This document shows, piece by piece, positions 1-64,000 of a DNA stretch of 64,000 bases (position 1 is its first letter; the number at the start of each line of letters is the position of its first letter). The notes beneath the pieces are model-generated. The model saw nothing but the letters and a program-made list of their open reading frames with translations. It did not search any database and had not been told where the DNA came from. Position numbers and translations under genes: made by a program. The DNA is from Candidatus Marinacidobacterales bacterium (lineage in GTDB: Bacteria > Acidobacteriota > Vicinamibacteria > Marinacidobacterales > DATDRI01), in contig OZ244742.1 in the NCBI GenBank assembly GCA_965219415.1, positions 1,344,001-1,408,000 on the forward strand, read 5' to 3'.

Positions 1-1938
1 TCCCAAGCCGCTTGCGAACTCCTGCATTGTCCATAGGTTAAAGATATGTCGCGGAGCGAAAGGAGCTATGTTTCCTGACCGCTCAAGGGTCACGAACGGT
101 GGAATCGCGCCCGTGAACACGCTCTCCGCGAACTCAGTCAACTCGGAGTCATTGAGCGAGTAGGTGATGAATGAAAACCAAGTGCCTGACACCTGAGTGG
201 TAACCTCCACCTCGAGGCCTCGTGAGCGCTGGTTGCCGGTCTGCTGGGTGAAACCACCCGCGTCCGGGATTGCGATTTTGTCTCTCTGCAAGTTGTAGAA
301 AGCTACCGTGGCGTTGCTGCGGCCGCCGGCGAACTGCTTCTTCAACCCCGCCTCGAACTGCCACGCTTCCTCGGGCTCTCTCTCCCCGATGACGCGGCTC
401 GAGGGCGGAGCGAAGGCCTCGCTGTAACTCGCGTAAATAGAAACGCTGGGCCGCGGCATAAAGACCCCACCCAACATCGGGCTAAACGCCGTCGAGTCTC
501 TCGCCGTGTCCGTGACCACATCCTCATAATCGAGCGAGTCCCAGCGACCCCCGACGAAGAGCTCCACCTGCGGCGAAAAGGAGATGTGGTCGACGAAGTA
601 CGGCGCGAGCGTGACGTTCCGTGCGTCGGCTGCGGTGGACAGGCCCGGAATCAAAAAGACCGGCTCGACAGCCGTCTCCACGGGGTCGAAGAGATCGATG
701 GTCGGCAGAAACCCCACATCGAGCGTAAACTCGTCCGCCAACCGGCTCACCTCGAAGCCGATAAGGGCGCGGTGCTCGACCCCACCCGTCGTGAACGAGA
801 CCAGCGCCTCGAGTTGATTTCCCACCACTTTCTGCCGGTCATCCAGCAACGTAAGGTTCCGAAACACATCGACCCTACCCGCGGCGTTGGGAAACGCGCC
901 AACCAGCAACGTCCCATCGCTCTGCCAGTCCAAGTCCGTAAGATAGAATTTGTCCCGCAGCGTCACGTGCTCGTTGATCTCGGAGCTAACGTCTGCCCGC
1001 AACCGATAGATCGTCTGATCCGAGTTGTCCAGCGGAGATTGATAGGACCGCGTGCGCGGGACATCCGGCACCTCGTTGAACAATAGAGGCAGCCCGGAGT
1101 CGGGTTTATACTCGTTGCTCACATACTCGAAATTGACGGTCACGTCCGTTTTTTCATTCAATTCGAAGTAGACGACGGGATTGAGCGCGAACTGCCGGTT
1201 GTCCTTGTCATCCCGATAAAACTCGGAACTCGTATAAGCCGCGTTCACTCGCAGTGCCGCGCGACCATCCGAGCGAGAGACGTTGACGTCCGCCGTTCCT
1301 TGAAACGACTGGAACGAACCAAGACTCAGCTTCAAGTCGGCGAGGTTCTTCGCTACCGGTTGCTTGCGGATGAGGTTGACAGTTCCGGACAGAGGATTCC
1401 CACCGTAGAGAAACGCCGCTGGCCCCTTGAGCACCTCGACACGCTCGACGTTATAGAGCTGATAAAAAGTACTCTCCGGCTCGAAAGCGCCATCGGTCAT
1501 GATCAAACTTGTATCCAGAGAATCGAAGCCTCGCACGGTAAAGAAATCGAAGACCCCGAAACCGGTGGCCACGTTCACGCCACTGACGTTCTGCAACGCC
1601 TCGCCGAGGACGGTCGCGTTCTGACGCTCGAAAAGGAACCGCGGCACGACTCCAACACTGGCCGGCGTCGAGTGCCGTGAAACAGGGATCTTCGCGAAGG
1701 TGGTCTCCAACGTCGGAATCGCCTCCACGCTCCCTTCCACGAGAACACGTTCCTCGAATCGAGGCGGCTTGGTTTCCTCGGCGGACGGCTCCTTCGATTT
1801 ATCGTCGGATTTCTGCTCGACTTTTTCCTCGGATTCAGCCTGGTCGGCGAACCCCCGAACGCTCGATCCGAAGGCCGGGAACCCTCGGAGCAACAGTAAG
1901 ATGATGACACCCAACCATCGGGCACGAATTACGTTCAT
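1..1938 (-). CDS. TonB-dependent receptor (3' end runs off the window)
   Basis: Minus-strand reading from ATG 1938 ([16 protein letters not shown], signal-like). Plug motifs (LQNVSGV, TVRGF, VERVEVLKGP) and late barrel strands (YASYSEAF, QFEAGLK, QRSRGLEVE) read manually. Absent from the ORF track because no stop lies in the window. Confidence 0.9.
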   Translation of the reverse strand, partial: MNVIRARWLGVIILLLLRGFPAFGSSVRGFADQAESEEKVEQKSDDKSKEPSAEETKPPRFEERVLVEGSVEAIPTLETTFAKIPVSRHSTPASVGVVPRFLFERQNATVLGEALQNVSGVNVATGFGVFDFFTVRGFDSLDTSLIMTDGAFEPESTFYQLYNVERVEVLKGPAAFLYGGNPLSGTVNLIRKQPVAKNLADLKLSLGSFQSFQGTADVNVSRSDGRAALRVNAAYTSSEFYRDDKDNRQFALNPVVYFELNEKTDVTVNFEYVSNEYKPDSGLPLLFNEVPDVPRTRSYQSPLDNSDQTIYRLRADVSSEINEHVTLRDKFYLTDLDWQSDGTLLVGAFPNAAGRVDVFRNLTLLDDRQKVVGNQLEALVSFTTGGVEHRALIGFEVSRLADEFTLDVGFLPTIDLFDPVETAVEPVFLIPGLSTAADARNVTLAPYFVDHISFSPQVELFVGGRWDSLDYEDVVTDTARDSTAFSPMLGGVFMPRPSVSIYASYSEAFAPPSSRVIGEREPEEAWQFEAGLKKQFAGGRSNATVAFYNLQRDKIAIPDAGGFTQQTGNQRSRGLEVEVTTQVSGTWFSFITYSLNDSELTEFAESVFTGAIPPFVTLERSGNIAPFAPRHIFNLWTMQEFASGLG

Positions 1939-2893
1939 CGTTTCCTTAAGCCTTTCTCGAGGAGGCCGGCTCACCACCGAACCAAGAGCCCGTATTATAG
2001 CCCGCCCCGACCAACCACCCTCAGAGCCCCCTGGCAGCTCGGAAGCGAGGTCAATACAATAGGAATCGAGGTCATGAAGAAACACAAACCGGAAGATGCT
2101 CGCGTCGGCACCTCTCCACCCTCGCTCGACTTCATCCGAACCAAGATCGCCGAGGATCTGAGGCCTCGACACGCTCGACGTTATAGAGCTGATAAAAAGT
2201 ACTCTCCGGCTCGAAAGCGCCATCGGTCATGATCAAACTTGTATCCAGAGAATCGAAGCCTCGCACGGTAAAGAAATCGAAGACCCCGAAACCGGTGGCC
2301 ACGTTCACGCCACTGACGTTCTGCAACGCCTCGCCGAGGACGGTCGCGTTCTGACGCTCGAAAAGGAACCGCGGCACGACTCCAACACTGGCCGGCGTCG
2401 AGTGCCGTGAAACAGGGATCTTCGCGAAGGTGGTCTCCAACGTCGGAATCGCCTCCACGCTCCCTTCCACGAGAACACGTTCCTCGAATCGAGGCGGCTT
2501 GGTTTCCTCGGCGGACGGCTCCTTCGATTTATCGTCGGATTTCTGCTCGACTTTTTCCTCGGATTCAGCCTGGTCGGCGAACCCCCGAACGCTCGATCCG
2601 AAGGCCGGGAACCCTCGGAGCAACAGTAAGATGATGACACCCAACCATCGGGCACGAATTACGTTCATCGTTTCCTTAAGCCTTTCTCGAGGAGGCCGGC
2701 TCACCACCGAACCAAGAGCCCGTATTATAGCCCGCCCCGACCAACCACCCTCAGAGCCCCCTGGCAGCTCGGAAGCGAGGTCAATACAATAGGAATCGAG
2801 GTCATGAAGAAACACAAACCGGAAGATGCTCGCGTCGGCACCTCTCCACCCTCGCTCGACTTCATCCGAACCAAGATCGCTGAGGATCTGAGG
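1434..2893. repeat. 730-bp tandem duplication (1434-2163 / 2164-2893)
   Basis: Two adjacent copies with offset 730; one mismatch seen (2151 c vs 2881 t). The unit spans the receptor 5' end, the divergent intergenic region and the glnS 5' end. Confidence 0.95.
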
Positions 2894-4528
2894 GCCGGCA
2901 AGAACGGCGGGCGAGTGGTGACGCGATTCCCTCCCGAGCCCAACGGTTACCTGCACATCGGCCATGCCAAATCCATCTGCCTCAACTTTGGCGTCGCCGC
3001 AGAGAACGAAGGCGTCTGTAACTTGCGTTACGACGATACGAATCCGGCAAAGGAAGACGTCGAGTACGTGGACTCGATCAAAGAAGACGTGCGCTGGCTC
3101 GGCTTCGACTGGGGAGATCGGGAATTCTATGCTTCCGATTACTTCGATCGACTCTACGATTACGCCGTACGGCTCGTCAAAGACGGAAAGGCCTACGTCG
3201 ACAGTCTGGGGGCCGACGAGATACGACAATACCGAGGCACCTTGACCGAACCGGGCAAGGACAGCCCCTACCGCAACCGCTCGGTCGAAGAGAACCTAGA
3301 CCTGTTCGAGCGCATGAAGGCCGGGGAGTTCCAAGACGGAACGCACGTGCTGCGCGCCAAGATCGATATGACATCGGGCAACATCAACATGCGCGACCCG
3401 ACGCTCTACCGGATCCGCCGCGTGCCGCACCACCGCACCGGCGACGAATGGTTGATTTACCCGATGTACGACTTCACGCACGCGCTGTCGGACTCCATCG
3501 AAGGCGTCACGCACTCGCTCTGCACGCTGGAGTTCGAAGACCACCGGCCTTTGTACGATTGGACGCTCGACGAAACCAACGTCGAATGCCACCCACAGCA
3601 GATCGAGTTCGCGCGACTCAACCTCAGCTACACGATCATGAGTAAGCGGAAACTCTTGGCGCTCGTGGAGGGAGGCTTCGTCTCGGGCTGGGACGATCCC
3701 CGCCTCCCCACCATCGGCGGACTCCGGAGACGTGGCTACACGCCGGAGTCCATCCGAGATTTTTGCACCCGTATCGGCGTGGCGAAGAAGAGCAGCGTCG
3801 TGGACATGGCGCAGCTCGAGCACGCCGTGAGGGAGGACCTGAACAAGCGCGCACCGCGAGTGATGGCAGTGCTCCGCCCACTTCGAATCGTGCTCGAGAA
3901 TTATCCGGAAGATCAAGTCGAAGAGATGGACGCGGTCAACAACCCGGAAGACCCCGAGGTGGGCACCAGAAAGATTCCCTTTTCACGCGTGCTCTACATC
4001 GAGCGTGAGGATTTCAAAGAAGACCCGCCGAAAAAGTTCTTCAGGCTGGCACCCGGTCGCGAGGTCCGCCTACGCTACGCGTATCTCATCACTTGCCAAA
4101 GTGCAGTTAAAGATGAGAGCGGGGAAATCGTCGAGCTTCGTTGCACCTATGACCCGGAAACGCGCGGAGGCTCGGCGCCCGACGGACGGCGGGTGAAAGG
4201 CACGCTTCATTGGGTCTCGGCGGCTCACGCGATCCCCGCGGAAGTCCGCCTCTACGATCGCCTCTTCACCGTAGAAGATCCGGGCGACGTCGAAGAAGGC
4301 GAAGACTACAAGTCCTCTCTAAATCCAAAATCTCTCGAGATCCTTACCGGCTGCCAGGTCGAACCTAGCCTAGCGAACGCCAAACCAGGATACCGATGTC
4401 AGTTCGAGCGACAGGGCTACTTTTCCGTCGACCCCGACTCCTCGAACAACTCCCCGGTCTTCAACCGAACGGTGAGCCTCAGGGACAGCTGGGCGAAGAT
4501 CGAAAAAGCACAAAAGACGAAGCGCTAG
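2804..4528 (+). CDS. glnS: Glutamine--tRNA ligase
   Basis: [21 protein letters not shown] and C-terminal QFERQGYF...FNRTVSLRD motifs. Confidence 0.97.
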
Positions 4529-6033
4529 CCCTGACCTCCGTAGCTAGCCGCATATTCCCTTTCCAACGCTTTCATCTTCTTGGAAGAGATCCCCCCGAGC
4601 GAATCAATCGCTCGCCGGAGCCGCATCCGAACAATGTCCAGCCCCAGAATCTCCATAGACTGAAAGAGTGGTGTTGAGGCCTTGGCGCCCGTGACCGCCA
4701 CATAAAAGGGCCGCGACAAATCACGAAGAGAAACCTCGAGCCGCTCCGAGAGTTCACGGAAAACTTCCCCGATAGCGTCGCCCGTGAAGGTCTTCTCCTG
4801 CTCCAGCCGCCACGTTGCGGTCTGTAGAATTTCCTTCAACTCGTCGGGCGTCTTGCCTTTCAGCTCAAGAGCATTGGCCTCGTATGGCACCGCGTCGGAG
4901 AAGAAAAAAGCGGTCAGGTATCCCCAATCGGAAAGCGTTTCCATCCGTGGCCGAGCCAACGGGATGATCCGGTCGAGCGAGTCCTCACCCAGACCCCAAT
5001 TCTGGAGAGCCGTACGAAGCGAGGCGGCGTCATAGTCTTCCCGGATATACCGGCCGTTCAGCCACCGAAGTTTCTCCACGTCGAAAACAGGGCCGCCGAG
5101 CGTAATGGCATCGAGCCGAAAATTGTCGATCATCTTCTCGGTCGTGAACTTCTCCTCGCCATCGGGAGGCCACCAACCCATCAGCCCCATGAAGTTCCGC
5201 AACGCCTCGGGAAGAAAACCGGCGCGGCGAAAATAATTGATCGACGTCGGGTTCTTTCGTTTCGAGAGCTTCGGCTTGTTCTTGTCGTTGTTCCGCAGAA
5301 GCGGCAGGTGGCAAAAAACGGGCGACTCCCAGTTGAAATACTCGTAGAGCTTCAGGTGCTTGGGCACCGAGTTGATCCATTCCTCGCCGCGGATCACATG
5401 GCTCACCGCCATCAAATGGTCGTCGACGACGTTGGCCAGATGATAAGTCGGGAACCCGTCCGATTTAAGGATGACCTGGTCGTCCACCGTCTGCCAATCC
5501 TTTCGGATCTCCCCACGAAGCAAGTCCTGCATGACGCACTCGCCTTCCGTCGGCACCTTCATCCGTACGACGAAAGGCTCCCCGGCATCGGCGCGCCGAG
5601 CCGATTCCTCCGGCGAAATTTCTCGGCAGGTGCGGTCGTAGCCAGGAAAGAGTTTCTTGTCCCGATTGTCGGCGCGCATCTTGTCGAGCCGTTCCCTGGT
5701 GCAGAAACAACGATATGCGTTTCCGGCCTCGAGCAACGGATCGACGTGCTTACGATAGGTCTCCGTCCGTTCACTTTGCCGATATGGACCGTGAGGACCG
5801 CCGATATCCGGCCCTTCATCCCACTGGAGGTCGAGCCATTTCAGCGATGCGAGTATCGCGTCCTCGGACTCCTGGGTGGAACGGGCTCGATCGGTATCCT
5901 CGATGCGCAAGATGAACTTGCCGCCCTGCTGCTTGGCAAAGACGTAGTTGAAGAGCGCTTGGTAAGCGGTACCGACATGTGGATCGCCGGTCGGTGACGG
6001 TGCGACTCGTACTCGAACCGGGCGCTCGGTCAT
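4525..6033 (-). CDS. gltX: Glutamate--tRNA ligase
   Basis: [44 protein letters not shown]. Start placed at ATG 6033. Confidence 0.95.
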
Positions 6034-6091
6034 GAGGCCACATTGTAGCCCAGCCGACGCTTTGGGTTCTGGTGCACCAAGGGGTTCGGTA

Positions 6092-7382
6092 CTACTCGGA
6101 AAGCTTGACGACCTTGCCACCCAACATCACGAAGCTCACATCGTGCAGTGTGGAGATGTCCTGCAAGGGATCGCCCGGCACCGCCACGAGATCCGCCAGC
6201 TTACCGACCTCTATCGTGCCCAAGCGGTCGTCCCATCTCAGGAGCTCCGCACCTACTCGAGTCCCCGCCTGTATGGCCTGCATCGGCGTCATTCCCGCGT
6301 CGACCAGCGCGGAAAACTCCCGCGTGCTGACACTGTTGGCATAACCACCAAAGTCTGAGCTCACGACAACCTTGACGCCCCGGCGGATCGCCTTCCCGAC
6401 ACCCGCGACGAACTCCACATGGTACTTCTTGCTCAGCTCGACCATTTTCCGCAAATCCACCGAGCCCGATCCCTCCTCGATGAAGTACTCGCCCACGTAA
6501 ATCGTCGGAACAAGATACACCCCGTTCGCCAACATGAGATCGATGGCCTCGTCATCGATGAACGTTCCGTGCTCGATCGAACGAACGCCGGCCCGGATCG
6601 CCAGCTTGATCCCCTCCGCCGCATGAGCGTGTGCCATTACCGGAACGTTGCGACGGTGTGCCTCCTCGACCGCAGCACGAAGCTCCTCCGGACTGAAGTG
6701 CACGTTAGCAGGGTCGTCTCCGACCGACATGAAGGCACCCGTCACGAGTAGCTTGATCCAGTCGCTACCGTTCTTGATTTCTTCGCGGACCGCCTTACGC
6801 ATCTGATCGGGCCCGTCGACCACCAGTCCGTCGGCAATCACAGACTGCTCGGGAGACATGAAGTTGACATCCCCCCCGCCGCCGGTGACCGAGATGTAGT
6901 GGCCGGCGCCCGTGATACGGGGGCCTACGAAGCGTCCCTCCTAGATGGCACGGCGAATTTCCAAATGCGCGTAATAGACATCGGCGTCGCCGGCTATACG
7001 AAGGCTCGTCCAACCTTTTTTGAGCTCTCGCTGCACGGCCTGGAGACCGATGAGAGCCTTGTAGGCGGAGGACCAGCGCATGTGATCCGTTTGGTAACCG
7101 TCTCGCTGAATGAGTGGATGAAAATGTGCGTCGATGAAGCCAGGCATCCAACGTTGCCGCGCCTAGATCGATGACCGCGGTCCCCGCCGGGATCACATCC
7201 GGACCGCCGACCTCGATGATGCGGTCGCCCTCTATCAAAACCCCTGCGTTCTTGATCGGCTGATCGCTCTTGCCATCGATCAGTTGACCACATAGAAGAC
7301 CCGTGCGTTTCTCTCCCGCCACGGCTAACCCGAAACTGGTTGCCAGCAGGAGAATCGCTATGGTTGTTGAACGGTTAACCAT
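6092..7382 (-). pseudogene. Secreted metal-dependent amidohydrolase (Xaa-Pro dipeptidase-like); frameshift near 7150 and in-frame TAG at 6941-6943
   Basis: Signal peptide, MPGFIDAHFH, DWIK, AHAH, SIEHG and GKLADLVAV spread over three ORF pieces. Confidence 0.85.
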
Positions 7383-7465
7383 GACCCACGCCCCCCTTGG
7401 CAAGGTTGTATTACAGATCGCTCCTTTGCCGCCACTCACCGCGGAAAATTTGCTATAACGCGAGA

Positions 7466-8430
7466 GTGAGTCAGCTCTCGTTATTCGGCGAAGCAGATAC
7501 ACCGCCCCGCGTGCGCGGTGTCGCTCCCTCCCCCGCTCACCACGCGCTCGCCCGGAAGCTACCCGAGAACGTCTATCTCGGTTGCTCGTCTTGGTCCTTC
7601 CCGGGCTGGGAGGGTTTGGTCTACGAAGGTCAGAGGACGAAGACGGATCTGGCGCGACACGGACTCGCCGCCTATGCCGCCCATCCCCTGCTCACGAGTG
7701 TGGGGACCGATCGAACCTTACTACGCGCCGCTGTCCGCCGCCGAGTTCGCCGACTACCGCGAAGCGGTTCCGGAAGCGTTCCGCTTCCTCGTTAAGGCTC
7801 ACCAACTTTGCACGATGGCCACCTTCAAGTCTCCGACCGGCCAATCGACCGAGAATCCTTCCTTTCTCGATTCCAGTTATGCGCAGGACGAAGTCGTCAG
7901 CCCGTACGCCGAGGGACTGAAGCAGAAGGCCGGCGTTCTGGTTTTCCAGTTTCCTCCTCAGTCGATTGCCGCCATGGGCGGGCGCGATGGGTTCGCTGAA
8001 AGGCTTCACACCTTTCTTGAGGGTCTGCCTTCCGGGCTCTCTTACGCGACCGAGGTCCGCAACCCGGAGCTCCTGACACCACGTTATTTCGAGGCGCTTT
8101 CGGGATCGGAACGCTAGCCACTGCCACAACGTACACCCCACGATGCCGACGCTCGGGGAGCAACGGCGAATCGCCGAATCCTCTCGAGGCCCGGCGGTCG
8201 TGGTGCGTTGGATGTTGCGACGAAATCGCGACTACGAGACGGCCGGGGAAGAGTTCGCCCCCTTCAACCGTCTGGTGGACGAAGACGCGACATCTCGGCG
8301 ACAGGTGGCCGATGCGATTCGAGCCGCTCCCCCGCGGCAGCCGGTGTTCGTCATCGTCAACAACAAGGCCGAAGGCTCGGCTCCGTTAACCGTATTCCGG
8401 CTCGCAGAGTATCTCGCCGGATCGCAGTGA
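7466..8430 (+). CDS. DUF72 family protein (two frameshifts, near 7718 and 8110)
   Basis: LGCSSWSFPGW, FRFLVKA, FQFPP, EVRN and VNNKAEG motifs across three ORFs. Confidence 0.8.
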
Positions 8431-8580
8431 TTTGCGTCACAGAGCCCTTTCCAGCATCCGTCCTATCCTAGCCACCCTCGGTCGACGCCGGCCCGGGGTG
8501 GAGCCAGTTCTCGGCTCTGTGATATGTTCTGAGCGCGCCCGTTTCGAGGTTGGGAGCATACGCCACTTGGAGAGGCACCC

Positions 8581-8784
8581 ATGGCTGCTCACTGTACCTG
8601 GTGCGACCGCGAGGTTCTCCCGAGCGAGGGGAGCCCCAGCGCAGAGCGCGAGGGGCTATGTCTAGACTGCACTCTTAATTTCATTAGTGGTCAACCCTCG
8701 GAGAGAAGACGCGGAGAGCGCCGCCGGTACTCCGCCAAGCCAAACAGCGAACGACGCAGCGTAAGCGAGCGCCGACGCGGCTAG
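8581..8784 (+). CDS. Small protein with CxxC...CxxC and ERR repeats
   Basis: GGAGAGG upstream of ATG; CTWC and CLDC pairs; ERRRGERRR...ERRSVSERRR tail. Confidence 0.55.
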   Translation: MAAHCTWCDREVLPSEGSPSAEREGLCLDCTLNFISGQPSERRRGERRRYSAKPNSERRSVSERRRG

Positions 8785-8923
8785 CTTGCTGGAGAGTCCG
8801 GTCGTCATTCTCCCGCTCGGAGTGTACCTACTCTCAAAGCCCCACTCGGTCTGATATAGTTCTGACCTCGCTTGACCGGGGCCCCCGGTGTTGTTGGACT
8901 GGACGCTCGGGCCCACTGAAACG

Positions 8924-9772
8924 ATGACCGAAACCGAACAAGTCAAGGCGCTCGGTTTGAAGGCCGGGGCGTTGGTCGTCGGCGTCGCCGCCGCCGACGC
9001 CTTCAACGAGTACGTTCCCGAAGGGCATCGGCCTGCCGACATTCTGCCGGGTGCCGCGTCCGTCCTCGTCGCAGGCAACCAAGGGCCAACCGCCGGGGGG
9101 TGGAGATCTTCGGATCATCGAGTCATGGAAATCACCGGCTACGACTTCCGGGAGAACGTCGCGGTCCACATCATGGCCGATTTCATTGAGCGTGAGCACG
9201 GCTATCAAGCCATTCAGGCCCCTTCGCTCCCAACCGCTGGGCACAAGCCGCCAATGAGCATGATGCTGTCCGCGGTATTGGCAGGCTTGGGGACCCGTTC
9301 TCTGGCCGCCAACATCATCCTTCACCCCGAGTACGGGCTGCTCTACTACGCCGCCCTTATTACGACCATGCGCCTCACACCTGATCACCGGCTGGAAAAG
9401 GACGTTTGTCCATCTCCGCCCTGCATCCAGATGTACGAGAAGCTGGGTACGACACCCTGCATCGCCGCGTGTCCGGCGTCCGACGAGGGGTGCCTCGATG
9501 GCGAGATCGACAAGGAAGGTCGCATTTCTTATTCCTACTACGATCGTGAACGATGCACGTCCCGCGCTATGAACTTCGGGGTGGGCGGTCTCCAGAAGGC
9601 TCTCGTTCAAATCGTGACCGAGGACGATCGGGAAAAAAGGAAGTCCATGATTCACTCCGACTTCTTCACTCAGTCCCTGTCCTCACTTGGCTTTTATAAA
9701 GAGAGCGTTGCTCAGTGCTTCGAATGCATGCGGGTTTGTCCCGTCGGACAGCCGCACCGGAAACTCAGTTGA
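8924..9772 (+). CDS. QueG/reductive-dehalogenase-like 4Fe-4S (probable cobalamin) protein, paralog A
   Basis: GALVVGVA, P.D.LPGA.SV, AVLAGLG, HPEYG, CIAACP and CFECMRVCP. Confidence 0.75.
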   Translation: MTETEQVKALGLKAGALVVGVAAADAFNEYVPEGHRPADILPGAASVLVAGNQGPTAGGWRSSDHRVMEITGYDFRENVAVHIMADFIEREHGYQAIQAPSLPTAGHKPPMSMMLSAVLAGLGTRSLAANIILHPEYGLLYYAALITTMRLTPDHRLEKDVCPSPPCIQMYEKLGTTPCIAACPASDEGCLDGEIDKEGRISYSYYDRERCTSRAMNFGVGGLQKALVQIVTEDDREKRKSMIHSDFFTQSLSSLGFYKESVAQCFECMRVCPVGQPHRKLS

Positions 9773-10644
9773 AGGCTGCCGACAAGCCGGACGTTACTGA
9801 CGTAGACGTCGTGAAGCAAGAGCTCGCCACGTTCGCGCAGAAGAACGGCGCTCTCGTATTCGGTGTCGCGGCTATCGACGGTTTCGAAGATGCTCCGGAG
9901 GGTTTTCGCCCCTCCGACCTGCTTCCCGGTGCCCAGAGCGTCGTGGTGGTCGGAGGTAACCCACCCCGGGCCGGCGATTGGGTGAGCCCTCTCGTCGAGC
10001 TCCAAGAAACGATGGGCACTAGTGAACGCACGAACGCGCTGGGGTTGAAGATCGCGAAGTTCATCGAGGCCCGCTACGGCTACTACGCCTTGTTCGTGCC
10101 CCCGGGACTGAACAAAGGAAACCGCCCTTTCTTGAGCGTCATGTTGGCGGCTGAGCTAGCCGGCTGCGGCTCGCGAAGTCTGGCGGGCCCGATTCTGAAC
10201 ACTCAATACGGCATGCTCTTCTATTCCGCCATCATCACAACGTTGCCACTTCCCGCCGACGGTCGGCTCGAAGCGCCCGCCTGCCCCGCACCGGAGTGCC
10301 TCGAGATGTGGCAAGAGAAGGCGACAACCCCTTGTCTCGATGTGTGTCCCATCGACCAGGGGGGTTGCCTGGGAGGTAAGTTGGTCGATGGCAAGTTCCA
10401 GGCCCGCCGGTATGACCGCGCCCGCTGCACGTCCCGCGTTCATACTCATTGGATGCCGGGTTTCCAGAAGGCTCTGGAGGCGGCGCTCAACGAAGACGAT
10501 AAAGACAAGCGCAAGATGATCCTCTACAGCAGTTTTTTCACCCGCTCGCTGTGGTCGCTCACCTACTCGGCGCAGAGCCAAGGTCAGTGCTACGAGTGTA
10601 TCCGCGTCTGTCCGGTGGGCAAGGAATACCGGACAAAGAAGTAG
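9769..10644 (+). CDS. QueG/reductive-dehalogenase-like 4Fe-4S protein, paralog B
   Basis: TTG start overlaps the stop of paralog A. Same motifs: GALVFGVA, PSDLLPGAQSV, AELAGCG, CLDVCP, CYECIRVCP. Confidence 0.75.
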   Translation: MKAADKPDVTDVDVVKQELATFAQKNGALVFGVAAIDGFEDAPEGFRPSDLLPGAQSVVVVGGNPPRAGDWVSPLVELQETMGTSERTNALGLKIAKFIEARYGYYALFVPPGLNKGNRPFLSVMLAAELAGCGSRSLAGPILNTQYGMLFYSAIITTLPLPADGRLEAPACPAPECLEMWQEKATTPCLDVCPIDQGGCLGGKLVDGKFQARRYDRARCTSRVHTHWMPGFQKALEAALNEDDKDKRKMILYSSFFTRSLWSLTYSAQSQGQCYECIRVCPVGKEYRTKK

Positions 10645-10684
10645 GAACTAGGAAGTAGGGAGATAGGAAGGATAGGAGGCTGCC

Positions 10685-10999
10685 GTGGGGTTCTTCTTCG
10701 TCGATCCGGAAACATACAAACGGTACAAGGACGAGATTCTCCGGCTGAGCGACTCATTCCAGATCAACATTCAGGAGCATCTCCCTGCCGAGACCCGTCG
10801 AAGGGGGCTATCCGACAAGGAGATCGCGGCCAAGCTCGACCTCGACGAGCGAGTCGTTCGAGAGGTGAGGGTCGTCGCCGAGCGCGACTACTACGATCTC
10901 GACGAATGGGAAAAGGCCATCGAGTTCAAGGATAAGGCATGCCGTGCCTTCTCCAAACACGGCCTGTCATACGTTTTCAAGAAGAAAAAGTCGAGCTGA
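10685..10999 (+). CDS. Hypothetical protein with HTH-like segment
   Basis: Strong AGGAGG RBS; GLSDKEIAAKLDLDERVVR resembles an HTH. Confidence 0.7.
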   Translation: MGFFFVDPETYKRYKDEILRLSDSFQINIQEHLPAETRRRGLSDKEIAAKLDLDERVVREVRVVAERDYYDLDEWEKAIEFKDKACRAFSKHGLSYVFKKKKSS

Positions 11000-11092
11000 G
11001 TCCGCCGTAGCTCCATCCAGGTGTGGGGTTCTGCGCCCGCGCCGAGGGGGAAACCCAACGCCCGATCCTGGGCAATCCTCGATCACTATCTC

Positions 11093-11146
11093 TATCAACA
11101 AGTTAAATATGGGGCCGTCTGCCAAGGTTCGGCACGAGTCTTGCTA
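11093..11146 (+). promoter_or_regulatory. sigma54 promoter with IHF site
   Basis: TATCAACAAGTTA (11093-11105) matches WATCAANNNNTTR. CGGCACGAGTCTTGCT (11130-11145) matches the -24/-12 consensus. Confidence 0.75.
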
Positions 11147-11187
11147 TTTTCGCAGGAGGGATCCGAATCCACGGAGAAAAGCCGGAA

Positions 11188-12222
11188 ATGTCCGACGAAC
11201 CAGCGACCGACCCGAAAAACGACGAGATCCTGCTCCTCGCGACCGAGAGTCAGGCCTACGCTTTCGATCTTTCAGAGACCTTCCGCATTGCGATTGGTCG
11301 GCACGAATCCAACGACATTCAGCTGCACTCTCGCAACGTCTCGAATCACCATGCGGAGCTATTGAGCGAGGCGGACGGTGTCCATTTACATGACCTCCGC
11401 AGCACCAACGAAACGCATCTGAACAACGAGAAAGTCCGCGAGCGAGTCATTGCGAGCGGCGACAACATCCGGATCGGCAGCCACGTGATGACCGTGCACC
11501 TCAAGCCGCGCAAAGTGGCGCGGGAAGGAGCGTCCCGGCTCTATAGCAAAGGAGCCTTCGGGATCGGCACTTCCGACAGCTTGGTTCCCGCGCGCGATAC
11601 TTCCGAACAGCCCCGAAAAACGCACCCCTCGGGGAGCCCAACCGACCTTCCGCTCGCCGATCTTCTCAAGATCTTGACGACGCTCGAACGGCTCACTCTG
11701 CTGGTCGTTCGAAATGGGGCCGCGGATGAGGCAAAGATCGTCGTAGGCAAGGGCGGACTCCTCCACGCCGAGTGCGCTACCGCCAAAGGAGAGAAGGCGC
11801 TTTATCGCGTTTTCCGGTGGGATCACGCCACTTACCATTTACAAGAAGTCCCCCCCGGCTCGGACTCGATGCGCACGATAGCTCTACCCACGGATACGCT
11901 CATCTCAGAGGGTGTCCAACAGGCCGACGGAGTGGACAATCTACTCGCCCAACTGCCAGAAGCACGCGCCGCGCTCACGCTGAAAGAGGACTGTCCGCTG
12001 CCGCTCGCGGCCCTCTCCCCCGCGGAGATCGGCGTCTATCGAAGCCTGATCCGCTACGAAACGATCGAAAAGGTCCTCGAAGCCTCCCAGCTTCCCGACT
12101 ACAAAATCCTTGGCCTGCTCCAGGGGCTAATGCGGAAAGGCGTCTTCGAAAACGCCGAAGCCGTGGACGGATTGCTGGAAGGAACCAGCGTTTCCCTACC
12201 AAAAACGACCGGATCCTCCTAA
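11188..12222 (+). CDS. FHA domain plus DUF4388-like protein
   Basis: IGRHESNDI, VSNHHA, DLRSTN (FHA); LADLLKIL...GEKALYRVFRW (DUF4388-like). Confidence 0.8.
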   Translation: MSDEPATDPKNDEILLLATESQAYAFDLSETFRIAIGRHESNDIQLHSRNVSNHHAELLSEADGVHLHDLRSTNETHLNNEKVRERVIASGDNIRIGSHVMTVHLKPRKVAREGASRLYSKGAFGIGTSDSLVPARDTSEQPRKTHPSGSPTDLPLADLLKILTTLERLTLLVVRNGAADEAKIVVGKGGLLHAECATAKGEKALYRVFRWDHATYHLQEVPPGSDSMRTIALPTDTLISEGVQQADGVDNLLAQLPEARAALTLKEDCPLPLAALSPAEIGVYRSLIRYETIEKVLEASQLPDYKILGLLQGLMRKGVFENAEAVDGLLEGTSVSLPKTTGSS

Positions 12223-12357
12223 CCCCGGCCTTCCGCAACTACCTTGGGGGAATGCTCCTTCCCCGAAAATATTGACCCGACAAAGTTGCGTTGCGTTTCG
12301 CCTGGAGTGGTCCCATTTGGCCGCTCATCACAACAGTCATATGCTTTAGGGCCAAGT

Positions 12358-13083
12358 ATGATGACAAGAACCGACATCCTCCCGTACTACATGCTCCTCG
12401 TCTCAGTTCTCCTCGCCGGATGCGGCGGCGACTCAACCCCCAGCCCCACGACGCCTGAGACTCCCGGCCAGGTCACACTTGCTCACGTCATCGAGGCGAT
12501 GTTCCTGGGCCGGGGTCCGGCGTCATCGGCAAACACCTCGTGCCCGGTGCGAGGGGCTTGGGCCTCTTTCGCGCGGGGAGCCATCGTTCGAGTCATCGTC
12601 GGATCGAGTGTCACGCAACCGCAAAGGAGAGCGATGGAGAGGGAGCTGCGAGCCTTCGAGCTCGCCAGCGGTGGCATCCTCAGGATCGTTGCCGAGGGTA
12701 GCGGCGACCCGAACCCCTTCCCCAACCCTTTCGAGGTCACCTCCGCTACGTTGACGGACGAGGAAGTGGTGGCCCTATGCGGCGCGGGTGCGGGCGGCTG
12801 TCTCGTTGCCGTCCAGGCGAGCGGTCACAAGCTGATCAGCGGGAGGACCGTTCAGAAGAATCAGTTCGCAGGAACGGTGCACGTCCACGAGTTGGGGCAC
12901 GCACTCGGCCTCTGCCACATCAACGGAGCAAGTCTGCCCAATGCGGTCATGGCCAACCCACAGCAAGGCTCTTCCGACAGCTTTGTCGCCATGGAGCTTC
13001 AGGCGATCGAGGCCGTCTACGCCTCCGGCCTGGAGCCCGGGGCGACAGGGGTCGAGTTTCAACGGGCCGGGCTCATCGAGTAG
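12358..13083 (+). CDS. Matrixin-like zinc metalloprotease lipoprotein
   Basis: Lipobox LLAGC; HELGHALGLCH followed by a Met-turn (AVM). Confidence 0.8.
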   Translation: MMTRTDILPYYMLLVSVLLAGCGGDSTPSPTTPETPGQVTLAHVIEAMFLGRGPASSANTSCPVRGAWASFARGAIVRVIVGSSVTQPQRRAMERELRAFELASGGILRIVAEGSGDPNPFPNPFEVTSATLTDEEVVALCGAGAGGCLVAVQASGHKLISGRTVQKNQFAGTVHVHELGHALGLCHINGASLPNAVMANPQQGSSDSFVAMELQAIEAVYASGLEPGATGVEFQRAGLIE

Positions 13084-13172
13084 AGGCAGCGTCGACAACG
13101 TGGCCTCCCGGCCTGCCAACCGTCGGCTACCAAGGTCCTTAGCATCGTCCTGGAGCTGGTGGCCCCGGCCTT

Positions 13173-13461
13173 TTACGTAAGGAACTCTTGGAGCGGTTCC
13201 CAGTACATCTTAGGCCAACCCGCTTCGAGATGCCCCTTCTCGCCCTGGGGAAAGCCGGACTGGTCGAAGACCAGCCGTGTCCCCTTGCCGTCCTCCCGGA
13301 GCTCGAATCGAACCACCGAATAGACTCCATCTTCCCAGTCCGCCGCCCGCCAGGCTTGAACGATGCGGCGGTCGGGAACGAGCTCCACCTGTCGCCCCAC
13401 GATCCTGTCTCCGAAGCAAGAGAAGGGTCCACCTTCGTCTCGACTGATTTCGGCCGGTGCG
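13173..13461 (-). pseudogene. 5'-truncated SRPBCC/Aha1-domain gene
   Basis: APAEISRDEGGPFSCFG...RIVQAWR...GWPKMYWEPL; the N-terminus is replaced by an FG-GAP fragment. Confidence 0.75.
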
Positions 13462-13624
13462 CCGCCGGTGCCGGTCCAGCGAAGGCTGCCGTCGTTGTTC
13501 AACACTTGCCGGCCCAGGATGATCTCGGGCGCGCCGTCCCCGTCTAGGTCGGCGAGGGCGGGGCCACCGTCTCCGGTACCCTCCACGTTGGAGCTCAACC
13601 ACTTGACGGTTCCGTCATGCTCGA
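13462..13624 (-). repeat. Adhesin FG-GAP fragment, near copy of 29850-30012
   Basis: 163 bp with about 7 mismatches by manual comparison, mostly synonymous. Confidence 0.9.
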
Positions 13625-13656
13625 CGCAACGGTCGGGCACGCGGTAAAATACATGC

Positions 13657-13878
13657 ATGCGACTTGTAACGGGCAAGGTGGTCGAAGGCAAGGTCGTCGT
13701 CGAGGGTGATCCTCTTAAGGAAGGGTCCACCGTCACCGTTCTCGCTCCGGAGGACGACAGGAGTTTTGAGCTCACACCGGAGCAGGAGGAGCTCCTCCTC
13801 CAAGCCATCCAAGAAGCCGAGCAAGGAGACTTCATCGATGGTGAACGGTTCCTTAAGGAACTCGACGAGCGAGGGTGA
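13657..13878 (+). CDS. Putative antitoxin (module 1)
   Basis: Small acidic protein (LTPEQEELLLQAIQEAEQGDFIDGERFL) whose stop overlaps a RelE/ParE gene. Confidence 0.75.
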   Translation: MRLVTGKVVEGKVVVEGDPLKEGSTVTVLAPEDDRSFELTPEQEELLLQAIQEAEQGDFIDGERFLKELDERG

Positions 13879-14186
13879 CGGCGTCACGACGCGTCAGAGT
13901 CCTTCGAAGAGCATCCCGCGAGATCCGTGAGGCCTCCGCGTGGTGGGCTACGAACCGGCCCGCAGCCCTCAACGCCTTCAACGAAGAGTTCCGACGAGCC
14001 TTTCTGTCTCTCTCCAAGCAACCTCTAGTCGGGCCGCTTGTCGCCGACGCCAGGTTCCCCGGCGTCCGACGCATTTACCTTAGTCGCATTCGCTATCACC
14101 TCTACTACCGTGTGAGCGCCGACGGACATGCTGTAGAGATTCTTGCTCTTTGGCACGGCCATCGCGGATCGGAACCCAGACTGTAA
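13875..14186 (+). CDS. RelE/ParE family toxin (module 1)
   Basis: RASREIREASAWW...GVRRIYL..IRYHLYYRV...VEILALWHGHR. Confidence 0.85.
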   Translation: MTASRRVRVLRRASREIREASAWWATNRPAALNAFNEEFRRAFLSLSKQPLVGPLVADARFPGVRRIYLSRIRYHLYYRVSADGHAVEILALWHGHRGSEPRL

Positions 14187-14622
14187 CAGGTTTTTTTTCG
14201 GGACACCCTATGGGTCAGCATTGTTGGCACGGGCTCGCCGTGTTAACCGCTGAAGGAACGAGGCGCTCCAAGTTTGGCTCTTCCTTCGCTTGCGCTTCTG
14301 TTTCGAACGCTCTGCGGACTCTCGATCTAAACCAGCCTTCTCAAAACCGGTTTTTCGTGCCGCAAGCCATGGGCTTCACCGTACAACGGGCTTGCCCGTT
14401 CGGGGTTCCGCCTCGTCCGTAGCCCTCATCCCCAGCGTGGCCCGGAATTCGTCACTTTGAATATCAGCTAACGCTCCCGCCCGGTCCCCCGCAAAGTGCG
14501 CACGCCCTTCGAGAAACTGAGGACGGCAGGTCCTTCGTCTTTCGTCGCACGGGACCTCCACCCAGCATGTGTTATCCTGATCTCAGTCCCACTCCCCGAC
14601 ATCATTAAAGGAAAGGTCCACC

Positions 14623-17154
14623 ATGAAGGGGAGCTCTGACGCCGAACGCCTTCTCGTCGCGCTGGCGAATCACCCCGATCTCGACCCCGATGCCCTGCGC
14701 GCCCTGCTCAAAGCCACTAGACTTCTCGGCCTTGCTTGTGGAGCCCAGCTCGCCCAGTACAGAAACTCCGAGGAACCCCTTCAAGTCGCTTTTGCCGATG
14801 TGCGAAGGCTCGCTCTATTGGCGCGGTGTTACGAAGCGGTCTCCCGAATCCTGTCCGAGCGCTGGCAAAAGATTCCCGAAAGACGTCGGCCTCATTACAC
14901 CCCACACCTGCGATTCCAGATCCTCGAGCTCAAGTCTCTCCTTGGCCTTTCCCAGAAGGAAACCGCCCAGCTCTTTGCGATCTCGAGAAACACCGTGGCC
15001 CGCTGGGAGCAGGAAGTCGCGGCGAACCCAGAACAAAAAACCGTGGGCTCGCTCGTTAAGCCGGATCCTCCTGTCCGGCGCTACGCCGATGTCGTCCGCC
15101 ATCTCATCCACACCATACGCCTCAACGGTTTCGGTGTGGGCTTGATCCGGTTTCGTAGACGGTTTAGTTAAGCTGGCGAAGTCCTCATCCGTCGTTCAAA
15201 CTCGGCCGGACTGACCTGGCCGAGGGTCGAGTGTCGTCGTCTCTGGTTGTAGAATACCTCGATGAAGTCGAAGAGGGCCATCTTGGCCTCGCCGCAACTG
15301 AGGAAATGCTCCCCAAGCTCGTGCTTGACCGTGGAGAACCAGCTCTCGATGACGGCGTTGTCGTAGCAGTTGCCCCGTCGGCTCATGCTCCCGGTCATGC
15401 CATGCGTCTCAAGGAGACGTTGGTAGTCTTTGCTGGCATACGGACTGCCCTGATCGGAGTGATGCAAGAGCCCCGCGGCCGGTTGGCGACGTTTCAGTGC
15501 CATCCGCAACGCTTTGATAACCAGGTGACGGTCGTTAATAGCACTTACGGCCCACCCAACGAGGAATCGCGAGTAGAGGTCGAGGAGCGCCGCGAGATAA
15601 AGCTTCCCGCCGCTGCCGATCACGAACTCGGTCGTGTCCCCGACCCACCGTTGGTTCGGCGCATCGGCGACGAAGTCTTGCCCGAGCACATTGGCCGCGA
15701 CGGGCTGGCCATGACCGCTTACCGTCGTGCGCTTGAAGCGTTTGCGTACTCGAGCAATGAGGCCTTCTGCCTGTTTCAACCGAATCACCCGCTTCCGACT
15801 CACTCGATACCCCTGCTCGTGCAGGTCGTGATAAATCCGCGGACTCCCATAGGTGCGGCGACTCGCCTCATGGGAGGCACGAATCAACACGCGCAACTGG
15901 CGGTCCCGGCGCGCGTGGGCCGACGGCGGCCGACGTACCCAGGCATAAAAGCCACTCCGAGAGACGTTGAGAATCTGACACAGGTGAACGACCGGTACGG
16001 TGGCCTTCTCCGCCTGGATGAACGCGAATCTTACTCGCTCTCCTTCGCGAAGAAGGCCGCGGCTTTTTTTAAAACGTCGCGCTCCACCCGCAACCGCCGA
16101 TTCTCTTTGCGGAGCCGCCGAAGCTCCTCGCGTTCCACGCCCGTCAAGCCCGTCCGGCCCTTCGTCCGATCGGCCCGGGCCTGACGGACCCAGTTGCGAA
16201 ACGCCGATTCGGTGAGGTCAAGCTCCCGGGCCACCCGACCCACGCTCTGGCCCTCATCAAGCACCAGCCGGACCGCGCCTGCCTTAAACTCGTCATCAAA
16301 CTCCCGGCGGGGTCGCCGGGGCTACGTTGTCTTTGCCATTGTGGACATCGTATCCGCCTTTCAGAAAGTGTCCACGAAACTGGATCAAGCCCAGTGGCTG
16401 CAAGCAGATCGCGCAAACGCTCGCCAGGGCCGGCTGGAAGCTCCACCGACGCACCGTCGGGAGAATACTGAAAGAAAAGCCTCCAAAGGCTCCGGTTGCT
16501 GTGAGAACAGCAGGGCCCGCCCGAACTCCCCGCGCTCGCCATCCCCATCACATCTGGATGGCCGACATCACCACCATCCCCAGCCTTTTTCGATTATTCT
16601 CCTTCAAGTTTGTGGTCGTCCTCGATGTCTTCTCGCGTATGCCGCTCGCCGCCAAGCTCTTCTGGAAAGAACCCTCCGCCCACCAAATGTGCCGGCTGAT
16701 TCAACGGGCCGCCCTTCGTTTCGGCCCGCCCCGACACTTCGTCTCCGACAAGGGATCCCAGTTCACCGCCAAGCGTTTTCGGAAAACCCTTCGCCGGTTT
16801 CGCATCCAGCACCGATTTGGAGCCATCGGTCAGTGCGGCTCCATCGCAATCATCGAGAGACTTTGGAGAACTCTCAAAGACGCCTTGAGCCTTCGCTCGT
16901 TCAAACCCTTGATGAGAGTGGATCTCGAGCGCAGGCTAGAAAAAGGGCTCTACTACTACACTTACCTTCGACCGCACCAGGGTTTGGCGAGTGCGACACC
17001 GGCTGAAGTTTACTTCCGTCGAGAACCGGCCCATCTAGCCGCTGTCCATCCTCCTCGAGCACGACCTCGAGAAGGACCCGTCGTTTCTCCTTTTGAGATC
17101 GACTATCTCGACCCGGACAAGATGCTTCCGGTTCTGATTCGCAAAGCAGCCTAG
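14623..17154 (+). pseudogene. rve/DDE integrase-transposase (IS481-like), copy 1, interrupted by IS3
   Basis: HTH (LSQKETAQLFAISRNTVARW), WMADIT, SDKGSQF, IERLWRTLK, RPHQGL. Removing the IS3 restores GFGGC as in copies 2 and 3. Confidence 0.88.
15137..16393 (-). mobile_element. IS3-family insertion sequence
   Basis: TGGGCTTGATCC...GGATCAAGCCCA inverted ends and a 3-bp GTG target duplication. OrfA 16031-16339 has an in-frame TAG at 16322-16324. OrfB ends at 15168 (WVGDTT, HSDQGS, CYDNA). A7G slippery site at 16063-16070. Confidence 0.93.
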
Positions 17155-17289
17155 CTGCTTCGCTCAACCTCAGGGAATCGACGGTCGTCGTGTGTCTGAT
17201 CCCTTACGTGCGGCGTTGACAGCGCCCGAAACAAAGGACCTAGGGATCTTAGAAGGCGGGTTGAGCCTGAAAAACGATTGGATCCGCGG

Positions 17290-17314
17290 CTCCAACTCCC
17301 ATTGCACCCGTACA
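17290..17314 (+). repeat. Conserved integrase-element terminal motif, copy 1
   Basis: CTCCAACTCCCATTGCACCCGTACA; recurs at 20451, 20479 and 23481. Confidence 0.85.
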
Positions 17315-17396
17315 CGTACACACACCCATCGATCAAGACGTTTTGCCGGTAGTTGTTGAAGATCTCCCAGTTGTTGGGCTCCCGCCGCGGAATCGT
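17315..17396 (-). repeat. Adhesin fragment homologous to 29029-29110
   Basis: TIPRREPNNWEIFNNYRQNVLIDGCVY vs TIPARESNNWELFNNYRQNVLIDGCVY. Confidence 0.88.
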
Positions 17397-17525
17397 GAAG
17401 GGGGCACCCAACGTTCGGAGAACTATTTCAAGCCCTCTCGAACTCGAGACTGGGTTAGCGCACTACTGCGTGTACCGTTTGATACGCAATATTATGTATG
17501 TTACTCTATCTTTAAGGAGGGTGTT

Positions 17526-18242
17526 ATGAACCTGGTCATCTACAGCCAACCTAGCCTTAGGTCCACAGCAGAGGCGTTGATTCATCGACTTGGAGTTGAG
17601 GCGGAGTCACAGGTGAGTAGCTTTCCCGTCGCGTTGCGAGCGTTGCCCCCACGGGCTCACTGCGTGCTCGTGCTTTCCGGGAGCGAACCAACCGAGCTTA
17701 TACAAAACAGCCTGGCAAGGCTGGCACGTGGAAGGCGTTGGTCTGGCAAGCTTGTTCTGTATTCCGAGATGCCTAATTTGGAATCGGTTGTTGAGTGGGG
17801 GCGCTTGCTAGAAAGGCATCTGCCGAGACGGTCCTATGTGTGCTTCATGGATAACAAGGTGGCCGACGTACTGAAACTCCGTCCTATTCACACAGGACAG
17901 GGACCCGACACCAGCAGCATTCAAGCGGGGGAGACTTCGACTTTGCGTGGTGACCTTGGCCTGACACAGGAGCAGTTGGCCGCAGCTATCGGCGTTAGTC
18001 CCAGGACAGTTCAAAACTGGGAGTTCGGCAAGGACTCTCCACAGATCGAGCGGCGACTCCGCGATCTATTGGAGTTGAGGCAAGTACTCAAGGAGTATCT
18101 GCCACCTGAGCAGATTCAGCGATGGTTAAGGTCTCTCAACGACGCCTTCGCAGGGGCATCTCCACGAGATTGGATCTTAGATGGCAGAACGCGGGACGTT
18201 CTCATTGAGTTTCGTCGTCTCCAAACAGGCGAACCCTGGTGA
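17526..18242 (+). CDS. Xre/MbcA/ParS-type antitoxin with XRE HTH and extra N-terminal domain (module 2)
   Basis: AAGGAGG RBS; LGLTQEQLAAAIGVSPRTVQNWE; C-terminal WLRSLNDAFAGASPRDWI. Confidence 0.82.
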   Translation: MNLVIYSQPSLRSTAEALIHRLGVEAESQVSSFPVALRALPPRAHCVLVLSGSEPTELIQNSLARLARGRRWSGKLVLYSEMPNLESVVEWGRLLERHLPRRSYVCFMDNKVADVLKLRPIHTGQGPDTSSIQAGETSTLRGDLGLTQEQLAAAIGVSPRTVQNWEFGKDSPQIERRLRDLLELRQVLKEYLPPEQIQRWLRSLNDAFAGASPRDWILDGRTRDVLIEFRRLQTGEPW

Positions 18243-18817
18243 AACTTCAAGGGCGATGGGAACCACTACTTGCCGAGTTGCGCAGCGAGGCTTCTCCTCT
18301 CGAACGCAACTTCTTTCGCTCAGTCGAAATGCGCCACGCGCACCCCGACGACGTCCTCAGCGGTGAGGGTACACGCCGGAATGGAGGGCGTTTCGTCCGT
18401 CCCGGGGTCCGCGCCGTCTATCTTGCCAGCGACGAGGAGACCGCGTTCTGCGAGGTCACGGCGCGAAAACATCGTCTCGCGGGACACAGCCAGATCCAGT
18501 TGACGGATTACCCGCGAGTCACCTACGTCGTCCAGGTCAGACTGAAACAACATATCGACCTCGCCGGTCGGCGCACAGAACCGGAGGTGGGCGAGCTTGT
18601 CAGTGCTTGCCTCGCCTCGGATATCCGTGTGTCCCAAGCGGTGGGGGAGGCCGTTTGTAATGCTGGAGTGCAAGGGATCGTTTACCCGTCCGCGGTCCCC
18701 GAATGCAAAGGGACGAATCTCGTCGCGTTCCAGGATATTCTTCCTCGGCCGGAGCTGAAGCTTGTGAACAGAGACCGCGTAATCGCGCTTTTCAAGGAGT
18801 GGTCTGAGCGCGGCTGA
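18239..18817 (+). CDS. RES-domain toxin (module 2)
   Basis: FFRS, GGRF, VYLA..EETAFCE, GIVYPSA and NLVAF. Confidence 0.88.
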   Translation: MKLQGRWEPLLAELRSEASPLERNFFRSVEMRHAHPDDVLSGEGTRRNGGRFVRPGVRAVYLASDEETAFCEVTARKHRLAGHSQIQLTDYPRVTYVVQVRLKQHIDLAGRRTEPEVGELVSACLASDIRVSQAVGEAVCNAGVQGIVYPSAVPECKGTNLVAFQDILPRPELKLVNRDRVIALFKEWSERG

Positions 18818-19040
18818 TCTCATTGAATGGCGGTCACGGCCCGTCTCAATCGCTCTCTCCAGCCTACCGCTTGCGATTTCAGGCACAGCCACAGCCCACG
18901 GCAAAGTGCGGCACGCCCTTCGATGGACTCAGAAACGGAGGCCCCTTCGTCTTTTTTCGTCGGACGGGACCTGCCTCGCCCACCCTGTGTTATCCTGATC
19001 TCAGGTCCACTCCCCCAACATTCTTAAAGGAAAGATCACC

Positions 19041-20313
19041 ATGAAGGGGCGTTCTTGTGCCGAAAAGCTCCTGGTCTCGCTGGCCACCCAGCCCGATCTC
19101 GACTCGGATGCCCTGCGCGCCCTGATCAAAGCCACTCGACTTCTCGGCCTTGCTTGTGGAACCCAGCTCGCCCAGTACAGAAACTCCGGTGAGCCCCTTC
19201 AAGCCGCCTTTGCCGACGTACGAAAGCTCGCTCTGGTGGCGCGGTACTACGAGGCCGTCTCCCGAATCCTGGCCGAGCGATGGCAGAAGGTCCCAGAGAG
19301 GAGGCGGCCTCATTACGCGCCACAGCTGCGATTCCAGATCCTCGAGCTCAAGTCGCTTCTCGGGCTTTCCCAGAAGGAAACGGCCAAGCTCTTTGCGATC
19401 TCGAGAAACACCGTGGCTCGCTGGGAGCAGGAAGGTGGCGACAAATCCCGGAAAAGAAACCGTGGGCTCACTCGTCCGTCCGCACCCTCCCGTCCGGCGC
19501 TATGCTGACGTCGTCCGCCAATTGGTCCACACCATGAGGTCTGCCGGTTTCGGTGGCTGCGAGAAGATCGCCCAGACCCTCGCTCGGGTAGGTTGGAAGC
19601 TCTCCAAACGCTCCGTCGGGAGAATGCTGAAAGAAAAGCCGCCCAAGACGTCGATCCCATAAAGAACGCTAGGTTCAGCCCGAGCTCTCCGCGCTCGCCG
19701 TCCCGATCACTTCTGGATGGCCGACATCACAACGATCCCGAGCCTCTTTCGATTGTTCTCCTTCAAGCTCGTGGTCGTCCTCGATGGCTTCTCACGCATG
19801 CCGCTCATCGCTAAGCTTTTCTGGAAAGAACCGTCCGCCGGAGATATGAGCCGTCTGCTCCGAACCGCGGTGCAGCGGTTCGGCTCTCCCCAACGCTTCG
19901 TCTCGGACAATGGAAGGCAGTTCACGGCAAAACGTTTTCGAACAACGCTGCTCCGGTTGGGCATCCGACAGCGCTTCGGTGCCATCGGTCAGGTCGGCTC
20001 TATCGCGCTCATCGAAAGACTTTGGAGAACTCTCAAAGACAGCTTGCGCCTGCGTTCGTTCAAGCCCTTGATGAGAACAGACCTCGAACACAGGCTTGAG
20101 CAATGGCTCCATTACTACACCTACCTTCGACCGCACCAGGGTTTGGGCGGTGCCACCCCGGCTGAAATCCACTTCGGTCGACCACCCGCCCATCTAGCCG
20201 CCGTCCATCCTCCTGGGGCACGACCTCGCGAAGGTCCCGTCGACTCTCCTTTTGACATCGCCTATCTCGACCCGGAAAAGATGCTCCCGGTTCTGATTCC
20301 CAAAGTCGCCTAG
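19041..20313 (+). pseudogene. rve/DDE integrase-transposase, copy 2 (frameshifts near 19432 and 19660)
   Basis: Same motifs as copy 1 over three ORFs. Confidence 0.88.
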
Positions 20314-20450
20314 CTTCACTGCCGAGCATCGACGATCCCACGGTCGTCGTCTGCCCTGAACCTCACCCACCGCGCCGACCTCTCTCGAAAGGGCGGATCC
20401 GGACTGCATTCAACCGCTGTTCGGATCGAAGAAACGAGTCACATCTCCCG

Positions 20451-20503
20451 CGCCAACTCCCATTGCGCCCCTACACCGCTCCAACTCCCATTGCACCCCT
20501 ACA
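20451..20503 (+). repeat. Terminal motif in tandem duplicate (20451-20475, 20479-20503)
   Basis: CCAACTCCCATTGC(G/A)CCCCTACA twice. Confidence 0.88.
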
Positions 20504-20833
20504 TGATGTATCGTTCGCGCTGAGATCGCGCCCCTCGACAGTAAAAAGCTCGCTGCCGTCGAGACCACTGACAATCCGAATGGCTCCGAGCGCGCTATTA
20601 CTACGCGAGGTGAAGGCCACCTCGGGGAACCCATCCACATCGAGGTCCACCACGATGGGAGTCGATATCACGTTCACCTTAGTGGGCTGTACGGGAGAGC
20701 TGTTCCAGGACCAGTTCTCCACCGGGGTCAGCGGAGCCGGCATGGGTGGGAGGAAGCTGCAGGCGGGTTCCGTGTTGCCGACATTGTTGTCCTCACGCGA
20801 CTCGAGGACGGCGTTGGCACTATCCACGAAGAC
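20504..20833 (-). pseudogene. Diverged adhesin CARDB/FG-GAP fragment
   Basis: FVDSANAVLESREDNN...WSW...DLDVDGFPEVAFT...VSGLDGSELFTV aligns with the giant gene at about 30130-30426. Confidence 0.85.
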
Positions 20834-21229
20834 GTTTCTTCACAGCGTGTCTCCCTTGGAATTACGTGCCTCGTATGCCAGGTAGGGTCGGATGAACGTG
20901 AGATGTCTGTTGCTGTTCACGTCTTCAGCTCCACCCTGGAGGCGGTTAACGCCGGCCTCGGTGATGTGATCGACGCCTTCCGCCGAGGTAGCGGGCGTCC
21001 TTCAGTTCTTCGGGAATCCCATCCACGGTCTCCCACACAGGTGGTCTTCTGTCGGGAGCGACGGTCTCACTCACCGGCCGCCACCTTCGACTCCCACAGC
21101 CTCGAGCTCGCCGGAAGCATCTGCTATAATTGATTATGGCCGTACCAGCGCACGATCCTTTTCGCGCCCGTCCCGAGAAGGTTGTCCACGGTGTCATCGA
21201 AGGTGCCGTTGGCGTTCCGATCTTCGAAG

Positions 21230-21415
21230 ATGGCCACGTCAAAAACCGACGTCTTGCAGCTACTCCGCGATATGCCCGACGAAATCGATGCGGACGATTT
21301 GATTTACAAGCTCTATCTCAAACAGAAGTTGCACTCAGCAGAAAAAGCAGCGGCGGATGGTGACACCGCCACTCATGACGAGGTTGTCAAACTGAGCGAC
21401 GAGTGGCTCAAGTAG
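21230..21415 (+). CDS. Putative antitoxin (module 3)
   Basis: MATSKTDVLQLLRDMPDEIDADDLIYKLYLKQKL...HDEVVKLSDEWLK overlapping a RelE gene; extended -10 TGCTATAAT at 21122-21130. Confidence 0.78.
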   Translation: MATSKTDVLQLLRDMPDEIDADDLIYKLYLKQKLHSAEKAAADGDTATHDEVVKLSDEWLK

Positions 21416-21709
21416 CTTGGACAGGGCCGGCCATCGAGGATCTCCGCCAAATCCACGAGTTCATCGCCCGTGATTCCAAGCGTTATGCTGGTGTTACTGT
21501 AAGGAAGATTAGGAGTGCCGCTGCACGCCTCCGAGATTTCCCAGAAAGTGGCGGTGTTGTCCACGAGCTCGCCGAGAGCCAGTACCGAATGGTGCTAAGT
21601 AGGCAACTACCGGGTCGTTTACCGCTATGTCCCGGGCAAGAAGCTCGTCTTGATACTGGCAGTCATTCACGGCAGTCGGCTTCTGCCTCCCGTCATCGAA
21701 AAGAGATAG
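21403..21709 (+). CDS. RelE/ParE family toxin (module 3; frameshift near 21598)
   Basis: VAWTGPAIEDLRQIHEFIARDS...FPESG; the shifted frame gives GNYRVVYRY...LILAVIHGSR. Confidence 0.82.
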
Positions 21710-22070
21710 AGACAAACCGGCGCCCAGCGGTCTAGAGGCGGGCGAGCACGAACACAGCTCCGATGGCTCTTCGTCCACCATCAAGTCCCGGAGCGCTCAT
21801 CGACTCTCCGCGGACCCTCGAAACATCTCGACCAGGCTTTCAAAAACGGATTGATCGGACTCCAGATTCGAGCACCTCGTTTAGCAGCGCTGGAGCGCCC
21901 TGTTCCTCGTGGCCACGCAGGCCGCGGCGTTCCCCCGCCAAAGTGCGCTACGCTCTTCGATAGACTCAGGACCGAAGCTGCTCCTCGCTAGGTAATGGTT
22001 TCGCCGCGCTCACCATGTGCTATCCTGAACTCAATCCACTCCCCAACATTATTGGAGGAAAAAGTCCACC

Positions 22071-23343
22071 ATGAAGGGGAGCTCTGACGCCGAACGCCTT
22101 CTCGTCTCGCTTGCCAATCAACCCGCTCTCGACCCCCGATGCCTTGCCCGCCCTGCTCAAGGCCACCCGACTCTTCGGCCTCACCTGTGGAGTCCAGCTC
22201 GCCCAGTACAGAAACTCCGGCGAGCCTCTTCAAATCGCCTTTGCCGACTTGCGCAGGCTGGCCTTGCTGGCAAAGTGTTACGAAACCGTCTCCCGAATCC
22301 AGGCCGAGCGATGGCACAAGATTCCCGAAAGACGTCGACCTCATTACACCCCACCCCTACGATTCCAGATCCTCGAGCTCAAGTCCCTCCTTGGCCTTTC
22401 CCAGAAGGAAACCGCCCGGCTCTTTGCGATCTCGAGAAACACCGTGGCCCGCTGGGAGCAGGAAGTTGGGGCGAACCCAGGCCAAGAAACCGTGGGCTCG
22501 CTCGTTAAGCCCGAGCCTCCTATCCGGCGCTATGCCGATGTCCTCCGCCATCTCGTCCATACCATGCACTCCGCGGCTTTCGGAGGCTGCCAGCAGATCG
22601 CCCAGGTTCTCACTCGGGCAGGGTGGAAGATCTCCGAACGCTCTGTCGGCAGAATCTTCAAAGAAAAACCCCTTAAGCCGCCCACTCCCGCACCATCGGC
22701 GAAACCTACTCGAGCTCTCCGCGCTCGCCACCCCAACCACATCTGGATGGCCGACTTCACCACCATCCCGAGCCTTTTTCGATTGTTTTCCTTCAAGCTT
22801 GTGATTGTCCTCGATGTTTTCTCAAGAATGCCGCTCGTCGCCAAACTCTTCCGGAAAGAACCCTCCGCCCGACAAATGAGCCGGCTCGTTCAACGGGCCG
22901 CGCGTCGTTTCGGCCCGCCCCGACATTTCGTTTCCGACAAGGGAAAGCAGTTCACTGCAAAACGTTTTCGCAAAACACTGCGACGGCTCGGCACCCGACA
23001 GCGCTTCGGTGCCATCGGGCGGCACGGCTCCATTGCCATCATCGAAAGACTCTGGAGAACACTCAAAGATGCCTTGAACCTTCGCACTTTCAAACCCTTG
23101 GTCAAAGCCGAACTGCAACAACGGCTCGAGCTCGGGCTTTACTATTACACCCGCCTTCGACCTCACCAGGGTTTGGGTGGTGCCACTCCCGCTGAAGTCT
23201 ACTTCGGCCAAGCACCAGCCCATCTCGGAGCTGTCCATCCTCCTCGGGCGCGACCTCGAGAAGGACCCGTCCATTCACCTTTTGAGATCGCTTATCTCGA
23301 TCCAGATCAGATGCTTCCGGTTCTGATTCGCAAAACTGCCTAG
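22071..23343 (+). CDS. rve/DDE integrase-transposase, copy 3 (frameshift near 22135)
   Basis: Most complete copy: WMADFT, SDKGKQF, IERLWRTLK, RPHQGLGGATP. Confidence 0.88.
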
Positions 23344-23480
23344 CTTCTCGGCCGAGCGTCGACCAATCCCACGGTCGTCGTCTGCCTTGAACCCTACGTG
23401 GCGCGTCGACATCTCCCACGACCAGGGATCCAGACTACATTCAACGGGCTTGGAACCGGAAAAACTACTCAGATCCGCCG

Positions 23481-23504
23481 CTCCAACTCCCATTGCGCCC
23501 CTAC
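23481..23504 (+). repeat. Terminal motif, copy 3
   Basis: CTCCAACTCCCATTGCGCCCCTAC. Confidence 0.85.
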
Positions 23505-23708
23505 CGGATTCCATTTATTTGCAGGGGGCGCCTCGGCAGGGGGGTTCCAAGGCGGGAAACCAAGGCGGGGGAGGCGCGGCACGCCCTTTGCCCACTCCGC
23601 ACTTAAGGGTGGGCGGGGTGATTGAGCTGGCGCATCGCGTCTCCGGTGACGAAGACCTCCGCGCGGAGGAAGCATCGGCCGGCTTCCGGAGCCGGGGAGG
23701 TCTCTTCC

Positions 23709-24110
23709 TTATTCCTCAACGACTGGCCTTCGCCGTATCACATACCTCTTAGTATAGGGTTCGTGCATGGTCGGGGGAAACCTCCACAAATCCGATGAAC
23801 TGATAGACTCCTCCTCCGCATCTTTCTCTTGAGCATGACTGCTTCGGTAATAGAAAACCTCTCCATCGGAAACGTCTAGCAAGGTATTTGCCATTCTCTC
23901 CAATTCCCGAAAGATTGCGCTTTCAGTGTCTGCGCTCTCATACACGGAAACGTAAACTTCGACCCTTTTCGATTGACAGATGTTTGGATCATTTAGTTGC
24001 TTATCTGTGAGGCCGGTCACCTCAGACTCAAGCTTACAATCGACGAGCCGTCCGCCAATCTCCTCTACCGCTAAATTGGAATTTAACTCGAATATGGCAA
24101 CTTTCGACAT
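23709..24110 (-). CDS. Putative immunity protein for the RHS toxin
   Basis: Starts 18 bp after the toxin stop with a GGAGAGG RBS; acidic and visibly lower in GC. Confidence 0.72.
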   Translation of the reverse strand: MSKVAIFELNSNLAVEEIGGRLVDCKLESEVTGLTDKQLNDPNICQSKRVEVYVSVYESADTESAIFRELERMANTLLDVSDGEVFYYRSSHAQEKDAEEESISSSDLWRFPPTMHEPYTKRYVIRRRPVVEE

Positions 24111-24128
24111 TTCCTCTCCCGGTTTTCT

Positions 24129-27100
24129 TTACTTCGTAGTCAACCTTTTTGGAAAGAGAAAGTGGTGTATGTCTTCGTCTGGTGGTACGTGAAAATGAAC
24201 CGTCACATTATGCTTCGGAAATACCCGCGTTACAGGATGCCAGTCGAATCGGATAATGAGACTGTTAAGCCTGAGAATCCTATGCCCTAATCTTACGCCA
24301 AATATTCTTTGCTTGTCACCCCCCCTTTCAAAAAGAATGAAACGCCCTGTTCCTCGACGGGTCAAGCTGCTCTTTCCTGGCTTTCTGGATGTTGGAAGCT
24401 GGATGACTAGTTGGTAATCCTTGATATGTCTCCTAACACGTTCCAATGTCTCTCGAACCCTCTGGCTCGTTTGACGTATCGCCTCCGGCAGAGCCAAAAA
24501 GATCACATCTCCAGTATCCCGGGCTACGTCTTGGAAGGCTTTGTAAACTTCTGAAATGGCGATCGACGGCCCTAAGGGTGCTTCCAGAGTCTCCAACACG
24601 GCAGTGCGCAATACAGCGGTTGCTGCGAGCGCCACGACAAAAACGACCGCTAGATTCGCCTCGGCGACGGTAATCTGTTTGCCAGTGGGATCTAGGTTGT
24701 TGACTGGATCCGCATGCGCATACAAGTACTTGTGAAGGCTTAAAGGATCCTGCAGCACACCTTCAAAAGGATCTAAGCTGACGAACCTTCCGACCCGCGG
24801 ATCCAACCACCGAGCGCGGTTGTAGGAGAAGCCCACGTTGGGATCGAAGGGCTCTCCGGCAAACTGGTACGGCTGCGGATCGATGCCGACGTGGTCTAAC
24901 TGCTCCCCGAAGGCAGTATAAGTGTAGCTATCCGTGACGTTCCCTACCTCATCAGTGAGGAACCGAATAGAGCCCAATCCATCGGCGTGGTAGAAACGAG
25001 TCTCGGTGGGTCGGGTAACGGCGAGAAGGTCGTCGACGCCTCTTACATAGTAGGCAATGAGGTTGCCCGCGTTGTCGGTCTCGGCGGCCACGTGGCTGAG
25101 AAAACCTGAGGGGTCGACCAAGAAGTTCGTGACGGAGGGCGGCCCCGTCGCGGGAGTGATTTCCGTTCGGACGCGGTTACCGTCCGCATCGTACGCGTGC
25201 GTGACGACCGTCCCGTCGGCTTTCTCCACGCGGACGAGCCTGTCTTCGAAGTCCCAGAAGTACGTGGCCTCGGTGGACTTGCTAGTGAGGTTCCCGTTGT
25301 CGTCGTAGCTATAGACGGTTCCGTTTTCGGTCAGGAGCCGATCTCGATCGTCATAGGCGTAGTTGACGACGCCGGCACCGAGGCCTGTGGTGGTTTGGAC
25401 GTCTCTGTTACCCACGGGGTCGTAATCGAAGACCTTCTCATAGACCAGCCCAGTCGTGTCGCTGACCTTGTCCCCTGTCAACCGATAGAGATCATCGTAG
25501 GTGTACTCCCTGAAGGTCCCGTCGGCCTCATCGATGCGTTCCCGGTTCCCCGCCAGTCCCAGCGTGAAATCGTAGGACTGGATGACGCCCGACGGTCCCG
25601 TTGTGGTCAGGTCCGTTAGCCGGTTGAGGGTGTCATAGCCGTAACTCGTGGCCGTTGCATTCGGGTGGCTGAGTGAATCACGGTTTCCATTTGGATCCCA
25701 ATCGAAATCATACTGCCCAGCATTCGGGTCGGCGACGATATCCAAACGGCTCGCGTCGTCGTAGCTGAAAGCAGTTGTCAGCACGGTCGTCTCCATTGTA
25801 GCGATCAGACTGGTCCGATTGCCATTGCCATCGTAGCCGTACTCGAGCTTTCGTCCATCCGGGTAGGTCAGAGTTTCCAGACGGTCCCTGTCATCGTACG
25901 CGTAGTTCGTGACACCCCGGGAGTCGGTGGCGGTTTCTCGCCGGCCTGTGTTCGTGTAGGTAAATTCCACGAAGCTCGTGTCGGGAAAATTCCTCCGCGT
26001 TAATCGATTGTTGACGTCATAATCGAATGTGATCGCATTCCCGTCGAACTTCGTCCAGGTCTTGAGGTTCCCGGTCGCGTCATACGCCTTGGTCTCGAAC
26101 GTTCCGTCCGGGAGCGTTCGCTTGGTCTCCCGCCCGAGCTCGTCATACTCAAAGCTGGTGACGTGGTTGTTCGTGTCTTCTTGCTCGATACGGTTTCCGA
26201 CCTCGTCGTAACGATAGATCGTCTCCTGATTGAGAGCGTCGATGACCTTCGTCAGCCGCCCCAAGCAGTCATACTCAAACCGAGTGATCTTGCCGACTTG
26301 ATCCTTCTCGCTGATACGGCGTCCCAGGCTGTCGTAGGTTGTCTCTGTGAACGTGGTATCTGGAAAGATGGTCTTGGTTCTTCGATTCAGCTCATCGTAC
26401 TCGAAGGTCGTCGTACTCGAGCTTGGCGTCCCGCACCGAGATCTGGTTGCCGTTGGGGTCGTAGCCGAAGACGGTCTCATTGCCCAAAGGATCTCGGATG
26501 TGGGTCCTCCGACCCGCCCGGTCATACTCCAAGAACGTAGACTTGCCGCGGGCGTCCACGGTTTCTACTAGCCTTCCCGCATCGTCGTAGACGCTCTCGG
26601 TAAAAGTTAGATCAGGGAAGATCGTCGTCGTGAGGCGACCCAAATCGTCGTATTCGAACGTGGTCACGCGACCCTCTCGGTCCCTCGAGGTGAGTGTTCT
26701 ACCTTCCACATCGTAGGTAAACTCCTCGGTCGTTAGATCGGGGAAGGTGGTCTTGGTGAGGCGGCCCATGTCGTCGTATTCGAACGATGTCTTCCGATTC
26801 AGCTTGTCGAAGCTTTCCACCTGCTTCCCGAGCTCGTCGTAAACGATTCGCGTGGTGGTTCCGTCCGGATCCTCCGTGTCAGTGAGTCGATCCTGCTTGT
26901 CGTACGTGAACGTCGTCACCAAGGTCTCGACGCCGCTTGGAGTGGTCCTGGTCCTCGTCTCGGTGCGGCGGTTTCCGTTGCTGTCGTAGGTGAAGGTTGT
27001 CTCATTCCCTAACGCGTCGATCTCCTTGGTGAGGTTGCCAGAAGCGCTGTACTCGAACTCAGTGACACATAGCTCTCCTTCCACAAGAACAGTCTGAGTT

Positions 27101-30100
27101 TCCACATTACCTTGAGCGTCGTAGGTGAAGGTCGTCTCATTCCCCAGAGCATCGATGGTTTTCTCGAGATTGCCGTTGGCGTCATAGACGTTGGTGGTCA
27201 CTTTCTCGCGGGAGTCCTTGACAGTCAAGACCTGGTCCCTATTGTTGTAGGTGAACTCCGTCCTGTTCCCCTCCGGATCGGTCACATTGGTCTGGTTGTC
27301 CCGATCGTCGTAAGTGAAGAATGTGGTCGGAGGATCGGCCTCCGAAGGATCATGCACGTCAGTCTCCGAAAGGCGATTGTTGTCGTCATCAAATGTCCTC
27401 AAAATGATCTTCCCATTCGGATCCGTCTCCCGAAGTACATTCCCCCGATCGTCGTATTCCAACACCCTGATATTGTCCTCGCGGTCCTTGATGATCTCCT
27501 GTCGGGTGTCGAGATCATGGGTGTACTCGATGGTCTTGCCAAAGGCATCGGTGTGGCTGATGAGCCTTCCCGACACGGGATCGTAGTCGTTGCGGATGGG
27601 CGTGATGCCCCTGGGGTCTTCGATCTCGTCCAGGTGATGAGGTATCGAAGACAAATAACCAAACGTCGTGGTGTTGTTCTCACGATCGGTGTTGGTCTCC
27701 AGATCCCCACTGCCGTCATAGACGTAGAACATGGGGTTGCCTTCGGGATCGATGATGGACTCAATCCTACCCTGAGCGTCCCGGTTAAAGACCACACCCT
27801 TGCCACTCGAGTGTGTAATCCCGCCCGGACTGATCGTCAGCCGGTTGTCATTGAGATCGGTCAAACTCTGGAGTCCTTCACTCTCGTCAATTACTAACTC
27901 TCGGCCGTCTCTCATCGTGAGACGATACCGGTCCGCGTCGTAAACCGTAAAATCCGATTGCCGGAAAAGCTGCACCGTTCCCGGGAAGGCGCCCACAACC
28001 AAAGCCAAGTTACCGTCCGCGGGCTCCAAGCTCGCTGACGCTTCCCTCGAGCAGAGTACTAGCCACGGAAATCGCCTGATCCGCTCCGGCGCTCACCACC
28101 GGAGCTTCGTTCTGGGGAAACACCGTGACCACCGCTTCGTCGAACACCGTGAACTCGGTGTCGGTGGCGGTCAGACGCAGCACATAAGTTCCCGGATCCA
28201 CGAACGTCGCCGTCGTCAACGGAGAGCTCGGGTCATCCAATACGACCGGTCCAGGTCCCGTGAAACTCCATGTCGACGTCACCGTGGCACCCCGAGGAAG
28301 CCCGTCGTCGGTCACCGAGCCCGAAAGCGTCACCGTGTCCACGGGCAGGATGATCGATTGATCCGGCCCCGCGCTGACTAAAGGCGCCTGATTCGGCGGA
28401 ATGACCGTGATCGTTACCTCATCGCTTCCCGTTAAATCCAAATCATCCGCCGTCAACCGCAACACATATTCTCCCGGCTCCACCATCGTCACCGTCGTCA
28501 ACGGATCCATTGGATCGGTGAAAACCAGGCTCATCGGTCCACCGACCTGACCCCAGAAGGTGTTAAGAACACCGATCGGAAGACCGTCATCGGTGACCGT
28601 GCCGGCTAAGGAAACGACGAGAGACGCTCCCTCTAACGTCAGCAGCTGATCGGCTCCTGCATCGACCACGGGCGCTTGGTTCGGTGTGGCGGTCAGAAAA
28701 ACCTGACCATCGACCGCGTTGTTGGTCTCATCCGATTCGGTATGGAGCCCGACCAAGCCGCCTTCATCATCGGCCACCACCCACAAGGGGAGGGCTTCCG
28801 TCCCCACCGGAACGATCAACGACACATCCCGGAACTGTCGGCCGGCAAGGCTCTCCGTCCGAGTCGTGCCCAGGAGGATTCCACCCGAAGCCGGATCGCC
28901 GTTATAGAAAGACACACCGATCTCCGGGCCCGCTGCATTACCTCCCCCGTTTCCAAGCCGCGCCGTCAACACCACGTCGCTCCCTACCGTCTCTTTCCTC
29001 ACGAAAGACGCCGTCAGGTCGGGAAGGGCGTACACACACCCATCGATCAATACGTTTTGCCGGTAGTTGTTGAAGAGCTCCCAGTTGTTCGACTCTCGAG
29101 CCGGGATCGTTCCGTCGTCGTTGATGTTGGTGATGTGGTAGGTGTACTGGTTCCAAAGAGCTCGAGTAGGCACCCACCGCTCGGAAGGTGTTCCGTAGAC
29201 GAAGATCCCCGCCACGGGGACGGGATTATTGAACTCATTCGCCACCACCACGATCTCCGCCTTGCCGTCCACGTCGACGTCGGCGATGATCGGGTATTCG
29301 AGCCTCGTTGCGCTTCCGATCTCCGTCTCGAAGACCACCGTCCCGTCCGTGCCGTCGAAGACACGAAGCCTCCGTTCATCCGCATACACCACTTCTGCGA
29401 AACCGTCGGCTTCGAAGTCGAAGGCCGAAGAGCCGGTGATCGAGGAGCTGCCGTCGCTTATTGGCACGCTCCACTTGCTCACACCCGTGTGCTCGAAGAC
29501 CTGGTAGCGGCTCCGCCCGGCAACACCGATCTCGGGCTCACCGTCGTTATCCAGATCCGCCACCAGAGGCGGACCTCCCGTGCCTCCCTGATCGATAGGC
29601 ACGGGCCCCCACTTGATCTCACCGGAGTGCTCGAAGAGAAACACGTCTCCGTTCGCCACCAGGACGACTTCTGGGAACGGATCGTCGTCGAAGTCCGTCA
29701 CCGCGATCCAGCCATCGCTAAGCTCTGGGTGATCCCAGTAAATGTCGCCGTTGGCCCGGTAGGCGGTCCTACCCGCCACGATCTCCGGGATTCCGTCCAG
29801 GTCCAGATCCGCCACCCCGGCGAGCGGGTTTCCGAGACGGCCACCCCGACCGCCGGTGCCGGTCCAGCGAAGGCTGCCGTCGTTGTTCAACACTTGCCGG
29901 CCCAAGATGATCTCGGGCGCGCCGTCCCCGTCTAGGCCGGCGAGGGCGGGGCCGCCGTCTCCGGTACCCTGGACGTTGGAGCTCAACCACTTGACGGTTC
30001 CATCGTGCTCGAACGCGATTAGTCGATTCTGATTCTCCGCGACGGCCACGATCTCGACGCGGCCATCTCGATCGATATCTCCCACCGCCACAGGCGAGCC

Positions 30101-33100
30101 GCGATGGACGCGGAGGTCCGGGTCGTCCACGGTGAAAAGCTCGGTTCCATCTTGGCCGCTCACCACCCGGAGGAAGCTCTGCGAACGGGCCGACTTCTGG
30201 TAGGTGGTGAAGATGACTTCGGGGACGCCGTCCATATCGAGATCGGCGACCGAGGGGGTCATGATGATTTGCCGGGCATTGGGGAGGATCGAGGAGCTCG
30301 TCCACGACCACTTCAGAACCGGGGCGAAAGGAGCCACCGGCGGCCGGAAATCACACGCCGGGGCGGAGTTTACCGCGTTATTGTCCTCCCTCGTTTCGGT
30401 GACGACGAAGCCGCTGTCGACGAACGTATGAAGCAAGTTACCCACGAGCGTGAGCATCCCGGACACTGGGGCGGTGACCAGTACGGTTCCACCGGTCGAA
30501 AGCCCGGCCTGCGACTCGCTACCCACGAGGTTATCGACGCCCGGTTCGAAGGTGCCGTTGTCGTTCAGGTCTTCGAAGAAAGCGATCTCGAACGTTTCGG
30601 TGACGTCACCCGGTCCGAGGTTCGTGATCTCCGCGGTGAAACTCCCCGAGATCTCGAGCGTCTGGGCGTCGAAGCTCGCGGAGGAGGTGTCGACGGATAG
30701 GATGGTGAGATCGGGCGGCAGCACGGGCGGAGCCACCGTGATCGACACCTGGTCGCTTCCCGTAAGATCGGAGTCGCTGGCGGTGAGCTTCAAAACGTAG
30801 GTGCCGGCCAGCATCGTGGTGAACGAAGTGCCGGTTTGGCTGAGGTCGTCGAAGGAGCCCACGAGCGGACCTTCTTCTTGGCTCCAAGTCGAGCTCAGCG
30901 GTGCCCCGAGGGGTAGGCCGTCGTCCGAGATGACGCCGTCGAGATCGACCCGGATCAACCGGGGCGTGTAAAGCAACAGCGAGTCGAAGAAGCCGTCATT
31001 GCTGCCGCTGGACGCGGAGCGGGTGGCGATGAGACGGACCCGAATAACTCTCGTCCCCGCAGGAGCAAAACGGGAGTCGGAGACGAGCTCCCAGTCGGCA
31101 ACGAACGCCGTGTCGCCTGTATCGAAAGAATCGAGCACCGCGGTATTCGACGCGTCTCGGTACTCGATCACGATGCGCGCCCTATCCGGCGGGTTCTGGT
31201 TGAAACTTCGCACGTAGCCTTGGAAGTGGAAGAGCAAGGCGCCGGTGTCGATGGCGCCGGCGAGGGGCGAGACGTCCATGTCCTGATGAAGCTCCGCAAC
31301 GGGTCGGTTTCCTGCGTAGAAGTACGCTCCTTCGAACGGATTCGTAAAACGCTGCGTCCACGCGTCGCCCGTCACTTCCTTCCAACCCAGGATCTCGCCG
31401 TTGGCGAGCGGCAAATCATTGCCCGGGTTTTGGATCAGATTGACGCCGAGCAGGGTCGTGGGATCCCCCATGGCGAGGCTCTGATCGGGTCCGGCGTCCG
31501 CCGAGGGGGGCTGGTTCTCGGCCACCACGCTCACTTGCACGGAGTCGGATGCATTGAGAGCGGAGTCACTCGCGCTCAACAGCAGCTCGTAGTCGCCGGG
31601 AGCGGGAAACTGGGCTTCGGTCTGGGGAGTCCCGGGCGATTGGAAGACGACCGTCCCCGGACCGGTCAACTGTGTCCAGCTCACGGTGAGAGTTCCGTCG
31701 GAAGGGACGCCATCGTCGATGACCGTGCCGGTGAGTGTCGTAGAAACGGAGAACGGCGACTCGGGGAACGGTCGCAGCGACAAGGCGTCGAAGTATCCTT
31801 CGTTCGAAGAGCCGGCCTGGCGAGTGGAGAGGAGTCGAATGCGAACGAAACCTGTGTTCAGCGGCGCCAATCGGGAGTCCGCTACCGGCTCCCAATCCGT
31901 AAAGCTGAGAGAGCCGGAGTCGAACGAGGCCAAAACCGTCGTGTTGGTCGGGTCACGATACTCGATCACGATGCGGGCGAGATCGGCACCCACCGTCCTC
32001 ACGTGTCCCCTGAACTCGAAACGTTGCGTCCCGGCGCTTATTGCCGACGCGAAGCCGGAAACGTCGACGTCTTGCGCCAGCTCGGCGGTACCGCTCTGGT
32101 TCCCCGCGTAGAAGAACGCCGCACCTTCAAACGGATCGTTAAACCGCTGCGTGCAACGAGTGCCGCTGACTTCCGTCCACCCAGGGATCTCGCCATCGAC
32201 CAGAGGGTCTTCGGCACCGGGGTTCACGATGAGATTGGACAAAGGCGTCAGAACTTGGTCGGGCCCGGCGTCCACGAAGGGCGGTTGATTCACGGGATCC
32301 AAGATGACTTGGACCTCATCGGTGGTGGTGAGCTCGGAATCGCTTGCTGCAAGCCTCAGCGTGTAGGTCCCGGTCACATCGAACGTCGCATCAGTATCTT
32401 CCGACTGAGGGTTGCCGAAGGTGACCGTTCCCGGGCCGTCGACTTGGGTCCACTGGATGTCGAGGACGCTCCCCTGCGGCAAGCCGTCATCGGTGACGGT
32501 GCCATCGAGGGAGACGGTGTCGGTGGGAAGCTCTATGACCCGATCGGGACCGGCGTCGACTTCAGGAGCTTGGTTCCGAATGAATGTCAGGTTGACTTCG
32601 TCGAAGCTTTCGAGCTCCGGAGTCAAGCCCATTCTTAGTTGAAACTCTCCACGGCTCACGTTTAAGCGACCTTCTTCTTCGATACGGTTGATGTCTTCGC
32701 CTCGATCTTCAGTTCCCGCTTGAGAGCTTCGCGAAGCTTGGGAAGATGGCGGTAGCCCACCACCTTCCTCAAGCGCGGTTCGATGTCTACGAGCGCCGTT
32801 GCCAACCAGCGCTGGCGTTGGCTCGAGTTCTTCCAGTGGTCGACCTTCGCGCAGCGTTCCTCGACGAGAGCATTGACGGACTCAAGGCAGTTCGTCGTCT
32901 TGAACGAACGGCCCAGCACCGCGTGCACGCCGAGTCGATGCAACGTCAGCGTCTCCTCGAGGCCTTCCTCCAGACTGCCAGCTGCGGATTGGTTCCGCTC
33001 TTCTAACTCACCGTGGAGTTGCTCGAGCGCAGTGAGGGCCTCTTCGTACTCCGGCCTGTTGTAGGCCCACTGGAGCCGCTTGCGCCATGACGCCTGCTCG

Positions 33101-36100
33101 CCCTTGGACAGGTAGCTCACTACGTTTTCACGTTTGTGCCACTGGCAGCGTTGTATCAGGGCCCGCTTACGGAATGCCTTCTTGACTGCCGCTTGGAGAC
33201 CCTTGCCGCCGTCGATGATCACCAGCAGACCCTGGGAGATATCGAGTCCCCGCTCGAGCAGTGAACGCAGGAACGGCGTCAACACCTGCGCGTTCTCCGT
33301 GTCCGTCTCCACGAAGCCCAAGAAGCGTTTTTCCCCGCAAAGCGTGATGCCCAGAGCCACGACCATCGTTGCCTCGGCGAATGTCTTCCCATCCAGAAAC
33401 AGCGCCACCACATCCTCGCCGGTCAGATCCCGTTCCTGCATCTCCCGCAGCTTCGCAGCGCTCGCTTGCACGAACCCTCGGGACACCGTTGAGCTCGACA
33501 GCCCGATGGCGCCCGGAATCGCTTCCGCTGCCGCCTCGTAGTTGCGACAAGAGATTCCGTAGAGAACTCGTTTCAGCAGAAGATCATTCACCTCACCGCC
33601 GTGGCTCACCGCCTCGTAGCAGCGAAGCGGAATCTCTCCTCCCTCGATGCTCCGAACCCGTGGCACACGGATCGGTACCCGCTGGCCGCCAAGCCCTACC
33701 GTGCCCGGGTTGCTTCCGGGACGGCGACCGCGCTCCAGCTCGTCCTTGCGAGAGTATCGCTCTCCCGCCAACGCCTTCACTTCGTCGTCGAGCAACTCGT
33801 GAACGTGCATTAGACCAAGGGGGACCAACCAACGGATCATCTCTACCTTGGCGTCCAGCACGAGTTCCCCGTAATCCTCGTGCCTCACCATCTCGACCTC
33901 ACCCAAACGACGCGACTTCTTGCGTTTCTTGACCGAACGTAGCAGACTTCCCATCTCGGCTCCTTCTTCGCGGCTTGATTTTGTTTTGTCCAACGCCATC
34001 AAACCACGGGGTTTGGAACCGTTTCAATTCCCAACTAAGATTGGCACACTTTCGAGCTCCGAGTCGCTAGCGGTCAGGCGCAGAACGTACGTGCCCTCTT
34101 CTTGAATCCGGACGGTCGTGACGGCGGAGCTCGGGTTGTCGATGGTGACGGGGCTCCCGGGCCGTTCACGAGCGTCCATTCGAGGGTCAGTGCTCCTCCC
34201 AGAGGCAATCCGTCGTCCGTTACTACGCCGGTCAACGTGGCCGTTCCTTCGCCGGTCGATGGCAAGAAGATGGTTTGATCGGCGCCGGCGTCGACGCTTG
34301 GCTCTGCATTCGGGCGGAAGCGGAAGACGGGTGACCCGGCAGTGGCGCCGTGGTCGTCACGGCTCACGATGCGCCAGAAGTAGGTATCCGAAGCCGCGGG
34401 CGTCGTGGTCTGAAAAGTCGTTCCCGGCTGATCGGCGGAGACGAGCGGGAGACTTCCTACTGCGTTCGCCAAGACCCAGTGGTCGTCGATGAGCCCGCCT
34501 GGGATGAGAACGTCCGGGAGGAAAGCCCGGTTGTTCTTGCCCGAGACGATCACCATCCGGTTCTCGGGTGCCGAGTAAGCAGCGGTTCCGAGCAGGCGGC
34601 CGAGAGGCGGCCCGTTGTCGGGAGTGAGTTGGATCCATTCTTCGCTTCCGGTACTGCCATCGGCGTCGGTCAACATCCAGAGGTCGTTGGCCACGAAGTT
34701 CAAGTCCTCGTCGAAACCGGCGCTCGTGCCTCCGAAGATGACGAGACGTCTCGCCCCCTCGTCGTAGACGCCGGCGTGGCCCCAACGGGGCTCGGGCGGT
34801 GTTCCCGAAGGCGTGAGCTCGACCCACTCGGGGGTGCCGTCGAGACCGTTCGCGCCGGTAAGCACCCAGACGTCGTTGACGACTTCGTCGTTGGCCTGGC
34901 GCCCGCCGAAAAGGACGAAGCGGTTCGTGGTTCCATCGAAAGCACCAGCCGGGTTGCTCCGCGGCGACGGCGACGGGCCGTTCGGGAAGATCTGTTCCCA
35001 CTCCGGAGTCCCGACACCATTCGCGTCTTTCAGCACCCAAACGTCATTGAGAACGGCGTCGGAGCTTCCGATAGAGCCACCGAAAAGAATGAGACGGTTG
35101 CTCGCGGCGTCGTAGGCGGCGGCTCCTCTTCTCGCAACGGGAGCATCCGGAAGACGAACCCAGGCGGGGGCGCCGCCGAGTCCGTTGGCGTTCTCGAGCA
35201 CCCATGTATCGGAAAGCGCGACGCTGCAGTCTCCTGCGCATCCGCCGTGTGTAAGATGAGGCGATTCGTGGCGGCATCGTAGGCGCTCGCCGCTTGCTCT
35301 CTTCCGGCGGGGCCGCTGGCCGCGGTAAGTGCGAGCCATGTGGGAGGGCCGCCGGTTGCGGTTGCGTTTTGGAGGATCCAGATGTCTTCCGGATGCACGC
35401 CGGGTCCGGCTTCGCCACTAAAAAGGACGAGGCGATCGTTGGTCTCATCGAAACCCGCAGCGGCCCCGGCTCGTGGTCCCGGCCCGGCGTTGACCGCACA
35501 AAGCTCGACCCAGCTCTGGCCGGCCGTGTCGAAGGTGGTTCCAAAGAAGACGTCGTGCGTCACGGGGTCGCCGTCGGGATCGCTCGAGGTCCAAGACAGG
35601 ATCGGATCGAGCCCGATTCCGATCGCGCCGTTGGGAGGAGACCGGCCGGCAGGGGCGGCGGGAGGGTTGTTCGGTGCGTCGTCGTCTTCGACCGTCACCA
35701 CTCCCTCGGCGTCATTGACGAAGGCGCCGACCGGATTGCCGATGACGAGCATGAAGTTCTCGTCGTTCTCACCCGCAAGGTCGCCCACGACAGGTACCTG
35801 GACGGTCTGGGTCATTTCTCCCGGGTCGAACTCCAAGGTTCCGAACTGCGTCAGGTAGTCGCAACTAGAGCGTGCCGTGCCGTCGAACGTGCTGAAATCG
35901 ACCGACACCATCGACGTGCTGGCGCTCGAAAGGCTGACTTGGACGACCGCTTCGGCCATCCCGCCGTTGCCTTCCACGACCACGGCATCACTGACCGATA
36001 GCTCCACGGTGGCGGGAGGGAGCACCTGGACGTTAACGTCATCACTCGAGGTGAACTCACCGTCGCTAGCACTGAGCCGCAAGATGTAGTCGCCCGCCAC

Positions 36101-38083
36101 GCTGAAGCGAGCCGTGGTTTGAGACTGATCGGGGCTCCCGAAATCGACGGCCGCCGGTCCGTCCACCTGCGTCCACGAAATCGTCAGAACACTTCCGGGC
36201 GGTAGTCCGTCGTCTGTAACTGTTCCCGTCAGCGTCACGGTCTCGGTGGGGAACGTGATCGTTTGGTCGGGCCCGGCGTCCACCGAAGGCGGCTGGTTGA
36301 GCGGCGTAACGTCTACGGTGACCGTGGCGACATCTGTACCATCGTGACCATCGCGGATTGTGTAGGTAAACGTATCCACGTCGGCGAATCCGTCGTCCGG
36401 GGTGTACCGGACCGTGCCGTCGGGGTTGATGGTGACCATGCCGTTCGCGGGCAGGCTGACCTCCAAGACGGTGAGTGTGTCCCCATCGGGATCGGTGTCG
36501 TTCGCAAGGACGTTGATATCGACCGGCGTCTCCTGGATGGTGGTTACGGAGTCGTCCATGGCTTCCGGCGAACGGTTGAGCTCCACCTTGGCTTGGAAAA
36601 CGTCCTCCCGCCGATTGGTATCGTCCGGGACGAGTCTGGATGATTTCGATTGAAATGCGACGCAGCGGCCGTCGGCGCTGATCGAGGGGCGGCTGCTGTC
36701 GCCCCGATTCTTGTCGTCGTCACTGCTACTGCCATCACTGCTGCTATCGTCACTACTTTTGTCACCACGGCTGGAGCTATCGTCCTTACTGCTGTCGCCG
36801 CTGCTACTATCGTTGCTCTTTCCGTCACGACTCTTGTTGCCACTCTTGCTGTCATCACTACTGTTGTCGTCGCCTCCCGGACGGGCCGGACCATGCCCTT
36901 TCGCCGACGCTCAGCCGGATGGTCAGCTCACGGCTTCGATCGTGAACGAAGACGTCTTTGTCTTTGTTCGTATCGTCATCCACGAGGTTGGTGGCATCCG
37001 ACTCGAAGGCCACGAAGCGACCACTGGCGTTGATGGGGGGCGCCCCGCTATTGCGATTGCCTTCCGTGCCGTCGCTATGGACGCTGACTCGGGTCGTTTC
37101 TTCCGTCTCTCGATCGTGAACGAAGACGTCGTCTTATCTTGTTCGTGTCTCCCAGGACGAGGTTTCTCGAGTCGGAGACAAAGGCGACGAAGCGCCCGTC
37201 GAAACTGATGGACGGAGTTTCGCCGCCGCGGTCACCCTCGCTGCCGTCGTTGGCGACGCTTACCCGTGTCGTCTCGCCGGTTTCCCGGTCGTGGACGAAG
37301 ACATCCTGTTTGTCATTGGTGTCGAAAGGAACGAGGTTGGTCGCCTTCGATTGAAAAGCTACGAATCGACCGTCTCCACTGATGGCCGGCTCTCTGCTGG
37401 TTTTGTTCCCCACCATATTGTCGGTAGAGAGGCTGGCCAACGTGGTCTCACCGGTGTCTCGATCATGGACGAAAATCTGTTTCTTCGCGTTGGTTGAGCC
37501 AGGAACGGAGATTCGTGGCCCTCGATTCGAACGCCACGAAGCGGCCGTCGGCGCCGATGGAGGGGGCTACGCTGTCGTTGTTGGCTTCGGCGCCGTCACT
37601 CGCCACGCTCACGCGGAAGGTCTCGCCAGATAACTCGTCTCTGACGAAGATGTCGAGCTTGTGGTTGGTGTCGCCCGGCACCAAGTTGCGGGCCTGAGAA
37701 TCAAAAGCCACCCAGCGACCGTCACCGTTGCTAGATGCTGCTTGGCTGGCCCGATCGCCTTGCTCGTCGTCGCTCGAGAGGCTGAGCCGTACGATGGCGA
37801 TCGCGGGCGGGGCCACCTGTGTTGCGCTACTCGCGGCGACCGTCGACGCAGCAGCAGGCGTCGTAGCGACCGGCGGGAGCGGGCTGGCGCTTGGGGTCGA
37901 GGGAGCTGTCGTCACCGTTGGGATCGAAGAGGCTGGCGAATAGATCGGTTTGGTGCTTACTGAACGCACCGGTAACACCGAGCGGACCAGCTGAACCTGA
38001 GCGAACACCGTCGTCTCCAAAAAGAAGGTGACGAGGATGAAGAGACTGAGCAGCTTCCGGATTCGTTCGAGCTTCTTCGCCAT
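24129..38083 (-). pseudogene. Giant adhesin-RHS/YD polymorphic toxin, split by IS256 and frameshifts
   Basis: In order: N-terminal signal/TM, TolB-like propeller repeats (SISxDGRFVAF), S/D-rich linker, Big_9, PKD repeats (NQPPxVDAGPDQ), Calx-beta, Kelch, two putative carbohydrate-binding repeats, CARDB, FG-GAP, YD repeats, RHS core (YNRARWLDPRVGRF), DPVNNLDPTG cleavage motif near 24682-24710, C-terminal toxin. Confidence 0.88.
32620..34053 (-). mobile_element. IS256-family element, copy 1 (transposase 32662-33954)
   Basis: LFLDG, IIDG.KGL, QRCQWHK and TTNCLES motifs; 8-bp target duplication GAGCTCCG (32612-32619 / 34054-34061). Confidence 0.95.
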
Positions 38084-38130
38084 CACTGGCACTTCCTCCA
38101 TCGAGGAATCGCAAACGGACTCTTAGGCGG

Positions 38131-38236
38131 AAGAACAGCGTGGGGTACTGTCCGCTAACGGAACAGGGAGGGGGTTCTGTCCCACAAAAAAAGGACCAGC
38201 CTGGGGTGCTGTCCTATCTCCCCCATCTCGGGGGCT
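38131..38236 (-). promoter_or_regulatory. Repeated C-rich-loop hairpins in the leader of the giant gene, one followed by T7
   Basis: Minus strand: GGACAGCACCCCAGGCTGGTCC-TTTTTTT, GGGACAGAACCCCCTCCCTGTTCC, GGACAGTACCCCACGCTGTTC. Confidence 0.6.
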
Positions 38237-38567
38237 CACAGAATTACGGATGATGACTCGGTGTCAAGTGTGGAAAGTTAGCAAGGTTCACGCCATCTTG
38301 AGCGACGTTTTCACCCCGCCATTTTTGCATTTTTTCCCGCGCGTGTGGGCAGAGCCCCATGCCGAAGCGCCCTTTTCCCTCACCCCGGAGTCGATTTCCC
38401 ACACCGACGCCACGGCCTAATGTCTATTGCTGTTCAGCATGAGGGAGCGAGCGTATATCCGAGAGCTTCGGCTGCCCTAGCCGATTAAGAGCCTGCCTAC
38501 GATGTCCGGCCGTTTCAGTTTTTATCCAACCCATTTGTTTTCAGTTAGTTAAAGTACATACTCAGCC

Positions 38568-38596
38568 TTGACTTTCACCTAATTTACTCCTATATT
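38568..38596 (+). promoter_or_regulatory. sigma70-type promoter of the HNH gene
   Basis: TTGACT-N17-TATATT, then an AAGGAG RBS. Confidence 0.7.
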
Positions 38597-38646
38597 GAAA
38601 CTGAGGTTCTTGTAGTAAGCCATTCATTCTAAAAGGAGTAAGTGCC

Positions 38647-39780
38647 ATGTCCCTGCCTGCCGAAGCCGTTCTGGAAATGAAGAAAGGTCTTCCCCCGAGC
38701 GAGGTCGACCGACGCCTCGTCGCCGCCGCTCGCGTGCACCGCCGCGTGGAGTCCGTTTTGTGCTTCTATCTCCAGGAGGTCGAGAACCGACGGCTTTACC
38801 TCAAATATGGTTTCGCCTCGACCGTCGACTACGCCCGCGAAAGAATTGGCTTCGAGGATCGCAAGACCCGCTCCTTGGTGAAAATGGCCGAGAGGTTCGA
38901 AGAGCTGCCTCGATTGGAGAAAGCGTTTCGCCGCGGGGACATTCCTTGGACCAAAGCGAGGGAAGTCGTGAAAGTGGCGACACCCAAGACGGAGGCGAAG
39001 TGGCTCGACCGCTGCCAGAGCATGAGCAATCGCCAGCTCGAGCAGGAAGTCCAACGCAAGCAGCCGCCGACAACGAAGAAAACTCTCTTCTTTGTGCTCG
39101 AAGGCGATCGGGTCGAAGCGTGGGAGCAAGCGCGAGAAGCACTCGAGCGTTTGGCGGGGAAGACCTTGAGCGACATCGAAGCCTTCGACCTCCTGCGTGC
39201 GGAGGCCCTTTGCACGTATGCGACGACGCCTCCTTTTGGAGATGGCGAGGAAACCGATGGCGGCTACGTCCGAAAAGTCGCCGAACGGGATGGCTGGAAA
39301 TGCACGCGGCCCGGGTGCAGCAACCGAACCGCTTTAACCGCGAATCACATTCTTCCGCGGGCTCGTGGTGGCCCCGATGAGACCTGGAATCTACACACCG
39401 TCTGCGCGGTCTGTCACGCCGCGATCACCGAGGGGAGATTGAAGGTCAAGGGCCGGGCTCCCAACCGGCTGACTTGGGAGGGGCCGTTGGGAGTCATCGA
39501 AAAGCCCTTGCCCCTGCCCAGCCTGCCCAGCTTGAAGAGACGTTCTAAGAGAAAGCCATCGGGCTCCACGTCGCCACGGCGAGCCAGCGCGGGTATGATT
39601 TCCCGAGAGTCCGGAGCGCCCTATGGCGTGCGAGCCGTCCCCAGTTTTGGATCACGTGATCCAGAGTCCGGCAAGGCCCGATACGTTCGGTGGAAGTCCG
39701 ATTGGAAAGCACTCGACCCGAAAGGACCTCTCGGGAGTTTGGGGAGTGAAGGTTTAGCCCAGCTTCGGCGGCCTTCGTAA
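38647..39780 (+). CDS. HNH endonuclease with DUF222-like N-terminal domain
   Basis: GFASTVDYARE, GDIPWTKAREV; ERDGWKCTRPGC...NHILPRARGG...NLHTVCAVCHA. Confidence 0.85.
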   Translation: MSLPAEAVLEMKKGLPPSEVDRRLVAAARVHRRVESVLCFYLQEVENRRLYLKYGFASTVDYARERIGFEDRKTRSLVKMAERFEELPRLEKAFRRGDIPWTKAREVVKVATPKTEAKWLDRCQSMSNRQLEQEVQRKQPPTTKKTLFFVLEGDRVEAWEQAREALERLAGKTLSDIEAFDLLRAEALCTYATTPPFGDGEETDGGYVRKVAERDGWKCTRPGCSNRTALTANHILPRARGGPDETWNLHTVCAVCHAAITEGRLKVKGRAPNRLTWEGPLGVIEKPLPLPSLPSLKRRSKRKPSGSTSPRRASAGMISRESGAPYGVRAVPSFGSRDPESGKARYVRWKSDWKALDPKGPLGSLGSEGLAQLRRPS

Positions 39781-40167
39781 ACTGGCAAGGTTGCTCCCGC
39801 CGAGAATCTCGTCATTTCTTGCCTTGATAGCACCGGCCCCGGTGGCTCAGCTCGTCCGGAGCAGTAACTTGAACCACCAGGAGTATTCGTGTCGTGAGCG
39901 TTGGCTTTCTGAACTAGCATTTCGAGGCACGTCGGTTCGGGTCGAGATCGACTGGCGGCGTGGTGACCATTTTTGACTGCGAATCGATCACGTATGTCAA
40001 TATCTCGTCGCCGCCGTTGAACACAAACAGGTAGTTCATGAGTGGGGACGACTCGAAACCGCACAAAGGCTTAAAAGAGGCCGCAAACCGGCAATTGAAA
40101 GCCCGCCTTCGTCACGGTCTCTGATGTGAACTACGGCGGGCAATTTTTGCGGCAAAGCCGCGAAAAT

Positions 40168-40244
40168 TGGTGGACGGCACCGGGCTCGAACCGGCGACCT
40201 CGGCGTTGCGAACGCCGCGCTCTCCCAGACTGAGCTAGCCGCCC
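40168..40244 (-). tRNA. tRNA-Ala(CGC)
   Basis: 77-nt cloverleaf GGGCGGC...CGGCG-TTCGCAA-CGCCG...TTCGA...GCCGTCCACCA. Confidence 0.97.
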
Positions 40245-40329
40245 AAGTATTGGGTGGGATGCTACCACTTGTCGAAACGGCCGGCAACACGGCAGTTGCC
40301 TGGCTTTCGTAGTACAATGAGCCTAACTC

Positions 40330-41007
40330 ATGTGGAGTGTGATGGTTGCCCTCGCTGTAGCGGGAGGCCCCTCTAGCCCGCCGCCCGCCGTGGATGCCGC
40401 TCTTATCCAGCGGATTCAGGCGCACTACGATCGAGTGCAAGACTTCGAGGCTCACTTCATCCAGCGCGTGGTGCACCGAATCGTTCACAAGGTCATTGAG
40501 GAAAGCGGCACGATGGCGTTCAAGCGACCGGGGCGGATGCGATGGGAGTACCAGAACCCGGAGAACAAGCTCTTCGTGACCGATGGCGAAAAGAGCTACT
40601 TTTACGTACCGGAAGACCACCAAGTCATCGTGAGCCACACCCCGGGGGGAGCGATGGGTCTTGCCGAGGGCTCTCCGTTCTCTGTCATCATGGGCGAGAC
40701 GCGTCTCCTAGATGCCTTCGAGGTCAAGAATTCCGACTCGGAGCCGCAAGCGGGAGGTGAGGTGTTGCTTCTCATCCCCCGCCACCCACAAGAGGGTTTC
40801 GAGGAAGCCGAAATCGAAGTCCGGCCCGAGAACGGGCAGGTCATTCGGGTGAGTCTCCTGGACAGGCAAGGCAATCGCACCGAGTTCCTCTTCGACGAGA
40901 TCCGAGAGAACCGCCGACTCGTAGACTCCATGTTTCGCTTTACCGTACCGTCCGGGGTGGATATCTTGATCGCTCCCGATACCTCCGCCCCGTCTCCGAT
41001 TAAGTGA
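40330..41007 (+). CDS. lolA: Outer-membrane lipoprotein carrier LolA
   Basis: FEAHFIQ, GTMAFKRPGRMRWEY, LFVTDG and FRFTVPSGV. Confidence 0.85.
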   Translation: MWSVMVALAVAGGPSSPPPAVDAALIQRIQAHYDRVQDFEAHFIQRVVHRIVHKVIEESGTMAFKRPGRMRWEYQNPENKLFVTDGEKSYFYVPEDHQVIVSHTPGGAMGLAEGSPFSVIMGETRLLDAFEVKNSDSEPQAGGEVLLLIPRHPQEGFEEAEIEVRPENGQVIRVSLLDRQGNRTEFLFDEIRENRRLVDSMFRFTVPSGVDILIAPDTSAPSPIK

Positions 41008-41042
41008 GAGCCGAACAAACAGCCAACCAAAGAGAAAGACCA

Positions 41043-42770
41043 ATGATTCGACCGATTGGTTCATCCCTTCTCCTTTGCTTGCTGCTCGTCTCGGCCGGCT
41101 GTCGCACCTCCGCCGATTTCAAAGCGGGAGAGGTGGCGGAAAAAAACGGCCGGTTCGATGAAGCGGTGAGCTATTACACGCGAGCCGTCAAGGAAAATCC
41201 GAACAATTCCAACTACCGGAATAACTTGAAGCGAGCCCAATTGCGGGCGGCGGAGGCTCATGCTCTAAAGGCCACGAGACACAAGAACGCGGGCGATCTC
41301 GATGCCGCCCAAAGGGAATTGCAGCTCGCACTCGCCATGAACCCGACCGACACCAATCTGGTGCAGGATCTGGCCAAGATCGATGTTGCAATCCAAGAGA
41401 AAAACGCGAGGGCGGCGCTTACCAACATCGACCGGCTAAAGGAACAGGCTCGGGAGACGCCACTCGGCAGGCTGGAGCTCGCCCCCGGTGGCGAGGAGCC
41501 AACGGGTTTCCTCTTTCGTGAGGCGAGCTTGAGGGATGTGTTCCTGTCACTCGGCAAGATGGCTGGCGTCAACATGGTCTTCGACGGTGCATTCGCCGAC
41601 CAGACGATTTCCATCGAGCTCCACGACACCTCCTTCGAAGAGGTGCTCCGCTCTCTTTGCCAAGTCAGTCAGAACTTCTTTTATGTGCAGAGCGAGAACA
41701 TCGTAACCATCGTTCCTGACACACCCGCTAAACGACGGGAGTACGAGAAGCAGATCATGAAGACCTTCTATCTGTCTTCTGCAGACGTCAAGGAAACGAT
41801 CGATCTACTACGAATCGTTTTGGGAGCACGCCGGGTGGCGCCGCACACCGCAACGAATGCTCTGACCATCGTCGACACGCCGGAAAAAGTCGCCGCCGCG
41901 GAACGCATCATCACGACCATCGACAAGAGCCGAGCCGAAGTCATAGTCCACTTGGAGCTACTGGAGGTAAACCGAACCAGCCTGGAGGAGTACGGGATCC
42001 AGCTTCGTTCCGGGATCGAGGGTGTGGAGGGCATCACGGTCGGTGTTTTCCCCGAACAAAGCACGACTTTGGACGGGTCACCTTATGACAGCTCGAATGT
42101 TTCCGTTAGCGGTCTTCCGGGAGCCGTTGTGCAGCTCCTGCGGATGGACGGAGACACGAGGATCCTAGCGAATCCGCGGCTCCGTGCGATCGACGGCCAG
42201 ACCGCGACCGCTCAGTTCGGCGAGCGCGTCCCCATTCCCATCACCACCTTCACTCCCATCGCGCAGGGGGGCATCGCCCAACAGCCAGTCACGACGTTCG
42301 AGTACCAAAACATCGGCGTGAACATCGAGGTCACACCAAGGACGCATCACAACGATGAGGTGAGCCTGCAGCTCCGCGTTCAGCTAGACAACATTTCCGG
42401 GACGACGCTGCAAGGCTTGCCGACGTTCGGCAACCGATTCGTGGAAACGCTGCTCCGTTTGCAAGACGGTGAGACTTCCCTCCTCGCAGGACTCATCCTG
42501 ACGGAGGAAAGAACCAGCATGACCGGCTTGCCGGGATTGGCAAGCGTGCCGGTTTTAGGACGCCTGTTCGCTGCAAACAAGGATGAAGCCAGGGAAACGG
42601 ACATCGTTTTGATCCTCACCCCACGGGTTGTGAGGCGTGCCAATCTGACATTGGATGACCTTCGGTCCTATATCGTCGAGGGCGGGGCGAGCGGTGGACT
42701 TCTCTACGAGCCGCCGGTGCCAGCCCCCAGGAACCCTCGCCCCGACGACGACGAGAGGAAAAACCCCTGA
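41043..42770 (+). CDS. TPR-containing lipoprotein secretin (GspD/PilQ-like)
   Basis: Lipobox SAGC, TPRs, ILANP, NIGVNIEVTP and LPGLASVPVLGRLF. Confidence 0.88.
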   Translation: MIRPIGSSLLLCLLLVSAGCRTSADFKAGEVAEKNGRFDEAVSYYTRAVKENPNNSNYRNNLKRAQLRAAEAHALKATRHKNAGDLDAAQRELQLALAMNPTDTNLVQDLAKIDVAIQEKNARAALTNIDRLKEQARETPLGRLELAPGGEEPTGFLFREASLRDVFLSLGKMAGVNMVFDGAFADQTISIELHDTSFEEVLRSLCQVSQNFFYVQSENIVTIVPDTPAKRREYEKQIMKTFYLSSADVKETIDLLRIVLGARRVAPHTATNALTIVDTPEKVAAAERIITTIDKSRAEVIVHLELLEVNRTSLEEYGIQLRSGIEGVEGITVGVFPEQSTTLDGSPYDSSNVSVSGLPGAVVQLLRMDGDTRILANPRLRAIDGQTATAQFGERVPIPITTFTPIAQGGIAQQPVTTFEYQNIGVNIEVTPRTHHNDEVSLQLRVQLDNISGTTLQGLPTFGNRFVETLLRLQDGETSLLAGLILTEERTSMTGLPGLASVPVLGRLFAANKDEARETDIVLILTPRVVRRANLTLDDLRSYIVEGGASGGLLYEPPVPAPRNPRPDDDERKNP

Positions 42771-42916
42771 GCCGACGCCGGCGAAAAAGTGGCCGGCGAC
42801 GCGCTTCTAGTAGGGGGACCGCTCCCGGCGATTCTACGGCTCCGACCGAATCCCAGCCGGAAGAGGGTCCGCTTACGATCCGCCGCGTCATCAGCTTTCT
42901 TGTCCCCAGCCTCATC

Positions 42917-43414
42917 ATGGCCGGCGCGGTGGCCGGGATTTGGTACCTTTATCAGCAATCGGGGGAGTCCAATTGGTCGGCGCCACCCAGCTCCGAGCTC
43001 CAAGCTGCGCCCGATTTCACGCTGAACGATCTGGAAGGGCATCCGGTAGGGCTCTCGAGTTACGCCGGTAAGGTGGTGATTTTGGACTTCTGGGCCACCT
43101 GGTGTGCGCCGTGCCGTTACGAAGTACCGCACTTGGTGGAGCTCCAAGAGCGTTTCGGAGCTCGAGGACTTCAGGTACTGGGCGTTACTCTGGATAGGGT
43201 GCAGACAGCGGGAGACGTGATTCCGTTCAGCCGCAAATACTCGATGAATTACCCAATCTTGTGGGCGGAGTCATCTGTCCTCGAAATGTACGGCGTGCTT
43301 TCGATTCCCGTCACCTTGCTCATCACTCGAGACGGAAAATTTTATCGGCGTTTCACCGGATTCGGTGGGAATACCGCTGACGAAATGACGAGGACCCTTC
43401 AGGAGCTCTTCTAG
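42917..43414 (+). CDS. TlpA-like thioredoxin (start uncertain)
   Basis: APDFTL, LDFWATWCAPC and SIP. Confidence 0.88.
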   Translation: MAGAVAGIWYLYQQSGESNWSAPPSSELQAAPDFTLNDLEGHPVGLSSYAGKVVILDFWATWCAPCRYEVPHLVELQERFGARGLQVLGVTLDRVQTAGDVIPFSRKYSMNYPILWAESSVLEMYGVLSIPVTLLITRDGKFYRRFTGFGGNTADEMTRTLQELF

Positions 43415-43476
43415 CCCGCCTTCGCCTCGGCAGTCGGACAGGAATAGAGGCTATCGCGAGGCTTCGCCGTAACAGG

Positions 43477-44262
43477 TTAGTTGGCGAGCTTGAACGTGAG
43501 TGGCACTCGGCAGAGCAGCAGTTCGTCTCCATCTTGGATCGGAGTGAGCACGCCGGTCGAGAGTTTCTTTCCGTTGAGGTAGGTGCCGTTCATACTGCCG
43601 ATCTCTCCGGCGACGTAGTGGGAACCCTCTTTATACACCAGCCGCGCGTGGCGCCGACTGACATTGCGATTGACATCCTCTTCGGTGAGATCCACCTCGG
43701 GGCGGTGACCGGTGACCGAATCGTAGCGGCCGAGTAGCACCTCGTCTTTATAGACGTGATACATCTTGCCGCTGTTCTTCGCGACGAAGTAGGCGCGGGC
43801 CGTTTCTTTCGAAGGGATGGTTGGCGTGGGCGGTGCCGGGGAAAGCCCTTCTCCCGTTGGCACGTCCGACCGTGCTCCGTCCCTAGAAACCATCATGAGT
43901 TCGAGTTGCTCGGAAAACTCCCGCATTCGCATCGAGTACTTGCGAAGCATCCGAACCGCGATTTCCGGGTTGGACCGAATCATCTCCCCGAATGTCTGGC
44001 TGTTGATGGTAATCAGGTCCGCATCCTCGAGAGCCTCGGCATCTGCGGTCCTTGGGAGGCGCTCGAGAACCGACATCTCGCCAAAGAAGTCACCCTTTTC
44101 CAGAACGGAGATCGGAGCCTTCTTCCCGGCGATGACCTTGTGGATAGACACCCTTCCCGTTTGGATGATGTACATCTCATCGCCCTCTCCCTCACGGAAG
44201 ATGTAGTCCCCCTTACCGTGGTGAGAGAGGAACTTGGCGAACGGGTCGGCCTTCTCCGACAT
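43477..44262 (-). CDS. cNMP-binding plus FHA domain protein
   Basis: GDFFGEMS...PRTA; LLGR...VSRRHA...GSMNGTYLNG. Confidence 0.88.
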   Translation of the reverse strand: MSEKADPFAKFLSHHGKGDYIFREGEGDEMYIIQTGRVSIHKVIAGKKAPISVLEKGDFFGEMSVLERLPRTADAEALEDADLITINSQTFGEMIRSNPEIAVRMLRKYSMRMREFSEQLELMMVSRDGARSDVPTGEGLSPAPPTPTIPSKETARAYFVAKNSGKMYHVYKDEVLLGRYDSVTGHRPEVDLTEEDVNRNVSRRHARLVYKEGSHYVAGEIGSMNGTYLNGKKLSTGVLTPIQDGDELLLCRVPLTFKLAN

Positions 44263-44500
44263 AAAACCTTCGCCGCCTCGTTGGAATGAGCCCTAGACCC
44301 TTAGCTGTGAGTAAGATAGCATGAGGTCCCTGCCTTGTCAACCAGTGGTGCTCCGCCGTTGCCAGCACGACACACGCGTTTGACCTCCGGCTCATCGCAT
44401 GATAGCCCCCGTCCATTGTTTTGAGCTAAAGAGTCCTCCACCGGGGCTTAATCAGCAAAAAAGGCGCCGTATCGACCCAGCTTTGGTCGAATTTGAAACC

Positions 44501-45394
44501 ATGGCTCAGGACACCCAGTCAAACTACAACCAAAAACTGAGAATGGTCTTGGATGTAACCAAGGCCTTCCGATCCATCATCCATCTGGACGTGTTGCTGG
44601 ACACCATCGTCCAGACCGCCGCAGAGACGGTAGGGACCGAGGCGGGATCCATCCTCCTCATGAACGAGGATGAGAAACTCTGCTTCCACAGCGCCTACGG
44701 AACCAAGGCTTCCGAGGTCAAGCCCTTGGTGGTAACCCTGGGGGAAGGAATCGCCGGTTGGACCGCTAAGACGAGACGCGCGGCCCTGGTCAACGACGTC
44801 GCTAACGACTCTCGGTTCGACCAACGCTTTGACGAATCCACCGGTTTCACCACGCGCTCGGTATTATGCGTGCCACTACTCATCGAGCACAGAGTCATCG
44901 GGGTGTTGGAGCTGATTAACAAACTCGACAAGGCTCCCTTCGAGGAGCAGGACTTGAACATCCTTTTCAACCTCGCCGACCAGGCCGCAATCTCCATCGA
45001 GCACGTGCGCCTTCGTGATGCTCAGAACAACTACTCGACGCACGTCATCGAAATCCTCATCGGAGCGATGGATACCCATGTTCCCGTGAAAGTGGGGCAT
45101 GCCCGTCGCGTCGCCCGTTACGCCAGCTTGGTTGGACGCGGCTATCCGGAAAAATTGGAGGGCGCGGCGATTCCGCTTGGGGCCCGGATCATCGGTGCAT
45201 GCGACGCATTCGACATCATCACAAGCAAGTTTTCTTACAAATCACCCCTGCCTTACGAAATGGCCCTCCGCGAAATGGAAGCCCACTCGGGAACTCAGTT
45301 CGACCCTGACGTGGTTGCGGCCATCAAGGCGCAGGTTCAGGAAACGGACACCGTCGAGAAAACACCTTCCTCCCCACCGACCAAGACCAATTAG
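44501..45394 (+). CDS. GAF plus HD-GYP protein with internal deletion of the HD core
   Basis: GEGIAGW...TRSVLCVPL...LINK; GHARRVARYA joins directly to GYP...IPLGARII...GTQFDP. Confidence 0.8.
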   Translation: MAQDTQSNYNQKLRMVLDVTKAFRSIIHLDVLLDTIVQTAAETVGTEAGSILLMNEDEKLCFHSAYGTKASEVKPLVVTLGEGIAGWTAKTRRAALVNDVANDSRFDQRFDESTGFTTRSVLCVPLLIEHRVIGVLELINKLDKAPFEEQDLNILFNLADQAAISIEHVRLRDAQNNYSTHVIEILIGAMDTHVPVKVGHARRVARYASLVGRGYPEKLEGAAIPLGARIIGACDAFDIITSKFSYKSPLPYEMALREMEAHSGTQFDPDVVAAIKAQVQETDTVEKTPSSPPTKTN

Positions 45395-45435
45395 GCCCAC
45401 TCCTCCAAGTGGGCACCCAGCTCCAGGTTAGTGCC

Positions 45436-48242
45436 CTAGTGACGTGCGTTGGTAGAATCTTCGGACGGTGCGGCTTGAAGAACGTCGCGCTTACTCACCT
45501 CCCGCAGCAGAGTTACCAGATAGGCGTCGAAGCGGTGCGCGATCTGTATTAGCCCGGGAATGCTTTCGCACTTGAGGATCTCCACGAAGAAGAGCTCGAA
45601 ACCCGCCCAGTCTCGATACATCAGATACTTCAGAGAATTCTCGTAGAAATTCGCAACAATTTCCTTGAGGTCTTGCGCCAGATTTTCCTCTCGCGTCCGC
45701 TGGAAAGCGTGGACTGCGCTTAACATCTTCACCATCGAATCCTTCAGCGCGCGTGATTGTTCGAGCTTGTTCGCGAAATGATCGAAGACCGTCTTCCCTT
45801 CTAGGTCCGCATCGAAACCCTGTGCCAACTGAATTACGGACTGCTGGAAACAATCGCGGAGAATGCCATGGGAGTTCTCGATACGCATGTAGACGGTGTC
45901 CGCCCGATTATAGAAATAAAGGTCGGAAAGCTCGGAGTGAATGACCTTTCTGAGCTCCAAAGGTATGCAGTAAACGAAGCTATCAAGCGTTTCTTGCAGG
46001 ACGGTGGTTAGGCGGAGGGTCGGTGCACTCCGACGGATCGAATCTAGCAGGGTGCGCGCTTCGGAAGTGACAAGGGAGAAGATGAGGACCGTCATCCTGA
46101 GCTCGGCAGGTTTTCGCTTTTTCGGATCGGTGAACTCCAAGTAGCGAAGTAACCGAAAGAACTCCAGAAACACTGTTGCCACGAGCCGGCGCACTTCCTT
46201 ATCCTCGATTCGGTAGATGATCTCGGAAACGGCATCGCTGGTTATGCGGTCGTAGGCAGGCTTGAACTTCTTGTGAGTCAAGCCCATTCTTAGTTGAAAC
46301 TCTCCACGGCTCACGTTTAAGCGACCTTCTTCTTCGATACGGTTGATGTCTTCGCCTCGATCTTCAGTTTCCGCTTGAGAGCTTCGCGAAGCTTGGGAAG
46401 ATGGCGGTAGCCCACTACCTTCCTCAAGCGCGGTTCGATGTCTACGAGCGCCGTTGCCAACCAGCGCTGGCGTTGGCTCGAGTTCTTCCAGTGGTCGACC
46501 TTCGCGCAGCGTTCCTCGACGAGAGCATTGACGGACTCAAGGCAGTTCGTCGTCTTGAACGAACGGCCCAGCACCGCGTGCACGCCGAGTCGATGCAACG
46601 TCAGCGTCTCCTCGAGGCCTTCCTCCAGGCTGCCAGCTGCGGATTGGTTCCGCTCTTCTAACTCACCGTGGAGTTGCTCGAGCGCAGTGAGGGCCTCTTC
46701 GTACTCCGGCCTGTTGTAGGCCCACTGGAGCCGCTTGCGCCATGACGCCTGCTCGCCCTTGGACAGGTAGCTCACTACGTTTTCACGTTTGTGCCACTGG
46801 CAGCGTTGTATCAGGGCCCGCTTACGGAATGCCTTCTTGACTGCCGCTTGGAGACCCTTGCCGCCGTCGATGATCACCAGCAGACCCTGGGAGATATCGA
46901 GTCCCCGCTCGAGCAGTGAACGCAGGAACGGCGTCAACACCTGCGCGTTCTCCGTGTCCGTCTCCACGAAGCCCAAGAAGCGTTTTTCCCCGCAAAGCGT
47001 GATGCCCAGAGCCACGACCATCGTTGCCTCGGCGAATGTCTTCCCATCCAGAAACAGCGCCACCACATCCTCGCCGGTCAGATCCCGTTCCTGCATCTCC
47101 CGCAGCTTCGCAGCGCTCGCTTGCACGAACCCTCGGGACACCGTTGAGCTCGACAGCCCGATGGCGCCCGGAATCGCTTCCGCTGCCGCCTCGTAGTTGC
47201 GACAAGAGATTCCGTAGAGAACTCGTTTCAGCAGAAGATCATTCACCTCACCGCCGTGGCTCACCGCCTCGTAGCAGCGAAGCGGAATCTCTCCTCCCTC
47301 GATGCTCCGAACCCGTGGCACACGGATCGGTACCCGCTGGCCGCCAAGCCCTACCGTGCCCGGGTTGCTTCCGGGACGGCGACCGCGCTCCAGCTCGTCC
47401 TTGCGAGAGTATCGCTCTCCCGCCAACGCCTTCACTTCGTCGTCGAGCAACTCGTGAACGTGCATTAGACCAAGGGGGACCAACCAACGGATCATCTCTA
47501 CCTTGGCGTCCAGCGCGAGTTCCCCGTAATCCTCGTGCCTCACCATCTCGACCTCACCCAAACGACGCGACTTCTTGCGTTTCTTGACCGAACGTAGCAG
47601 ACTTCCCATCTCGGCTCCTTTCTTCGCGGCTTGATTTTGTTTTGTCCAACGCCATCAAACCACGGGGTTTGGAGCCGTTTCAATTCCCAACTAAGATTGG
47701 CACACTTTCCTTCTTGTCCATCAAGAGGGACAAGTGCTCGTCTCGCCGGATCTCGCGGTAGATCAGGCGGCCGATAACTCTGAAAGGTTGCATAGGGGAC
47801 GCGCGAGAGCTTGGTCAGCTCGGAAAGGATGAGGTACAGGTCCTCGAAGCCTTCTCGCAGAAGTGTGAGGCCCACTTGGGGGCTGCTTTGGTGAAGCAGC
47901 CGTGCGACGTAGGGATCGGTGACGTCGTCCGCACGCAGGAAGTTCTCCACGTACTTGTCGAAGCGTTCCTGATTGACTCGGTCCTCGCTTGCGAGACTGG
48001 TGCACAGTTGAGTGACCCGATGAAACGGCGCTGGCCACCAAAGTCACTTCCTCGTAGAAACTCCGGAGCGCGAGGGCGTTACCGGAATCGGGAAACTGGG
48101 GCTGGTTGCTCACGCGAAAATAGCGCTCGAAGCTCTTGAGCCACATCTCGAGTTCGAAGAGGTACTCGAGCCGTTCCGATCGGCCGAGGTCCTCGATCCA
48201 TTGGGACATCTGGCCGATCAGAAACTCTGACCTATCAGACAC
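45436..48242 (-). pseudogene. Hypothetical helical protein interrupted by IS256 (plus frameshifts)
   Basis: The reading LSLLMDKK|FKPAYDR is restored across the target duplication. Confidence 0.75.
46275..47709 (-). mobile_element. IS256-family element, copy 2 (transposase 46317-47609)
   Basis: Near-identical to copy 1; 8-bp target duplication CTTCTTGT (46267-46274 / 47710-47717). Confidence 0.95.
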
Positions 48243-48469
48243 ACTACCCTCCCCCGGGGTGAGGCGCTAAGCTCATTCAGTATGGATACTTACCTTGGAT
48301 TCTATCATGGCCAGGTGGGCCCACGAAAGCGGCCGCGGGACCATAGACGGTGTAACGGAAATCAGGTAAGATAGTTATGTATAATCCTGAAAGAATCGGA
48401 GCTCCGGGGACGGGCCGGACTTGTACGACGCATAGGAGCATCCTCACCGTTCTCGGTCCAAGTCGGGAA

Positions 48470-49387
48470 ATGTCGAAGCCCTGTATTGTCTGCGTGGACG
48501 AAGAGCCAGCGCGTCTCGAGCGCTTGGCCGCCCTCATCGAGTAGAGATTCGGAGAAACCCACCAGCTTCGGTGTTATTCCTCGTCCGAGGAATGCCTCGA
48601 AGGGTTGGTTGCAATGGCAAAAGAGAATCCCCAGCTACCCGCCGTTCCTCTCGTGGCGGTGGGTCGCATGATTGGGTCGGTGGTTCACGATTTCAGGAGC
48701 CCCCTGACCGCGGTGCGCGGCTATGCGGGAATGCTGGCCACACTCACCGTCTCGGAAGAGCACCGACAAGAGTACGCGCGCCTCATCGTCGAAGAGTGCG
48801 ATCGACTGGGAGGCCTGACCGACGAACTGTTGGAGCTTACCCGTGGAAGCCGCACCAAGCCGGTCATCCGGAGAGTGGAGCTGTCGGACTTCTTCCGCGA
48901 CCTCGAACCGTCCCTCGAGGCTCAGTTCATAGACAGCGAAGTCCGCCTCAAGGTCGAGCTCGGATACCGAGGCCCGGTGGCCATGGACGCGGACCGTATG
49001 ACCCGCGCGATCCTCAACGTGGCCGCCAATGCTCGTCAGGCGATCAATGGCGCGGGCTCGTTCGCCGTCCGATCCAAGAAGGATCTCGAGCACGTCGTCT
49101 TGGAGTTCGAAGATACGGGCTACGGTATTCCAGAAGACATTCGCCATCGCATCTTCGAGCCGTTCTTCTCCTACGGCAAAGCGCAAGGAATCGGGCTGGG
49201 GATGAGCATCATTCAGCGAATCGTACAGGAGCACGGCGGCGAAACGAGTCTGAGCAGCGAGCCTGGAGTCGGAACGATCGTGAAGTTCTTGCTTCCTCTC
49301 GAAGGGGTGTTAGAGGCCGAGACTTCAAAAAAAGTTGCCGCCGTTGAACACTCCACGGCCGGAATGGGTCGTGGGCGCCGCCCGTAG
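48470..49387 (+). pseudogene. Histidine kinase with partial N-terminal receiver domain and in-frame TAG at 48542
   Basis: MSKPCIVCVDEE... is in frame with VHDFRSPL, NVAANA, DTGYGI, FEPFFS and GIGLG. Confidence 0.75.
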
Positions 49388-49522
49388 GCTTAATAGCCAG
49401 ACGGTCTCCAGAACATGCGGGACGCCAAAAAAGGATGTGCCACCAATCAACGTGGCCAGGCGTCGGTTCGTGGCAATCCCGTCCTTTGGACGCCCACTCA
49501 CCAGTTCCAGTTATAGCAACCC

Positions 49523-50950
49523 TCACGACACTCCACAGAGGCTTTGAAGAAGTTTCTGATGAAAACCTCCGAAGCCGCCGTTCGACATCCCCAAGACGAC
49601 ATCCCCATCATCGAGACGTTGAGTCAGGAAGTCCACGATCTCCTCGACCTCGGGGATGAACCAGGCCTCGACCCCTGCGGCACCAAGGGACTTCACGACT
49701 TCTTCCTCCGAAAGCTCTTGCTCCGACGCCAGTCGTCTACTCGAGTAGACGGCGGCTAAAACCACTCGGTCCGCAAGACCCAGCGCCCTAGCGAACTCGT
49801 CCTGAAATACCTGACTTCGAGCCGTGAAGGACCGCGGCTCGAAAACAGCCCACATCTTCCGTCCCGGCCAGCGCTGCCGAGCAGACTCCAGGGTGTGACG
49901 GATCGCCGTCGGATGATGGGCGAAATCGTCGACGACGGTGACGTCGCGCTCTTCTCCACGAACTTGCAGGCGTCGAGCGACGCCCTGGAACGAGCGCAAG
50001 CCGACCGAGATCTCTTCGGTACTCAAGCCCAAGCGATGGGCAACCGCAATAACCGCGAGAGGGTTCTTCAGCGCAGCGGCCCCCCAGAAGGGCCCGGCCA
50101 TGGACGCGTAGCGCTCACTCTCACGCCACACTTCGAAACGGCTTCCCACTTCGTCGACTTCGATCTCACGTAGCTCCCATGTGGCGGCACCACCCACTGC
50201 GAAGGTCTCCACCGGGCAAAGGGCGCGCTCCGCGATCTCTACCGCGGGCCGACTGTCCGCCCCAACGACCAACAGGCCACCCCGGGGAACCAAGTTAACC
50301 AACCGGCTGAAGGCGGTCACCACCGAATCGAGATCGGGGTAGATATCAGCGTGGTCGTACTCGACGTTGCCTAGTACTACTAGCTGAGGAAGATAGTGAA
50401 GAAACTTCGGCCCTTTGTCGAAGTAGGCAGTATCGTACTCGTCTCCCTCAATGACGAAGTTCTCTCCGGTCCCCACTTGATAGCTGTGACCAAAGTTGAG
50501 CGGGATGCCACCCACCAAGAATCCAGGATCACGCTTGGCGCTTTGAAGGACCCAGGCCATCAACGACGTCGTCGTGGTCTTCCCGTGAGTTCCCGCCATC
50601 ACCACCGGGGATCGCTCCCGCAAGAACAGGTCCTTCAAGACAGCCGGCATCGACGTATAGGGCAGATTTCGATCCAAAACCTCTTCGAGCTCGGGGTTGC
50701 CTCGAGAGATGGCGTTTCCGACCACAACCAGGTCCAGGTCGGTGGCTAGGTTGTCGGGACGGAACGGCGAGTGAACGGTAATCTCAAGCTCGGCCAGCAT
50801 CTCCGACATCGGTGGGTAAGTGTTTTCGTCGGAACCCGACACCCGGCAACCCTTCTCTTTGAGCATCCCGGCAAGAGACGCCATCGCGGTGCCGCAGATC
50901 CCGAGTAGATGTATCCGGGCTCCATCGGGTATCGGGGAGCCGAGGCTCAA
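49523..50950 (-). CDS. mpl: Murein peptide ligase (Mpl/MurC-like)
   Basis: GICGTAM, GTHGKTTT, EGDEYDTAYFDK, DHADIY and DDFAHHP. Confidence 0.88.
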   Translation of the reverse strand: MSLGSPIPDGARIHLLGICGTAMASLAGMLKEKGCRVSGSDENTYPPMSEMLAELEITVHSPFRPDNLATDLDLVVVGNAISRGNPELEEVLDRNLPYTSMPAVLKDLFLRERSPVVMAGTHGKTTTTSLMAWVLQSAKRDPGFLVGGIPLNFGHSYQVGTGENFVIEGDEYDTAYFDKGPKFLHYLPQLVVLGNVEYDHADIYPDLDSVVTAFSRLVNLVPRGGLLVVGADSRPAVEIAERALCPVETFAVGGAATWELREIEVDEVGSRFEVWRESERYASMAGPFWGAAALKNPLAVIAVAHRLGLSTEEISVGLRSFQGVARRLQVRGEERDVTVVDDFAHHPTAIRHTLESARQRWPGRKMWAVFEPRSFTARSQVFQDEFARALGLADRVVLAAVYSSRRLASEQELSEEEVVKSLGAAGVEAWFIPEVEEIVDFLTQRLDDGDVVLGMSNGGFGGFHQKLLQSLCGVS

Positions 50951-51858
50951 ACGACCGCCCCCTCCAAGAGACTGAGCCCGTCGTCGTCGATTCGCACTCG
51001 GACCCCGAAGGGTAGAGTCTGGGCGGGAGAAACCGAGTGCCCAGAGGGGAAACCGGACAACACGGGTACCCCGAGTTGCCGGGTGGCATCCTTCAGTACT
51101 TCATCCAAGTCGTACCCTTGTGAGGCGTGCTGCTCACAATTGGGCATCTCGCCGAAAACTAAGCCCCGAACCGCGTCCAGGTGTCCCGCCATCCGGAGTT
51201 GCTGCAACATGCGATCGATTTGATAAGGCTTGACCGCCGTGTCCTCGAGAAAAACGATGGCGTCAGAGAAACTGGGTAGATACGGTGTACCGACCAGAGC
51301 GGAAACCAGCGAAAGACAACCTCCCAACAACGTCCCCTCTGCGGCACCTGGGTGGAGAACTCGCACCGACGCGGGAAGCCGTCCTGCTGGTTCCGGGTTA
51401 CCGAGGATTCCAAGAAGATTTTCGACGTCGTACGCGGAGTCCCCTCTCGCCATCTGCTGCGCCACCATCGGGCCGTGGAAGGAGACCATGCCGGCTTGTC
51501 CTGCCAAGAAGCACAGCAAGGCGGTGGAATCGCTGGCTCCGAGAAGGATCTTAGGGTTGGCCTTCAGACGATTCGGGTCCAACCGTTCCAGCAAGTCCAG
51601 GCTGCCGTATCCACCGCGCGCACAAAAAATGCCGGCCACCTCCGGATCTTCCCAAAGCTCCACGAAATCGGCCGTGCGCTGCTCGGCGTCGCCCGCTGTA
51701 AATCGAGAGCGAGCATAAAGCGAGCTCCCTAGCCGAGTACGAAACCCAAGCCGGGAGAGCTCCGCCAAGCCCCTCTCCATGAACTCGGCGCGCACCGGGC
51801 TTGCTGGCGCGATGACGCCGACTGTTGCCGACGGTTTCAGAGCGGGTGGTTTAAGCAT
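50947..51858 (-). CDS. ldcA: LD-carboxypeptidase (S66)
   Basis: ARGGYG, GASD, FHGPM, LED and SGH. Confidence 0.88.
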   Translation of the reverse strand: MLKPPALKPSATVGVIAPASPVRAEFMERGLAELSRLGFRTRLGSSLYARSRFTAGDAEQRTADFVELWEDPEVAGIFCARGGYGSLDLLERLDPNRLKANPKILLGASDSTALLCFLAGQAGMVSFHGPMVAQQMARGDSAYDVENLLGILGNPEPAGRLPASVRVLHPGAAEGTLLGGCLSLVSALVGTPYLPSFSDAIVFLEDTAVKPYQIDRMLQQLRMAGHLDAVRGLVFGEMPNCEQHASQGYDLDEVLKDATRQLGVPVLSGFPSGHSVSPAQTLPFGVRVRIDDDGLSLLEGAVV

Positions 51859-51921
51859 GGACTCGTTGAACGGTTTTGTAGAAACGGGGAACGGCTTTGA
51901 GACGGTGGAAATCGGCGGAGC

Positions 51922-52407
51922 CTATTTTGTCTCCTCTGCCGCATCTTGGGTAAGGGCCTGCAGTCTTTGGCGAACGCGGGCGTTCACCGCTTTGCCGTCC
52001 ACGGTCTTTCCCGTGGTCTGGAGGCGAGCCATGGTTCCTTTCATGACCGCCCCCATATCCTTCGGTCCTTGAGCCCCGAGCTCCTCGATGACTCCCGCCA
52101 CGGCCGCGTCTATCTCCCCTGCTGAAACCGGCTCCGGCAAGTAGGATTCGATCCATGCCTTCTCCCGCCGTTCCTTTTCTGCGAGGTCGGCTCGGCCGCC
52201 CTTCTCGAATTGCTCGATGGCCTCCACCCGTTGTTTGAGTTGAGTTTTGAGGACCTGGACGGCATCTTCGTCGGAAAGTTTGGCCTTTTTTTCAATCTCT
52301 TTATACTTTAGGGCGGCCTTCATCATGCGAAGAACCGACACCCGAGCCGGCTCCTTAGCCTTCATTGCCTGGACCATATCCTTTTGGATTTGCTCAACTA
52401 GATCCAT
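51922..52407 (-). CDS. GatB/YqeY domain protein
   Basis: AMKAK, FEKGGRADLAEKE, YLP and DMGAVM. Confidence 0.9.
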   Translation of the reverse strand: MDLVEQIQKDMVQAMKAKEPARVSVLRMMKAALKYKEIEKKAKLSDEDAVQVLKTQLKQRVEAIEQFEKGGRADLAEKERREKAWIESYLPEPVSAGEIDAAVAGVIEELGAQGPKDMGAVMKGTMARLQTTGKTVDGKAVNARVRQRLQALTQDAAEETK

Positions 52408-52533
52408 GGAATTCGAAACCTTTTATTGTGCGGGCTTCTTAGACACTACCACAAATGTCGGTCCCTCGGCACATTATAGACGGGGGGCCGTCTATAATGT
52501 CGACCATGCTGTTGGCGTCCTGAGGAGGTCTTG

Positions 52534-53970
52534 ATGAACCAATGGTCTATGGTCATAGCTCTTATATTGGCGCTCGCCACGTTTCTTCCGCGAGGCGATG
52601 TTCGCGCCCAAGAAGAGGGGCTCGATCCCCCGCGTTCCGCTTGGCTGGGTGCGAGCCCTGCCCTCCGCGACACCATCGAACACCACGCAAGGGGATACAA
52701 GGCTTTCATGAACGGCGCCAAGACCGAGCTCAGCTTCGTTTCCGAAGCGGTCGAGATCGCGCAACAAGCGGGCTATCGGAAACTACGGGGGGACTCCGAT
52801 CTCGTTCCCGGCGCCCGTCTCTACGATGTCAACCGTGACCGGACTCTCACGTTGATCGTCATAGGCCAGGAGGATATGCGCAGCGGCTTTAGAATCGTGG
52901 GCGCACATATCGACTCTCCAAGGATCGAGGTTAAACCACGCGCCCTCTATCAGGCTGAGGAGTTTGCGCTCTTTCAAACCAACTCCCACGGTGGCCTCAA
53001 AACCTACGAGTGGACCAACATCCCGCTGGCGCTCATGGGCAGGGTCGACAAGAAGGACGGCACGACGGTTGAGATCTCGTTGGGGAACGAGCCGGGCGAG
53101 CCGATCTTCATTATTCCCGATCTCTCACCCCACGTTGACCGAGACCTGCGGGAGCGCAAGAGTCGCGACGTCGTCGCCCACGAGGAATTGGACCCGTTAG
53201 TGGGTCACGTACCCAAAGAAGGCAAAGACGTGAAAGCGGCGATCACCTCGTATCTCAAATCGACTTACGCCATAGACCGAGATGACTTCGTCTCTGCAGA
53301 ACTAGCGTTGGTTCCGGCGTACGCGGCACGCGATGTCGGCTTCGACCGAGGTTTAATGGCGATTTACGGTCAAGACGATCGTCTTTCGGCCTATGCGGCG
53401 CTTCGCGCCAACATGAACGCCGATGCCCCTCGCTTTACGGGAATCGCCTACCTCGTCGACAACGAGGAAACGGGGAGCTACAACAACACCGGCGCGCGGT
53501 CGACCTACCTCGTGGATCTCATGAGCCGACTCATGTCGACCAAGATGGCCGACGCCTATCAGGAACGTTGGCTCCGGCGATCGCTCAGTGCCACTAAGGT
53601 AATCTCGTCCGACGTGAATCCGGGGATCAACCCTCTTTGGCCTTCGGCGTGGGAGCCAACCAACGCTCCCCGGCTCGGCTACGGCGTCAACCTCAAGCTG
53701 TACGGGAGAGGGTTTAACGCGAACTCCGAGTATATTGCATGGATGAGGAACCTGCTCGACGGCGAAGAGATCCCTTGGCAGACGGCTACTTACAAGGTCG
53801 GAGGAGGCGGTGGCGGTGAGGGAACGATCGGCCTGTTCCTCTCGGACGACAACATGGAGGTCATCGACCTCGGCGTCCCGGTGCTATCGATCCACACGCC
53901 CTACTCAATCAGCTCCAAAATTGATGTTTACTACCTTTACCGCGCAATGCTGGCTTTCTTCTCAAATTGA
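52534..53970 (+). CDS. M18 family aminopeptidase with signal peptide
   Basis: GAHIDSP, GQDDR, DNEETGS, GTIG and LSIH. Confidence 0.9.
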   Translation: MNQWSMVIALILALATFLPRGDVRAQEEGLDPPRSAWLGASPALRDTIEHHARGYKAFMNGAKTELSFVSEAVEIAQQAGYRKLRGDSDLVPGARLYDVNRDRTLTLIVIGQEDMRSGFRIVGAHIDSPRIEVKPRALYQAEEFALFQTNSHGGLKTYEWTNIPLALMGRVDKKDGTTVEISLGNEPGEPIFIIPDLSPHVDRDLRERKSRDVVAHEELDPLVGHVPKEGKDVKAAITSYLKSTYAIDRDDFVSAELALVPAYAARDVGFDRGLMAIYGQDDRLSAYAALRANMNADAPRFTGIAYLVDNEETGSYNNTGARSTYLVDLMSRLMSTKMADAYQERWLRRSLSATKVISSDVNPGINPLWPSAWEPTNAPRLGYGVNLKLYGRGFNANSEYIAWMRNLLDGEEIPWQTATYKVGGGGGGEGTIGLFLSDDNMEVIDLGVPVLSIHTPYSISSKIDVYYLYRAMLAFFSN

Positions 53971-54129
53971 AGCAACTGCTCCACGGCCCGCGAGGGCCGT
54001 CGGCCGGGAGGAATTGGCTCAGCGAATCCGGTAGCCAAGGGAACCCGGCCGGGTTTGGGGCGCGAGCGAGGGTGGGGTCCCCGCGAGCATAAATAGATTG
54101 AAGCAACTGCTCCACGGCCCGTGAGGGCC
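53966..54129. repeat. REP/MITE-like intergenic element with 33-bp direct repeats
   Basis: ATTGAAGCAACTGCTCCACGGCCCG(C/T)GAGGGCC at 53966 and 54097, each ending in a GGCCC-GYGA-GGGCC hairpin. Confidence 0.75.
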
Positions 54130-54131
54130 TC

Positions 54132-55691
54132 TCACCTAACGAGGGTTTGCTCGGAGTCGGAGTCCGAGTCCGAATCCTCGGACTCCGAGACACCGGAATC
54201 GGTCGACACCCCGGACGACCGCGCCAGGCCCACCAGGGCGATCGATCGCCTGGGATAGTTTCTCCATCTCCGGGTAGTCCTTGGGGGACGGAAGGACCGG
54301 CTTCTCACCTCGCCCAAAAGACTTCACGACTCGGGCGAGCTCGTCCACCGGTCTCACTGTTAAGTGCCTTGCCAGGACCACGCTGGTATAGGCCCATCCC
54401 ACAATGAGTGGCAAGCCGGTAAAAACCGCGACCAACGCCGAGTTCGTTCTCAAGGCGATGCTCGCCAGTATGAAGGTCACGATCAATCCAACCCCGGACA
54501 GCACGAGGATGAACTTCGTTTGCCAGGGCAGAAGAGCAAACCGCTCCGCGCTTCGGAACATGAAGGCAGCAGCAGCCTGGCGAGACTTCACGACTTGGGT
54601 CAATTGAGCAGTGCGACGTTTCACGACGCTGGCGAACGGCTCTCGCTCGGGAACCAAAACGGCGTCCTCCGCGACGCGGGCCGAGGTGGCCGCTTCTTCC
54701 GCGAAGTTTCGAGTTTCGTCTACTTCACCCTCAACCGCGTGCGCTTTTTCACCGGCACTCAAAACGACCGCCGCGGAGCTTTCCTCCGATTCAGCGGGCT
54801 CCTTGCTAAGACTACGGTCGCCGCCGAGCCTTCCTCCGGGTCGGCAGGCTCTCCGGCTAGAACGACCGTCCCTGAGTCCTCCTCTGAGTCGGCTGCCGCT
54901 TTCGCGAGAACGACGGTCCCCGAGCCTTCCTCCGGGTCGGCAGGCTCTCCGGCTAGAACGACCGTCCCTGAGTCCTCCTCTGAGTCGGCTGCCGCTTTCG
55001 CGAGAACGACGGTCCCCGAGCCTTCCTCCGGGTCGGCAGGCTCTCCGGCTAGAACGACCGTCCCTGAGTCCTCCTCTGAGTCGGCTGCCGCTTTCGCGAG
55101 AACGATGGTCCCCGAGCCGTCCTCCGGGTCGGCGGGCTCTTTAGCCAACACCACCGTTTGCGGGCCGTTACCTCCGTCGGCCGAGTCTTGGGAGTTCGGC
55201 GCTAGCATGATGGTCTCGTCTGCATCGGGCTCACCGCCGGCCAGCACTACGGTCGCATCGGCGCGATCCTCGCTCGGCGCGTAAACCACAGCGTTTGCCG
55301 GCTGGCCGGGTCGCAAGGCAACGGTCTTGTCCGTTTGGGGGGCTGGCAAAATGATGGTGGGCTCTTCACCCTCCAGGATTTCCGGCTCGGGGTCCGCTGG
55401 CACGCCGTCTTCTTCGAACGCGATCTCAAGGCCGCCCAACCGGATGGCGTCACCGGGTCGGAGCAAACGCTCGCCGACCTTCTCCTCGTTCACCCACATC
55501 CCATTGCGACTCCCCAAATCGACGAGCCTTACGCCGTCCGGGCCGGGCTCGATGCGGGCGTGCCGGCGGGAAAGCTTCTGGTTCACGAAGAACAGATCGC
55601 AGTTGGGGTCGCGGCCGATTACGATCGCGGAATCGCCGAGCTCGTGGCTAGTCGTCCAGTCACCGTTGGTGACGATAATTCGCTTTCCCAC
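54132..55691 (-). CDS. FHA protein with TVVL tandem repeats and C-terminal TM/HAMP-like region (frameshifts near 54800 and 54235)
   Basis: IGRDPNCD, SRRHA, DLGSRNG; two hydrophobic helices followed by RPVDELAR. Confidence 0.78.
54824..55135 (-). repeat. About 3 copies of a 96-bp coding tandem repeat
   Basis: Unit GTVVLAKAAADSEEDSGTVVLAGEPADPEEGS. Confidence 0.9.
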
Positions 55692-55873
55692 GCCGAGATC
55701 TTCACCTGTCGGAACCCGCAGCAGCGAGGTGGCGGTGCGGTACACGGTTCGAGACAAGGATCTGAACCGAAGCGAGGCATGAAATCAACTGCCCCGGCCG
55801 GGGTGGTGGGAAATGGCGGGGGAGCACGCCGGAAAATCGGGGAATCGGCCCGTAGAGCGCGCCTGGCAGCCGT

Positions 55874-58066
55874 CTATTGCCCCAGCTCCCGGAGTTTCCT
55901 CTCCGCCAACGGCATCACTCGCGGCCCGTCGTTCGATTGGACGGTCGCTTCAGGAAACTGGAGGGCCTGTTGGAACATGCGGACGGCCTCGGCCTTCTCA
56001 TCGAGGCGCTCATAAGAAACGCCCGTGTAGTAGTAGACCGTCCCCTGCGATATCCCCGGTTCCGAGGGGAGCGTTATTCGAGGAAGGTGCTCGCGGAGCG
56101 CGGTTTCGTAGTTACCCAGCTCCATGTGACAGAGCGCCAAGTTGAGACGGGCAAGGGGCTCGACTGATGGCTCCACCACCATCCGATGCCTGAGATCGAT
56201 GATCGCCTTGTTATAGAGGAAGTCGGGGCGATTCATGGGAATCTCCAACGGGGTCATCCCCACAGAGATTTGAGCGTCCCGAGAAGCCCCCTGCCTCTGT
56301 AGTCTTACCGACAAGGTGTCGCCCGGCTCTTTCGCAACCACTTTCGAAAGAAGTGTCGGCGTATCGTTCACCGGCTGGCCGTCGACATCCACGATGACGT
56401 CCCCCAGCTCGATACCCGCCTGATCTGCCGGTCCGTTGGGGCCAATCTTGAGAACGGTGGGCCCGCCGCCGAGGTGGGTGTCTACGCTTTGAAGACCGAT
56501 CCAGCTGCCGTGGATCGGAGTCGAGCTGGACAGCACCTCCACGAAAGCGGGCATGGCCCCCTGATCCAAATAGTTGAGACTATAGATGTCCGGCGCCGTG
56601 GAGCCGGTTGCCCAGAGGTTGAAGACCACATCTTTCGTTAGCTTTTGCGCCTGGACGTACCCAACCAACAAGGCTTCGACCTCAAGCGACTCGCCGACCT
56701 TCTCCGACAGATCGCGAGCGAGCTCGGGGTCCGCTTGCGAAAGTTCCCCGGCAACGTCCTTGGACACGAACTTCATGAGCCCGTCCCGCCCCAGCAGGTC
56801 GATCGCCTGCTCAGCCGAGACCTGGATGAGGTTCATCGCCGTGAGCTTCTGCAGCTCTGCCGTTACGTTCGTGCGCACATCCTCTAGATCCCGGTTCGAA
56901 ACTCCCGGTTCGACGGCTATGCCGAAGAAGGCGAGGCTCGGGCGAATCGGGCACTCCAGTGACAGATCCTCGTCCCTACCTAACTCGATGTCTGCCACGT
57001 ACTTGCCGGTGGGGTGCTTGACCTCCACGTGGTGAGGACCGGAACAAACCCGGCCGAGGTCGAGCGGGGTATTGCCCTTGTACTCTCCGTCGATGAACAC
57101 ACGCGCCCCGTCCGGGGTGCTGGTCATCCTGAGCTGGCCTATCGAGTCCTCCAGTCGGATGATCTGTGCCGTGTAATCCTTCGGCTCTTCGGCCTCGAAC
57201 GCGATCTGAACCGATTCATAGCAGTCCCGGCGAAACTCCACGGTGTGCCGACCGACCCGAAGCGCGGCCAGGTCAAAAGGAGCGGACAGTTGCTCGACAT
57301 CGTACTCGGCGGGCATGAAACTCCGAAGGTCCGGGGGGAGGTTCCCCGCCGTCTTTCCGACAAGCTCGCCGTCGACCCAGACTTCGACGTCGGAGGGCTG
57401 GGTGATGATTGGAAGCTTGGCACTGTTCCGAACCAGCGTGACATCGATCGTCCTGGTTTCGCCAGGGAGGATATCCACCTCCGCCCTGGAGACCGGATCG
57501 TGCCCAACGAGCTCGATTTCTACCGCTGCGATACCGGTATGAACCTCGACCGGGAAGAAGTTGGTGATTCCCACCAAGTCACCATTCACCGTAACCCGGG
57601 CTCCGGGAGGTTCGGAGTTCACGGCGATGAATCCGACTAACCTCTTCTTCTGATCTTCGAAGAAGTCGATGATTTTCGGCGAGAGCTGCTCCTGATCGAG
57701 AGCATAGCGGGGATTGGCGAGGATGAGCTGGCGGAAGTCATCGGCCGCCCCCTGGACCTGGCCGGCGTTGAAGTAGGCCCGAGCCCGGTGTTCGAAGGAT
57801 CGTTGCTGCAACTCCTTCAATTCGTCCGAGATTTGGTCCCGCATGCGTCGCTCGTCATCGATCGCCTGGACGATTTGAGTAAGGAATTCGATGGACTGTG
57901 ACTGCCGTTGCGGGTCCTGGAACAAGTCCATCGCTTCGGAATATTGCTGTGAAAGCTGGAACAGAAGCTCTTGATCCCCGATGGAGACCTCTTCTTGAAT
58001 CGGTGCCAGGCCGCACATCGCGAGCGCGGCAAGCCACAGTAATGGGTATCTACCGAGTCTATCGAA
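55874..58066 (-). CDS. TPR/PEGA/PDZ exported protein (start uncertain)
   Basis: SEPPGARVTVNG, STPDGARVFIDG (PEGA); GPADQAGIELGDVI (PDZ). Confidence 0.8.
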   Translation of the reverse strand, partial: FDRLGRYPLLWLAALAMCGLAPIQEEVSIGDQELLFQLSQQYSEAMDLFQDPQRQSQSIEFLTQIVQAIDDERRMRDQISDELKELQQRSFEHRARAYFNAGQVQGAADDFRQLILANPRYALDQEQLSPKIIDFFEDQKKRLVGFIAVNSEPPGARVTVNGDLVGITNFFPVEVHTGIAAVEIELVGHDPVSRAEVDILPGETRTIDVTLVRNSAKLPIITQPSDVEVWVDGELVGKTAGNLPPDLRSFMPAEYDVEQLSAPFDLAALRVGRHTVEFRRDCYESVQIAFEAEEPKDYTAQIIRLEDSIGQLRMTSTPDGARVFIDGEYKGNTPLDLGRVCSGPHHVEVKHPTGKYVADIELGRDEDLSLECPIRPSLAFFGIAVEPGVSNRDLEDVRTNVTAELQKLTAMNLIQVSAEQAIDLLGRDGLMKFVSKDVAGELSQADPELARDLSEKVGESLEVEALLVGYVQAQKLTKDVVFNLWATGSTAPDIYSLNYLDQGAMPAFVEVLSSSTPIHGSWIGLQSVDTHLGGGPTVLKIGPNGPADQAGIELGDVIVDVDGQPVNDTPTLLSKVVAKEPGDTLSVRLQRQGASRDAQISVGMTPLEIPMNRPDFLYNKAIIDLRHRMVVEPSVEPLARLNLALCHMELGNYETALREHLPRITLPSEPGISQGTVYYYTGVSYERLDEKAEAVRMFQQALQFPEATVQSNDGPRVMPLAERKLRELGQ

Positions 58067-59564
58067 ACCGGATGACTGTTTTTGCCTTATCATCATAAAC
58101 ATAGAGGGCTCCAGTCCCGTCCACATCGAGTGTCTTGGGTTTGCCGAGCGCACCGCCGCCCAAATTGCTGCCGGTGAGGAGTGCGACGAACTCGTACGAG
58201 GGATCGAACACCGCCACCTGTCCCGAGTTTTCGTCGAGCAGATAGACATACCCGGCGGGTCCCACCGCGACGTCGACGGGTTTCTTGAGGTTCCACTTCG
58301 CGCCGCGCTTCTGCAGGCGCGCGGTCCTGACACCATCGGGAGTATAGACCTGCAGACCCCGATCCTTCTTGTCCATGATTATGATGTTTCCGGAGGTATC
58401 CACTTCTAGGAGGAGCACTTCCCGAGGCGTCGTGTCGGGAAACGGACCCTTGACGTTCCCGCTGGGATCGAAGCGTAGTACTTTCTTCTGGCTTTCGTCG
58501 TAGACGTAGAGTTCGCCGAACCGATCCCGCGTCGCCGCCCTGATCTTCTCGAGTGGCTTCGGCCCCTTCTCGTCCGGAACCTTGAGCACCATCGCCCGTC
58601 CCCCGATGATCAGTGCCTTCTGGTTCGCCACTACCAGGATACCCCAAGGGTCGATCGACAACGACCGAGGATCGGCCGCCGCCTGAGTGCCGGCGAGCCT
58701 ACCGTTGTTATCGAATGTTACGACGCGCTTGTTCCCCTTTTCTAGCACATGGATCCCGGATGACGAGACCCGCACCGCCAGCACGCCCTTGAACTTCTGG
58801 ACCTGAGGATTGAAAGCGGTATCCTTCTGGAAGGAGATCGGCCGGCCGAAACGAGGATTAGCGTAGAACCGAAACACGAGCGTCAGCAGATCGAGTGCCC
58901 CTGCTGCTTCGGCGGAATCTGGCCACTGGTTTCGCGCCCGTTGTAACTCGAGCATCCCCTGAAACGGATTGCCCAATCGCACCGTACTGCGACCGATCCC
59001 CACTTGTGCACCGGGGGCGGAGCGGGAGTTGGTGTGCTCGGTCACGACCTGCGAATAGACGTCCACCGCTTCCTGCCAGCGCCCCAAACGCTCAAGGGCG
59101 AGACCGGTCGCGGTGAGGGCGGGCGCCACGAACTCGCTCTGCGGGTAGAGGCGGATCACGCGTTGGAAATTCGCCATCGCGTCGTCCAAGGCCTTCCCGC
59201 TGCGGTCGGATCGAAGGGCCACCTGACCTAGGAAGTAGTATGCGCCCGGCGCCTTGTCACCGGTGGGATAACGCTGCAACAATGCGGCGAAGCTCTGTTC
59301 CGCCTGCTCAAAATCCCTTTCGACCTCCAAGTAGTACTCGCCGATGTGTAGCATCGCGTCATCCGCGTAGTCGGTCTCGGCCATCGAACTAACGATGATT
59401 TGAAAATCGTTGAGAGCCTGCTTGTACCGCTCCTGGTTGTAGAACTGCAGACCGCTCTCCAAGTGCTTGCGGGCGATATCCGACGGCCCGTCCTGGACCG
59501 GAGCTGCCGAAACCGCGCCGCTCCAACCGAGCAAAACCAACCCAGCTATGTTACGGATGCGCAT
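58059..59564 (-). CDS. TPR (BamD/YbgF-like) plus NHL-repeat exported protein
   Basis: Signal peptide, YPxxxxAPxA TPRs and PVDVAVGPAGYVYLLD. Confidence 0.8.
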   Translation of the reverse strand: MRIRNIAGLVLLGWSGAVSAAPVQDGPSDIARKHLESGLQFYNQERYKQALNDFQIIVSSMAETDYADDAMLHIGEYYLEVERDFEQAEQSFAALLQRYPTGDKAPGAYYFLGQVALRSDRSGKALDDAMANFQRVIRLYPQSEFVAPALTATGLALERLGRWQEAVDVYSQVVTEHTNSRSAPGAQVGIGRSTVRLGNPFQGMLELQRARNQWPDSAEAAGALDLLTLVFRFYANPRFGRPISFQKDTAFNPQVQKFKGVLAVRVSSSGIHVLEKGNKRVVTFDNNGRLAGTQAAADPRSLSIDPWGILVVANQKALIIGGRAMVLKVPDEKGPKPLEKIRAATRDRFGELYVYDESQKKVLRFDPSGNVKGPFPDTTPREVLLLEVDTSGNIIIMDKKDRGLQVYTPDGVRTARLQKRGAKWNLKKPVDVAVGPAGYVYLLDENSGQVAVFDPSYEFVALLTGSNLGGGALGKPKTLDVDGTGALYVYDDKAKTVIRFR

Positions 59565-59588
59565 TATGGGAACCCCTTCTAACGATTC

Positions 59589-60576
59589 TTACCGACTCCG
59601 GCCGGTCACGTAAGTAGTCTTGCCCAGCTCCACTTCCATAACGTATTCTCTCGTCACACCCGACCATTCGAACTGAAACGTGTGCCGACCTACCACTATG
59701 GCCTTGTTGTCGAACGGGGGAGCCTCGGCGGCGACACCGTCGACGGTCAGCGTGCACTTCTCCGGGGACGCACGCACCGAGAACCTTCCCAGGGCCGGTG
59801 CGTCGATGGTCGTCGTCTCCCCTTGTTTGATTTCTGCGGTGACCGCTCTGTTCAAGAACACCTCGGGAGCGACCAGACTAACCTCGTATCGCCCCAGCAT
59901 CAACTTGACCGACGGCGAGGCGGCCCCGCTGGCCAGCGAACGACCACCCCTGACCACGGAGACGGGGTAGGAGCTTCTAACTACGAGGGTGCCCGGATCG
60001 ACCGTCGAGCTGCTTTGCGCCCCGCACCTGCTCGGGGGACATATAGTGGATGGTGCCCACCATCATTCCGCTCTTCGTGATCTGCGTCTCACCCTCGATC
60101 CGGGCGATGCCGAAGTCCATGATCTTGACCATGCCATCATCCATCCATCGTACGTTGGATGGTTTCATGTCGCGGTGAACGACTCGTTTGCGGTGAGCGA
60201 AGTCGAGGGCCTTGCAAAGCTGCCCTGTGATGTCCAGCGCCTCGGAGAAAGGAATGGACTTTTCGGCGTGGATCAAGCCGGCGAGATCTGCGCCCTCGAG
60301 ATACTCCATGACGATGTAGGGCTTTTCGTTGCCGCCGAAGTTCCCCAACTCGTAGATGGTCACGATGTTCGGATGTTGGAGCTGCGCCGCGGCCCTGGCT
60401 TCCCGTTCGAACCGCTCGCGAGAATCCGCTTCCGCGATGGCATCGGTGGTCAAGGTCTTGATGGCTACCCGCCGGTTGAGGCGGGGGTCATGGCCCTCGT
60501 AGACGTAACCCATTCCGCCGCGGCCTATCCGCCGCACGACAAAGAATTTCCCTATTCGTGGCTCGAGAGCACTCAT
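59589..60576 (-). pseudogene. Ser/Thr protein kinase with C-terminal PEGA-like domain; internal deletion near 59995
   Basis: GRGGMG, VAIK, HRDMKPSN, DFG, YMSPEQ, DGRS, then an abrupt jump to GTLVVRSS. Confidence 0.82.
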
Positions 60577-60625
60577 ATCTTCGTCTTCTCAGGAATACGA
60601 CGGTCGCGACGACCGCACCAGCCGC

Positions 60626-61411
60626 TCAAGAGGCGCCTTCGTCTTGATTGTCGCTGAAAGACAGCGCGACGGTCGTAATGTTGTCTTCTCCGCCTGACTC
60701 GTTCGCCACGTCGATGAGCCCACGAACTACCTCGTTGACTTTGAGAGCCCGGGAATTCACAACTTTCAGGATCTCACTGTCCTCTACCATCGATGTAAGT
60801 CCATCAGAACAGATCAGCAACAGGTCGCCGGCTTGAAGATCCAACACTTGTAGGTCAATCTCCAACCCTTCCTTCCCTCCCAGAGCGCGGGTAACAACGT
60901 TGCGCAGTGGGTGGGACCGCGCCTGCTCGCTATCGATAAGTCCCGACATCACCTGTTCGTTGACCCAGGAGTGATCGCTGGTCAGTTGGCGGATCGCATT
61001 GTCCCGAACTAGATAGACGCGACTATCGCCGACATGGGCGATCTGTGCTTGATTCTTGTCGAGCAGAACCGCGGCAACGGTGGTAGCCATGCCTTCATAC
61101 TCCGCGCTCTCCTGAACCCTTTCCAGCAGCTTCCGGTTGGCAAATCGGATAGCGGTCTTGAGGCGGTTTCCGGTTAAGGAGAGCTTCTCGTCGAGCCCGA
61201 AGGGCCAAGTAATATCGGCGTCAGAGCTGGTGAGCTTGATGAACTCTTCGATCGTCTCAGTAGCAAGCTCCGACGCCACCTCTCCCGCCGCATGGCCTCC
61301 CATCCCGTCGGCCACGACGTAAAGGCCTTCTTTATCGTTGGCGCAGTAGTTGTCCTCGTTCGACTTTCGCTTGCGCCCTACATCGGAGATCGAGCCGGAA
61401 TCGACCCGCAT
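60626..61411 (-). CDS. PP2C/Stp1-type Ser/Thr phosphatase
   Basis: NED, VADGMGGH, HVGDSR, CSDGL and GGEDN. Confidence 0.93.
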   Translation of the reverse strand: MRVDSGSISDVGRKRKSNEDNYCANDKEGLYVVADGMGGHAAGEVASELATETIEEFIKLTSSDADITWPFGLDEKLSLTGNRLKTAIRFANRKLLERVQESAEYEGMATTVAAVLLDKNQAQIAHVGDSRVYLVRDNAIRQLTSDHSWVNEQVMSGLIDSEQARSHPLRNVVTRALGGKEGLEIDLQVLDLQAGDLLLICSDGLTSMVEDSEILKVVNSRALKVNEVVRGLIDVANESGGEDNITTVALSFSDNQDEGAS

Positions 61412-61422
61412 ACAGAGGACAC

Positions 61423-62032
61423 CTACTTTCTCCGGGCTTTGTCCGCCGCGGCGGTCGCCTGGGACACGTGCTTCTTGAGCTCTGGATCGCTAGGAAACTG
61501 TTGGAGGCCCGACTCATAGATACGCCGGGCCCTGGTGGGAAGCCCGGACCGATGAAGCAATTCACCGAGCTCCAAATACAAATCCTTGCGCTTAGGATCC
61601 TGTTGGATGGCCTTGTTGTAGAGTTCCGCGGCCGGACGCGCCTTGGAACGATCGGTGGCCATAACTCGCGCCGCCGCGCCAGTATAGAGTGCGTTTTCCG
61701 GTTCCAGACGGCTGGCTTCGAAGAAGAACTTCCGCCTCGTTGTAGTCCTTCAGCTCCTCGCGCATGACACCATTCCTATAATATCGCTCCGCCTGCTCCT
61801 TGGGCGGCAAAGATTCCCGGGCAATCTCTTGATCGTACTCACGTCGCAGCCTCTCATCTCGAAGGTGGTTGTACGACTCGTTGATTCGCTGAATCGTCCC
61901 CGCCGCTTGCGTACGCTTCTCCGGATCTTGAAACCGATCCGGATGATTCTCGCGGGCCAGCTTCATGTAGGCCTCTTTGATTTGAGCCTTGCTCGCCGTC
62001 TTGGGTACGCCAAGAATCGCGTAATAGTCCAT
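61423..62032 (-). CDS. DnaJ-domain plus TPR protein (frameshift near 61730)
   Basis: DYYAILGV...HPD; TPR-like C-terminus. Confidence 0.82.
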
Positions 62033-62041
62033 CCCTTACCT

Positions 62042-63100
62042 CTACGCTTGAGACCGTTTCAGCTTGCCAGCCTGACGTCGCACCGCCTCGGAGACGTTAC
62101 GATCGGTTGCGAGACGCTTCAAGTCGCGCGCCGGCAGTCTTGGAAGGAGTCGCATCGTGATCTCGACCGGCGTCAACGGGTTCCTGACCAATTCGTGTGC
62201 CACTTTGTGTCGCTTGGTCCATTCTCTTTTCGCTCCGATGGCGCGTAGCACCTCGGAAGATACATTTTTCATTGCCGCGAAGCCCTCAATTTCGGAGTCG
62301 GTGAGCCGCGGACTGCTGAGCACGGCATTGTAGACTACGCGGTTTCGGTCCCGGATCAACATCCCCCTGGTCACTCGATCCCCTTTGAGGCCCTCCATCA
62401 TTTTCTCGGCCGCGGTCATTTTCACCAGACGCTGAAAATTCGTGAGCTGGGATTGGAGTTCCTCCTCGCTGATCTCCCCACCATCTCCATACTGGGCCAC
62501 GGCATCCTCGATGGTCTTCGGTGGCGGCGCCTCCTCTTCGGGAGGTCCGGTCTCCAAATCCATCAACGCCGCGGCCGCTTCGGGTGGTGGAGCCTTGGCT
62601 GACACCCCCGTTTCGCCAATCTTGAAGTCGTGTCTGAGCTCGGTGAGACGACGGCGCTGATCATGATTCAGGTTCTCGCTCGCCTCGAGTGCCTCCAGGA
62701 GCGGGATGTGACGAAGCACACGCGTCTGATTGATGACCACGATCTCAAGCAGGTTCGCTGAAAGCCGCGGGGCCATCAGTTGGATAGTCTGGTCTTCGGT
62801 TTCCGAGTTTTGCAGGATGATTTCGAGCAAGTCCGGCGCTTCCAGTCGCGTGCCGAAGAACTCTAGCACCTTTGGGCTGGCCGAACCGTCTTTCAGCACA
62901 CCCTGCAAACTCTCCGGCGGTATCGCGAGCAGGCTGGCCTCAGCTTTGTTTCGCACTTCGTCGTCTCGGTCGCGAGTCAGTAAATACAACAGCTCCGCCT
63001 GATCCATCGGTTTGAGGGGGAGCTGCCCGGCGGCCGCGGTCAAGCGGACCCCGCGGGATACTCCACCCTTGCGAAATTGGTCAACTAACGGTGAAGCCAT
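62042..63100 (-). CDS. Conserved hypothetical helical-repeat protein
   Basis: 352-aa ORF in the operon; LIRDRNRVV, LVRNPLTP. Confidence 0.75.
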   Translation of the reverse strand: MASPLVDQFRKGGVSRGVRLTAAAGQLPLKPMDQAELLYLLTRDRDDEVRNKAEASLLAIPPESLQGVLKDGSASPKVLEFFGTRLEAPDLLEIILQNSETEDQTIQLMAPRLSANLLEIVVINQTRVLRHIPLLEALEASENLNHDQRRRLTELRHDFKIGETGVSAKAPPPEAAAALMDLETGPPEEEAPPPKTIEDAVAQYGDGGEISEEELQSQLTNFQRLVKMTAAEKMMEGLKGDRVTRGMLIRDRNRVVYNAVLSSPRLTDSEIEGFAAMKNVSSEVLRAIGAKREWTKRHKVAHELVRNPLTPVEITMRLLPRLPARDLKRLATDRNVSEAVRRQAGKLKRSQA

Positions 63101-63121
63101 CTCTATCCTTCATGGGAACGC

Positions 63122-63908
63122 CTACGATGTGAAATCGGCGATATTCTCCGAGGTGATGCAGATGTTCTTTCGAACCTGCCCGGCCTGCCCCAACGGCCTG
63201 CCGACTCGGCCGTCGATCCAATAGGACACCCCGCCTGCGTTTCCCACCGACAAACAGATTTCGGCAGCCTCGAATTCCTTTCGGAACCCGACGAGCTTGA
63301 TCCCCTCGTCGACCGATTCGCCGTCGGTTTGCACTTCCAACCAACAGGGCTCTTCGATCTTCAGGGTCAGACGGAGTTTCTTGGCTGCCGGAAGATTGTC
63401 TTCGTCGGCTCGCTCCGACTCCAGCTCGTTCCTGACGAATGGTAGCCGCGCCGAGTCGGCCACCCTGCTGGTGGTCCTACTGGTTTGGCCCGCCGATTGG
63501 AACGCCTCCAACTGGCTGGGCGTCGGACCCGCTTCGGGCGCTCGCCGCCAAACCGCCGCGGCCGCGCCGCTCAAACCCACTCCCGCGATAACCAACGCCG
63601 CCCATTTGACCGCTGATGCGAGCGGGAGGTACGGCAAGGTCCGCGCCGCCGGTGATGATCCGGGTACTCTGCCACTCGTCGCGGCGAACTCGTAGGCGGT
63701 CAGTAGCCGCTTTTCGTCCAAGCCTAGATATCGTGCATAGGCCTTGACGTAGGATCGCTGATAGAAGCGGCCGGGTATAACGTCGACGCGACCGGATTCG
63801 ATCGCCTCCAGAAAACGCACTCCTACCCTTGGTTGTCTCCGCGATCTGAGCGAGACGAATTCCTCGACTCTCGCGCTCACGCTTCAGTTCGTCACCAAAC
63901 GAGAACAT
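63122..63908 (-). CDS. RodZ-like HTH/TM/DUF4115 protein (frameshift near 63830)
   Basis: SFGDELKRERE...FLEAIE...YARYLGL, TM helix, CWLEV...VGNAGG. Confidence 0.8.
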
Positions 63909-64000
63909 TTATCGAACCTTGTGGAAAGGCGAAGGGTCTATCCTCTTCGGGACGTGGTGCTTCCGGGCACACGGAACCCAGGCTAACGTCATTTTGTCAG

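Follow-up and report, generated by a model that had tools for sequence, protein, structure and literature searches.

The window, the 64,000-nucleotide stretch of DNA analysed here, contains an array of three co-oriented transposase genes of the rve/DDE type, each with its own distinct type II toxin-antitoxin (TA) operon upstream and with the same end motif 133-146 nt 3´ of its stop codon. The trio of co-oriented genes, the distinct TA pairs that precede them, the common downstream motif and the adhesin pieces in between had been described in an initial annotation, and all were found again here. The array lies in a 26.7-kb variable island whose left border falls at 13469/13470. Synteny with G401 stops at window position 13469, where the 3´ remnant of an AHSA1/SRPBCC gene is found (13173..13469, minus strand; Pfam AHSA1, E = 1.8e-16); its homologue in G401 is complete, at 129 aa. 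The site is a hotspot, occupied in G401 by an unrelated 8.6 kb, and the island also carries IS3- and IS256-family insertions in a genome that is rich in insertion sequences (ISs). The adhesin-RHS gene of the window is itself in pieces. Its C-terminal RHS piece, together with a 133-aa ORF, occupies 23709..26525 (minus strand; Pfam RHS_repeat, E = 3.2e-47). The ORF has no family match and is called a putative immunity protein by position only.

TA operon 1 (13657..14186, plus strand) comprises a 73-aa putative antitoxin (13657-13878) and a ParE-family toxin (13875-14186; Pfam ParE_toxin, E = 2.2e-8, 35 bits, cut-off 23). TA operon 2 (17343-18817, plus strand) pairs an Xre-type antitoxin ORF (17343-18242; Pfam HTH_3, E = 2.4e-10), with a probable start near 17523, with a RES toxin (18239-18817; Pfam RES, E = 2.4e-20, 73.6 bits, cut-off 23.2); the NCBIfam models Xre_ParS and Res_ParT also match this pair, both below cut-off. 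TA operon 3 (21182..21735, plus strand) consists of a 77-aa putative antitoxin and a ParE-family toxin that may be truncated, the match covering only positions 1-58 of the 89 in the profile (Pfam ParE_toxin, E = 5.5e-6, 27.3 bits, cut-off 23). The genes within the pairs overlap by 4, 4 and 13 nt, and neither the 73-aa nor the 77-aa putative antitoxin has a family match. Judged by sequence, all three are predicted type II TA systems, each being a small adjacent or overlapping pair with a toxin family match.

Besides the three window integrases, all of them broken, the genome has no member of their family; the 88 remaining matches are at most 30% identical. Transposase copy 1 (int#1; Pfam rve and HTH) spans 14623..17154 on the plus strand in two pieces, 14623-15133 and 16394-17154 (tblastn pieces q1-171 and q171-423). 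The pieces are separated by a minus-strand IS3-family insertion of 1260 bp (15134..16393), which carries orfA (16031-16264) and orfB (15168-15896), has inverted repeats at 15137-15165 and 16365-16393 with 86% complementarity, and scores 280 bits with the NCBIfam IS3 model against a cut-off of 160. Without this insertion, int#1 is an open 423-codon frame. A conserved leader precedes it (14487..14622, plus strand), starting at the position of the left repeat in a sister clade described below; in alignments, the inner GCAA.G.G alone is left of that repeat. Copy 2 (int#2; 18896..20313 with its leader, plus strand, ATG at 19041) is disrupted by one extra nucleotide at ~19432 and by a TAA in frame at 19660. 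Copy 3 (int#3; 21912..23343 with its leader, plus strand, ATG at 22071) contains one extra nucleotide within a C-run at ~22134. Its remaining 410 codons are open from 22111 and retain intact DDE residues, with DD(36)E spacing in the catalytic core (D215, D276 and E312 of the 410-aa frame). Sequencing runs disagree on at least two of the breaks, each being absent from a contig of another run: the IS3 insertion is present in some runs and missing from one, with a contig of run X7 joining 15133 to 16394 with 3 shared letters, and a contig of run X1 has one base fewer at 19432. These two breaks are therefore probably recent.

The end motif, CCAACTCCCATTGCRCCCSTAC, has four exact matches in the window, at 17292, 20453, 20481 and 23483, every one on the plus strand, and none in 100 shuffles. 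Even with up to 2 mismatches allowed, it is limited to the same four sites in the 8.05-Mb genome. The proposal that the motif is a transposon end is borne out, as it is the right terminal inverted repeat (RE) of the family. The repeat was found in 48/50 homologues with at least 45% aa identity and at least 260 nt of downstream DNA, with a mean consensus share of 0.90 over 21 nt versus 0.49 upstream and 0.38-0.48 downstream. Both misses are accounted for, one by a 1-nt indel in the RE and the other by an internal insertion that places the RE further out. In the window, RE1 (17292..17315, plus strand) has the end letters ...CCCGTACA, RE2a and RE2b form a tandem 28 nt apart (20453..20503, plus strand), and RE3 (23483..23504, plus strand) lacks the terminal A. 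A 28-bp target duplication was considered for the RE2a/RE2b tandem and ruled out; canonical copies of the sister clade have no long flanking repeats.

The three window genes are copies of one unclassified IS3/IS481-like IS family with a single 423-aa rve DDE transposase. Intact homologues are single rve ORFs of 413-423 aa, at least 626 protein relatives are present in public data, and the best plasmid matches of the transposase are only ~31% identical. The initial assignment as IS481-like is weakened, since the family stays under the NCBIfam cut-offs for both IS481 and IS3. With the IS481 model NF033577 (cut-off 224), window copy 3 scores 118.4 bits, L060 112.2 and the sister-clade locus L064 89.7, and scores with the IS3 model NF033516 (cut-off 160) were 121.8 and 126.4 bits. 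IS3 elements have two overlapping ORFs that are fused through programmed -1 frameshifting. IS481 elements have a single DDE (rve) transposase ORF, as in the ISfinder descriptions. They also have paired repeats of the form TGT...ACA and short target-site duplications. The window family shares the rve core and an N-terminal HTH with both, and the single ORF with IS481, but differs from both in an extra N-terminal region of ~95 aa. Unlike IS3, intact members are one continuous ORF, without the two-ORF frameshift organization.

The sister clade, with ~53% aa identity to the window's clade, shows what the complete element looks like elsewhere in the family. Its members are ordinary ISs of 1489-1502 bp with TGT...ACA termini, inverted repeats of ~25 bp and no TA genes, and in 8/8 copies an inverted copy of the RE, TGTAGGGGYGCAATGGGAATTG, forms the left repeat ~85-105 nt upstream of the start codon. 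Paired inverted repeats near the gene, without TA linkage, had been named at the outset as a pattern that would speak against a TA-carrying element, and this is the pattern of the sister clade. In contrast to IS481 and to the TGT...ACA pair of all eight sister copies, the window's clade keeps the right end only, with a TA operon in the left repeat's place; a left repeat was detectable in 0/10 of its copies. In the window, a pattern search of both strands with up to 3 mismatches found no left end beyond the TA pairs, and a Smith-Waterman comparison of the four inverted right ends with the three upstream intervals, TA pairs included, gave nothing above the 95th percentile of 100 shuffles. Distant left ends may escape a pattern derived from the RE; an imperfect left end in G456 became visible only when two copies were set side by side.

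In 8/10 copies of the window's clade, the transposase is directly preceded by a co-oriented TA operon (ParE, RES, DUF5615/PIN and MazF, each twice). The upstream TA operons belong to five families, and all share the orientation of the transposase (8/8, a count drawn from only about five independent TA types). Since the organisms that harbor these loci are related, the counts overstate independence. L062 and int_a of G401 are the two copies without a recognizable upstream TA. No TA was found directly upstream in the six sister-clade loci examined that have a normal left repeat (0/6). In more distant clades, where the left repeat is also undetected, a TA recognizable by Pfam is present in 3/~20 loci, so that a missing left repeat and an adjoining TA do not strictly go together.

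The TA genes and the transposases have diverged at different rates. Between unit 2 and L060, the TA cassette, over which homology begins at 17458, is 86-95% identical and the transposase 77-85%; a MazEF cassette is 86.5% identical versus 75.6% for the adjoining transposase; and the transposases of L060 and L061 are 85% identical, yet L060 carries RES and L061 carries DUF5615. We therefore regard the units as reshuffled modules rather than one fixed transposon. Thus, the initial proposal of a TA-linked, one-ended element stands in its two observations, the missing left repeat (0/10) and the upstream TA (8/10), but not in its unity, as the TA and the transposase do not form a fixed unit and no left end was found upstream of any TA pair.

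We favor the reading, at a rough probability of 0.45, somewhat short of even, that these units are end-defective IS copies that move slowly or rarely and persist as modules of TA, transposase and RE in a variable adhesin-RHS island. The window's clade has retained the RE, but the outer, cleavage-proximal portion of its left repeat is gone. The TA operon probably gives read-through transcription, and probably makes loss of the module costly, including loss by recombination between directly repeated copies. TA systems have been described as lowering IS-promoted deletions in Pseudomonas syringae plasmids (the part of PMC6354349 drawn on here). Arrays may then grow head to tail by insertion beside a resident right end, homologous recombination across the flanks formed by the conserved transposase and the RE may reshuffle them such that the TA operons become swappable cassettes, and deletions or rearrangements starting from the RE could place adhesin fragments beside the ends.

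Some of the same observations could instead reflect a discrete DDE transposon that carries the TA inside, has one end or asymmetric ends with a variable or surrogate left terminus, and repeatedly enters adhesin-RHS genes or inserts beside resident right ends, building up a cassette-like array; this is in essence the model of the initial annotation. The Xre-RES-transposase-RE block of the window matches L060 colinearly along its whole 3027 nt (84.7% identity), and in tandems the TA cassettes start where a left end would be expected, the MazEF unit 0-2 nt after the RE in L077 and the RES unit 40 nt after the RE in L060. Transposase homology stops raggedly on its left side (45-160 nt before the ATG), 5´-truncated copies that keep the RE are frequent, and adhesin pieces between an RE and the next TA could be carried flanking DNA. 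One-ended transposition is known for ISEcp1. Like the one-ended elements IS91 and IS801, the window family has one conserved end, variable DNA beyond it and, as proposed here, deletions from the element's end, but these are HUH rolling-circle enzymes and the window family is rve DDE, known here from static patterns only. Against such a transposon stand the lack of an RE-related left end upstream of any TA and the disagreement between TA and transposase histories. Target duplications were also not seen, even among canonical sister copies, where a possible 4-bp repeat (AGCT) was seen in 1/7 and none in the others. We consider this transposon unlikely, if the least so of the alternatives.

The arrangement of right ends recurs beyond the window. 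In G456, copies that are 83% identical to each other directly abut, tandem ends lie 3-7 nt apart in five further loci (L032, L066, L079, L081 and L103), and ends repeat at ~80 nt in L061. The layout, with one-ended copies, TA pairs and a large adhesin-toxin gene nearby, is found again in related soil bacteria. Insertion beside a resident inverted repeat is documented for IS30 and IS911, where it gives IS dimers, by orientation-specific insertion at a resident terminal repeat, with head-to-tail copies and end-adjacent deletions (PMC9333248, in the part used here). The window family resembles these in its head-to-tail copies and would do so in the insertion and the deletions. The IS30 and IS911 dimers described in that part of the source have left and right repeats joined a few bp apart, identical copies and a transient existence (PMC9333248). 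The copies of the window family, unlike these, are 75-85% identical and old, with TA operons between them and tandem ends that are right-right. A bolder form of the argument is that a single-end rve/DDE lineage uses interchangeable TA operons as left-hand promoter and addiction module and builds integron-like, head-to-tail arrays beside right ends at adhesin-RHS loci, driven by a DDE enzyme and not a tyrosine recombinase; we regard it as doubtful. Integrons have the tyrosine recombinase IntI, with attI and attC sites around promoterless cassettes. The window recombinase is of the rve/DDE type in contrast, and its cassettes are complete TA operons, as seen from boundaries in common with a free paralogue elsewhere in the genome.

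Three adhesin fragments, all on the minus strand, adjoin the units. Fragment B (13462..13650, FG-GAP) has 92% aa identity to window 29864-30016 and, at the nt level, 94.5% identity to an adhesin fragment of G401. Fragment A (20503..20827) abuts RE2b and has 52% aa identity to window 30095-30421. Fragment C, of 82 nt (17315..17396), is an addition to what had been seen before; it lies directly 3´ of RE1 and has 83-85% nt identity to adhesin fragments of L077 and L059 (the latter a locus of a genome flagged unpublished), which match window 28734-29204. Fragments B and A lie only 78 nt apart in the paralogue and were considered as the two sides of one insertion. This was ruled out because their identities differ widely (92% versus 52% aa) and because fragment C does not fit the order; the region was thus not formed by one insertion.

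Adhesin or RHS DNA adjoins units in 7/9 loci, which come from related organisms and are not independent. The adhesin fragments cluster in 28.7-30.6 kb of the gene and their junctions recur across genomes, as at 29204 in both L059 and L077, such that shared descent fits as well as targeting. Repeated targeting of the adhesin locus, as first suggested and as a discrete transposon would imply, is thus not borne out: these are related loci with common junction positions, possibly reflecting few old events. Orphan toxin-immunity arrays sit downstream of rhs and CDI genes, and the window array is similarly placed downstream of the main RHS toxin and putative immunity gene, with fragments of the main gene. 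Unlike in orphan arrays, these fragments come from the N-terminal adhesin (FG-GAP) and not from toxin tips, and the repeated parts are transposase and TA. It is conceivable that the transposase-RE block has been domesticated as a portable homology arm or recombination site for exchange of RHS toxin-tip and immunity cassettes. The RE faces the RHS 3´ end in the window, L061, L062/L065 and L083, with only small minus-strand ORFs in between; the RHS cores share 72-78% identity, the window and L061 having different toxin tips and small ORFs; and copy number is low, at 1-3 per genome. However, nothing ties the transposase to RHS recombination, units also lie away from RHS 3´ ends (L057, L166 and L165), the sister clade is a normal multi-copy IS, and the window RHS gene is itself broken. 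We consider domestication very improbable.

The transposase genes of the clade are under purifying selection, with dN/dS of 0.14-0.34 in 15/15 pairs of intact copies. Intact members elsewhere include three G401 copies, and the best 11 database matches are 418-423 aa long. Such selection in a clade that lacks a usable left end would be puzzling for immobile copies and favors a true one-ended or asymmetric-end mechanism, a point for the discrete transposon. It also bears on the possibility that the array is a passive pile-up, in which dead relics of ordinary ISs collect in a TA- and IS-rich variable island through tolerance, survivorship and rearrangement, with no functional link. The hotspot site with its unrelated 8.6 kb in G401, the insertions in the island, the adhesin-RHS gene in pieces, the three broken copies and a free Xre-RES paralogue that stands elsewhere in the genome without any transposase all fit such a history. 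It sits poorly with the many intact clade members and their dN/dS values, with an RE far better conserved than its surroundings, with two breaks that are probably recent, and with upstream TA operons that are co-oriented throughout and were found in none of the six sister-clade loci. We judge a passive pile-up unlikely, and return to slow or rarely moving, end-defective copies as the preferred account. The only near-identical pair is the 97%-identical one in G401, and no movement event was observed; some copies may still move. This pair was considered as a recent transposition that might define the left end and was dropped, since the outside flanks are diverged homologous leaders and gene conversion is simpler.

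Short-read contigs of two studies cover the junctions of the array at 13519-14645, 16833-19160, 19388-20859, 20836-22047 and 22437-24500; the runs that support the array junctions may include the sample behind the genome assembly. Run X1 (0.31 of sampled words) gave short pieces only and was unusable for array structure. Circular or empty-site forms of the units, which a discrete transposon might leave, did not appear among the assembled contigs, in which rare variants are dropped. Contigs of three runs contain a joint from 13624 to 21197, with 34 letters on the shorter side. The region after the adhesin paralogue and 21150-21300 have matches of at most 13 nt, and the joint is either unexplained or a cross-mapping of the adhesin paralogue.

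To our knowledge, mobile elements of Acidobacteriota are little studied. Word searches of the open-access literature gave no report comparable to TA genes built into small IS3/IS481-like elements, though one may exist elsewhere. A close known case is the Tn3 family, in which TA pairs (ParE, Gp49, PIN and others) are embedded in the transposition module, adjoining the transposition genes rather than lying among distal passengers, with a proposed regulatory or stabilizing role (Lima-Mendez et al., 2020; PMC7157771, in the portion used here). The window family is similar in having diverse type II TA operons beside the transposase and exchange of TA between related elements, as that portion describes for Tn3 (PMC7157771). 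Unlike Tn3 elements, which have TnpA, a resolvase, a res site and two good ends, the window units have a small rve transposase and no resolvase, and the same portion of the article notes neither arrays nor an RHS association (PMC7157771). Pfam domains in the window units are rve, HTH and TA only, with no Tn3 transposase or resolvase among them. If the TA linkage is functional, it would add an independent second example, after the Tn3 family as portrayed there (PMC7157771), of addiction modules tied to transposase genes. It would also offer a natural system in which to ask how a DDE element can survive the loss of one end, whether direct-repeat arrays are protected from collapse by TA operons, and what influence mobile elements have on the variable region 3´ of RHS toxin genes in Acidobacteriota. 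If the array is only a decaying pile-up, the result is smaller: a widespread, uncatalogued IS family and its terminal repeat have been defined.

We also scanned the array for RNA and transcription signals. Positions 12000-25000 contain no Rfam family at gathering score, and promoter and terminator scans gave 3 versus 2.2 and 15 versus 10.8 matches in shuffles, not above shuffles. The leaders of unit 1 (14519-14535) and unit 2 (18935-18950) contain hairpins that are consensus matches only.

The three co-oriented rve/DDE genes at 13462-23504, with their distinct toxin-antitoxin (TA) pairs, shared terminal motif and adhesin pieces, lie in the window (source genome G000, C1:1344001-1408000) as the initial annotation described them. 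This layout is real, recurrent and unusual; the mobile unit and its mechanism are offered as proposals. Transposase copy 1 (14623-17154, plus strand) is interrupted by an IS3-family element of 1260 bp on the opposite strand (15134-16393, minus; inverted repeats 15137-15165 and 16365-16393; NCBIfam IS3, 280 bits). Copy 2 (19041-20313, plus) carries a surplus base near 19432 as well as an in-frame TAA at 19660; in copy 3 (22071-23343, plus) a C-run near 22134 is one C too long, the other 410 codons being open and the catalytic D, D and E kept. A small two-gene operon stands 5´ of each copy, comprising a 73-aa ORF without family and ParE in unit 1, an Xre-type HTH protein and RES in unit 2, and a 77-aa ORF without family and a second ParE, its profile matched over the first two thirds only, in unit 3. 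The motif occurs four times, once as a tandem duplicate, 133-146 nt 3´ of the transposase stops, and had 0 matches in 100 shuffles; elsewhere in the 8.05-Mb, three-contig source genome (G000) it was not found at up to 2 mismatches, and within that genome the transposase family is restricted to this locus. Pieces of adhesin lie at 13462-13650 (92% aa identity to window 29864-30016), 17315-17396 (82 nt, immediately 3´ of the first motif) and 20503-20827 (52% aa identity to 30095-30421). DNA common to the three units runs from ~130 nt 5´ of the ATG to exactly the motif, with the TA pairs outside. All unit junctions are covered by contigs from two studies, which are possibly not independent of the assembly. 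Contigs of sequencing runs X4, X7 and X9 join 13624 to 21197, skipping 7572 nt, with a shorter side of 34 letters; this joint may reflect cross-mapping of an adhesin paralogue, and direct comparison found no good match behind it.

Public protein data contain at least 626 relatives of the transposase, of which the nearest share 79-82% identity with it and measure 418-423 aa. Relatives are named Vicinamibacteria and Acidobacteriota in the databases. We gathered 79 metagenome loci and three genome-contig loci, together with those of 480 genomes of the phylum and close relatives. The end motif is conserved beyond the window: it lies 3´ of the gene in 48 of 50 homologues with at least 45% identity and at least 260 nt of downstream DNA, the remaining two having one an indel and the other an internal insertion. 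Over its 21 nt the mean consensus share is 0.90, versus 0.49 and 0.38-0.48 in the flanks. In a sister clade (~50-57% aa identity), all eight copies carry the same sequence inverted, ~85-105 nt upstream of the start, and the elements measure 1489-1502 bp with ends TGTAGGGG...CCCCTACA. On this evidence the motif belongs to an insertion sequence, as its right terminal inverted repeat (RE). The transposase scores below the NCBIfam cut-offs for both IS3 (121.8 versus 160) and IS481 (118.4 versus 224), and its plasmid-borne relatives, at most about 31% identical, are annotated IS3; we refer to the family as IS3/IS481-like and unclassified.

The left end of the window's own clade is another matter. 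We assigned to this clade every copy with 66% identity or more to copy 3: all three of the window, three from G401, which is a closed genome of the same genus, one 5´-truncated copy in G402 (L057), and the metagenome loci L060, L061, L062/L065, L077 and L083. None of the ten clade copies having an N-terminus carries an inverted RE upstream, and in the window local alignment of four inverted right ends to all DNA between the preceding unit and each ATG gave nothing above shuffles. A conserved leader (CCCACGGCAAAGTG...) starts where the sister clade carries its left repeat, and retains only the inner GCAA.G.G, the outer TGTAGGGG being lost. Terminator-like hairpins with a T-rich run occupy the same leader place in units 1 and 2 (14519-14535 and 18935-18950, plus strand), in the stretch from the vestigial left repeat to the start codon; such sites overall are not above chance.

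Several loci show head-to-tail patterns. The RE occurs in direct tandem, 3-7 nt apart, in the window (20448-20503) and at five further loci of both clades (L032, L066, L079, L081 and L103), and in L061 the terminal ~80 nt are present three times; a long target duplication as the source of tandem REs was judged unlikely. Two copies in genome G456, 83% identical to each other, abut, and a 98.9%-identical third copy there defines an imperfect left end, seen only by copy comparison. Copies that are 5´-truncated and retain the RE are common. For IS30 and IS911, insertion beside a resident terminal repeat in strict orientation is described (PMC9333248), and by analogy end-targeted insertion would be the most economical account of the co-oriented arrays.

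A TA pair upstream also proved a feature of the clade outside the window. In 8/10 clade copies a TA toxin gene immediately precedes the transposase in the same orientation, the toxins being ParE (twice in the window), RES (window and L060), DUF5615/PIN with DUF433 (L061 and G401) and MazF (G401 and L077); L062 and G401 int_a have none. The corresponding figure is 0/6 for the sister-clade loci examined, which have a normal left repeat. Among ~20 more distant loci, three (L069, L149 and L156) have a nearby TA-like gene. The same features, namely an adhesin fragment, a HigB/HTH pair and 5´-truncated copies, are present at L058 and L059, which we excluded from every count as their source genome, G407, is flagged as unpublished. 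A second Xre-RES operon lies at an unrelated site of the source genome (G000:C3:568581-569147, L170) without transposase or end motif; its toxin is 68% aa identical to the window's, and the operon matches window 17477-18817 at 70% nt identity.

Whether TA pair, transposase and RE form one unit, as first suggested, receives a divided answer. In favor, unit 2 and L060 run colinear for 3027 nt, and in L077 a MazEF unit begins 0-2 nt past the RE of a truncated copy. The identities, however, are discordant: in the block common to unit 2 and L060, identity is 86-95% over the TA cassette and 77-85% over the transposase, a spacer rich in indels separating the two, and the MazEF cassette common to G401 and L077 is 86.5% identical while the neighboring transposases are at 75.6%. 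The transposases of L060 and L061 share 85% identity and have different TA families upstream, and the free Xre-RES paralogue in the source genome (L170) shares the operon alone (window 17477-18817). The window copies are not mutual closest relatives, copy 1 grouping with the G401 copies and copy 2 with L060, L061 and L062. Pairwise identities lie at 74-85%, apart from one G401 pair at 97%, which looks like gene conversion because its limits fall in homologous leaders. Since orthologous DNA of G000 and G401 is ~86-89% identical, the transposase lineages predate the two species. The initial proposal, in which a discrete, one-ended TA transposon targets the locus, is rather unlikely: its strongest point is purifying selection on a clade that lacks a canonical left end, but the TA and transposase histories disagree, and neither a left terminus nor a movement event was observed.

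The evidence for that selection is a dN/dS of 0.14-0.34 in all 15 pairs of intact clade members. Copy 1 without the IS3-family element is an open 423-codon frame. One run X7 contig, in which 15133 and 16394 are joined with three shared letters, represents the site without the element and has an additional C following 15110; the surplus base at 19432 is absent from a run X1 contig. As two breaks differ between runs, at least two of the three in the window copies are probably recent. The IS3-family element (15134-16393) has ~10 to 85 times the depth of neighboring DNA in four runs, and is thus a high-copy IS. These observations bear on a passive accumulation of dead IS copies in a hotspot rich in TA operons, which would accommodate the broken window copies and is set against the dN/dS values; we consider it unlikely.

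Our preferred reading, to which we give a probability of about 0.45, is that the window's clade represents an IS lineage whose left end is defective and whose copies would persist as modules of TA pair, transposase and RE in a variable adhesin-RHS island. The TA operons could supply transcription into the transposase gene and make loss of a module costly, deletion between direct repeats included; on Pseudomonas syringae plasmids, TA systems are reported to reduce IS-promoted deletions (PMC6354349). Arrays would grow by end-targeted insertion and then be reshuffled by homologous recombination, and rearrangements beside the RE would place adhesin fragments next to the ends. For Tn3-family transposons, TA pairs within the transposition module have been described (PMC7157771); in open-access full texts we found no comparable report for IS3/IS481-like elements.

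Relative to G401, window 13470-40165 is a 26.7-kb island, lying between conserved flanks, that replaces an unrelated 8.6 kb (G401:C1:3591316-3599956, L182), removes the first ~31 codons of an AHSA1 gene, and contains the array, a putative immunity ORF and the adhesin-RHS gene. That gene seems broken, because its overlapping pieces (35030-36586, 34074-35339, 28010-32659, 26392-28029 and 24129-26525) are in different frames; an IS256-family (Transposase_mut) insertion lies inside it (32662-34002, minus). Adhesin or RHS DNA is present in 7/9 fetched loci. In L061, L062/L065, L083 and the window, nothing but small ORFs separates the RE from the 3´ end of an RHS gene, toward which it faces, a placement in which the transposase-RE block might have been co-opted as a homology arm for RHS tip exchange, though we regard this as very improbable. 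Units in G401 and L077 are flanked by adhesin fragments. In G401, two units and a 3.4-kb 5´ part of the adhesin gene make up an 8.1-kb block, its RE abutting the equivalent of window 35119, at a site that is empty in the source genome (C3:224622-224645); units thus travel or are inherited with adhesin DNA. The unit-adjacent fragments are all in one orientation and derive from 28.7-30.6 kb of the gene, with the exception of the junction in G401 that corresponds to window 35119; some junction positions recur across genomes. From these positions, a few old events followed by rearrangement would fit the pattern at least as well as repeated targeting.

The 8.6 kb of G401 at the same hotspot holds a second AHSA1 gene and an AbiEi-type antitoxin, and near the right border of the island, 38647-39780 (plus) encodes a protein of 377 aa that has an HNH endonuclease domain. 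The source genome is very IS-rich: ~1.13 kb of one G401 IS (L166 16441-17572, rve_3/HTH_21) has counterparts at over 60 sites in it, ~81% identical, for example C3 4726163-4725072.
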